DNA of 59,837 nucleotides, counting the filler, from Circinaria calcarea (lineage: Eukaryota), in assembly GCA_051942165.1 (NCBI GenBank). It is 4 parts of 4 records of this genome, joined end to end, with 100 filler letters (N's around TTAATTAATTAA, not from the genome) between each part and the next. Parts side by side here need not be neighbours in the genome. Positions count along the whole stretch, not along the records: positions 1 to 14,890 come from JAVECS010000400.1; 3 more parts are not named here. One strand, written 5' to 3'. Positions 1 to 59,837 of the stretch are shown in pieces. The position numbers and the translations under genes were made by a program. The notes beneath the pieces were generated by a model that saw only the letters and a program-made list of their open reading frames with translations, was not told where the DNA came from and made no database searches. Numbering within the stretch: position 1 is the stretch's first letter; each line of letters starts with the position of its first letter.

Positions 1-335
1 GAATATAATAAATCCCGATTAATAATAACACGGTTATATAAAATATAATTAAATTATTATTTTAAATTTAATATTAAAAAATAATATTAAAAAATAATAT
101 TAAATATAATTTATAAATATATTATTTTAAAGAGCGCGGAATAGTTTATTTATATAATATTAATATTTCTTAATAATTTTTTTACTCCCTGGGATCCTTA
201 GGAGCTATCGGGAGCATAATACGTGATATGTTCTCACTGCTCCCTGCTAAGTCTTGGGAGCACCCGGGAGCGCCCGGCTCCTGGTTGCCCCGTTCCGGCA
301 CTCGGCCTGCCAGGGTATGGCGTCGCGCCATAACA
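1..335. mobile_element. AT-rich degraded repeat at contig edge, possibly the end of an LTR
   Basis: Bases 1-180 are extremely AT/TpA-rich (RIP-like), followed by short GGGAGC/CTCCC repeats ending in CATAACA (329-335), the reverse complement of a TGTTATG-type LTR start. The LTR identity is inference. Confidence 0.35.
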
Positions 336-1281
336 ACCACCACTCGTTTTTTTATATACAAGTAACATGCAGTGCTATTATAATCACGAATTTTTAACGC
401 ATTTCTACAAGTGAAAGGTTATATGAAAGCCTTGATTAAGGCGACAAAAATGAGCCCCCACATGCTAGAATCCGTTGTATGCGTAGTAGTAAAGATCGCA
501 TTTTAATATATACGTATTTACGTGGGAGCTGCGCGGAAGGGTAAACCCCGAACCCTGTAAAGGGCATCGGCCCAGCAGGGATAAGAAGACAATATAGTTA
601 GGAAAGAAATCCAACTACCTACAATGCGGCATTCAGAGGTGTAAGAGAAATAGCTGGTATCCCAGTCCCTCAACTTTGCAGCATTCGTGCTATGACTAAC
701 TTACAGATACTACTTACTTCCTTGTTGCTCAGTACGACAACCCTCGGGCCAGGCAAGGAGTCAAAGCAGATTGACTCCTCAGGGGCATGCAAGATTGAGA
801 TGGTGTGCTGCGGCTCATCTATACCACAAAGTTTTGATATTGATCGTACTCAGATTGGCTTTGCGTCCAGTTGACACCTCGTGTTGACAGTTGTCTATAT
901 ATCAATTGGCCTTTCCCTCTACTCAATGTGCGGCCACACTCTCATCCAGCTCGACTGGCTGGCTAGTCCTCACATCCAGCCCGTCAATGTCGACGGACGC
1001 TCTCTGGGCCAAAGGATGAACCAGTCCAAATGAGTTGAGAAGCACTACGAGGAAGGAAGGGAGGGCTTGGTTAACATATACGCCCAGAAGAGCAGGAAAG
1101 CTCTGCGCGTCGCCTGCGGAGCCTGAAGATGGGCCCCAGGGAAGGCAAGAAACGAGATATGTACCCCCAGATATGTATTCAGGCTGGCAAGTGATTCCCC
1201 TTGAACCGAGAGCCCGTGTCTTGCGAACGAAGCTATGGTCTGACAGGATAGTGCTTACACGGTTTTTGTGATGTGCCTGGA

Positions 1282-1331
1282 TGACCCTGACGGACCCGAG
1301 TTGAGTTGACCCTGACGTACCCGAGTTGGGT
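1282..1331. promoter_or_regulatory. 25-bp tandem repeat in the NR-PKS promoter carrying the shared cluster motif (AACTCGGGT on the minus strand)
   Basis: TGACCCTGACGGACCCGAGTTGAGT (1282-1306) and TGACCCTGACGTACCCGAGTTGGGT (1307-1331), 2 mismatches, about 250-300 bp upstream of the ATG; TATA-like GATATATAG at 1472. Confidence 0.6.
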
Positions 1332-1581
1332 TAAACGTGTATACATTCCGACCTGCAGTCTAATTTCGGGCCAATTACCGGTGAAAATTGAGTCTGATGC
1401 CTTGACTGGGCTAGCAAGTCTGGATCTTACCTTCTCGTACTGAAATACCGACTTGAGATTCAGATACCAGGGATATATAGTGCGCCCTTACTTACTCCCA
1501 ATTTACTTCCTCTGTTTCCACACAGTACTCTCAACTTGTTGTACCTCCTTTTAACAAGGAGGAATCTTAAAAATAATTACA

Positions 1582-4500
1582 ATGTCTGGAATCAAGACAG
1601 ATGGCCTCCTCCCGGAGGACACGCCGCCCAACGCTATCGCTGTCATCGGCATGGGATGTAAATTCCCTGGAGCCGACTCAGTCGAAGAATTCTGGCGCAT
1701 CTTAGACGCGGGACAGTCAATGCTGAGCGAGCCTCCCAGCAGACGCTTTCCGACCCATGACCACCAACGCAACACCGGAAAGATGGTATATTTTAGCAAC
1801 TTTCTCGACGACATTGCAAGCTTTGACCACCGCTTCTTCAAGAAGTCCAGCCGCGAGGCAGCGTCGATGGACCCTCAACAACGACTTTTGCTGGAGGTTT
1901 CCTATCAAGCGTTGGAATCTTCTGGCTTCTTCGGTCCTCATGAACCGGACCTTGACGTTGGCTGTTTTATCGGAGTATGCGCGTCTGACTATAATGATAA
2001 TGTGGCTAGTCATCCGTCAAACGCTTTCTCGGCACTAGGGACCTTGAGAGCCTTCGTTCCAGGTAGAGTCAGCCACTTCTTTGGGTTATCTGGACCCTCG
2101 ATTGCTTTAGACACGGCCTGTTCATCGTCAGCAGTTGCCATCGATGCTGCCTGTAAGGCAATCCTCCATGGCGACTGCAAGAGCGCCATTGCCGGTGGTG
2201 TCTCAGTTTTCACGAGTCCATTCTTCTACCAAAACCTATCGGCTGCCTCTTTCCTTAGTCCCACCGGTGCGAGTAAATCGTTCGATGCCAGTGCTGATGG
2301 CTACTGTCGTGGAGAAGGCGTTGGTCTCGTGGTCTTGAAGCGACTTTCGCAAGCTGTCGCAGATGGCGATACCGTCCTAGGCACGATTCTCGCCACCTCG
2401 GTCAGACAGAGCAGCAACAGGGTGCCCATCACTGTTCCCTACAGCCCATCGCAGACGGCGCTGTATCGCAAGCTCTTGAGTACAGCTGGTATCGCTGCCG
2501 AGGACGTCACTTACGTCGAAGCTCACGGCACGGGCACGCCCGTCGGTGATCCTCTCGAATACGAAGCTATCAAGGAGGTGTTTGGCAGCAAGTCGAGACG
2601 AGAGCCACTTCATTTCGCCTCCGTGAAGGGGAACATCGGACACACCGAAGGAGCCTCTGGAGTGGCCGGCCTCATCAAAACCATTCTAATGATGCAGAAC
2701 CGCGCCATCCCCAAACAGGCTAATTATGTGTCGGTGCATCCCAAGATCACCCTTATACCAGGGCAGTTGTCTATCCCGACAGAGACCATTCCGTGGACTG
2801 CCAATACGCTCATCGCGTGTGTTAACAATTATGGAGCTGCAGGTAGCATCGCTGCTATGGTTGTCAAGGAAGCGCATCCAAATAAGGGGCAGGGGCAGAG
2901 TCTGCAGACTACCAGGGCTCGAGGGCTGAAAAAATGTCCGCTCATCCTCACTGCCAACAGTGTTAAGAGTCTCGGTGAGAACTGCGCTAAGTTGAGGGAC
3001 TATGTGTCCTCGTTCCACCAGGACCCTGCTTCGGCCGCGAATATGCTGGTGGATCTCACTTTCAACCTGAGTGATAAGCAAAATCGGACATTGCCCAACA
3101 TGTTCGCAACGACGGTCTCCAGCTTGTTAGATTTGGACAACCAGCTTCGTATTGTAGCCTCGAATCCCGATTCGAGGCTCTACCAAACCAACCCCAAGCC
3201 GAATCCCATCATTCTAATCTTCGGTGGTCAGACGGCTCGGTCTATAGGACTCAACAAGCACGTCTACGATACCTCAGCACTCCTTCGCAAGTACCTTGAT
3301 GAGTGTGACGAGATAACCAAAGGCTTTGGCTACCGGGGCATATACCCTGACATCTTCGATACGAAGCCCACAGACGACGTCGTTTTACTTCAGACGATGC
3401 AATTCGCCATGCATTACGCTTGCGCTCGATCATGGATTGCCTGCGGTCTGAAGGTTGATGGTGTTCTGGGCCATTCTTTTGGTCAGCTGGTTGCCTTGAC
3501 TGTGGCTGGCATTCTTTCGCTCGTAGATGGTCTCAAGCTGGTGCACGGACGAGCTGTCCTGATGCGCGACAAATGGGGTCCTGAAAGGGGCTCCATGATT
3601 GCTCTCGAAGCTGACCACGGGGACGCTCTGAGCCTCATCTCGTCAGTACGAAAGACCAGTGCCTCTTCTGACTTTGGACTCGACGTGGCATGCTTTAATG
3701 GGCCCAGGAGTCATGTTTTAGTTGGATCGTCTGCGGAAATTGACTCTGCTCTTGTCGAGGTGGCCAAGAAAGCCCCAACGGCTAAAGTCAAGGTCTTGGA
3801 TGTGACGCACGGCTTTCATTCGAGGTTCTGCGATCCCATCCTACCCGATTTGGAGAAGCTTGCCCAGGGTCTGACGTTCAACAAGCCCAAGATATACGTC
3901 GAGACCTGCTCTGATGGGGACACATGGCCGGTTGTCACGGCAAAGCTGATAGCCGACCACACTCGCACGCCCGTCTACTTTGAAGATGCAGTCAAGCGCA
4001 TCGAAGCCCGATACGGCGCATGTACGTGGTTGGAAGCCGGATCCAATACATCAGTCACCAGCATCGCTCGTCGCGCTCTATCCGACCAGAAGAGCAGCAA
4101 CAATACCAACACCAACAGCCTCTTCTGTCCCGTCAACTTGAGCCGAGATGACGCCCTGAGCGCATTAGCAGACATGACTGTCAACCTCTGGAAGCATGGT
4201 CACCATGTTCAGTTCTGGCCATTCCACCGCATCCATAGCCAAGACTATCGGGCTCTAAACCTACCTCCCTACCAGTTCGAGAAGACACGGCACTGGCTCG
4301 AGTTCAGCCTTCAGTCAGAGAAGACATCTGAGTCAGCCCCCGCGCTGCCCAAGACGCCTGAGCGGCCACTTATCGAGCAAGAGCCAGAGCCAGAGCCAGT
4401 ACTCATTACCTTCTCTGGCTTCCAGGATGCTGGAGATGGTGTTCGTGTTGGCCAGAAACAGGCTGTTTTCATGATTGACCCGCGTTCGGAGGAGTGGAAA

Positions 4501-7500
4501 GCACTTGTCGACGGTCATTCCGTGCTACATGAGCCTCTGTGTCCAGCACCTCTGTACATCGAACTGGTTCTGCAGGCTGCCAAGCAGCTTGCGGCCATCG
4601 AGAATATGCCCTGCGCACCATTTGCTCGCCTGGATGACCTAGAGATCACCTCGCCGCTGGGTATAAGTCAGGATAAAATCGTTCAGCTTGTCCTGAGGCC
4701 GTCCGACCAAACGGGATGCAAGTTCAATTTCTCTTTCCTTGCACAAGGACGTCACACGGGCTCCGGAAGACAGGACACGCTTCAAGTGTCTCAGGTAACA
4801 ACTACTCACGCTGATGGGAGAGTTGAGATCATTCCAGCTGACGACACTGCCGTTACTGCTGAGCTCGAACGGACGAGGAAGCTCCTCCAGCACATGCCCC
4901 TGAACCAGAGCCAGGACCGAGACCAGAAGTTCGCCGAGATGGTCACGCAGCCTGGCGGCGAGGCTGTTCATGGTACACTCGTATACAAGGTGTTCTCCAC
5001 GGTTGTACAATACCGTGACTTTTACAAAGGCGTTCGCAGAGTTGCCAGCAACAACGACGGTGCAGTGGTGGCAGAGGTTTACCTGCCAAAATCACAGCCG
5101 AGCTGCATCCAGGAGCTCCTCTCCATGCCAGTGGCCATCGACAACTTCTTCCAGGTTCCTGGGTTATATGCAAATTGCCTCGCACCGTGTCCGTCAGACG
5201 AGGTCTTTGTCTCCACGCACGTCGATCGCATCCAGTTGTCGCCCGAATTCGGCAAGCTGCAGGTCGAGGGGAAAAGCCACGGCTGGGATGTTTTTGCTAT
5301 ATCCACCGCAACAAGCGACAAGGAAAGTAGCAACGACATTTTCGTCACTGACCAGGTTACTGGCCAGCTCGTTTTTGTCGCATTTGGTGCAAAATTCAGT
5401 AGGGTACGAACCACATCCCTTGCAAAGATTCTGTCTCGTGCGAATTCGGACAATGCATCTGCAGTTATAGTTTCTACATCTGCTCAACGAGGTCGTGTTG
5501 AGAATACCCTGGATCCTTTTATAGCACCTCAGGTGAAGCCCCAAGCAATCACCTCGAGTCACTTGCATTATCCTCGTCCTGTCCAGCCGCAGCAGCCTCC
5601 ATCTTCAAGCAGAAAAATCCCCGTTGATCAAAGCCCGCCGTCGTTGCCGTCTCTTAATGGAACCGGGCCTCAAATATTTAGCGTGGAAAATGAATTACGA
5701 GAAATGCTCAGCAAGATGACAGACCTACCCGCGGATCAATTTCAGGGACATTTCACACTCGATAAGCTTGGCATCGACTCTCTGATGATCACAGAGATTG
5801 TATCAGAGGTTTTTGAAGTCTTTCATATATCGATACCGCAGGATCGTCTCCAGGATTTACAGACCGTTTCATCTCTCTGTAAATATCTAGATACCCATAA
5901 TAGTCGACAAGGATCTCAGAAAGAATTGGACATCCCTCAGCCTGAGGTAACTCCATTCACACTTCCACTTCCACATACACTGCCCAGCCACCCAACTGCG
6001 AACCAACAGATTAACCTCGGCCATAGAATCGAACAAATTACATCAGTGGCCGGAAGTTCCAAGATTAAAAAGTACGATCAGCATCAGGATCTGGTGTCGC
6101 GGTTGGCGAGCCTGTTAGGCAGCCATCTTGATTGTCCAGCGAGCGACTTTGAGCGCTCGACGAACCTCGTAGATCACGGCCTAGACTCTCTTCTCTGTAT
6201 GGAACTCATAAGCGACGTGGAGGAGATGTTTGGCGTCTCGATCGACCTATCTATTTTCACGGGTGACGGCAACTTCGGCCAACTTGCCGATATACTCGTC
6301 AGTGCGGTTGCGCCCTCTGGATATATAAGCACGACGAATTCGACCACAGCTGCTTCTACGCTGGTACAATCGTCTGGCCTCATCACACCTATCACCGTTC
6401 CTGATAATGGCGTCGACGAGGCCTATGTCTTGACAAGGACGACGAAGGCTTTTTTTGCTTCTTCGACAATCGATGTTCTGGCTAGCGCAGCTCGGGAATT
6501 CGAGGGCATCAAGGGTGATTTCGACAAGCTTGCAGACGAGTACGAGTTCAGTGACTTCTACGGTAGGGTATACGACAAGCAGGCACACTTGGTTCTAGCC
6601 TACGCCGCAGAGGCCTTCTCGGACCTTGGCATCGACCTAAGTTCGTTAGGACCTGGTGACCGGATCCCCAGAATCAGTGTGGTACCAAAACATAACCGCA
6701 TGCTTGATGTTCTCCACGAAATCCTCCGTCATGGCAAGTTGGTCGACTACGACGGTAGAGGATATATTCGCTCGGACGTGCCTGTCGAGACGATCAACTC
6801 TAGCATCCTTTTCAGAGACATCGTGACGCAGTTTCCCCAGCATGCCAAGGAGCACATGCTCTTGAGTCTCTGCGGAGCTGACATGTCCAAGTTCTTGAGT
6901 GGCAAGATGGATCCCCTCTCCGTCCTATTCGGGAGCAAGGCGAACCGAATCATTCTCGAAGACGTGTACACCACGGCTCCCATGTTTATCATCATGTCGC
7001 AGCTTCTCACATCATTTCTCGAAAAGGCATTGAGCACATCAGTACCTGGACCCGACGGTAAGTTCCACATCGTCGAGTTGGGAGCAGGCACAGGCGCTAC
7101 GACACGTTGGGTCGTAGATCGTCTTGTGCAGCGGGGGATACTCATTGAGTACACTTTCACCGACATCTCGGCTGCACTGGTGTCAGCGGCCAAGCGCAAG
7201 TTCGCCAAGTTAGACTGTATTAGATATGCCACTATCGACATCGAAAAGGAGCCTCCAGCCCAATATCAGGGGCAATTTGACATTGTACTCGCAACCAATT
7301 GCATCCACGCCACCAGCAGCCTTTCCAACTCTCTGGGCAATATCAGCAAGCTCTTGCGGCCCCACGGCTTTGTGTCGCTGGTTGAGTTGACGACTAGGAA
7401 TTTTTGGTTAGACATGGTCTTCGGTCTTCTCGACGGCTGGTGGCTATATGATGACGGGCGCCCTTATGTGCTCGCGACCCCAGAGTTCTGGGAAAAGTCC

Positions 7501-8751
7501 ATGCGACAAACTGGATTTCAACACGTTTCATGGACGGGCGGGCACACGCGCGAGTCTGAGGTCGTCAGGGTCATCACCGGTTTTAAACAGCCAGTCGAGG
7601 ATCCATCCTCGTATCGCAGTACACCCCAGGAGAAAGCCGGTGGTGTTGAGACGGTTGTTTTCGCGCACACTGACAAGAAACTTCCGCTACGAGCAGACGT
7701 CCACTATCCTTCGCCGTCCCAGGCGTCCGCTCTCGGGACTTGGGTCGCTGGTACGGTACAAGTCTGCTTATCTACATAGATACGCTGGAGCTGACGCTGC
7801 TCTGGTGCAGGCTTGATGCTCCATGGAGGGGGCCATGTAATGCTATCACGTCAGGATTTGCGTCCGCGCCAAATCCAACTTCTCCTCGACAACGGCGTGC
7901 TGCCTGTAGCCGTAGACTACAGACTCTGCCCAGAGACCACAATTCTGGACGGACCGCTCGTTGACGTCAGCAACGCATATGCCTGGCTACGGAACACGCT
8001 GCCATCGTTGAAGCTTACACAGACTAATACCAATAGACTGCTCGATCCCACCCGGGCTGTGGTTATCGGCTGGTCGACTGGGGGCACGCTGGCCATGTCC
8101 TTAGCCTGGACCTCTATATCACGTGGGATCCCACCTCCCGACGCCATTTTGGTCTTTTACTGCCCAACCAACTACGAAGACGACTTTTGGCGAAAGCCCA
8201 ATATCCCAGACCACTCCGACAGGTTTGCACACGAAACATATAACGTTATTGATGGGGTTTTCCCCACGCCCATCACCTCGTACAATGTGCCTTCCAAGAT
8301 GATGGCAGCAGCAGGCTGGATAGCGCCGAAAGATCCTCGCAGTCGGGTGGTACTCCACATGAACTGGCACGGACAAACGCTGCCTGTTCTTTTCAGGGGC
8401 CTCCCATCAGCATCGAGTGTGTCACCACAAGCTGCGGCTCGTTTCAACCAACTGGAACAACCGCCGAGAGAGGACATCGTGCGGGCTAGCCCCTACGCGC
8501 AGATAGTTCGGGGCAACTACAAGTCGCCAACGCATGTCGTGTTTGGCACCAGTGACGATCTGATTCCGTGGCAGCAGGCCCAGCGGACGGTGGAGGTGAT
8601 GAGAGACGCGGGCGTCGAGTCTGGGCTTACGCTCGCGCCGGGTCAGCCTCACCTATTTGATATGTATCGGGATCCTGACGGAATTCGCTGGGGTTATATT
8701 ACGGAGGGATATAAATTTCTGCTACGGAGGATTGGGAGAGAAATTATATAA
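1582..8751 (+). CDS. Non-reducing iterative PKS, KS-AT-PT-ACP-ACP-CMeT-esterase (methylorsellinic-acid-synthase type), no N-terminal SAT; join(1582..7750,7811..8751), 2369 aa
   Basis: KS DTACSSS, HGTGT, NIGHTE; AT GHSFG; PT His/Asp dyad (GHSVLHEP, AIDNFFQ); two ACPs (LGIDSL, HGLDSL); CMeT ELGAGTG and NCIHAT. A 60-nt GT-AG intron (gtacgg...gctgac...cag) joins in frame to an alpha/beta hydrolase with HGGG, GWSTGG, DD and H, as at the C-terminus of MpaC/AusA-type PKSs. Confidence 0.95.
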
Positions 8752-8892
8752 ATTATTATAATGGAATAATAATGCTGGACAGGTTAATCTTAAAATATAT
8801 AATATAAATTTTCGAAATTCCAGAGCATTATTTGAATTTAAGAATTTTATTTCAAAAAATATAATTATACGATATATTTATTTAAATCTAAA
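8745..8892. repeat. AT-rich, RIP-like spacer directly after the PKS stop codon
   Basis: Abrupt switch to TpA-rich low-GC sequence between the PKS and the P450 promoter. Confidence 0.4.
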
Positions 8893-8893
8893 T

Positions 8894-8943
8894 CACTCGG
8901 GTCCGATAACTCGGCCGTGGTAGCTGAACAACTCGGGTCCGAT
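8894..8943 (+). promoter_or_regulatory. Clustered shared motif in the P450 promoter
   Basis: CACTCGGGTCCGAT (8894-8907), AACTCGGCC (8908-8916) and AACTCGGGTCCGAT (8930-8943); GC-rich islands in AT-rich DNA with CGG-N2-CCG geometry. Confidence 0.6.
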
Positions 8944-9098
8944 TAATTTAATTAATAGTAAATTTAATAAATCTAGGAACTTATCCCCAAAAAGCTCGCG
9001 AGCCCGGTCAAATTTATATACTTGCGCAATAATTTGTCTAAAGTCGGCTATCAAGGGCACGACCTGACTTGCAGACATTAAACTCACCCAGTATCGCT

Positions 9099-11078
9099 AT
9101 GGATCTAGGAAAACTCTCTGAGCATCTCGACGGCAGGGCCTCCCGCTTGGCCGGGATTCTAGCCATTGTCGGCATCCTCGTGGCCGTTTTCAACACGTTC
9201 CATTCATATACGCGCTTAAGACATATCCCCGGGCCACGTCTGGCAGCTCTCACCAACCTTGTTCGTCGGTCGTGGGTCAAGACTGGTGACGCCCATCAGA
9301 TACACACCGATTTGCACCGGCGATATGGCACGGTGGTGCGGTTCGGACCCAATGCGGTCATGGTATCTCAGCCTAAGGCCATCGACAAGATCTATGGGTT
9401 CAAGACGAGATTTCAGAAGGCATGCTATACATTTTTCTTACCGGGGTTTTTCTCTCTGTGTAGGTAATCTGACACCTCTAACGGGCCAAATTATTAGTCC
9501 GAGTTTTACGATGCTATTATGCCCCGAATGAAGGGCGGCAAGATTCCAGACGCTTTCGCCACGCGTGACGAGGACGTGCATCGGCAAATGAGACGGCCTG
9601 TTGCTAATCTGTACTCGGTTACGAATTTAATCACGTTCGAGACCCTCATGACGTCTACTGTGCAATATTTCTTTGTCCGCTTGGACGAGCTGTTTGCTAA
9701 CAAAGGCGTCGATCTGGACCTCTTCAACTGGATCCAGTTCTTCATGTTCGACGTCCTTGGTGAGGTCACGTTTTCTCGGGGGCTGGGGTGTCTCGAAAAA
9801 GGGGGAGATCCCGAGGACATCATCCACGACATCTGGCTCTACTTCAAGAAAATTGCAGCAGTGCGTGTCTATCCCGAGGTCGTTCTTTCAGGCAGTCTCG
9901 ATCTCCTCGCTAATCGTTTGTCAACCCTTAGAACACCCAGATGCCCTGGCTCGATTACTTGTGGAGGGATAATCCTCTAATCCCCGTCTCGTCCAAAAGG
10001 AATACGCTAGCCGAGTTCGGCGCTTCTCGGATCATGGAGCGGATAAGTCTGACCGAGGACGAGAAGCAAAACATCAGCCAGAGAGATTTCCTCTCGTGTT
10101 TCATAAAGGAGAAGGCCAAGGACGATACGCTGCCTGATATGTAAGGACCTAGTTTGCTCAAGACTTGGCGGCAAATATTACGTGCATACGAAACTGATGC
10201 ATAACGTACGCACAGGTTCATTCCCACATGGGTCAATTCCAACATCGTGGCAGGTGCAGATACGACTAGCATACTGGCCAGTGCCGCGATGTATCATCTT
10301 CTCAAGAACCCTTCCTCGCTCTCAAAGCTCAGAAAAGAGGTCGACGACGCCGCGGCTGAAGGCCGCATTTCCAGATACGTAACCTGGAAGGAGTCTCAAA
10401 CCTTGCCCTACCTAGAAGCCTGCGTGAACGAGGCCACCAGAATGCATCCCCCTTTCGCCCTCCCCTTTGAGCGCGTGGTACCTGTGAATGGACTAGAGGT
10501 GGACGGCTATTTCATCCCCCCAGGCACAAGAGTCGGGATGGTAAAGACATCCTAATTCAGTTTTTTTTCTTCTTTTTTATTTAGATTCTTAAAGCCCGGG
10601 TTTTGCTGATATTTTCTTTGATGTTCTAGAGCCCATGGGCAACGCAACGTGAAGTGTCGCTGTACGGTAATGAACCTGAAGTCTGGCGACCAGAGCGATG
10701 GATGTGCGATGAAGAAAAGAGAACGGCCATGTACAACGGACTTCTCACGGTAAGTTTAATCACCATCACACACGACACCGAGCGAATTTCAACCTTTCGT
10801 ACGCACTTGGCTCACTCTTCAATTTTCTCAGTTTGGCGCCGGTCACCGAAGCTGCCTAGGAAAGCACCTTGCCTACTTCGAGATCTACAAGCTCATCCCG
10901 TCGCTTTTACAGCGCTACGATGTGAGTGGAAATGGAGGTATCTGTTCAAGTAGATTCAAACCCAATTAACAATCTCCGTCAGATCGAACTTGTAAGCCCA
11001 GCTGAGGACTGGTCTGTTGAGAACAAATGGCTTGCCAAGCCATCCGGGTTCCGTGTAAAACTGTTAACCCGCCGTTAG
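9099..11078 (+). CDS. Cytochrome P450, MpaD/CicH-like; exons 9099-9419, 9498-9860, 9932-10140, 10216-10540, 10630-10749, 10832-10921, 10983-11078
   Basis: N-terminal TM helix then IPGP; I-helix AGADTT; EATR (ExxR); PERW; heme motif [10 protein letters not shown]. All introns splice in frame (intron 1 is GC-AG). The pattern [11 protein letters not shown]...VRFGPN...[13 protein letters not shown] resembles the P450 half of MpaDE as I recall it. Confidence 0.92.
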
Positions 11079-11266
11079 GATTATATAAACATTTATATAT
11101 ATGCTTTTATGGCGCAGGTACATAAAATAGAGATAGAATTGATGCAGATATAATAAATAGATTATTGGGTCCGGACGCGAGTTGCCATGAGGCATATATG
11201 TGTGCTAGTTGTGGCTACACAACTTGCATCGCCTAAGATAGCTTGTCGTGTTGATTGAGTCGCATG

Positions 11267-11311
11267 CACTCGGGGCCCCCCTTAACTCGGGCCCCCCTTA
11301 ACTCGGGCCCC
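11267..11311 (+). promoter_or_regulatory. Triple tandem motif in the DMATS promoter
   Basis: CACTCGGGGCCCCCCTT, AACTCGGGCCCCCCTT and AACTCGGGCCCC (16-17 bp period), about 140-190 bp upstream of the ATG; GATATATA at 11368. Confidence 0.6.
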
Positions 11312-11452
11312 GTCGACTCGCATCCAAGCAGGGACTGCTACAATCATGTCGCATCAAGCATAAAAGTGATATATATCGTTACTACTCTCTCTGAAGCCAT
11401 GATATCAGTCAGTGGTCTGCCCTGAACCACCATCCCTCCATCGTAAATAACT

Positions 11453-12868
11453 ATGCCAGCTCTCATCACAAAGTCGCAGGGTCAACTGACACCACCACTC
11501 AAGGTATGGCATTCACTGCTAAAGAACTGTCTCCCGCCCGCGAGAGACAAAGATGTCGAGTTTTGGTGGCGACTCACCGGGTACCACCTAGCGGTCATGA
11601 TTGACGCGGCTGGCTATTCCACGGAGAAGCAGTATGAGACGCTGCTTTTCCATTATCACTGGATTGTAAGCAAGCAACCCCCGTCATAATGAAAGATATA
11701 ATGCTTAAGAAGTTTTCTGATGGGGGTCCACTGGGATGTTCAGGTGCCTCGATTGGGCCCAGCACCCGAGCCTGATGGCCGTCCTGTGTTCAAGTCGCTT
11801 ATAGCCTACGATGGTTCGCCCTTGGAGTACTCGTGGAAATGGAACACTACGAGTGGCGAACCCGACATCCGCTACTCCTGGGAGGCAATCAGCGACGCCT
11901 CAGGTACGGCCGCTGACCCGTTGAACCATGATCCCACGCTGGACTACATGGAGAAGGTGTCGACGGTGCTCCCAGGCACCAATTTCACTTGGTATCGTCA
12001 CTTCCTGGCCGAGCTGTTCGACTCGGATAGGTCCGTATACGCCAAGGAGCTGGAACAGGGTGACCCACCGGCCACGACCCTCATGCACGCGGTCGAGTAC
12101 AACAAGAAGGCCAGCTTCGGGCTCAAGTCGTACTTCTTGCCAAGGAAACTGTTCCAAGGAGGAGACCCCGCGACTTTGCAGGAATGGGACGACGCCATCA
12201 TGAAGCTCAACCCCGGCAGAAGTCACCCTGGCCGGAATGCTCTGATGAATTTCCTTGCAACCAGCCCTGAGGGGCAGCTCATGAAGCCCAACGTTATGGG
12301 CATGGACGACGTGGAACCATCCAAGTCGCGGCTCAAGATGTACTTCACATCGCGCCACACCAGTTTCCAGTCGGTCCGAGAAGTCATGACCATGGGTGGA
12401 CTCCGAGATGTTTCCGAATCCAGTCTGCAGGACCTGCGCTCCCTGATTGTTGCCGTCTTGGGGCTTCCGGAGGATTACCCGGAGGATGCCGAGATTTCCG
12501 TCGAGTCGACCGGCGGCAACGAATGGCCTGACTTTGACGCACTATGCGAGGGATTCGTCTACTTCTTCGACATTGCTCCCACGAGTGGCAAGCCCGAGGT
12601 CAAGTTTTACTTGACCACGCGTAAATATGGGTCTGACGATCTGACCATCGCTCGGAATCTGATGGCTTGGCTGCGCGCCCACGGTCGCGGTGCCTATGCC
12701 GATGCCTACCTCGGTATGCTGGAGAAGCTTGCTGAGCACAGAGGGCTGGAGAATGGGAAGGGAATGCATGCTTACATCAGCTATCAATGTACCGAGAAGG
12801 GAGAACCAGACGTGAAGTCGTATATTTCTCCCGAGTTATATCACAAAGCGCGATATGCTGCAGTCTGA
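11453..12868 (+). CDS. DMATS-superfamily aromatic prenyltransferase, XptB-like (phenolic/polyketide acceptor type); join(11453..11665,11744..12868)
   Basis: FWWRLTGYHLA..AGYS.EKQYE.LLFHYHW|VPRLGP, DGSPLEYSWKWN, LKSYF, SRLKMY, VKFY and VKSYISP prenyl-diphosphate-binding motifs; 78-nt GT-AG intron. Confidence 0.92.
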
Positions 12869-12997
12869 AATCACTATGCTGGGGAAATATCATGACCGGA
12901 CAATTTCAAATCCTCGTTGAACCAATCATAATATTTCATAGTGACGCGTACGTGTACTATTTGAATGAGGACTAAATAGGGGTGAAGCCTGCCATGA

Positions 12998-14604
12998 TCA
13001 GGGTTCTAATTGTAGGAGCTCTCGTGAAACCTCAGTGTTCCAAAGCTGGGCATCCTCCCACAGGGATCGGCCAGGAACGTCGTGCAGCGTGTGTATCCAA
13101 GGAAACCTACACAGCTGACAACGGATAGCTGGCCAATCATATAGCTCCAGTCGTTCACAAGTCTCCAAAATTAAACACCGATGGTCCTTGCCTTTCAAAA
13201 CTGATACGCCACCAATAAACAGAGTCCACAAAAGTAGTGAGAACCCGCTGTCCTGGGTGTCTGCGGACGGGATATGGAGATCCTGAATGGCGCTTTCCAG
13301 GCGATTAGAAAGAAGGTGGCTGGAGTCGTCACGGCCGTATTTCGGAAGCAGGGTGGTCATGAATGCCAGCATTGCCAGATGTGCCACATCGTCATAGAGT
13401 CCTCCCAATGTGGGGCGTGGTTGCCCCAAAGGAGCGACTTCTATCAGACGATAGAGGAGTGATACTAGCGTTTCCGTGTAACTCAGCGGGTCGAGCTTCA
13501 CTGGGCCCTCCCTCTCCCTGCTGTTGAGGAGGCTGGCGAAGCTGACGACACTGAGCATAATACATGAAAGCCGGGAGGTAGTGCTAAGGAGCTGCTCCTT
13601 GACAATGCAAGGATCGCCTGAGACGCCGTTCATGGGTACTACCGCGTCGCTGCGGAACACAGTAGGTAACCCGGTTTGCAACGCCAACTCGACGTCAAGC
13701 CTGGTAATCGTAAGATTTTTCGCTTCAAAAAAAGCAAGAGAAAAAAAGAGGGCCGCGGACGCAAGCATATGCACTTACCTCAATGGCTTCAGCGCTAATG
13801 CACGGTTCTCTTCCATTAGTCTGGCGATTCCTCCCCGTAGCTGGATCATTCGATAGAGCCCGTTGAGGTGTATTAAGCCTATAGAGTGCAGATGATGTAT
13901 TTGTTGATAGATGGCGAGGGTAGCCACAGCAGCTATAGCGCTGTCTGAAATAGATTCAGGGCCCGACAGCTTTAGATTGACCAACGCATACGCCTGTGAA
14001 ATGTGATATAAAGTTTTGGAGGATATTCCAGGCTTACGCTCAAAGAAGTCGACATAGGACGCTGATATAGCCAACGTGCTGTGGAAGTCTGGGGGGTAAG
14101 GTATTAACGTTGGTGAATGAAGGTGGCGTGGCATTTAAATATATTACTTACATGCTTCATCTGCCAGGACACAATTAACCCAAATTGATTTGACGATATC
14201 GAATTTCGAGCAGAATTGGGGCGGAAACAGCGCATCGCTAATATCAAAGAACCCTGAGAGGAGTATGTAAGCGAAGACGAAGAAAGTAATGCAGGGAGTG
14301 AAAATAAAACGCTATATATACATCGATGCATAAGTTTGGTAGATTCCGAGTCAAGTTGTAGTGGGAATGATATAAGACACAAATCATTCCAAAGCAGCCG
14401 TCGTCCCGGTTTTGAGTATTCTGATCTTAATATGCCGGGGGCGGTCTGAAGGCGTTTGATATGAATGATGCTTGTTTGTTTTCTCCTCGATTGGCGTGGT
14501 CTGCCCGCATTCTTGCCTCTCATAACATGGGAACGAATAATGCGCCGGTCAGATTCCGACGGACCTATCCCAATCGCACCCTGATCGATAAATTGCAGCG
14601 TCAT
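12998..14604 (-). CDS. Fungal-specific transcription-factor-like protein (Fungal_trans_2/DUF3468-like) without a Zn2Cys6 cluster; 4 exons
   Basis: N-terminal basic RRIIRSHVMRGKNAGRPR motif; spliced LADEAY|FHSTLA; HLNGLYRMIQLRGG; LLLWTLFIGG; FPWI. Three GT-AG introns keep the frame. Confidence 0.75.
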
Positions 14605-14890
14605 GCCTATTATGTTGGCCTTTTCTTATCGCGTCGTGAGTGCGTAAAATAATCTTACAAGGAGGCTGAAAATTCCGGACACCGCAAGACTAAATATTTC
14701 GAATACCTGGCTATCAGCTAATCCTTCGCGGGGTTATCTCGCTTACGCAGTTTCACCACTTAATTATTAACTCGCGCCATAATTAATTAAAATTAATTAT
14801 TCGTACGATGATATTATTAATACACGTGGCCAATATATATATAGAATAATTCTATATAAACGGAGCCGCGCACTCACCCCCCGTTTCGCC

Positions 14891-14990
14891 NNNNNNNNNN
14901 NNNNNNNNNNNNNNNNNNNNNNNNNNNNNNNNNNTTAATTAATTAANNNNNNNNNNNNNNNNNNNNNNNNNNNNNNNNNNNNNNNNNNNN
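14891..14990. other. Artificial contig linker
   Basis: N44-TTAATTAATTAA-N44; the 12-mer has stops in all six frames. Confidence 0.98.
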
Positions 14991-15673
14991 CATTCTGCGG
15001 ATACTGTTGAAAACGGTGACTCCAGCGCATAATATGGGTGCATACTCGGCTGCATCCACATCTCCTGGGATGGGAACAACCGCTTCCGAGCGTAAATGAC
15101 AATATTCTGCATCTAAGAACAGCGGCTTAGCAGAGAAAACTTGAATATGGCATTGACCAGTTACCCACATCCGCCATCACGACTCACGCCATTGACGGCC
15201 CCGTTTGCACAAATTTGGAACAGACCACGATTGCAAGCCTTACATGTACCGTCGTGCCCTCCTAATTTTGCAGGGGTTCGGTTAGCAAGCTGGCTGCTTT
15301 CTCATACGGTGGGAATTCATCGACGACCATGCCAACCTACCATGCCAAGGTCCTCCGACTCTATCACCGACCTTCCACTTTTTTTCTCCTGGACCAACGG
15401 CCACAACGTGACCAATTACCTCATGACCTGGAATCCGGGGACTGGAGAAAAGTCAGCCGCAGCTGCGAGTCGGCGAAGGAAGAGCACTGGCAATGAGTTC
15501 CCGAAGGCGCCTTCTTGAACATAGGCGTCAGAATGACAGACGCCACAGGCTTGAACTTTGATCAACACTTCTCCTTCAATCGGCTCCTTCAACTCCACCT
15601 CTTCCAGGGACAACTTCTGACTTTTTTCTTTGAAGACGGCGACCTTGTAGGATTTAGGCAGGGAAGGAGACAT
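14991..15673 (-). CDS. Zinc-dependent medium-chain alcohol dehydrogenase, 3'-truncated by the contig end
   Basis: MSPSLPKSYKVAVF...CGVCHSD, IPGHEVIG, YAPILCAGVTVFNSIR; several introns. Confidence 0.88.
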
Positions 15674-16662
15674 GCCGATGACTGGTTCGATGTATTCGAA
15701 GGATGGGACGATTCGGTCAAGGATTTGCTGGGAGGTGGATGTTGGCACTCCATGATCGGTGTAGATTTTAAAGGTACTTATGCTGTCTGAAGGACGGCAC
15801 ATCAAGTACTTCCTTTTCCTCCTAATCCGATAACACCCAAGTCCGACTGACCTTGCCGGAGCACCTCGACCACTCGTAGGCTTGGTAGCTATGAAGAAAA
15901 GACATGTCCCCGGTCAAACCGCAGCATTATTAAGCTCGCAGTGGTCATTACAAATAAACGACAAAGAGAAGACTTTGGTAAGTAATCTATTTGGTGAGAT
16001 GATTGGTTGCTTGTCCAAAGCTACTGCAGCTACTAAGCCGTGACGTCCTTGGTAGATGTGATTGGTAATCCTATGATTCGGTGGTTCTAGAATCTCTAAT
16101 AGAGAGGAAGGCGGTGGACTGGATATCAGCGATAGCCATCGTTAAGCTTTAGAGGTTAGTTAGACCCCCGACTTGTCTGTTTTGTGTTACACTTGAAATC
16201 AATACCGTGGTGGCAGGCATAACAGATGTTAGCGCGGGTTTCGACCAACCCGGGTATATTCAGCAAAGACTGTGTAAATTCATTCAAACGAAAAGGTGTA
16301 ATATGGAGGGTATCCTCCTTGTATACGCCGTCTTTCTGTATAGAAGTCAAACTGTCGTTTGAGCCTTCTACGGTTATTGCAAGACAACCACACTAACACC
16401 TGTTATGCCTGCGGATCCCCAAGTTGAATCCTCTCGGAAGCGGAACCTCAAGACCTCCGGGAATCCTTGCTGAGGCTACTCGTGAACTTGGTGACGTAAT
16501 TGATCTCCAGATCCATATGCCAAGTATGTGAGGTTGGGATGATATCTATTGTTTCGCGAAGCTCTAGGTATCGAGAAGTTGATGCACTCGAACCATCTAC
16601 AGTCCTTAATCTTCTTTTTCGTCTTCATAGCTTTTTGCTATTCTACAACTCGGGTAACAAAC

Positions 16663-17673
16663 ATGGGTGTCTCAATCTCAACTGCCAAATGGCTTGCTCC
16701 GGCATCCTTTCTCTACGATTTCGCAATCCAACAATATGGTAAACAGACCTGCTCGTCTCACCTGCTCTCCAAGTACCCTAACAGTCCAAATAGGCTTGTT
16801 GTCATCTCCAAACATGAAGGACATCAATGATGCCAACCAATCTTTCTGGAGCCCTAACCCATTTTTCATTGGCGGTGAGTTTACTTTATCATTCATTGGA
16901 GGGTCCTTCTGAGCGCGGTGGCAGGCTTCTTTTTCCCCCAGCAGCTTATCCAGCTTGCATGGCTGTACCGCCTGTGGAAGCTCAACCCGAGCAAACCAAC
17001 CGAAAGGAACGAGTTGGCGCAGATAGTCCAATTCGTTCCTTACTATGCCCTCGGCAATATTTGTATTGGCAGTGAGTCATCGCTATCCGCTCGACCAGCA
17101 GATCAGGATCATGACAATGACACAGCATGGTTATTTTTCTGGAATTCCGAGCGCTTTGATATTTCCCACATTTTCGTCACCATCAACAGCCTCGCCCAAC
17201 TTTACTACATGTACGCCAAACTCGCGCCGATGAACACCAAGAGCACGTCATCCGTCTTGACGCATCTCGTCTCCAAAACCTTTGCGGGTATCGGAGTCCT
17301 CGATCTTCTCCACAACGGCTCCGTGGCCTTCTTCAAGGATGCTGCCCCAAGTACGGCAGTGAAAGTCATCACTGGTCTTGGCTTCGCAGCGCTGAGTGCA
17401 TCCAGCGATTGGATCTTCGGCGGCTGCATGGTGTACAATCTGGTCGCCTTGGCTGTTGGCCAGAGCGGAAGCTGGAGGAACCTACTGGGAGCTTATGCGG
17501 TGGGAGCTGCTGCGATTGTCGCCGCAAAGAACACCGCTAGGTAGGTAAGGCACAACCATTCCTGACGTGTACACTTTTAATGGAGCCTGATTGCCGTCAG
17601 ACCACCATATAACGGAGAGAACTCGGGTTACCAGGCTGCAAATACGGAGGAAGCTCCGTCGGACCAAGTTTGA
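16663..17673 (+). CDS. Conserved fungal multi-pass membrane protein of unknown function
   Basis: Spliced hydrophobic ORF (MGVSISTAKWLAPASF...FFPQQLIQLAWL...HLVSKTFAGIGVLDLLHNG...SDWIFGGC) with canonical introns. Confidence 0.7.
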
Positions 17674-18690
17674 ATGCGGAGGGGCTCTGAGTATGAAAAG
17701 TGTAGAGAACCGGATTATAATAGAGAATGATGGCGTCTGTGACGATATGTTGCAGTAGCCAAGACGGTTGCTCGAAATCACATTCAAGTCAAATGCAATT
17801 AATGTGGTTCTAATGCACCTGATGCTATCCTTGCTGTAAAGGACGAGCTCGCCCTAAACCATTACATGATAGATTGTCCAAAAATAGTGAAGCGCCACGT
17901 GACTACTCGGTCACGATCTCCGGCGATGCCCCCTGCCGATAAGATAATCTTGCATTTCCTTATCTACAGCGAAACGCCCAACCGGATTTAGCGCGACGGG
18001 CTGCACAACACATTCATCGAAAAGTGTTCAACAGCAGCAATAAGAACGATAGGCACCCAAGCTAAACGCTCGGGCATCGAGCCAAACATCTATCGAGAGG
18101 ATGCAAAAGACCACGCAGGTTCGCCACCTGCCGTATTCTGCTGACAACCCCCGCAGTCGGATGCCTATGACTTACTCATGGGGTTGCGCTGGGCTTGGGC
18201 GAGTGACTGTCTTCATCTCCACCACTGCCTGATAGGGCAGATGATGATTACAGCTCCTTTGCTCATAAGTACCAGGGCAACCTCGTCTTATTACTTTCCT
18301 GTATCCTTTCATGTAAAGCTTATCCAACCTGTTCTCATACTTTCGTACCTACAGCGCTATCTTCTAAGCAGACCGTAATTGTTTTTCGGGATACCTCGAT
18401 AACTGTCTTTCCAACTTGAGCCGTGTTTATCCGGATCAAGCGCATACTTCCGAATATCGTATAACGAATATAATTATCAAGCTCTGGCAGTTTCCGCCAG
18501 AACGTTAACGGCTTTACTCCATCGTTTAGTGCTGCAGCCAAGCCCAAAGCTAGACCACGCAGGCGCGATCTTCTGGAGAAACTTTGTTTGCGCCGTACTT
18601 TAATGGCCGGCATCAAAGGATTAGAGAAGACCTACCTGTAGTAACAAAAGATGGTTGTATTATAGGCGGTCGGAATTGGCACAAGTGGCC

Positions 18691-19977
18691 ATGCCGTGGC
18701 CTACGATAGCAACACCGTCCCTTCCGGACCACTGCCTTCCACAGAACCAATTCCTTCTCCGGATCTCCTCCAGTTTCCATACCTGCGTGCCAACGCCTCT
18801 CGCTTTTATATCCACTCTCCTTGGCAGCCTTAGCATCCTCTCCTGGCTCTTCGCTCAGCTTCCCCAAATCTTCAAGAACTACAGTCTCCAAGCCACTTCA
18901 GGTTTATCAATATTCTTTCTTATGGAATGGTGTTTGGGGGATACAACCAACCTGTTAGGTGCCTTACTGACTAGGCAGGCAACATGGCAGATTACGGTGG
19001 CAGGCTATTATGTCTGTGTTGATGTAGTATTGGTCAGCCAATATATATGGTACACCTATTACAAGGCATGGCGTAAGGGAAGTATCGAAGGGCTTGGCAA
19101 ACATAGTCGGGGGAATTACGGAGGCAATAGTGAGCTCCTCGAGGGTATACCTACATCTGATAGTGCCTCCCAAGCACCATCACCGGCCGGTGGAAGCGAT
19201 AAACCCACACCGTCGAAACCGTTTACTGAGCCCAAACCAGCTGCTTTCAACAGTTTTCGCTTTCCGAGCCTCTCCTCCTCCCCTAGAGAGAAAGCGACCC
19301 CGAGCTCCTCACACCGTACCATCACCCGCCTCCAGCATCCTCCTCCTTTGCCGTCACCCTCCCCAAAGGCCGTCCTCTTCGTCTCCCTTTTCTGCGCCGT
19401 CTTGGCCAACGCATCTCCAATTCAGACCCTTGACTCTCCTTCCCCAGAGAATAACACTGAGCTCGTCGGTCGGCTCCTCTCCTGGACATCTACGTTCCTT
19501 TACCTCAGCTCTCGTCTTCCACAAATCTACCAAAACTACTCTCGCCGCTCCACTGCCGGTCTGTCACCTGGACTGTTTATCGCCGCTTTCTTCGGAAACC
19601 TCTTTTATTCCAGCTCCCTCCTCACCAACCCGCTCGCCTGGGCTTCATACCCACCATACGGCTTGCATGGCTGGGTGGGGTCCGAGGGAAGCGATCGTGC
19701 CACATGGGTTGCTTTGGCCAGCCCATTTTGGCTGGGTGCAGCGGGTGTATTGGCATTAGATGCGACGATTGGGTTACAGTTTCTCATGTTTGGGGAAGAG
19801 AGAACGGTGATACAGGTGAAGGATGCAAAGGGCAGGGGCCATTGGAGGAAGGTTAGTGGATGGATGAGGGGTTGGGTGCCAAGTCCCAGTCCGGAGATTA
19901 CGGTGGTGGAGAACCAGAGGCCATTGTTGGAGAGGAATGGTGATTCGGGAGGAGAGCGGATTTATGGTGCCGTCTAA
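18691..19977 (+). CDS. PQ-loop vacuolar amino-acid transporter (Ypq/Rtc2-like)
   Basis: Two PQ loops (AQLPQIFKNY, SRLPQIYQNY), each followed by GLS; hydrophobic helices; intronless ORF. Confidence 0.9.
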   Translation: MPWPTIATPSLPDHCLPQNQFLLRISSSFHTCVPTPLAFISTLLGSLSILSWLFAQLPQIFKNYSLQATSGLSIFFLMEWCLGDTTNLLGALLTRQATWQITVAGYYVCVDVVLVSQYIWYTYYKAWRKGSIEGLGKHSRGNYGGNSELLEGIPTSDSASQAPSPAGGSDKPTPSKPFTEPKPAAFNSFRFPSLSSSPREKATPSSSHRTITRLQHPPPLPSPSPKAVLFVSLFCAVLANASPIQTLDSPSPENNTELVGRLLSWTSTFLYLSSRLPQIYQNYSRRSTAGLSPGLFIAAFFGNLFYSSSLLTNPLAWASYPPYGLHGWVGSEGSDRATWVALASPFWLGAAGVLALDATIGLQFLMFGEERTVIQVKDAKGRGHWRKVSGWMRGWVPSPSPEITVVENQRPLLERNGDSGGERIYGAV

Positions 19978-20902
19978 TGGATGGACGGGCGCTGTACGAT
20001 TCTCTCTGAGCATTCTCTGTATCGTTGTCCCACGCGGAGGATTTTTGGTATCGGCATGGCGAGGAATCACGGCGGGGCCTGGGTTCGGTAGAAGATGTGC
20101 TTTGATGCATGAGAGCAACATGGCATAGAGCAAGGGTTCATTCCGTATGACTGGGAGCGTTTGTGTGCCTATAGGCTTAGAGGAAGAGCGGGGGGTTTTC
20201 AGTTTCAGACGATTGAATCACGATTAATGCAGCATGGAATCACTGTGCTCAGCCTGTGTGTTCCCACCCTGCAGATGATCTGTGTTTCAAAGAAGCAACT
20301 CGCTGCCACGGATACTGCCACTGCGAATGTTTTAGACGCAAATAAAACGTCCGAAGACGCCGAGAATAACTCTCATCATTTGAGCCCCCGCGGCAAAGAT
20401 GGAGGGTGACGGAATCCCTCGAGTGATGTTTAGCCGAGATGCAGGTGACGAACACCTGTTTGGCTTTCTCAGCTGGCTCCAGGCTACCGTGCCTGCCTAT
20501 GTTTAGCCTGTCCTCCGTACGGAGTAGTCTGTCTATTCTTCTGCACGTCGTCATTCAACGTGGGGTCCGGTGGCAGAGCAAGCGAATGGCGCTCAGCAAG
20601 CGAATAGCGCTTTCTCAACAACAACGGCACAGCCGGCAAACTCATTGTGGTTTGTATCATGAACATGTCCTGCTCTAAGGACACAGGCATCGAGCAGTGC
20701 TTCTATTATATAATGGCGGATCCTCATAGGCTTTCCCGAGCTTTTATGCAACCAACCATACCTCCTCTCCCCAACATACACTCTTCCAAGCAGAATCGGC
20801 AGCGCGGCAGCGTAACAGCGCTCTACTCGCAGGCACGCAGAAAACCTCGACTTTCCCTTTCACAGCATCTTTGTCATCTGATTCCCTCCCCCGATTTCTA
20901 TT

Positions 20903-22502
20903 ATGGAGCCGTGTAGGACTTGTGACTCTAGCACGCCTTCTATACTACTCAGAAACCCGATACCCAGTCCTGCTCCGAAGCAAATAGATCCTGTGTCGGT
21001 CGAATACGACGATAAATGGGAGAAATGGAATGCTCATGGCCAGCTAAAATGGGCAACGCTGATGGAAGAAGGGGACTACAAAAATCCCTCGTTGTATAGG
21101 AAAGTCAAGGTGTTACTCATTTCATGGGACGAAGAGTCGGATGACTTGAAGACCAAATCTGAGGTACGATGCGCAGAAGATTTGGTGGAAACCAAACTCA
21201 CCACTGTCAGGTTGACGAGCTTGAGAATGTTTTCACGAATACGTTCGGCTTTCAAGTCACCCGAGCCCTCCTCGATAATCAACGACGAGCACATAGCCAA
21301 GTCAATTTGTGCGTCGCAATGTTCATTGAACAAGAAGACGACCCCCATGCGTTACTAATAGTGTACTACGCCGGCCACGGAAAACCAGGTCATCTTCCCG
21401 GTAGCCTGGAATTGACAGGGTGAGTTTAATCTGACTACGTTTCTGTCTCGTGCTCAGCGTTGACGTAACCCAGCAAACGAAACCCCCAAAATCCCCATCG
21501 ATCTAATGCTATTGTTTGGAATCATGTCGAGCGCGCCTTGCAGATGGCTGAAGCCGACGTTCTTGAGATCTTTGACTGGTAGGCAGCACTATCGAAACGG
21601 TATGGTCAGTTCATGCTAAGAGTTTCACCGGTAGTTGTTATGCTGGTGACTTGGGAGGTGAACCTATATATAAGAGTCTGGGAACTAGGTATGTCAACAT
21701 CCGAAACTACGGGGCTTCACCCACTGACCATTGCAGGTCCTTCGAATTCTTGGGAGCCTGCTCATCGAGGTCGCTGACTAGGGCCCCCGGAGAGTCTTCC
21801 TTTACGAATGCACTCATACGCGCACTCCAGCTTCTTGCCAAAGAGCAGGGAAAATTCACAGTCTCCCAGTTAGCAACAGCCGTTCGTGCAGCTCCGAACT
21901 TTCCCGAAGATCAAGTACCGGTGCTTTTTGAGCGAGGTGCCTCCATAGAACGAATAGTCTTGGCACCACTGTCAGACAAGAACGCTGATCAAGACTCGGC
22001 GTCTAGCAGCCAGGACGACCCTACCGAACGTCAATCACAAGGATTGTTGACTTTAAACTTTGTTTTCGAAACGCCTCCGAGCGATCATCATCTCGAAAAG
22101 ATAGCCCATGCTCTGAAAAAGATCATCCATCAGAAGGTACCAATCAAGCAAGTCGTTTGGGGAGGAAGCCACCGCTCTCCTAGTGCCCACTCTATCATGA
22201 TCCAGGCTGCAAATAAGTTCACGACAGGAATCGCGGTTCGTCGGAGACAGGCAAAGCTGAAGGAGGAGAGTTTCGAATCCCTGCCATTGCCAGACTCTTT
22301 GGCATTCCAGGGCGTGAATTTTATTGCTGACCAAGAAGGCGGAGGCGAAGGCGGTGCACCTCACGCTCGAAAGAGAAGATCGAGGACCGCAAGTCTTGAT
22401 CAAGCTGTCCTGGGGTCGAACGCTAATCCATCTCGGGCGCGAAGAAGAGTATACCCACCAGATCTGGATTCGGATACACACCAAGTATATGTCGCTGAAT
22501 GA
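20903..22502 (+). CDS. Caspase-like (clan CD, peptidase C14-like) protein; exons 20903-21163, 21211-21419, 21474-21578, 21635-21688, 21737-22502
   Basis: VLLISW...EVDELENVF; His motif LLIVYYAGHG; Cys motif DVLEIFDCCYAG rebuilt across an intron; SFTNALI. All introns GT-AG and in frame. Confidence 0.8.
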
Positions 22503-24195
22503 TCTTCGATCCACATGAAACTATCGACAGTGGGGATTCGTTTGAAGTTCTGGTCTTCCAAGGCATATGTATCTTTACATACGCGTAGATTCTCTGACGC
22601 CTTGTTATGTGTTCTGCGAGGTAAATTTTTGTCTGTCGACTATCCATTCGAGGCTACTTGGTCAGCGTAGTACCCATGCATAGCGGTGTATTCTCGGTTC
22701 TTGCTTTTCTGATTTCTGGGCTGACGCATCATTCATGGGGTCTTTGCGATTATTTTAGCGTTGTTGATGCATTGGTTTAGCGTTGTTCCTACCTACCATA
22801 GAATGAAGAACGCATTAGAGCGAGGCGTATTTGATGATTATGGGTTGTGGGAAATCTTCGCTGCGTGATTGCAATGGGCAACCATCTGCAGTGTGATGTG
22901 TGTACTACACGAGAAATGCCTCATGGGCGAAGGAGAGCCCCGCAGTTCTGGTCCGTTTCGTACTTCTGTGGTGGGGAATCAAAGCCATTTGAGGTCTATC
23001 TTGCAGTAAGCCAATGATAACAGCCTTCAGCCTTCTCTCGACTGCAGCTCATGCAGGGCGTGGGGTCCGAAACCGAAAAGGAAGGGTCCGACTGAGGGTT
23101 ATCAGCAGCACTGCCCCCCATGGGGTCGCACAAGGCCCACGATATGTCTAGTCTTTGCCTGACACACCAGCTGAGCTGCGCAGAAGTGCATGGGATGGAG
23201 AGTCATCGCAAGATGACTCTCCCACTTTATCGGCAGAGCCTCCTATCAATCGAGCATAAAAAGAGGTTAGCCCGCCAGGTTCCTTGGCCTGAAATCCAAG
23301 GTTGCCCCGAATACGAAGCTACGAGCAAGGTATTGCCTAAGACATCTTCCGGCTTCACGCATATCGCGCCAGGCAGATCTGGGTATCAGTTATGGACACT
23401 TCGGGTGCCGTATGCCTACGCTATCCTACACGGCAGCATGCATTAATAGCAATCCTATAGCCACCGCAGACTCCACGTTTCAGATCTTATCACGAGGCAC
23501 CTGTGGAAACCACCAATGTAAGTGGGTTCATCTTGTAACAGGTGAACTCATTAACGATTTTACGTTCAACAGGTTGATTGTCAATTTGAAAAGGGAGATA
23601 AAGTATGGAAGCAGGACACTACCAAAAAAGTTTGGGCACAGGAACTCTGGTATGTTGTGGAGAAAAGATACGACGAGGATACCGAGACGTGGGACTACAA
23701 AGTAAGGAACCATATCTTTGATTGGACTCTACTCATCCCATCAGATTAAAAACACGGATAACATTGAACACAAGGACTGGATACCCGAGAAAAACCTGAA
23801 GCGGGCTTGACTATCATGATCAGCGGCAGTCCGTAGTGTAGGACATGATAAATGCACTCTTGTCATGCAGTTAATGATTGGTTAATCTGTCCTGTGCAAA
23901 CGCTACTATAGTCATTAGCAAACTAGCTAAAGCATAAATCACTCAATCCGCCTTGGTCTAGGCGAGGCACATACATCCTTCCGTACACGGTAACTCGAAC
24001 CAGGATCGTCGCGACGCTGCCCGATTGCCTTTCAGGCGGGCAGTTCTACAGCAGGGCCAAATGGTCCTTGCGCCATTAAGCACATTGGGATATAGTCAAG
24101 ACTATCCCCTTCCCTCTGTTGTCATGTAGCTCAGAGTTCTTGAGACTATCGTGAGCCTTGCTCAATTTTCGGACGTCCACACTGACGCAGCGATA

Positions 24196-25657
24196 ATGCA
24201 GAAGCCCGAAGGTGGGAATCAGGCTGCTGCCCCACCAATGGACTTGGAGAAAGGATTGGCCAGCCCAGCCTTAAGTTCTGATACGACGTGCGCTTCAAAC
24301 GCTCCCCTCGTCAAGCGTAGTGATGGTACGACAACAATCATGGCTTGAGCTGTAGACAACTTGCTAACATCGACATAGTTATTCGGAGAATGTGGGCGTG
24401 GCCAAAGAGCCTGGGACAGATGCTTTCCAAGTCAAAATCAAAGAACGCCAAGGCTAAGAAGCGAAAATGCATAATCAACGTCAGGAAGCGTAAGTCGAAG
24501 ATTATGGTTGGCCGAAGAGACCGTGATTGAAGCTGAAGACTGTTCCTAGTGGAGAACCACGCTTTGGGCTATCCGAAACTGGCAGCTTACTTTGATAGCG
24601 ATGACCAGTTCTCCGTGTATCGGCGGTTCGGTTACTTGCACTCTCGTCTTCTTCTCTATAAGCAAGATGAACTGCGAGAGCTTGAAGATGACCTGCAGAA
24701 CTTGGATGACTTGGATTTCAATGGAGATCGCGCCACTCAGAGGTGCTTGAAATCTCGAGAGGAAGATGACGGGCGAGAGGAAAGACCGCACGTCGAAGCT
24801 CGAAAGTCCCTGTTCAGTAGAATCGAGAAGAAGGCTTTGGAGTATGGTTAGCTGCAAGCTATCCGCATACTTATAGAAAACCACTAATCTCAGCTCAGGT
24901 GCACTACTACAGCAGGCGCACCAGTTGATTGCCATGAATAAGCCGCCGAACCGCGACTATAACAGCGTATGCAATTTTATGACAGCTAAACGGCCTCTGC
25001 TAGCAAAGGACGCTGCTTTCATTAAAGAAAAAGAGGACCTAATCACGCTCCGCCCGGGGAGGGAGACATCATTCGTCGATGCATTTGTAGAGCGAATGCT
25101 GCAGACTTGTCCTTACAAACCCATTCAGGTAGGCATTCGTTTAACCATCAGTTCGTGGGAGCCAGCTGACTCACCTTTGCAGAACGTTTTTGCTTCAGAA
25201 GTAAGCAATGCAAAATGCTTTATCAATGAGGATCTGACATCTTCGAGGAGACAAGAGCCAAGACCACCGACGACAAAATACACTATTTCACCAGATCTCG
25301 TATCAACCTCTGCGTTACACTTATCATTACCAGCATCATCCTTATCTTGCTCGTGGTGCCAATCTGGCTCTTGTACCACGCAACAGTCACGCTCAGCCCA
25401 GACAAGTCAAACAGCGTTTGTATGGGAGTTCTTTTGGTTTCGACCTTGGTGTTCTCTGCTGTCCTATCGCTCTTCACTAAAGCGAGACGCCATGAGATTT
25501 TGGCTGCTTCTGCCGGGTAAGTTTGCCTCCTTTTGGTCTCTTCAAGCCATGCTACCAACCCCTTACTAAATGCCATTCTCCGAAAAGGTACTGCGCTGTC
25601 CTCGTGGTCTTTGTAGGAAACATCGGAAATGCCGGAATCATTTCGACACGACAGTAA
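24196..25657 (+). CDS. DUF6594-domain membrane protein (about 3 C-terminal TM helices), multi-exon
   Basis: GYPKLAAYFDSD...YRRFGYLHSRLLLYKQDELRELE; DLITL; C-terminal hydrophobic helices and KARRHEILAASAG|YCAVLVVFVG, typical of DUF6594. Confidence 0.85.
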
Positions 25658-25974
25658 TGGGGAAGCCAACAACAACATCACGAAAAGAGCTTGGATACAG
25701 AGGGCTGGCTTATTTCCAAACACAAGCACTAACACGTAATTTTGCGGAGCAAAGCACCACGTTACCGACGCTGGACAACACCAATCATCTTAACGGCTTA
25801 CATTCACGAATTTCCATATCCATTTCTGATCTTTGATTGTTATTATTATTCTTTTCCCCTTTCCTATATATTTATCACCTAAAACAATGTTTACATTCTA
25901 GGAGATTGGAAGGACCTAGTGTCTCACCAACTCTTATAAGTTGAATACGAGAATGAAAGCACAGTATGGGCTTA

Positions 25975-26096
25975 CTGGTCTACAAGCAAATTAGTCGTTA
26001 GTGCGATCTGCTAATACAGGGATTTAGTTGGTCGCTGTGCTTAAATTATACCCCGTTTTGCCAAGCTTACTAACGACTAATATGCTTGTAGACCAG
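25975..26096. mobile_element. 122-bp MITE, Tc1/mariner-like
   Basis: 28-bp terminal inverted repeats CTGGTCTACAAGCA(A/T)ATTAGTCGTTAGT (1 mismatch) with TA on both flanks; no coding capacity. Confidence 0.8.
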
Positions 26097-27079
26097 TATA
26101 TAAAACCATTAATTTCTATTAAAACCTCTGATTGATTGAAGTAATTAGCGAACGTCAGATATTAATGTTGGAATGTGGTGGAAAGCGCTGGATTCATGCA
26201 GAAGGTCTGAGAATCAGCGTGTTCTATGCGGAGCAATCCCGCCGGTTTCTTTGAAACCTTTATTCATTCGTTTGCTGTTCCACATCAAGTGGCCAAGCTA
26301 CATAGTCATGACTATCATAAATAGAGCCATAAGCTCATATCAGTTCGATAGCTTTAACTCATTCTTTTTTGCTTTCAATGCTCAGATACAACGTGATCAG
26401 AAGCATTTCATCAATCAAACCTATTCAATACCACTGTTCGTCCACCCGCACACATACAACTAGCATATCACCCATTCAAAATACATATTCGAGATTCCCG
26501 CAACCTTTGCCGCCCAACCACATCACGCGCAGAAACATCTTCTACCCTACGGCTAAATCTCGCTTGCGGAATGCCTTTGTCGCGAGCAGCATCTAGATAT
26601 ACCTCCTCTCCTAATCACCTACACCTTTCCCCTAATCCTCAGCCCTAGACCCTACCTCCATCAACCTACCACCCCAAACTCAAACCCGCTTCCGTGGGAT
26701 AGAAATTCTACCATTCTCCCAGCGCAGCTATAAACCCCTATCCATTACTAGCCCATAGCCGAATACGGCACTTGCACCAAGCATGAACCGGAACCCCTGT
26801 TCCCAGCTTCCGTATTCATCCCATACGCTGCTCAACCCCTCATCTGCTTATAGTGATATAACAACGGGTAGTACATGTTCCTGGATTTGGCTGGTGATCA
26901 TTGGAGTTAGATTTACTGATATAAGAACGTATCAGATGTTTCTTACGGCTATCCCCAACTCGTATATCCCGACTAGCTCAATCTCGCCGGGAAGTTATTA
27001 TTTTATATATATTATTATACCCAGCCCTCTACTTCATCCGCCCTCCTAAATCCACAATTATTTTTCCAAATAAACATCG

Positions 27080-27549
27080 CAGCTATGTTATTTTAGTGGA
27101 CCTATTCTGGCCAATACAAAAGCGAGGATTCCGCGTGAGCAAGGTATGCCTGTCACCTGGGCTTTACCATATTAAGCTAGGGTATCGGTGCCGGCCTTCC
27201 GTAGATAACAAACTCATTACAAAAATTCATCGAAACCTCCTAAGTGTTATTTGGGGGGTTTTGTTTTTTTTTTGGTTATTCTCGGAGGTTGTTAGGTAGG
27301 CCCGGAATAACAGTGCTCCCAGCCAATCGACACCTCGTCTATAAGGCCCCCCCTTGGCCTGGTTTATATAGCTCCATTGTACATCCACAACGGAGCTATA
27401 TTATATTAGTAAACCTAGTGTGGCCAATACAGGAATATAGTTCTACCAGCCTACCCTCCGTGCTTTACAGTATCAGGCTTAGCTTATCGGCGCCGTGCTC
27501 CCGAGCATAACAGATTTCTAACAAAAAAAAAAACAAAACCCCCCAAATA
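27080..27549. repeat. Degraded repeat with a ~26-bp inverted pair and a diverged direct duplication
   Basis: TATTTGGGGGGTTTTGTTTTTTTTTT (27248-27273) is mirrored at about 27524-27549. The segment at about 27082-27225 is a diverged copy of about 27394-27527 (GCTAT.TTAT.TTAGT..ACCTA.T.TGGCCAATACA). Confidence 0.55.
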
Positions 27550-28969
27550 TTCTACCTTTTATTATAAGGGTGCTAGGATAAGCTAGACTCGTGTACCATA
27601 AGGGACAGAGTTCACTCCCCGGTGTGCACGATTACTAGGATCGTGACATTGGTTTATCGTTGTTCCATGTACCATATGGCTGGCTATAAGCATGCTATTC
27701 CAAGGAGCGAGAATAGAATAGCCTACCTATATAGTATGGTGACCCTACTCAGGCTTGCTCAGGTGGCTTAAGCCCCTCAACCCTTGATTCCTCTGATCCT
27801 TCTGAGCAATAACTGCCATGCTCAGACGGTTGCGATACCAAAGCTCCTGATCTCCCTGAGCAATTCGGAGCAACCCCTCCTGATTCTTCCGAGGTTACAC
27901 ACTCAGTATGGCCTAGTGCCATAACACTATATTTGCTAGTAGGATATTCTTCTCGCCTTTTTCTCAAGTCTTGGCATAATCATTTACTTTATTCTTCCAC
28001 TCTACCCGTCACCACCCCAGAATAGAATGCTGGGGGGTGCGTGGGTATAAAAATTAGGGATGCGTGGGTGGTACGATAGTGTGCGTAGGAGCTCAGGATG
28101 GCATAATTGGGGTGCGTGGCGGATTATTCCCCGAAAAATATATAAACACGTCGATTCGATAATTTCAAGCCGGGGCCAATTCCTATCGCTATTGAATATC
28201 CAGGAAGAAAAAAAGGACAAAGTATAGTACCCAAGCCTTAAACCCAAGTATCCCTTACGACCCAAGCAATAATCCACACCTACACTTTTTAAACCCAAAT
28301 ATCTATAAACTAACTAGTACTCCAATAAACGAGCACTAAATTATAACGAGTTAATAGCATAGGTAGCCAGAACATAGTGTTAACCCCAATGCTAAGCCCG
28401 CTTTGCTGTTATGAGAAAATAAAAAGGAATATTTGTAACCCAAAAACCTGATCCGGGTTCTAAACCGTGCGTGTGATGATCGGGAGGTTTGGACTCGGCC
28501 TGGTGTAAGTATGCCTTGATAAGAGGTAACAGCGCCGCGGCGACGGGCGGAGCGAGATCATACCAAGGTATCCAAATATTGCAGCCAGTGCAGTGTGGTC
28601 CAGCAGTTCACAGTATACATTGTGCACTGCTAAGTCTGTACTGTTGGTGCAGTGCAGAAGGTTTGGCACTGATAGTGCAGCCGGACTCATAGGTTTCAAA
28701 GGCTGTCAGCCAGTGGCCCACCCCTTTTCTCCCGGAGCTTTGATAGCCGATGACCGAGGCTGTTTACCCTTGTTTAGCGAGATTAGCTCCACTGCAGTCC
28801 TCCGCACTGCACCGGCTGCAGTATTGGGAGGCCTTGTTTTCTGTATGATGATCATAAAGAGAGTTTACTGACTGTGCCGGTTGACTATTTGTGCTCAGTA
28901 GAGAACACACCAACCGTTTAATTGGCTATTAACGACCTAAGGCTTTGTATTTATTTTCTCTCGCCCAAC

Positions 28970-29880
28970 TCAATCTTTTTTGCCTTTTCGTCCTCCTTCT
29001 AAGAGTGTTTCACTCGACCCTTTTGAGATTGGGCAGAAAGTGAAGTTAACTTCCCCAACCAAACCACGGATATTCTCAATCAGCTTCGCAAGGTCATCGG
29101 AGATGAGACTACTTGCGACTTGAGTGACAGCAAAGTTTGCATAGCCAGCCTCCATGACGTGATTAATGCTCAGAATATTGGCATCAAGGGCTTCGAGCTT
29201 AACACTCAGCTGATATGGTGTCGGCGCCTTCAAATAAGGGGGAAGGGGGCGAGCCGCTCGTGACACTTGCGGACAGAATCGTGAGAACCGACGAGATTTC
29301 TTGGGACGTGGCATCTACGGAATCCAGAATCCTATTAAGATCCTTGATCCACTTATGCCCGTTGGAGTCAGCTGCGTTATGAGAGTAGTCTCTGGTAGCG
29401 TAGCTAACAAGTGCTATATAGTAGAGTATGCTGAGGACCATCAGCAGTGATACTTAACGATTGCGGTAACAAAACCAGGTTAGGACCTGCCTCTGCGTTT
29501 GGTTGATGATTGTGTCGTATTGCTTCCTTGGAAACTTTCCACCTGTGAACCACGTAGTTAGCCTTCAAGAGTGAGCCGTTAGGTATTGGTGATTACTACC
29601 TAGAGAGAACTCGAAAGCGGTATATGACGAATGTAGCCGGAGGCCTGACAGCAGAGCTAGCTGTTTTGAAAAAATCTTCTCACGGGCCTTTTCTAGTCTC
29701 CGTGCATGGCTGTTCTTGTCGTCCAAATCTCCCTCGGCCCCCTTTAGTCTTATGCGTACTAAACAATCTATGAGCCAAGTAATCATTCGGGAATGAAATC
29801 TAAAGGGTACCAGTAGTTTTAACACAGATGTGATATTGGGCGAGCAAGAACAAAGATGCACCAAGGTCTTTCCGAAGCTG
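28970..29880 (-). pseudogene. 3' part of an ArAE_2/DUF2421-like (FUSC-related) membrane protein gene, 5'-truncated by the contig end, one apparent frameshift
   Basis: SQEISSVLTILSASVTSGSP / LPPYLKAP...LEALDANILSINHVMEAGYANFAV...LVGEVNF; the frame changes in a C-run near 29245. Confidence 0.6.
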
Positions 29881-29980
29881 NNNNNNNNNNNNNNNNNNNN
29901 NNNNNNNNNNNNNNNNNNNNNNNNTTAATTAATTAANNNNNNNNNNNNNNNNNNNNNNNNNNNNNNNNNNNNNNNNNNNN
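29881..29980. other. Artificial contig linker
   Basis: N44-TTAATTAATTAA-N44. Confidence 0.98.
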
Positions 29981-30046
29981 GTCAAAAAGGTGTCATGTTA
30001 CTGTATTCTCTCCAATGGGCTTGGTTGAGTTGTCATGCGGAGGAAG

Positions 30047-30130
30047 TGGAGAATGGAGAATGGAGAATGGAGAATGGAGAATGGAGAATGGAGAATGGAG
30101 AATGGAGAATGGAGAATGGAGAATGGAGAA
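30047..30130 (+). repeat. Heptanucleotide tandem repeat (TGGAGAA)12
   Basis: 12 perfect copies counted directly. Confidence 0.95.
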
Positions 30131-30271
30131 TGGGCACATCTCGACGGGTTTTTTGCGCGTGGGCAGGCAATGCATGCACCGCTGTTAGGTTCAAGTCATC
30201 TTACAACTCCCTCTCTTTTTCGCTCTCACTGTCTTCTCCCCTTTTCTAATATCAAACCTTTTTAGAATTTC

Positions 30272-31475
30272 CTATCCACACGCCGCCACATCCTCCCCCT
30301 TCACCACCTTCCCCCACGTACAACTCCGCCCTTCCTCTTTCTCCCCCTTCCACCCTTCTTTGGCCTGCGCGAAAACCGTAACGTTCGCGTGCGGCGGGAG
30401 GGCATTGAGGCCCGTGACACCTCTCCTCTTCTTCTTCTTCCCCGTCGTCTTCCCGCCGAAAAACGCCCGCCCGCCCCTCGGCTTCTTAAACGGATCCTGC
30501 ACGCACGAAGTCATCAGCGCTCCTGTCGCCACCCGGATCTGCTCCCAGGTCAGGGTGAGAGCCAGGGTGGCCGAAATGGCCAGGTTGCACGTGTTGGAAT
30601 GCAAAAAGGTCGGTGTGCCCGGTACCACTGTCAGCGAATCCGCCGAGGACGGATGCAGCTGCTCCCACTCGATGTGCGCGCAGTCTGCGACTGCAGGGCT
30701 ACCGAGGCGGGCGTCGCATTCATAAGTCATTTGATCGTCGTTGGCGGAGTCTGGAGGTTGCCAGTAGGGAGTCGTGCCCCCGCTCGTCATGCGTTCGGAT
30801 TGCGTGCTCCAATACTCGGCACTGCGCTCGAACTGCGCCGCCTGCCTCGGATGCTTAAACGCCCCCAGCGTACTCGTGGCTTCAAGAATCTTGGCGACCC
30901 AGGGTTCGTGGAGGCCGGGGGAGAATTTTCGATCCGTGGGCCCGCTAACGGTGACGGTGAAAAAGGAAGCTTCACGCGGAGCCGGCTGGTGGAGGGTGGC
31001 GGGGGAACGGGTGACAGGGAAGTTGTAGGCCCAGTCGACCATGTCTTCCAAGAGGTAGGTGTGGAAGCCGCCGAGCGAGTCCATGTGATTTTCGACGCAC
31101 TCTTGGACGAGATCTCGGGCCAGGGCGAAAAGGTCGTTGGGAATAGCCCAAGCAGCTCCATGTTGCGTGAGAGCAGAGGCGGTACTTTCGACTGTGATGT
31201 AGCAGTTACCTGCCAGTTCGAGTTAGGATTGCTGTCTCCTGACGGGAATATTACAGGATGGAATCAGAGGAAGGAGTCCGGGGGGAGGGGATTTTCTACT
31301 GACCCGAGTGTTTTTGATAGGGCAACCCGAAGGCGCCTTCGCCAGCGAGGTTGAACGGGATTGGAACGGAGCCCCGGGGGAACAGATCTAGAGCGTGATG
31401 GCAATCGTCCAACGAGAGGTCTTTCCCATAGGCCTCGTCACACACATGGAAATTAGGCTCAGGAGCAGTGTCCAT
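30272..31475 (-). CDS. Cys-patterned hypothetical protein with two tandem Ecp2/KP4-like modules; 2 exons, start uncertain
   Basis: Module 1: CDEAYG..DC...LPY..G|NCYITV...ECV...GG. Module 2: ECDARLGSPAVADC...TCNLAI...SCV...GG. A GT-AG intron at about 31210-31303 joins them in frame. Confidence 0.6.
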
Positions 31476-32567
31476 CTCTTCTGCTACTGAAGCATAAGCC
31501 TACAAGCAGAAGCTTTCCCAAGGCACCTAGGGGGCCGTAAGCTATTTATAATGCCCTTTCTACCTTGAGACAATTGAACATATATGATCTCACACTATGA
31601 TGAAACTATTGAATCGAATAGGGTTCTTACCGGGAATGCCCTGCGGTGGATGTTGCGTTGACACTTCGGTTGATCGGTTGAACAGTTTCATTCGTTCCTC
31701 CATTATTTTCAAACGTACGGAGTCCAAAAGACCTGGATGGATATTTTGTAACGTACACAAAGCACACTATCCACGAAGTGGAGAACGTGCGAGGGTTATG
31801 GCGGGTAATCGCCTAGATCCCGGTCATAGGAGGCCAGGCAGCCCGCAACCGCCCTCAGAATTAGCGACACGTCTCGTCAGTTTGTTAGAATACAGTATGT
31901 CGGGAATTACAGATCAAAGACCCAAAAATCTATGTAGGTTAACTGATGGTCGGACTCATTGCAAATTTACACCTTCCCCAATTTGCCGACGAGAACGGGT
32001 AGGCTTATACGTAACGGCAGGACGGGGAACATCAACAGTCAGGTTCACTGTATGTCAAGTCCCGCAGCGCCCGGCCAAGCTAACCATTCCATATCAAATC
32101 ACTTGAACGTATAGACCACTTGCAGGCAGAGTAATGCACCGGGGATAAAGTGCAAGTTGTTGCTATCTCCTAAGCAAAGCCATGGAAATCGCAATGATCC
32201 TTTACCCTAGGGCTTGAGCCATATTATCTAATTTTTCTTCCGGCCGCCAAATAGGCCGTGAGTAGAGACGCAGTAACCGAGCTAGATTAGATGAAGCAGT
32301 CTGCCATTCTTCTTTTGCCCGTCACGCAAGCTCAACCATGCAGAACCCTCTTTTCTCTTCCAACACGCTACAAAGTAGCCACATGCCAGACTCCAAGAGC
32401 AGCAACATGCCAGACAAAGTAGTGTACAATAAAGTCGCCGGAGAGAATATCTCTAGCAAGTCAACGAGCGAGCCGGGTATCATTCTATCGACCACATAGG
32501 AAAGTCGCGGATTTTTACCCATTCCGTGGGCAATTGAGGACAGGGTGAGACAGTCCACGGATCACAT

Positions 32568-34050
32568 CTAGCCCGACCAGATTTCACCCCCAACTATCCT
32601 GGGCTTGATATCATCATACTCTGGCTCGGTACTCTGTGGTCGACGTACATTGGGGTTCTGATAGTAGAGATGAGGGGGAGGAGCCCCGTATGGGTCGGGA
32701 TAACTGTATCCACCCGTCTGGCTGGGTGACCCCATTCCTGCCGGAGCTGGGGACTGCCAGCCCAAGCTGCCAAGGTGAGGACTCCCGCTAACACTGCCTG
32801 ACTGATGTTGTTCGTGGTGAGTAGGTGGCTCGAGAGGCTGCGGTGGACCGTACATCGACGGGTGAGATGTTAGTGAAGGTCGATGTTGGTTACCCCCGTA
32901 AGCAGATAGCGAAGGAGACGTAACCGACGGGGTGGAGCGAGGACTTGGTTGCTGCATATCGCCCCGTAGATGTGGCGGTAGAGGGCCGGGAGCCATGTAC
33001 GGGAAATCTGTTTGCGCACGAACCAAGTGTGGTACCTGGGGCACTTCGTGTGAGGGCGACATGGACATTGTATTTTCTCCCGGAGAGGATGTTGAGTGTA
33101 TTGATCCCGCTTCTGAGTACGATCCACCTTCCGAGCGCGAGCGCTGTGGACGACCGGATGGGTGAGAAGCTCGAGCAGCTGCTGTAGTCACAGCGGACTG
33201 CTCTACTGTACCCGTGTGATGGTTTTGGTGGCGAGTTAAGGTGGTACGGCGAGTAAAGGTTTTCTGACAGTGTTCAAAGGGACATTTGTACGGTCGCTTA
33301 CCCGAATGAATCCGACGATGTCGAGCAAGAGAACTTGAATCACTAAAAGGCTACGGTTGGTGTCAGTCAGCGTGCGGAACATTGTATCAGAATCACCCAT
33401 ATCCAAATACCTTTGTACAATGTTCACACATGTGTGGTTTCTCGCCTGTATGAACACGCCCATGTACAGTCAATGCCGATCTCTGTATGAATTGCTTATT
33501 GCAGCCAGGATGGTCGCAAACATGTGGTCGAACTCCGGTGTGGATGCGTTCTATGATCGTCTGTTAGAACCATTGTGTTCGTTTGGGAAGTCTATTGCCG
33601 CTCACCGTGACGTGCAAGATCGCTACGTCTTGCAAACGCTTTCCCACAGCTAGCACAAGCAAATGCCTTGAGTACTGCACCGCTACCAGTGGATGGTCGC
33701 GCTGTGCTATAATTCTGGCCTACTTCTTGATGTATCCCATTCTGCTGCGTATGCGAGAAGCCGGTCTCAATTGCCCCATTAGGGTTCATGTAGATGTTAG
33801 GTAATATCGGGAGTGGTTGTTGAAGTAGTGGAGCATTGGCCAAGTTATGGTGTGGCTGTAACGGCTGGACCGAGCGCGTGGAATACCTCGAGGAATGTTC
33901 TGAGATGTGTGGGGAAATTCCTCCATCTGACCCAGTCTCCGAATAAGTGCGACCGTTCAGGTGAGCGGCCGGATTCGACTGCTGCATTTGCTGCTCGGTG
34001 GTTGCCACCACTCCACCACCTTTGCTATTGAGGATATTTGGAAGGTCCAT
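32568..34050 (-). CDS. C2H2 zinc-finger transcription factor with four fingers, RfeC-like
   Basis: [86 protein letters not shown]; Ser/Pro-rich tail. Confidence 0.9.
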
Positions 34051-37000
34051 GATACTGCGAGATGGAATTTCGCACAGCGGCCGTAAGGATTCGGTTTCTG
34101 TGGGTGGTGACGAGTCCTCGACCTTACCTTTTGACCGTACGGTAGTCTCCAAAGTTGGAGTGTATACAGATTTTTGGTTCCAGCTCGCATCTACAGCGTT
34201 GCTAGTTCACTTATCATGTTAGCCAAGCCAAACTGCATCTGTTGACAAGATATGCCAGAGATCGTGCCGTCAATAGATGGAGGCGAAACAGGGTTGATAA
34301 CGATCTAAGAATAAAAAGCTTGATAAAGGTCAGGTACGGAGACTGGCGCCAATGCACAGATCATTGCCTCAAGGTTCCTCATGACCAATGTAAACGGTCA
34401 AGATGGGGCGTTGTGGGGGGAGGCCCAATCAGGTGAACGCAGCAACGTTGATGGCGCACAATGCGACAGTACAATGTTCAAAGTTCGAATACGACACATG
34501 CAGGAGACCAATAAAGTCAAAATGATCGGCGGGCAAATGGGGAGGCTTACCAGATCTGTACGATTCGACCGCGATATGCAATCGGATTTCCGGGTGGGTG
34601 AATCCAGATGTGCTGGGTTGCAGATTAGAGGCTTGGGTACCTTATGCCCAGCAGTGTGGCCCGGTCGGGGTAGGTCTAAACACACCGAGCGAATGCAAGA
34701 TGCACGGACTTCCCTGTGGCGCACTTCTGGCTGCTACAGACCCGGTCCAGATACTGAGGTAAGAGCGGTTTTTGATATTGGAACTCTCCAACCGTTTGAA
34801 TCTATGGCTTTAAGAATTTCAAGAGCGATAAGTTTCCTGGGAGAGATTTCAAAGCTGATTGTAATAATGTATCGAGGTTGGCGATAAATGTCTCGGGTCC
34901 GCCACTTTTCTCGCGATCTCACTGAGTTGACTGAACAAAGAATATCTCTGACAAGTGGCACAAGCGGATGTGTGCAGAAACTGGCGCTCGATCCAACAGC
35001 TCGTCCGGATCCTTGATGCGTAAATGCAAACGCGCTTTAGGAATACTGAAAGGCCACACCCAGCAATCGGATCGGCATCAATGACGACTTCCGCGATCAA
35101 TGGCTGGGCAATACTCGAAGCAGTTGGTCGGAGATCAATGGGACCGAGTCTCAAGTAGATGGTGGGATTCTCCTCGGGTTGGTCCGCTTAATGATACCTC
35201 AGCCAACTTCAAGCTTTCCGACGGTACTATCTTTCTAGGAAAGTAGTAGCGGAGTCTGACTTGATCGGGGGTGTGGCCACCTTGAGTGTGTTCGGTTTGG
35301 CTTTTTGGGAGACGGTGGTTTCCCAAGATGAACGAGCTCTGGGGCTGTTGCACGAGGATGACGCAGAGATTAGTCGATCTGGTTGTGGATGTTCAGGGGG
35401 ACAGATTTAGGTTCGCTATTTAACTATTGAAGTCAGCCTCGAGTCATTCATAGATAAGCAAGAAGTCAGCAGAGAACGTGCAATGGCTCATGCGAGAGCA
35501 GACATCCCAATGCAAAGGAAGTAAGGGTTACGCACACACGAGTGTTCCTCGGGCAGCAGGACCAAATGAGAAGGCCTTTTCTCGTCTAGGGCATGCCCCA
35601 AGAGCTTGTGTAGGGCGAAGATTGTCTTGGGTCAGGTGCAGGGTCCTTGCTTGGTGTTATAGATGGCTGTGTCGTTGATGGCAGATTCACACCGAAAACG
35701 CGCATCCGGTGCAAAATCTATGAGCCCAAAAGCTGGCCTCTCCACAATGTCGAGCTTAAAGTATCCGAACGCTCCTGTCGTTTATTGGAGACTCGAAGGC
35801 ACGTGTTGGTCAGCGTAGTGTGGTTTGGAGTGATGATGGGACAAGGATTGGATGAATAGGCATTGATGGCTCGAGCGTCGGTAAGTGAAGGGACGATGAA
35901 TGTGGCATGGGAGAAGTCACCGTTCACCGTGGCCGGCCATGCTGGAGGTGTCGGGGATTGCGACGAAGCAAGGAGGGAAGGATGGACAACGAGAACTCGG
36001 TACTTTTGATGTGATGGATCTACGTTTTCTGGAGAATGGACCTGGAAGGACGGGAGGCTTGTTCCGGGGAGAGAGTGATGGGAAGCGACTGGACGGCGTG
36101 ATTCAAAATACCCCTCGGTCGGGACGGAGGCTTTCCCGTGGCTACAAGAAGCATTCCTACTGACTGAGTGGACAGGTCCTCACGACAAACTGATGATCTG
36201 ATCCGTTTGTCTTCTGGCTGCTGTTGGACTGGTCATTTAGTGAGCCTCTTGGAGCTGTCTATCTTTAGCTGTTGAATTTACAGCAGGCGAATTCCCCCGA
36301 GCACTGGCCAACCTGCGCGCTAAGGGACGCATCGACGCTGAATCTCCGCGAACACACCAAGAAGCATCAGAACGTATCCTAATGCCAGATTGGATTGCTT
36401 CCCTCGAATCAAAGGCCGGCCTGCTTGATCGTTGGCTTTTAGGCTGCTTCTAGTGAGCTTCCATTACCCATCGCCCGAGAAAAGTAGGGGCAGTGGCTGC
36501 TCGTTTAAACTTTTGAACAATGCGCCCAACCGTCATGGTCAAATTGCTTTTGGTCCCCATCCATGCCTTGTCACCAGGAAAAAGAAAAATCGGAAGCCAG
36601 GGGGGCAGACTCTCGGGCAAGCCAGCGCTGATAACAATGTAACACTCCATCTTCATGAATCATGCGAAGGCTTTCGAGTTTGGTTTGTTCGTATCTGGAT
36701 GTAGCTAGATGCTGCACGGGAGTTGTCCCATGTCTTCCGGCGATAGCAGAGCTTTGACTACCGACCACCGGGCACCCTCAACGTTGCTGGATCTTCCTTA
36801 TCAGGAACTTGGCCCTGTCGATCAGAGCCCGAGCTCAAACCTTCAATCAAAGTCTCGTGCTACATGTGGAACACTGAACCTGCCGGTCGTCGATGCATGG
36901 AGGCTGTGGTATCAGTAGCACATAGTAGGTGCGTCATTCTCGACCGGGTGTCTCAAGGAGAAGTTTTCCGACAAAAGGAGTCCACTCCCAAATGTTACAG

Positions 37001-37933
37001 GTACGGAGTAGATAATGTACACATCACTCACACGTGGAGCATGCAGGGCGACCGTGTGTAAGCATGGCGCAATCCTACGACACGGGTACCTGACGATCGC
37101 TGGTGATTCCATTCCATTCCACGGAGATAGGAGACTGCCCGGCATTGATGATGATTCCCCCAGAAGCAACCTCCAGAAGCATCTCAGAAGGACGGACTGA
37201 TTGTGGCACGCGATTAATTCATAGCAAAGCCCATTTGAACTGCGCGAACAAATCTCTCAATAATATCTAACTCTGATTGGTGTCTTTCCCTTGCCTACTT
37301 GCTGGCTCGGTTGGAATGAGTACATCGTGATACGGCGGTCTCCCCCTTGGGATATTTTCAGGAGTCACTAAATATATCCCACAGTCGCGGACTTGTACTT
37401 GATACGACCCTTTGAGCCTTCATAAAGACTCTGTTGGTGGCAGTGATTTCTTAGGTGAAGGACCCAAAGATCCTCTATGCTAGAAGAAAACATGGTTGCC
37501 AACTCTGACCTCTGTGGCTGTGGCCGAGTGCACAGATACGCAAAGGCGCTCCAACCATTGTCAGCCATGAGAATATAATTACGAGAAGAAGATACCTAAA
37601 CGGTACGATAACGTCGTGTATACCCCGCACTTTACCACAGGTCGTTACGCTGCTCTGTAGGCAACTCAATCAAGTCTGTGCACTGCTGCCTAAAGAGAGG
37701 TAGGCACTACAAAAAGGTAGCTGCTGCTAAGGAGTACATCTTTGGATTCCGTGACTCTTCTTGCTCTTCAACAATCGAATGCTCTCAGGCTGGATTTTAT
37801 TGCACCTTATCACGTCGTACTTAGTACCCCTGGTGGCTTCTAAAATATCCAAACTGCCAAACCTGCTCTCTGCCGTTCTCGCTCTTATTGATCAACCTGC
37901 CTCGGCATATTCGGCCCATCAACCTTAGAATCC

Positions 37934-40416
37934 ATGTCGAGTGAGAACGTTAATGAACAGGAATTCCATGTTCGGGATCTCCTCACTCGCTCCGTTACAC
38001 TGTACCCAGCAAGTGCACATATCGTGCGGGACATAAATGATGTTGTGCTGGAGGTAACTGATCTTTAAGTATCGCCCGAGTGCCTGAACAGCGATACTAA
38101 TACGAAGCCTAGCCGGGATCCAATCAAATCCAGATCTACGGATTGACTCCAACAGCGGACGAGAACTCCATTAAAGTTGATGGGAAAGGCTTTGCCACTA
38201 TTACAGACATGATCGTAGAGCTTGTACCCAATCCGGATGTATACGAAGACGTATATCTCTCCGAGTCCGATGAGGACTCGGACGAATCTGAAGACGATGC
38301 GTCTGACTCCGAAACGGAAGACGAGTTTACTAGGGATATCAACCAACAGATGAAGGAATTGGAGGACCAATTGACGAAAAGCCTCTCCTATCTCAATAAC
38401 GCAAAGTCTCGGTTGACTTTTCTCGAGTCTCTGATGGGTAAGGTCGACAAACCCGATACTAACAGTATTTCACGTAGCCTTGATGTATACCGTCTAGAAC
38501 GTGAAAAGATCACCAACGATCAGAGCATCTGGACTGGTGAAGGTAAAAGACTCCGAGAGACGATCCAGAAGCTCGAAAAGGAAAGTGCTAGACGTGGTAA
38601 GTCTGCTGCAAAGGAAAAAGCCAAGGTTCAAAAAGCCAAAGATAAGGCAAAGCAGAAAGAATGGGAGAAAAAAGAACGGTTGAGGACAGAACGACGTCTT
38701 GCCAAAGAGAGGACGAGGGAAGAACGGAGCCACTTTTGGCCAAAGCAAGTTTACCGGATTGTACTCACCTTAGAGAGCAACTCTGGCATGACGCCTTCTT
38801 CTTCGCGCCGCGGATCGGTAAATAGCCTCCCAGAGGTCGCTATCCCCTCTCAAGGGTCTAAGTCGGATTTCGCTCGTGACTCTAGTGATGTTACACTCTG
38901 CCTCTCCTACATCACCCAGTCGGCTTCATGGTCACCTCACTACAATCTAAGCATTTCCACACCATCTACCTCTGGCACAATTATCTATCGTGCCGAGTTC
39001 AGTAACACAACATCAGAAACCTGGAAGGATGCCAAGGTCATCTTATCTACGTCCCAGACCTCCTTCCAGGGCTTAGACGAACCTATTCCCACTATGAGCC
39101 CCTGGCACCTACGTCTCAATAAAGGGTTTGGATACAACAAGGGACCTATATACAGTAGCGAGGAGATGAATATCAGGCGGAATCTGCAAAAAGCGACCGA
39201 AAACTCATACGCTCAGCAACGTGGTGACCTGTTTGGTCATCTCCCTAGACAGAGGGCTCCATTTTCGAAGCCAGTCATTAGTGAAAGGAGAGTACAGCGG
39301 TCGGCTAAGCCAAATATAATGAGTAAATTTCAGCTGAATCGATCTTCAATGCAGCAGCCACAATGTGCGGGCATGGCAGAAGAGGCGGAAAGTAATAGTA
39401 ACGGTAATAGGGGTTTCGGACGCTTTGACGGAGACCAAAATACAGTCGCAGCAGTGAATACGTTTCAGGGTAACTTCTTTGGTAATGCTCCTGCACCTCC
39501 GGGTGCGCTATCTAGGGCTGCGACTCAGGGTTCTAGTGTCTTTGCCAAGACTACAGCAAATGCCCCCTTCGGTTTTCCAGCTCAAAATGAGGCCACTTTG
39601 GTTCCGTCAGATGCGTCCCTCGTATTCCAAGAGTCCGTTTGGGAAGAGACAGGCTTAACAACGTCATACGATCTCCCCGGTCTACGTACTATCCCTCCAA
39701 GCAAGACAGCACGCAGACACAAAATTGCAACTATCGAATTAAAAGACATCCAACTCTCCTACATCTGCATACCTAAACTCCGTACCGCCGCCTTTCTGAA
39801 GGCCCATGTGACAAACTCCTCAGGCGTCACACTACTCAAAGGTCTTGCCGGCCTGACTCTCGACGGCTCATTTCTAGGAAACACGCATCTCCCCCGGTGT
39901 TCTGCAGGGCAGACGTTCACCCTCCCGCTAGGAGTCGATCCAGCCATCAATGTGCTCTACAGCCGACCTGGCGTCAAGAAAAACATCAGTAGCGGGGTCT
40001 TCCAAAAAGAAGACAGCTGCGTCTACACCCGCACCATCACCATAACCAACACCAAATCCATCGGCGGCCCCATCGACTTGGTCGTTTCCGACCAAGTTCC
40101 CATTAGCGAAGACGAGAAACTCAAAATTGACGTCCTCACTCCCAAAGGGCTCAAAGGTGAAGGAGACAAAGCTGCTACTGGGCAAGCTGTTGAGGATGAT
40201 GCTGTTTCGAGGGCATCTACAAAAGGGAGTGTCTATTCCCTCGACGGAGCGAGGGGAGTCGTGGGCAAGGACGAGAAATGGGGCAAGGCGGTTGCGACGT
40301 TTAAGAAAGCGGGCGAGGTGGAATGGAATGTGAAGTTGAATCCGGGAAAAGGGGTGAGGTTGCTGCTGGAGTATGACACGAGGTTCCCGTCGACGGAGAC
40401 CGTGGTAGGGGCGTGA
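37934..40416 (+). CDS. DUF4140/DUF4139 (mucoidy-inhibitor-like) protein; one 5' intron at about 38054-38111
   Basis: SVTLYPASAHIVR; LTPTADENSIKV; coiled-coil region; ASWSPHYNL; NTTSETW; LDGSFLG; LGVDPAI; DQVPISEDEKLKI. Confidence 0.85.
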
Positions 40417-42248
40417 AGAGAAAGGGGTTTAAGAATAAGTCGACAATGAGGAGAGGGTACGCGCTGGGGGATTAGGGATGCAGTGAATTCTAGGTTGTGA
40501 GGGTAGATACGATACTTGGTTTAGAGCTTCAAAAGGCAAACTGATGAAGAGACAGCGATGGGGTACCGTATAATACTTTTCGGGGTAGTAGGACCCCATA
40601 TAGATCGAAGATTTACAAATTTATACCCCACCTCTAGAGACTGGAGTAGCCTGGAAAGGTCACTACTGCCACAAAGTTTTTGGCTCGACTAGTGGTTTGC
40701 ATACACTATCGCCAAAGCATTCATTATCGTAAAACGCAATAGCTTACTGTCGCAACGATTCACTATCTCAATAACTGCAATCTATATTGGGGGGGAAGTC
40801 GCCAGGGGGGAGTCGTCCGGTTTTCTCAAAGTAAATTAGCAACGGCAGCAAGAGCAACAGAGGCAGCAACTCACAGCAACAGCAGATGCAGATACAAATC
40901 CTTCAATAGGAGCTAGCAACCTCCAAGGACCTCGTCGAAAACGGTTTGTTGCGAGGGAAAATCAAAGGCGAGCAGAAGAGCGTTAATAAGAGCACTAATA
41001 AGAGTAATTATTACAAGAGTAAGGTCCCACAAGTACGAGTTGTTAAGTATCAATCATAGTAATTTCAAAATACGCATACCAAATGGGTGTTAGGAATACA
41101 GTGGTTTAGCAGCCAAGTAACCAGTAAGAAGAGACCGAAGTTTATGAACCTGCTGAAACATGTTGTATAGGAGATGATATATATCTTAATACCTTGGTAC
41201 TGAGAGCTGGTATATATAATGGATGTTTAAACAAGCAGATATTCTTTAACTCCTGGGGATTTCATTCAGACTTTAAGATGTCTACCGCCGAAGGCCTCAG
41301 TTAATTTGATAGTGATGGGCAGAGACAGGTTTTATATTAACAGAAAGCGAAGTGGCGAAATTTGGCGGGCTTAGCTAGTGTGAGGCCGTAGAGTACTTTA
41401 CTTGACAAGTATCTAAGGCTGAAATATGTGATAATGTGAGGCACGAGCAATACGGTGGCTATACGCAGTGTATTCGAGAACATATTATTTCAAAAAAAGC
41501 AGTGTACGAGTGAAAGGTTTCACTATAGCGCCAAGACGCCAAATAAGCAAAATATCGCCACCCTCTAAGCGTAAAGCATCACAGTCGCGTGGTTTTGTAT
41601 ACCCATATACTGTTTTTTTCAAAAAAGGGTTATATGATATCGGATCGGAATAACCTTCTTACGCGGAGCTAGTTTGAAAGAAGTCTGATGCCTCCGGAGC
41701 TTGCGGAGGTGGCACTGAGGCAATACAAACCCGTACAGAGCACAGACAGCACGGGCTAGAATCCTTCACTAATCCACGTACTATATGGTACAGGGTTAAA
41801 GACAAGGGTATTTACTTACCCGATTTTTTAACAGCGCTTTAATACTTTTCCCGAGTCTTTCCACAACACCGCATAGAGAAAAGAATAGTGGTCTCGTGAG
41901 AGATAATACGCTTGAGCAAAAACTATCAGCCATATCAGAACTGTATTTCCGCCACTAAATGTACCATACCTTGTCAGTGATAAAAGCGGCGTTGTATAGG
42001 AACTAATGAATGCCACGAAGGATTCATAAAGGATTCACGAAGGATTCTAGCCCGAGCTGTCTGCACTCTGTACAAACCCGTCTATGCAATGTCATCTGGT
42101 GTAGTTACTAATCGCATCGTGGCTTTGGTGGCCGTCCAGCATCCACTCCAGGTGAGCTTCAATATGCATCTACTTCATCTTCTTTCCGCTCGGTTTCGAC
42201 CACTCGCAGCCATTGAAATCTGTCGGAAAGTTGATATCCGGTTAAAAC

Positions 42249-44506
<2,258 letters not shown>

Positions 44507-44834
44507 ATTTCTTTCGAAGCGGAGAAAAAGGTGATAGATGGAAAACGAGGGATGGTCATCGATACGTTATCCATTGAGTTTTCCATTCACCCTAGACCGA
44601 AAAAGGGAAAGAGGGTTAGGAAATCCAAAACATCAAGACACACGCGCTACAGACGGAAATTATTCCCCCCATCTCCCTCATTCCCCATTGCTTTTTTCCC
44701 GTCCCTTTAAAAACCATTCAAACGAAACCTCCACACACACCTCCAACCGCGTGGTCTTGTAAAACGCCTATGCTCTACCCCATGCTACACATACCCTATA
44801 TCTCCCTCCCCCCCCCTTTTCCCCAAACCCATCG

Positions 44835-44859
44835 CTCTCTCTCTCTCTCTCTCTCTCTC
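44835..44859 (+). repeat. (CT)n microsatellite at contig end
   Basis: Seen directly; a likely cause of the assembly break. Confidence 0.9.
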
Positions 44860-44959
44860 NNNNNNNNNNNNNNNNNNNNNNNNNNNNNNNNNNNNNNNNN
44901 NNNTTAATTAATTAANNNNNNNNNNNNNNNNNNNNNNNNNNNNNNNNNNNNNNNNNNNN
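44860..44959. other. Artificial contig linker
   Basis: N44-TTAATTAATTAA-N44. Confidence 0.98.
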
Positions 44960-45705
44960 GTTATATACATGTATTATCAAAGGCGGCTAGAGAAAACAGG
45001 ACGGGAGGGAAACCGACTGGATCACCAAAAGCAGCGCTACCATATTGGGAGATGGACCTAATTCTAGTAATGTTCCCGCCCTGAATACTGCGCAAAATCC
45101 GAACATGCAGCAGAGCATGTTTCGATTACGTCGAAAGCTAATGGAAAGTCGAGAGCACGCGTACGTCAGGTTACTACGCTTAGTGCGGAGCGGGGTGGGG
45201 AAGGATATCACGGATATATGAGCATGCCCACCTATTTCTTGCCTTTTCTGTTCTGCATCTCCGCATTTTCTCGCAGAAAGTGTTTCTGCGCGCATACAGT
45301 GTATATTATTTCGCTCCCGCCCACCCGCACCTTTTGAGGTCGTAGATTACTACTCCAGGTCACTGTCGCATAGATAGTGGGAGTTTCTTTTGGCGCCGCG
45401 CAGGCTACTATTGCACGCTGCGCATGCTGGTAGCCTTCGGCGCTGGGGGGGGCCAACAACTCATAAAAATTCAGATTTTCATTAGTGCACGTGACTCAAC
45501 CATTAGTATGTTACATATGTTAGTGGACCCTTTCTGACCAATACCAGGGCGTGTTTTCTGTGCCAACATGGTAGGCCCGCTATTTAGGTCTTACGACATT
45601 AGCCTTACGTTATCGGTGCCAGGCTCCTGTACATAACAAACCTCTTACAAAATTTAGCTAAAAGCCCCAGTTTTTCAGGTTTTGGATACCCTCAACGCTG
45701 CTCAG

Positions 45706-48700
45706 ATGGTGTCCTCTCACCGTCTTCAACGGCGGAATACATCGACGGAACAGGGAAGTCATGTGGAAGGTTTTGAGCCAGAGCCAGAGCCAATCGCCAT
45801 TGTGGGCTTGGGTAAGTTCGAGCTTCTTATGCTTTTCACATTATGCTTATGTATGATTAGCTTGCAGGCTCCCAGGTGAGGTTAACAGTGCATCTTCGCT
45901 GTGGCAGTTATTGGAAGAACAGCGGTCAGGGCAGTCTAGCGTCCCTTCGTCTCGATTCAATATCGACGGATTTTACCAAGCATCAAGGCCAGATGCTCCT
46001 GGCGGCCTCAATATGAAAGGAGGATACTTCCTGTCAGAAGATATTCGCGCTTTCGATAACGAATTCTTTGGTATCAACGCCATGGAAGTAACACAGATGG
46101 ACCCTCAACAACGGAAGCTGCTTGAGGTCGTCTTCGAATGTTTGGAGAGTGCGGGAATCCCGCTGGACCAAATCGCAGGATCAGATACTGGGTGTTATGT
46201 CGGCAATTTTTCTTGTGACTACCCCGTAATGCAAATGAAAGATCCGGAATATCTTGACCGATATAGCGCCACCGGAGTTGGGGCGACGATACTGGGTAAC
46301 CGTATCAGCCACGCTTTTAACCTTCTAGGTCCGAGGTATACCTCTTAGTCTTGAGAATTCTTGGGGGAGAACTCTAACCACTTTGATAGTATGGTTATCG
46401 ACACTGCTTGTTCCGCATCACTTTATTGCCTTCACACCGCTTGCGTGGCGCTTGAGACCAAAGAATGTGATGCCGCGATAGTGGCTGGAGCCAATCTAAT
46501 TCAATCGGTTGAACAATACCTTGCAATGATGAAAGCCGGTGTTCTTTCGGCGACATCCACAAGCCATAGCTTTTCGGATGCTGCCGATGGATATGCGCGG
46601 GCTGAAGGTATCGGCGCCTTGTATGTGAAGCGTCTTAGTGACGCTCTTCGAGACAATGATCCAATTCGTGCTGTCGTTCGAGGAACTGCCGTGGGCCAGT
46701 GAGTTTGCCTTATGCGTGTTTCCAACCGAGCAACATGACTCATTCGACAATTTTAGTAATGGTAAAACAAATGGGATATTACGACCTAGCGGCTCTGCTC
46801 AGGAGGCAGTGATTCGGAAGGCGTACAAGAAGGCTTGCCTGGACCTTGATGGGACTTCGTACATTGAGTGTCATGCAACAGGTACGCGTGTTGGCGACCT
46901 AATCGAGGTAGAAGCGCTTTCACGCGTGTTTAATCGAAGCCTCGAACATCCTCTGCGCATTGGTTCGGTACGTGTCTATTCTCTTCTCATTTCCTCTCCT
47001 ATGTACACTGTGGTGAAACGCCTAGCAGAAGCTCTTTACATGATGCTCTCGCTTTATTGTCTACCTCCTCTTGTTGGGCCAACTTTAATTACCCTCTCCG
47101 TAGATCAAGACGAATATTGGACACAGCGAAGCTGTGAGCGGTTTATCAGGACTATTAAAGACTGTTCTGGCCTTGGAGAAACGGCGGATCCCTGCAACAA
47201 TTGGCGTTCAGAGCGTCAATCCTAAAATCAAGACAGCTAATTGGGGAGTTAAAATTGTTACTGAAAATCAAGAATGGAGACCACAGCGCCCAACCTCCTC
47301 ATCCAAAACCGTACTGCGAGCAGGAGTCAGTTCTTTCGGTTACGGTGGTGCGAATGGTCATGTTATACTCGAAGCCGCTGAACATTGGAAAAAAAAGATC
47401 GATCAGGGCGCTGAAGGAAGATCTATGATTGAAGGTTTAGATACCCCGCGAAAGACTACATATCTCCTTCCATTCTCTGCTACCAGCGCCAACGCTTTAA
47501 ACGCGCGAGTCTCCGATATCAGCAGATTTGGCACTGGAGATCTGGATATTGCAGACCTTGCTTATACTCTCGGATGCCGTCGTACCCACTTCTCTTGCCG
47601 AGGATATCTCATTGCTCACAAGGAGAGCTTGAGCAATGACTTAAAAATCGAATCTCTTCGGACTCTCCCTCATATTAAGCCTCACACATCCCCCCCTGAG
47701 TGTGCATTCGTATTCACCGGACAAGGTGCTCAATGGGCTGGCATGGGCAAAGAGTTGTTCGAAGAATTTCCTACTTTCCGCAAGAGTATTAGGGATATGG
47801 ATATCATCTTAAGGCAACTCCCAGTTCCACCCTCATGGACACTCGAAGAAGTTATGTTCGAGCCTGCAGAGACAAGTCCGATCAATAATGCACCTATCGC
47901 ACAACCAATGGTGACGGCTATACAGGTGGCTATGGTTGAACTCCTAACCTCCTGGCGCGTTTTCCCCAAAGCTGTCATCGGGCATTCCTCTGGAGAAATT
48001 GCGGCGGCTTTTGCGGCTGGAGAGATTTCTTCCGCACAGGCAATCATTGCCGCTTACCTTCGTGGCTATGTCAATGGCCTGAACAAAGTGGATGGCGCCA
48101 TGATGGCTGTTGGTCTTGGTAGCGAAGACGCCACCTCTGATGTCCATCTTCTAGGTCTATGCAAGAAAATTGCCCTTGCTTGTGTGAACTCACCAACGAG
48201 CGTCACCTTGAGTGGAGACGCAGAAGCGATCGCCACACTGTTAGAAGACTATCAGAATCGCAGTATATTCGCGAGAAAACTTAAAACGGGCGGGAAAGCC
48301 TACCATTCCCATCATATGGCAGTTTTAGGGCCGCAATTGGTGCAAATGATTGAGCAAGCTCTATGCCATCTACCACCCTCAAAATACCTGAATCGCAAGG
48401 CCGAATTCATCTCGACTGTGACAGGAGGACCAAAAGATTCTCACTTTGATGGGAAATATTGGCGCGCCAATATGGAATCTACAGTGCTCTTCTCCCAAGC
48501 TGTGGAGCACCTTATAAATCATCACAAGGTGCATGTTATTGAGATTGGACCGCATAGTGCTTTGGAACTGCCGATCAAACAAATACGGGCAAAGCTTGGC
48601 ATTGCCGAAGAACACAATCCCTATTCTACGGCACTTACGCGGGCTAAGAATGGAGCGGAGTGCATTCTTAATCTTTTGGGTCGGCTCTACCTCCATGGGC

Positions 48701-51700
48701 AAGCCATGTCCTTTGACAAAGTCAACTCTCAACTGAAAGGCACTCTGCCGAGCGTCTTACCAGATCTACCTCCTTATTCATGGCAGCATGATAAAGTCCT
48801 TTGGAGTGAACCTCGTATAAGCCTGGAGTTCCGCAATCGTAAACATCCACATCATGAGCTTCTCGGATCGTTAATCCCTGGTGGTGACGGCCTAAACAAG
48901 TCCTGGAGGAACTTGTTACAACGAAAACACGTACAATGGCTGGAAAGCCACAAGCTAGAAGAAATGGTTATCTTCCCAGCGGCTGGATACATTGCAATGG
49001 CTATTGAAGCGATCTCTCAGGCAACCGATAGTACAACATCTGAAAATATGACGAGTATAAAGCTTCGGAACATTACCATTCTCTCTGCTCTTGTCGTTCC
49101 AGATAATGAGCTAGAAATTTTCACCTCTCTTCGCCGGAAAGCGCTCTCTTCTGGCACCAAATCTAAGGTTTGGTGGGAGTTTGAAATTTCTTCTTATCAG
49201 CAAGATTCTCCAAATACACATGCAACCGGTTCCATAAGCATCCATTCAGGCGATAAAGAATTCCAAGTTATGCCGCCAGCTGATCTTACAGATTTCAAGC
49301 AGTCATCAGCACAATCTTGGTATACTAAGCTTGCGATAGGAGGTATGAACTTTGGTCCAGATTTTCAGTCCATCAAACAAGTTTATACTAAATCTAATGG
49401 CCATGCCCGAGCTACCGTACCTTTCTTTCGGCGCATCAATAAGACCGTGCAGCAGGGACCCGCCTATATTATTCACCCAATCACCATTGATGCACTGCTG
49501 CAAAATGGTATTATTGCAAATGCAGCTGGCTCGGCTGGGCGACCTGAAGGAATGATGGTGGTCAGTATGGAGACGGCTATATTCCGCCGTGCGCCTATAT
49601 CAACAACGGAAGATTCATATCTGATTAGTTCATCTGCCACTAGTATGGATTTTGGATGTGTTACTATATCATCTAAGCTACATGACGCAGACGGCCAGTT
49701 ATATGCCCATATAAAGAACGTTGGGATGGCGTCGTATATTCCGGCGACACTACAAGGCAATACCGCCAAGCGTCAGCCGACACTAAAAGTTACATGGAAA
49801 CCTGACTTTTATCAGAGCCTTGTGGCTAATAATGATATCTTGGATAAATTAAACAGTGTTCTGGAGATACAGTGGTCAGCGCAGTCAGTACAAAAAGAAA
49901 TAACAAGCATACTTTCCCTTCTAAGCCACAAAAACCCCAAAATTCGGATTTTGGTATTGTCGGATGCTGCCGCACAACAGACTTTGTATGAAGAAGCTGG
50001 TTTTTCGACTTCAATCCAACAACTTCGTTTATATACATCTGGCTATATTTCTGAAAACTGCAAATTATTCGGAAGTCGTGTAAATGTGCATATACCTCCG
50101 GAAAATAAACCCAGATTAATGTCATGCATCGAAGGGCAAACTTACGATGTTATTATTATTCGACAGCCTGCTTATAATAGCCCTAACTTGGCTAAGATGC
50201 TCGGTACACTCCTTGCAGACCATGGCCTTATTCTGGAGACTATCAAAAGCAGCCTGCTGAGTGAAGACACTTTCAGCTTTGTCTACAAGACTTTGCCAAT
50301 GACCTACGAACGTATCATTATTGCTCGAAGAAAAATGGATAGCCAAACCAAAAGCATGCCATTGACAATAAAAACCGTAATAGTAAGGTCTCTGAATGGC
50401 TTGTTATGGAATTGTCGACTGATATCAGATTATAGGTGGTACGCGACGATTCCGGGTTGATTGATGACTCTTTAGTGGCCAACTTAATCTCCATTCTTGG
50501 CCCTCAGACTCTCCGAATCAAGCTTAGCGGTGTGAGCCAGGAAACTTTGCCCACTGGTGCCATAGTATTTTCAACCTTGGAGGTTGAGCAACCTCTGCTA
50601 TCGACCATAACTGAGAAAGAAATGACGCATTTGAAAATAATCGTCGAGCGTGCTTCCAAAATAGTATGGGCTACTTGTGGAGGGTTCTTACAAAGCCCTA
50701 AACCAGATTTTTCACTTGTCTCTGGTTTAGCTCGGACGATGATGGTTGAACATCCTTCGCTATCGTTCTTTACCTTTGATATGGAAAGGGCAGATATAGC
50801 ATTGCCCGTGACGGCCCAGAACTTGGTTAACACCCTTTTTCAATCTGCAGGCTCTATTACAGACTACGAGTTCATCCAACACAACGACTTGATCTATGTA
50901 AGCCGGTTTGTTCCAGACGATCAGATGAACCAGATATTTAGACAATGTTATGATGAGGAAGCAGCGCCAATGATGTTGTCAGAGGCAAAACCATGTCGTT
51001 TAATAATTCGCCGTCCGGGACTGTCTAATACATTGTATTTCAAAAAAGAAAACTATTCTGGCGCTACGTCTGTGGAACTAGGGTTTGTTGAAGTTGATGT
51101 TACGGTAGTTGGCATTAACTCCAAAGATTTCTCTTCGCTCAGTAGTAAAATCGAAACTAGAGAGAATACGTGTATTCAAGAGTATTGCGGAGTCATTAGA
51201 CAAGTGGGACACGGCACTTCTCGATTTTCTCCGGGTGACCGCGTGGTAGTGATGGCACCTAGCCATTTGCAAACCCATCAGATTGTTCCAGAATGGGCAT
51301 GCTTCAAACTCCAGGATCAAGAGCAATTCCTTGCGGTTTGCACATTGCCATACGTTTTCTCGACTGCTTTGTATGCGCTAAATTATAGAGCACGGATTCA
51401 GCCCGGGGAAACGGTTTTGATACATTGTGAAGCAACCGATTTCGGCATTGCCGCTATACAGATTGCCAAATTAGCTGGTGTAGAAATATTCACTACAGCC
51501 AACAACGAAGCGCAAAAAAGTATGCTTGTCAGCAAATGTGGTATTCAAGAAACGCATGTGTTCAGCTCATCTGACAGCTCGTTCCTGGAGGCCATCATGG
51601 TTGCTACCAAAGGACGAGGAGTCGATGTCGTCTTAAATACTCTTTCCGGTGATTTATTACATGATTGCTGGAGAGCTTGTGCGCCTTTTGGTCGCTTTAT

Positions 51701-53338
51701 TGAACTTGGAACAAATGACTTGGACACCGGGAAACTCGATATGAATGTCTTCAAACGCAATACAACATTCTCAGCGGTGGATCTCAGCATGATTTTTTTC
51801 GATAATCATGCCTCGAGTCAAGCTTTATGGGCGAAGTAAGTCTACTTTATCTCTGTTGATTAACGAACTCTGACAAGAGCAAAGCCTCCTTACGAAAGTC
51901 ATGACCCTCTATCGATATGGTACTATAACCCCCATAGAACCCCTGCAGACTTTCGATGTTTCTGAGTTATCGAAGGCCTTGCATCAAGTCTCTTCTGAGG
52001 AACGGGTTGGGAAAGTAGCAGTGACGGTGGAAAATCCTACTTCATTGCTTCAGGTACCTTATAAGCCATGCCATTTAGGAAAGCAAATGACTAACTCAGT
52101 TATTAGGTACAACTTCCGCAATACAGTTTGTTTCTAGATCCCCAAAAAACATACTTCCTGGTAGGCTGCCTTAGTGGAATCGGCAGCAGCATCTCGAGAT
52201 GGATGATGACCAGAGGCGCTCGAAAGTTTGTCTTCATGGGCCGCTCCGGAGTAGATAGAGATAGTGCGCAGACGCAAGTTGATGAACTCAGAACGAGTGG
52301 TGCCGATGTGAGAGTTGCCCGAGGTGATGTAAGTAGCTTTCCCGATGTCAAGCGGATAGTAGCAGAGGTCGAGGGCAAGATCGGTGGAGTCTTGCACGCG
52401 GCGATGGGATTGAGTGTAAGTCCTGTCCCATAATGACTTCTAATAAAGACTAAACAGGCTTTTAGGAGGCTTTATTTACCCAAATGTCAACCAAGGCTTG
52501 GCATACTGCAATTGATCCAAAACTTCAAGGGTGCTGGAATCTTCACAACGCAATTAAGGGTAAAGATGATGAACTGGACTTTTTCCTTATGACTAGTTCA
52601 ATCTTGGGAAGCATAGGAGCAGCAGCTCAAAGCAATTACTGCTCGGCCAACTACTTCCTTGATGTTTTTGCTCGATATCGGCGATCTTTAGGTCTACCTG
52701 CAGTGGCCACAGGACTGGGAATGATTACAGGGGTTGGCTACCTCCACGAGAACCCAGAAATCGAGGCGCTCCTATCACGGACGGGAATCTCGGCACTCGA
52801 TGAAGGTGAGATGCTGCAGGTGATTGACATTGCGCTCTCTTCGAAGCAGCAATCGAGCAATCCATTCGACAAGTTTTCGGAAAGTCATATCCTCACTGGC
52901 TTGGAGCCATCTAGTTATGAAGCCCTGCGAGCAAAGAACCTGGAGGTATATTTCCCGGTTATGCATGATCCACGTGCGAGTGTCCTGGCCGCCTGCATCA
53001 CGGACGCGGACGACAGATCGGTGCAAGGAGCCAGCGAGTCTCTCCCCGTCGAAGTCGCTACCGCAATCAGCGCTGGGTCTTCGATGGGCGAGGCAATCGC
53101 CTCGTATATCATCCAACGCTTTTCCGCACTGTTACAGATACCGACGGAGCGAATGGATGTTTCCAAATCCTTGGTTGCTTTTGGAATGGACAGCATGATC
53201 GCTACCGAAATTCGAACGTGGTTCTTCCACGCTTTCAAGATCGATGTACCGTTTTTCGACCTGCTGGCCAAGTCCACTACTGTGGGCACGCTTACGGAGA
53301 GGGTTGTCATGACAGAAATGAAGGGAGACGGGGAATGA
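45706..53338 (+). CDS. Highly reducing iterative PKS, KS-AT-DH-(vestigial CMeT)-ER(degenerate)-KR-ACP; 9 exons
   Basis: KS DTACSAS, HATGT, NIGHSE; AT GHSSG; DH HKLEEMVIFP and IDALLQ; ER-like region with LIHCEATDFG; KR GCLSGIG and QSNYCSAN; ACP GMDSM. Eight GT-AG introns splice in frame. Confidence 0.93.
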
Positions 53339-53472
53339 TTGTCTTCTTGCCCTTTTTGTAAATAAAGTATGGACTTGAGGGGCTGGAAGTGAATTAGGGG
53401 TGTTTCTTGATACCGCGGAATTTAACTCGATTTAGTGTTCGAATCAAAAAGCTGGCGGCAACTGGTACTGGT

Positions 53473-53946
53473 TAGTGTTCTCAATACCCCACCCCACCCT
53501 ACCTTAGGCCTAAATATAGAGTACCACCCCTACCCGGGACGGTCAAAATGGGCACCCCAAAGGCAGGTTCGCCTCGCTTAGCTCGCTTAATAGGGTTTCT
53601 ATAGAGCGGGATCCGGATATATATAGATCCGACCACGCTCTAATCGAGCTCGGAGCTTATGATGCCGATCCGAGCTCGCTTCTGGTTTTTGCCATTTTGA
53701 TAGCATGTGTGCGAGTATTCAGGGCGGGAACATCACTGGAATTGGGTTCAACTCCCAATAGCGCTACTTTTGGTGGTCCTGTCGGTTTCCCTCTCGCCCT
53801 GTTTTCTAGCCCCATAGGCGTTAATTCACCCGGGTCCCGCTATATGACAGCCCTATAAGGTCATATGATACGCCTCGGGGTATCTGGGGTACCCCCTCCC
53901 CACCCCAGAGGCTCATTTGGGGTGGGGTGGGGTATTGAGAACACTG
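53473..53946. mobile_element. ~474-bp non-autonomous TIR element (MITE, possibly hAT-like)
   Basis: 26-bp perfect inverted repeat AGTGTTCTCAATACCCCACCCCACCC (53474-53499 and 53920-53945); the right end reads CAGTG. No convincing target-site duplication. Confidence 0.7.
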
Positions 53947-54123
53947 AGTACAAGACTGAACTCGTTGAGAGATTAAACTAGGGAATAGCTTCCAGCAAGA
54001 AAGTAAGCGTCAGTAATTCTACATGACCTGATAGACGACTTGGCCATATGGATTGACACCCTATCTATTTACTCCAAAACACAATAGTTCTATAATATGC
54101 AAATCTAGAAGTCCGAGTCAATA

Positions 54124-55813
54124 TCAACTGTGCGCTCGCAAGGCCGCATCACATCTTCCCAAAACATCGAATCTGAAACAAGTCCATCAGCCTATCCGCC
54201 AATCCAAGACAACATGCTCAGGGGACAAACCCAAAATCATGATTGATCCGCTCCGGAGGACAACTCGGAATTTCTGTCGTATCGTCAATAATTCCCCCCC
54301 CCCTACGTCCTCTCGACAAACGTACGCGTATCGTCATCATCGGCATACAGCCTCAACTCCGCCTCGATCTCTTTCTCCTTTCCCATGCGCATTTTCGACA
54401 GCGTCTGCACCCGAGACGCCCGATTCCTCCGGACCGTCTCAAATATGGCGAGCCGTTGAAAGAGCTCGTTCGCATCGTTCACATCTTTGAGGAGATATCC
54501 TAGCGCGCCGCCGTCTTCGATGGATTGGTTGGCGCCCTGGCCGCCAAAGGGGAGCATCTGGGTTCAGAGAATGGTTAGTATGAAGCCTGGCATGTTGGAA
54601 AGGGGGGGTAATTGTAGATTGATATTTGACGAACAGGATGAGCGGCATCGCCGATTAGGAGGACCTTTCCGTAGGTCCATTTCGGGAGTGGGGTGTGGAT
54701 CTTCAGGGGCCAGACTTTTACGTCCTCGGCGATGCTAGGTGGTTAGTCAGAAGGGCTTGGGAGAGGGGGGTGGTTGCAGACTTTAGAATCTTTACGAAAT
54801 CTGGGGAGAAGTGCTGAAATTCTTCGAGGAGGGAGGCTTTGATATCTACGATGGCAAGTACGTAGGTCAGCACGGTTTGAATCAAACGAATAGGATGGAA
54901 CGCACCTTCTTCGCCCCCATCTGGTTCCGCCCGCGTTGGGTGAATGCCCACGAGATTTTGTACATCGCCTCTACGGTTTGGCAGTATGTGAAAAAGAAAC
55001 TGCGAAAGCATTACCAGCTTACCCGTGACAATCATACCAAACCAGATGGCGTTCGTTAATCGTGTCCGTTGTATCAGCCAACAGCGTTACCCCGGGGCCC
55101 TTCCACTTCAGGATCTTTTCAAAAGTAGGATCACCCTTCAACCTCTCCGTCGGAATCAAAAACCGAAACGCACTTAACCCCGACGCGGTGGCCTTCGACT
55201 CCCGCTTCAATACCGCACTCCTCACCACTGAATGCAGCCCATCGGCAGCGACAATCAGGTCCGCCTGATGGAGTGACCCGTCCTGCAACTCAATCATACC
55301 CTCTTGTTCCCTCACGCCCGCAACTTTCGCACCTAGGCGAAGCGTGGCCGGGTTCTCAGCTCCTTCGAGCGCGAGCTTCAAGAGCTCTTTCTGCAGATCC
55401 ACGCGATGTACGGCCATGAACGGGCCGCCATACCTCTTTGCACAGTTGCTGAAGTCCAGACAGGATATGCGCTCCAGGCTGGTGCCATGCACTGTTTCCC
55501 ACACCCGCAGCGGCTGGGCCTGCGCGCGCTCAAAGGAAAACCCGAGGTAAGCAAGTACGCGCGAGCCATTGGGAGAAATGGCGAGAGCGGCACCGGTTTC
55601 GGCGGCGAAGAGGGATTTCTCGAAAATCTAATGTAAAAAGGGAGGGGCGGTTAGCTGTTTGTTTTCCATGCAGTGGTCTTCTCGGGGTTACACCAAATGC
55701 TCGGTTATCTCCGAGAAGGTACTGACCTCGACCGAGTGTCCAGCCAGTCGCAGCGAGACTGCAGCACTGAGTCCGGCAATACCAGCACCTACGATTATCA
55801 CTTTGAGCGGCAT
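54124..55813 (-). CDS. FAD-dependent monooxygenase (salicylate-hydroxylase-like, group A), multi-exon
   Basis: MPLKVIIVGAGIAG (GxGxxG); HRVDL; AADGLHSVVR (DG motif); LIGDAAHP|MLPFGGQGANQSIED (GD motif). Confidence 0.9.
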
Positions 55814-56462
55814 GGTATATTTCAATTGATGCCTTCTGCTCTTTGATGCAGCAGCTTGGCGTCCAAACCAGGCAAAACCACTCCACTTCCGGACTTATTC
55901 AGTCGGGTTATCCATCGTACTACCTGACGTTCCTTCCAGCGTAACCACACACACCTGAAAGTCTCGCCGCGAGGTATTACTAAAGCGGAATGCAGGTTCA
56001 CTCGGTACAATCCTCCTTCCAATTATCCTCGTGGCCGATTGTTTATGGTGGTGGTCCTGATACGGCCACCCACTCGGCGCGTTTTATCGGCGACTTCTTT
56101 CCGCACTGCTGTCGTGAAAAGGTGCTGTACCGCCACTGAAAGCTGAATACTTCAGTGGAAACGGTCAACGTGCAGGCGGCCAGTATGCAGCTGGTCGGTA
56201 TGAAGACAGTAGACATGCTCGTAGATTTGTCAGCAGCGCTGCCAATAGTGTACTGCACTACATGACACTATTGTTAGTGTCAGAAGGTGGTAGGTATATT
56301 GCTGCGCAGGGATTAAATGTTGTCCAGATAACCAAAATGAGCACTTACTTGACACGGTAAATATACGAATAGGATTTCTGTTTCATCCCTCCCCTTCTAA
56401 TCCTGCAGGATCCCGACTGGTATCTCTTGTGGCCATCTACTGTACCATCACCGAACGCAAAC

Positions 56463-58050
56463 ATGATTCTTCCAGATAGCCTCACTTCTGTCGTTTCGCC
56501 AAGGACGCCTCAAACGAAACTAGGGAGCCCGGCTACCTTAGAAAACCTTTCAGCAACCATTTCCTCCAAGACTTTGGAACTCTCCAAGATCCTAGAGGCC
56601 AACTCGATACCTCCGCCAAGTTTTGCAGAGAGCAGTTGCGTTAGCCCAGAGGCGTCAAGCCTCGTGGTTGACAAGGACAACTTGCGCACTATTCGCAATG
56701 AACTTATTACCGCCGCACAAGATCTCATCCGCCTGGCTCAAGGCCCGGTAGACCATCTCTTGACACTTGCTTGGTCGGTCAGTTACCAAAACCCTATTAG
56801 GCCAGTCGGTGCAACACGTACAGCACGTCCTATAGCTGACTTCCTACTCTTCAGGCTGCAGACGTAGCAAATCTAGGAATCATAGCACAACATGATATTG
56901 CCTCTAAAATTTCCATCGGATCCAGCATTTCTCTACAAGACCTCGCCACCAGCACGGGTTTCTCTGAAGACGTGCTAGCCCGCACTGTCCGCTACGCTAT
57001 CGCCAACGGCATTTTCTGCGAGCCCTTGGCCAACGTCTTTGCTCACTCAGCCGCCTCCGCCACTCTCGCCATTAACAGCAAGGTGCGGGATGTGTCCATT
57101 TTCTGCACCCACGAGATTACCACGATTCTCGTCAGGCTTGCCGAGGCTTTCAAACAGCAGCAGGAGAAGAAGGAAAATGCACCTGGAGCAGCTTTCAATG
57201 TGGCATATCCGGGATATGAGCATCTATTCGAGTACTTCGCCAAGAACCCAGAGGCCACCCAGCGGTACGTTACATTTCTCGACGGGCGGGCGGAGCTATC
57301 GCGTTGGAACATCGAGCATCTCACCACGCAATGGGACTGGGCTGCCGTTGGCTCTGGTACAATCATAGACGTACGCTGCCTGCAACCTCCCCTACTCTCT
57401 TCAAACACCCCGCTAAGCCATCTCCTAGGTTGGTGGCTCCTCCGGCCACACTTGCGTGGCGCTTACCCCCGCAGCCCCTTCAGCGCGCTTCATCGTGCAA
57501 GACCTGAGCGTCGACGCTCTACAGAAAGGGCGGGACAGCATCGCCTCTGACCCGGCGCTAAAAGACCGCATCACCTACACCGAGCATGACTTCTTTACCG
57601 TCCAGCCTGTCACGGCCGACGTCTACTTCTACCGGCACATCTTACACGACTGGTCTGATGCCGACTGTGTGCGCATCATCGCCGCACTGCTCCCAGGCTT
57701 GAAGGGCGGGGCGCGGGTGCTGATCCACGAAGGGATCATGCCGGAGCCGCCAGCACAACGGGCGAACACGATGGACGACAAGCAGATCAGGTGAGTGGCT
57801 AGTGCCTTGTTCTGTGCGAGGGACCGTGGCGTGTTGGCTAACGGTTTCGCGCGGTAGGATCGATGACCAAGTCATGATGTCGGCGCACAACGCCAAGGAG
57901 CGGAGCGTGGCGGAGTTCATCAGACTGTTCAAGGACGCGAGCGAGGACTTCAAGTTTGTGGGCGTTACGGGAGGCGAGCCGGGGGTCTTTCAGAGTTTAG
58001 TCGAGTTTGTGTATATCAAGGGTGGGGAGGCAGTGCTACCGGATCGGTAG
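56463..58050 (+). CDS. SAM-dependent O-methyltransferase (Methyltransf_2 family), 4 exons
   Basis: N-terminal dimerisation region (PPPSF); IID|VGGSSGH; HDFF..QP; RHILHDWSD catalytic His; NAKERS. Confidence 0.9.
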
Positions 58051-58470
58051 ACAGTCGTATCTTGGGATTCGATTGCAACGCCCTCTGCCATAATGTAAGC
58101 TGAAGGACTCATGGCCTCGATGCATGTTTCTCTGCTGGGCTGCATTAACAATGCAGACGTACGCGAAACGAAGCTGCTCTCTTGCATCAAATCTCGATAT
58201 GGAAATGATGAGATGATGAGACTATAAACCAGTACGGATTTTAATCTACGGACATTTCCCTGATGCATGGAACAAGTGTAGTCATGCGTTTAACATTCAA
58301 GTCTCAAAGTTGGAACTGTTTACAATGAAAAGCCAGTGGTATCAACCGTATCCAGTACTCCAGCCTATCCCGGTGATATCAATATGAGCCATTGAACGTA
58401 AATAATTCCAAACCGGCCGCCAGAAGTAGACACCGATCCAAAGAAATCCCAGTATAGATTAGCATACACA

Positions 58471-59701
58471 TCAAACCATTTCATGATCTCTCATAGTATC
58501 GTAATCGACGCTGATATCCGTCGTTGTTTTGATCTGATTCGGGCGAAGAGCTCTACCGGGAGCAAGAGGGGTGCTTTGGCTCATGATTGAAGGATCTTCC
58601 TTGCTCGATTTTATTTCGTAGCTATTCATCCCGCTGTTGTCGCTGTTGTGCCGTTCTTGCTTCTTCCTGGAGCCGTAGCTTAGATAGCCTTTCTTGGCTA
58701 CGAAGCGGTCCCAGAACGTCTTCAGTGGGGGAATGCTTCCGCAGACGATGATGACGAATAGTTCGGCGCCGCTCCAAACGATAAGATTATATGTTGCCCA
58801 TGTCAAATCGGCACGTGAACTAAGCGCTGCAAGGAAATTGGTTTTGATGATACCACACACGGCAGCCCTATATATTATGTATCAGTGATGTTGTCCTGAA
58901 ATAACGCTAGCCGAGGGCCTTACACAAGACCAAGACCAAGAAGAATGCATAGACTGATGCGCTTTTTCAACTCCATGTTCAATCCGTAGATAATAGTGCC
59001 GGGAACGCAAGCAAGGACAACGTCTGCAAGAATATTCTCGCCTATTCTAGCGTTAGTGACGAGATAGCAGAGTATAAGCAGGATGCGAACTTGAGGTGAA
59101 AATAGCAAAGTTGGTCTGGGCAGACGGGTTCCAACACTTATGCGGGATCGATGGCTCCCAGAGTGCTCGAGGAGGATTACATTGCACGTAGGTGAAAATG
59201 CAATCCAGGCTTCCCACGACAAAGGTAAGAATCATGATACCGTAGATGAGCCATTTGCGGTAGAATGAGTTAGGGCCCATGATTCGTAGGACCAGGAAGC
59301 CTACAGCAGCCTTGCCGGTAGTATATGCGAAGACTATAACCACTTGAATGATATAGTTTATTTTGAGAATCGCGCGACCTTGAGTCGGGGTCAGGAAGTA
59401 GATATGTCGAAATCCGCCTAGCGTGGCGCTGTATGTAAGAGCACTGGTCCAGCAAACGAACAAGAACTATTTTGTTCAGCTTTTTTTATCTTGTCAAAAC
59501 CATAATTCCAAGACTTACAAGAGTGAACAGCATCAGCCAGTCATCGACGCCCACGGTTTTAATGGAAATTCGAGCCCAGAAGCGTGCGGCAACAACTGCC
59601 ATGGCCACGGAAGCCTGGACCCAGAAAATGACTATAATGGCCGATCCTCTATCATCGTCTTGTATCCCCGGGGGGATTTGGAGTGGTGGAGGGGCAGACA
59701 T
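58471..59701 (-). CDS. PTH11-like / fungal rhodopsin-domain integral membrane protein without CFEM
   Basis: VAARFWAR...GVDDWLM; GGFRH; K.AVGFLVLRI; QCNPPRALW...C; DVVLA; DLTW; WSGAELFVIIVCGSIPPLK. Confidence 0.85.
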
Positions 59702-59837
59702 ATTGAAGACCTGCTGTGAGGGGTGGATGCAAAGTCCCAGATACCCGGGTTAAGGTATATCGACAAAAATCGGAAGGACAGTGAGGATCAAGGGGATGCT
59801 ACATAGTATATCATCCTCGAGCCTTAAAATAGTACAC

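What the first reader, a model, noticed from the sequence alone, without database searches (positions are those of the whole stretch)
1582..14604. Minimal NR-PKS + P450 + DMATS cluster that may make a prenylated methyl-phthalide or methylorsellinate
Seen: three co-oriented intact genes plus a convergent regulator-like gene, bounded by AT-rich DNA. Known: CMeT/esterase NR-PKSs (MpaC, PkbA, AusA) release methylorsellinic acids; MpaD/CicH-type P450s oxidise the ring methyl towards phthalide or isoindolinone cores; XptB-type DMATS enzymes O-prenylate phenols. Mycophenolate and DMOA meroterpenoid clusters use UbiA-type prenyltransferases, so a DMATS here is a different design. Inference: the product is a dimethylallyl(oxy)-methylphthalide-type compound. 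I do not recognise this exact gene set as a characterised cluster.
Basis: partly seen in the sequence, partly recalled or inferred. Interest (0 to 1): 0.8.

Follow-up and report, generated by a model that had tools for sequence, protein, structure and literature searches.

The report
Split zinniol-type fungal biosynthetic gene cluster
These three fungal genes are half of a larger, known type of gene set for making small prenylated aromatic compounds related to zinniol; the other half sits on a separate assembly fragment, and the core enzyme lacks a domain long thought necessary in this group of fungi.

Summary
The three enzyme genes are real and intact, but the cluster is neither minimal nor a new design. 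Window 1-14890 is one whole contig, so the 'boundaries' are contig ends. The PKS, P450 and DMATS are homologues of ZinH, ZinA and ZinC of the characterised Alternaria zinniol/zinnimidine cluster (about 55-64% to proxy proteins). They are closer still (66/74/76%) to the Pestalotiopsis fici PFICI_00364-00369 locus, whose product I found no report of. Another contig of this genome (C911) carries the missing carboxylate reductase (A-T-R), SDR and Myb regulator. It is the only other contig with several copies of this cluster's promoter motif ACTCGGGYCC. Likely route: methylorsellinic acid, then aldehyde, alcohol, ring-methyl hydroxylation and dimethylallylation, giving an O-demethyl zinniol/phthalide-type product. 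Whether the acid is 3-methyl or 3,5-dimethyl, and whether prenylation is on O or C, is open. Verdict: new variant of a known kind.

The parts
1..14890 (.). Whole contig G000:C400; both ends are assembly ends, followed by an N-linker-N spacer
1292..1326 (-). Promoter motif copies upstream of the PKS (ACTCGGGTCC at 1292-1301; variant at 1317-1326), antisense to the gene
1582..8751 (+). SAT-less NR-PKS, KS-AT-PT-ACP-ACP-CMeT-esterase(TE), 2369 aa; exons 1582-7750 and 7811-8751; ZinH/PFICI_00366 homologue
8895..8940 (+). Two ACTCGGGTCC copies upstream of the P450
9099..11078 (+). Cytochrome P450, 507 aa, 7 exons (first intron GC-AG, 9420-9497); ZinA/CicH family, 74% to PFICI_00368
11268..11310 (+). 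Motif copies upstream of the DMATS (ACTCGGGCCC at 11285 and 11301; variant at 11268)
11453..12868 (+). DMATS-type aromatic prenyltransferase, 445 aa; exons 11453-11665 and 11744-12868; sister clade to ZinC, 76% to PFICI_00369
12998..14604 (-). Convergent gene, 465 aa, 4 exons; its homologues carry Fungal_trans_2 (PF11951); no Zn2Cys6 cysteine pattern seen; no motif upstream; probably a neighbour rather than the pathway regulator

Best explanation
This is the PKS-P450-DMATS half of a zin/cic-type reductive methylorsellinate pathway, orthologous to the P. fici pnl locus (PFICI_00364-00369). The other half (SDR, Myb regulator, A-T-R carboxylate reductase) is on contig C911. Shown here: gene content, intact enzyme genes, homology, shared motif. 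Inferred from the ZinH/F/E/A/C experiments: (1) the SAT-less PKS primes without a SAT domain, builds a tetraketide, C-methylates it (once, 3-methylorsellinic acid, my estimate 60%; twice, DMOA, 35%), cyclises it and releases the acid; (2) the A-T-R reduces the acid to the aldehyde; (3) the SDR reduces it to the benzyl alcohol; (4) the P450 hydroxylates the adjacent ring methyl to give a 1,2-benzenedimethanol; (5) the DMATS adds dimethylallyl, most likely on the para phenol oxygen as ZinC does; (6) re-oxidation and lactonisation give a phthalide, or an isoindolinone if an unlinked ZinD-like oxidase is recruited. No ZinB-like O-methyltransferase was found, so an O-demethyl analogue of zinniol or its phthalide is expected. 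The Myb protein is inferred to drive the genes through AACTCGGGTCC.
For: PKS 58% to a ZinH proxy (P0049) and 66% to PFICI_00366; P450 64% over 381 aa to a ZinA proxy (P0221) and 74% to PFICI_00368; DMATS 55-56% to ZinC proxies (P0146, P0342) and 76% to PFICI_00369. By eye against the published zin sequences, the P450 shares 4 intron positions in the part of zinA seen, and the DMATS shares zinC's first intron position. A ZinF-like query found C911 as best hit (60%; next 42%). C911 holds an intact 1092-aa A-T-R and a 334-aa SDR and Myb repeats. The motif has 58 genome-wide hits (reversed control 67); only C400 (5) and C911 (3) carry more than one; Poisson P for 3 or more on C911 is 9e-7. The C911 A-T-R has PnlA's residue pattern G260/V264/T304/L324/L352/Q355 at exact spacing, where 5 of 5 other A-T-R matches printed have H (PMC9605436). 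PKS, P450 and DMATS have consecutive accessions or tags in Seiridium unicorne, Penicillium hordei, P. fimorum, Colletotrichum abscissum, C. fioriniae and Trypethelium subeluteriae. Metagenome locus L004 shows Myb-ATR-PKS-P450 contiguous, with 7 motif copies (0 of 100 shuffles).
Against: No physical join of C400 and C911 was shown: no end overlap, and C911's left end matches nothing else. No ZinB orthologue was found with 3 queries, so this is not the zin pathway as such; ZinA was shown only on an O-methylated substrate. The DMATS falls in a sister clade, not inside the ZinC clade (quick tree). No member of this exact PKS subclade has a demonstrated product in the papers I found. Intron 1 of the C911 Myb gene has no canonical acceptor at the position used in two homologues. 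Zin comparisons rest on proxies and by-eye reading, not on computed alignments with the Zin proteins.
Confidence: 0.72

Rival explanations
1. One reading: PKS, P450 and DMATS suffice. The P450 oxidises the ring methyl of the free acid, which lactonises as in the MpaC/MpaDE route (recalled), and the DMATS prenylates the phthalide.
For: The three genes are adjacent in at least six named genomes, so they behave as a module. A phthalide can form chemically from a 6-hydroxymethyl acid (established chemistry).
Against: A-T-R, SDR and Myb genes share the motif on C911; P. fici keeps A-T-R and TF beside the PKS; ZinC gave no product with the free acid; the contig ends explain the apparent minimality.
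Confidence: 0.12
2. Variant of the best explanation: the PKS makes DMOA. Both free ring carbons are then methylated, so the DMATS must O-prenylate (or dearomatise), giving a dimethyl homologue not made by the zin or cic clusters.
For: The C911 A-T-R has PnlA's Q355. PnlA converts DMOA 100% against 58.8% for 3-methylorsellinic acid, and its authors proposed DMOA for PFICI_00366. The window PKS groups with PFICI_00366 in a 13-row clade (support 100) apart from the ZinH proxy (FastTree).
Against: DMOA for PFICI_00366 was proposed from 34-37% identity, not shown. The nearest PKS with a shown product, ZinH (58% by proxy), makes 3-methylorsellinic acid. PnlA is promiscuous (14 of 28 substrates).
Confidence: 0.3
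3. The cluster is intact in its enzymes but silent or decaying in this isolate, because the Myb regulator cannot be spliced to full length.
For: No canonical acceptor at the homologous site of Myb intron 1; the nearest upstream acceptor leads to an early stop. Bases 1-545 are not shared with two close relatives.
Against: One site in a fragmented assembly may be an error. All five enzyme genes are stop-free and the motif copies are retained.
Confidence: 0.2
4. The DMATS C-prenylates the free C5 of a 3-methylorsellinaldehyde-type substrate, leading to chromane or chromene products instead of a prenyl ether.
For: Without O-methylation the ring stays activated. The DMATS forms its own 15-row clade. 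ZinC's listed nearest known homologue is a P. roqueforti prenyltransferase (W6QY29, 43%), which I recall as the C-prenylating AnuH (recalled, not checked).
Against: The closest characterised relative found, ZinC, O-prenylates. C-prenylation at C5 is impossible if the PKS makes DMOA.
Confidence: 0.2

Closest known systems
Pestalotiopsis fici pnl locus, PFICI_00364-00369 (PnlA characterised in vitro, PMC9605436)
   Same: PKS 66%, P450 74%, DMATS 76%; same PKS-P450-DMATS order by locus tags; A-T-R with the same Q355 pattern; a TF beside them; PKS also starts at KS (residue 19), although the paper lists a SAT.
   Different: Here split over two contigs, in the order SDR-Myb-A-T-R; P. fici has an unidentified gene (00367) between PKS and P450. 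I found no reported end product for the locus.
Alternaria alternata zin cluster (zinniol, zinnimidine, prenyloxy-methylphthalides; PMC12268544)
   Same: Homologues of ZinH, ZinA, ZinC (this contig) and ZinF, ZinE, ZinG (C911); SAT-less PKS; DMATS-type prenyltransferase; shared intron positions.
   Different: No ZinB O-methyltransferase found; ZinD-like oxidases are unlinked and lack the motif; PKS and DMATS fall in sister subclades at 55-58% identity; A-T-R has Q where ZinF has H (read by eye).
Aspergillus nidulans cichorine cluster (pkbA, cicB, cicD, cicE, cicH)
   Same: NR-PKS for 3-methylorsellinic acid, A-T-R, CicH-type P450 (55% to the best A. nidulans var. acristatus hit) and a Myb-like pathway regulator (PMC8395729).
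   Different: That cluster has an O-methyltransferase; no prenyltransferase counterpart is listed in the zin paper's comparison.
SAT-less basidiomycete NR-PKSs, clade XII (PMC10401856)
   Same: Architecture begins at KS, so priming must be SAT-independent.
   Different: Mushroom hepta/octaketide synthases without CMeT; relationship not tested here. That paper concluded that the ascomycete enzyme it tested needs its SAT.

Membership tests
zin-type (zinniol/zinnimidine) cluster | ZinH-like CMeT/esterase NR-PKS | tested here: met
   58% to proxy P0049; proxy assigned by N-terminus and length against the supplement
zin-type (zinniol/zinnimidine) cluster | ZinA/CicH-like P450 | tested here: met
   64% to proxy P0221, 55% to A. 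nidulans-group hit; shared introns by eye
zin-type (zinniol/zinnimidine) cluster | ZinC-like DMATS | tested here: met
   55-56% to proxies; sister clade, joint support 99 in a quick tree
zin-type (zinniol/zinnimidine) cluster | ZinF A-T-R, ZinE SDR and ZinG Myb regulator | tested here: met
   All on contig C911; Myb intron 1 lacks a canonical acceptor
zin-type (zinniol/zinnimidine) cluster | Physical clustering of all these genes | tested here: inconclusive
   Two contigs, no overlap; shared motif
zin-type (zinniol/zinnimidine) cluster | ZinB O-methyltransferase | tested here: not met
   Not found with 3 queries (best 28-51% short matches). The assembly is incomplete, and 41 PF00891 matches exist, none on a contig with the motif
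zin-type (zinniol/zinnimidine) cluster | ZinD flavin oxidase (isoindolinone step) | tested here: inconclusive
   Homologues on C3156 and C2158, unlinked, no motif; the C2158 match holds 2 stops
P. fici pnl locus | PKS, P450 and DMATS of the same subclade plus an A-T-R with Q355 | tested here: met
P. fici pnl locus | Same chemical product | not testable with these tools
   No product found in the papers searched
Canonical ascomycete NR-PKS | N-terminal SAT domain in cis | tested here: not met
   KS at residue 18; no SAT match on C400 by tblastn (best E 0.015, inside the AT region) while the control paralogue C153 scores 9e-56; no PF16073 match on C400 or C911 among 15 genome matches
Mycophenolate / DMOA meroterpenoid clusters | UbiA-type prenyltransferase | tested here: not met
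   The prenyltransferase is PF11991 DMATS
XptB-type O-prenyltransferase | Closer to XptB than to other DMATS enzymes | not tested
   No XptB sequence was returned under that name; the nearest characterised relative found is ZinC

The most novel reading that the evidence does not exclude
A widespread but unrecognised clade of naturally SAT-less, active ascomycete NR-PKSs. This subclade makes DMOA and passes it through a reductase, a P450 and a DMATS (not UbiA) enzyme to an undescribed non-methoxylated prenyl ether, is shared by lichen-forming and plant-associated fungi, and is controlled by a Myb factor binding AACTCGGGTCC. The SAT-less part alone is likely (about 0.8, given ZinH); the probability below is for the whole statement.
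Probability: 0.2. Interest if true: 0.68.

Novelty: new variant of a known kind. Interest (0 to 1): 0.42.

Why it matters
As a cluster it is a modest find: a sister of a pathway solved in 2025, with an uncharacterised but predictable product class, present in many genomes. Two side results are more useful. First, 79 of the top 87 PKS homologues begin at the KS domain, and ZinH, which does too, gave product when expressed alone. This sits badly with the 2023 statement that no active SAT-less ascomycete NR-PKS had been reported, and it gives a ready system for asking how such enzymes prime. Second, a short promoter motif recurs across homologous Myb-bearing clusters. It offers a testable binding site for CicD/ZinG-type regulators and a way to reconnect clusters split in fragmented assemblies.

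Tried and rejected
SAT hidden upstream or on C911: no tblastn match upstream with 6 SAT-type queries; one weak match on C911 (E 0.015) falls inside the Myb gene and was treated as chance. Alternative PKS donor at 7756: 13 stops, rejected. Alternative P450 acceptor at 9941: open, but the 9932 model aligns gap-free to homologues. Joining C400 to C911 by end overlap, or through the loose-end motif of related runs: nothing found. Expression: no RNA holder listed. Contigs of 4 related runs cover the genes; one extends about 16 kb upstream, but its content is not shown. Convergent gene as regulator: no Pfam match in its exons, no motif upstream, and the 3 named records among the 10 clusters looked up (of 150 hits) come from species not in the PKS-DMATS subclade lists; a weak test. 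Cyclopaldic acid as product: suggested by recalled producer lists, but the search listing gave no cluster paper and the passages read did not bear on it; left as an untested lead. Earlier scan findings: none in 3 look-ups. PDB: best match 9iia (E 8e-85), function not followed up. No structure or complex prediction was run. The careful DMATS tree did not finish; the quick tree was used.
Full report
Observation. The window is four contigs of about 14.9 kb joined by N-linker-N spacers. Bases 1-14890 are the whole of contig C400 in a 31.5 Mb, 5512-contig assembly. The finding therefore spans nearly a full contig and its limits are assembly ends. Bases 1-200 are 14% GC and the right end is 38-40% GC. 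Stop-free spliced models were obtained for the PKS (2369 aa), P450 (507 aa), DMATS (445 aa) and the convergent gene (465 aa). The P450 model needs one GC-AG intron and aligns without gaps to 3 of 3 annotated homologues tested. Pfam gives KS, AT, DH-like (PT), two ACPs, methyltransferase and Abhydrolase_3 for the PKS, and Trp_DMAT for the prenyltransferase. Catalytic motifs are present (motif patterns partly recalled).

No SAT domain. The KS begins at residue 18. A group-VI-type SAT query finds nothing credible on C400 but scores 9e-56 on the SAT-bearing paralogue on C153. PF16073 has 15 matches in the genome, none on C400 or C911; it detects the C153 SAT only weakly (1e-4), so the tblastn test carries more weight. 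Of the top 87 of 120 listed homologues, 79 have a leader under 45 residues before the KS start motif, 2 have longer leaders (one is an annotation fused to an A-T-R) and 6 lack the motif; over all 120 the counts are 80, 24 and 16. So this is a clade trait, not damage. PMC10401856 (passages and section 9 read) states that no characterised active SAT-less NR-PKS had been reported for Ascomycota as of 2023. ZinH is 2308 aa, its listed gene begins about ten codons before the KS start motif (read by eye), and it gave 3-methylorsellinic acid when expressed alone in A. nidulans. The word SAT does not occur in that paper's main text. Caveat: that host has its own 3-methylorsellinate synthase. Two searches listed no paper on a SAT-less ascomycete clade; the library lacks most subscription papers.

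What the genes are. PMC12268544 (main text parts 1-3 of 6, supplement passages and part 3 of 15 read) describes the zin cluster. ZinH makes 3-methylorsellinic acid, ZinF reduces it, ZinB O-methylates, ZinE reduces the aldehyde, ZinA hydroxylates the ring methyl and ZinC O-prenylates, giving zinniol and prenyloxy-methylphthalides. ZinC gave no product with the free acid. I compared the window genes with database proxies chosen by matching N-termini, lengths or neighbouring locus tags: PKS 58% (P0049), P450 64% over 381 aa (P0221), DMATS 55-56% (P0146, P0342). Intron positions match by eye. A closer match is P. fici PFICI_00366, 00368 and 00369 at 66, 74 and 76%. PMC9605436 (passages, section 14 and supplement passages read) places the A-T-R PnlA (00364) and a TF (00365) beside that PKS. 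In trees, the window PKS (KS-AT region; 36 selected of 120 hits; FastTree) sits in a 13-row clade with Trypethelium, Bathelium, Seiridium, P. fici, Colletotrichum and Penicillium. The DMATS (40 selected full-length, mostly named proteins; quick IQ-TREE) sits in a 15-row clade with a similar set of genera, sister to the clade holding the ZinC proxies. PKS, P450 and DMATS have consecutive accessions or tags in six named genomes; in Bathelium the DMATS is five accessions from the PKS.

The missing half. A ZinF-like query from metagenome locus L004 hit contig C911 at 60%, the next of 11 matches at 42%. C911 (9593 bp) carries, on one strand, an SDR (334 aa), a Myb gene and an A-T-R (1092 aa). Independently, the motif ACTCGGGYCC, noticed upstream of all three window genes, has 58 matches in the genome against 67 for the reversed control. 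Only C400 (5) and C911 (3) have more than one. The C400 count is post hoc; the C911 count is not (Poisson P 9e-7 at a uniform rate). The A-T-R carries PnlA's reported residues at exact spacing, including Q355; the 5 other A-T-R matches printed have H. No physical join was found. Two motif copies at C911's left end suggest a further gene beyond it. A ZinB orthologue was not found with three queries. ZinD-like oxidases exist on C3156 and C2158 without the motif.

The motif elsewhere. I scored 10 of the 20 metagenome loci (most of the rest were near-duplicates or short). Counts against 100 approximate dinucleotide shuffles: L004 7 (0 of 100), L015 5 (0 of 100), L008 and L010 3 each (1 of 100; near-identical loci), L012, L013 and L014 1 each (not significant alone), L006, L016 and L017 0. 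In 6 of the 9 distinct loci a copy lies 170-600 bp upstream of the PKS match on the antisense strand, as in the window. L004 and L010 also carry a Myb gene. CicD of the cichorine cluster is a Myb-like positive regulator (PMC8395729, passages). That the Myb protein binds this motif is inference; one search found no paper. The convergent window gene has no motif upstream; its homologues carry PF11951, and I see no zinc-cluster cysteines in it. It is kept beside the DMATS in 4 of 4 related runs laid, so it is a stable neighbour in close relatives.

Mechanism and odds. Most likely (0.72) a reductive zin-like route without O-methylation: acid, aldehyde, alcohol, benzenedimethanol, dimethylallyl ether, then phthalide. 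All chemical steps are inferred from homologues. The open branches are DMOA versus 3-methylorsellinic acid (PnlA converts them 100% and 58.8%; DMOA for PFICI_00366 is only proposed) and O versus C prenylation. The rivals overlap with the best explanation and do not sum to one. Against activity in this isolate, Myb intron 1 lacks a canonical acceptor at the site used in L004 and L010; this may be an assembly error. A prenyloxy-methoxy-methylphthalide is reported from Pestalotiopsis photiniae (PMC3854414, start of abstract only), which fits the product class but has a methoxy group.

Novelty. The design NR-PKS + CicH-type P450 + DMATS is published (zin). This subclade, the pnl type, has one characterised enzyme and no product in the papers found (listings only unless stated). 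Other papers seen as passages only: PMC8262933, PMC9116485, PMC7426331 (first 300,000 characters held), PMC4320822. Figures were not visible, including Fig. 7 of the zin paper, whose cblaster panel may already show members of this subclade. Verdict: new variant of a known kind, interest 0.42.

Noticed in passing
L023 (G000:C911) 6547-5048, minus strand: Myb-type regulator; intron 1 has no canonical acceptor at the position used by homologues in L004 and L010. Splice defect or assembly error.
   Followed up: partly
L023 62-88: Two motif copies at the contig's left end, downstream of the A-T-R, suggest the promoter of another cluster gene just beyond the end.
   Followed up: partly
L001 (G000:C153) 39-6759 minus; 8632-9483 plus: A SAT-bearing CMeT NR-PKS paralogue (57% in KS) running off the contig end, beside a hydrolase-like ORF; no ACTCGGGYC motif in 20 kb.
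   Followed up: no
window 47104-53338 (fourth contig): Highly reducing PKS (KS end-AT-DH-ER-KR-ACP by Pfam), on a different contig from the finding.
   Followed up: no
window 42246-44470 (third contig): GMC oxidoreductase gene near a contig end.
   Followed up: no
L025 (G000:C2158) about 1800-3273: ZinD-like FAD oxidase whose match holds two in-frame stops; possibly a pseudogene.
   Followed up: no
window 11453-12868: The DMATS is 89% identical to a Monosporascus protein and 74-86% to proteins from several fungal classes; the patchy spread hints at horizontal transfer of the module, not tested.
   Followed up: no
P0034 (PFICI_00366): Published as having a SAT domain (PMC9605436), but its KS start motif is at residue 19.
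   Followed up: yes
window 1-545: Not shared with two close relatives, whose contigs diverge at 545 and agree with each other upstream; possibly a strain-specific insertion with an AT-rich end.
   Followed up: partly
L004 20007-25843: A zin-like metagenome cluster with two O-methyltransferase-like genes and a FAD oxidase but no DMATS within the 10 kb flanks.
   Followed up: no
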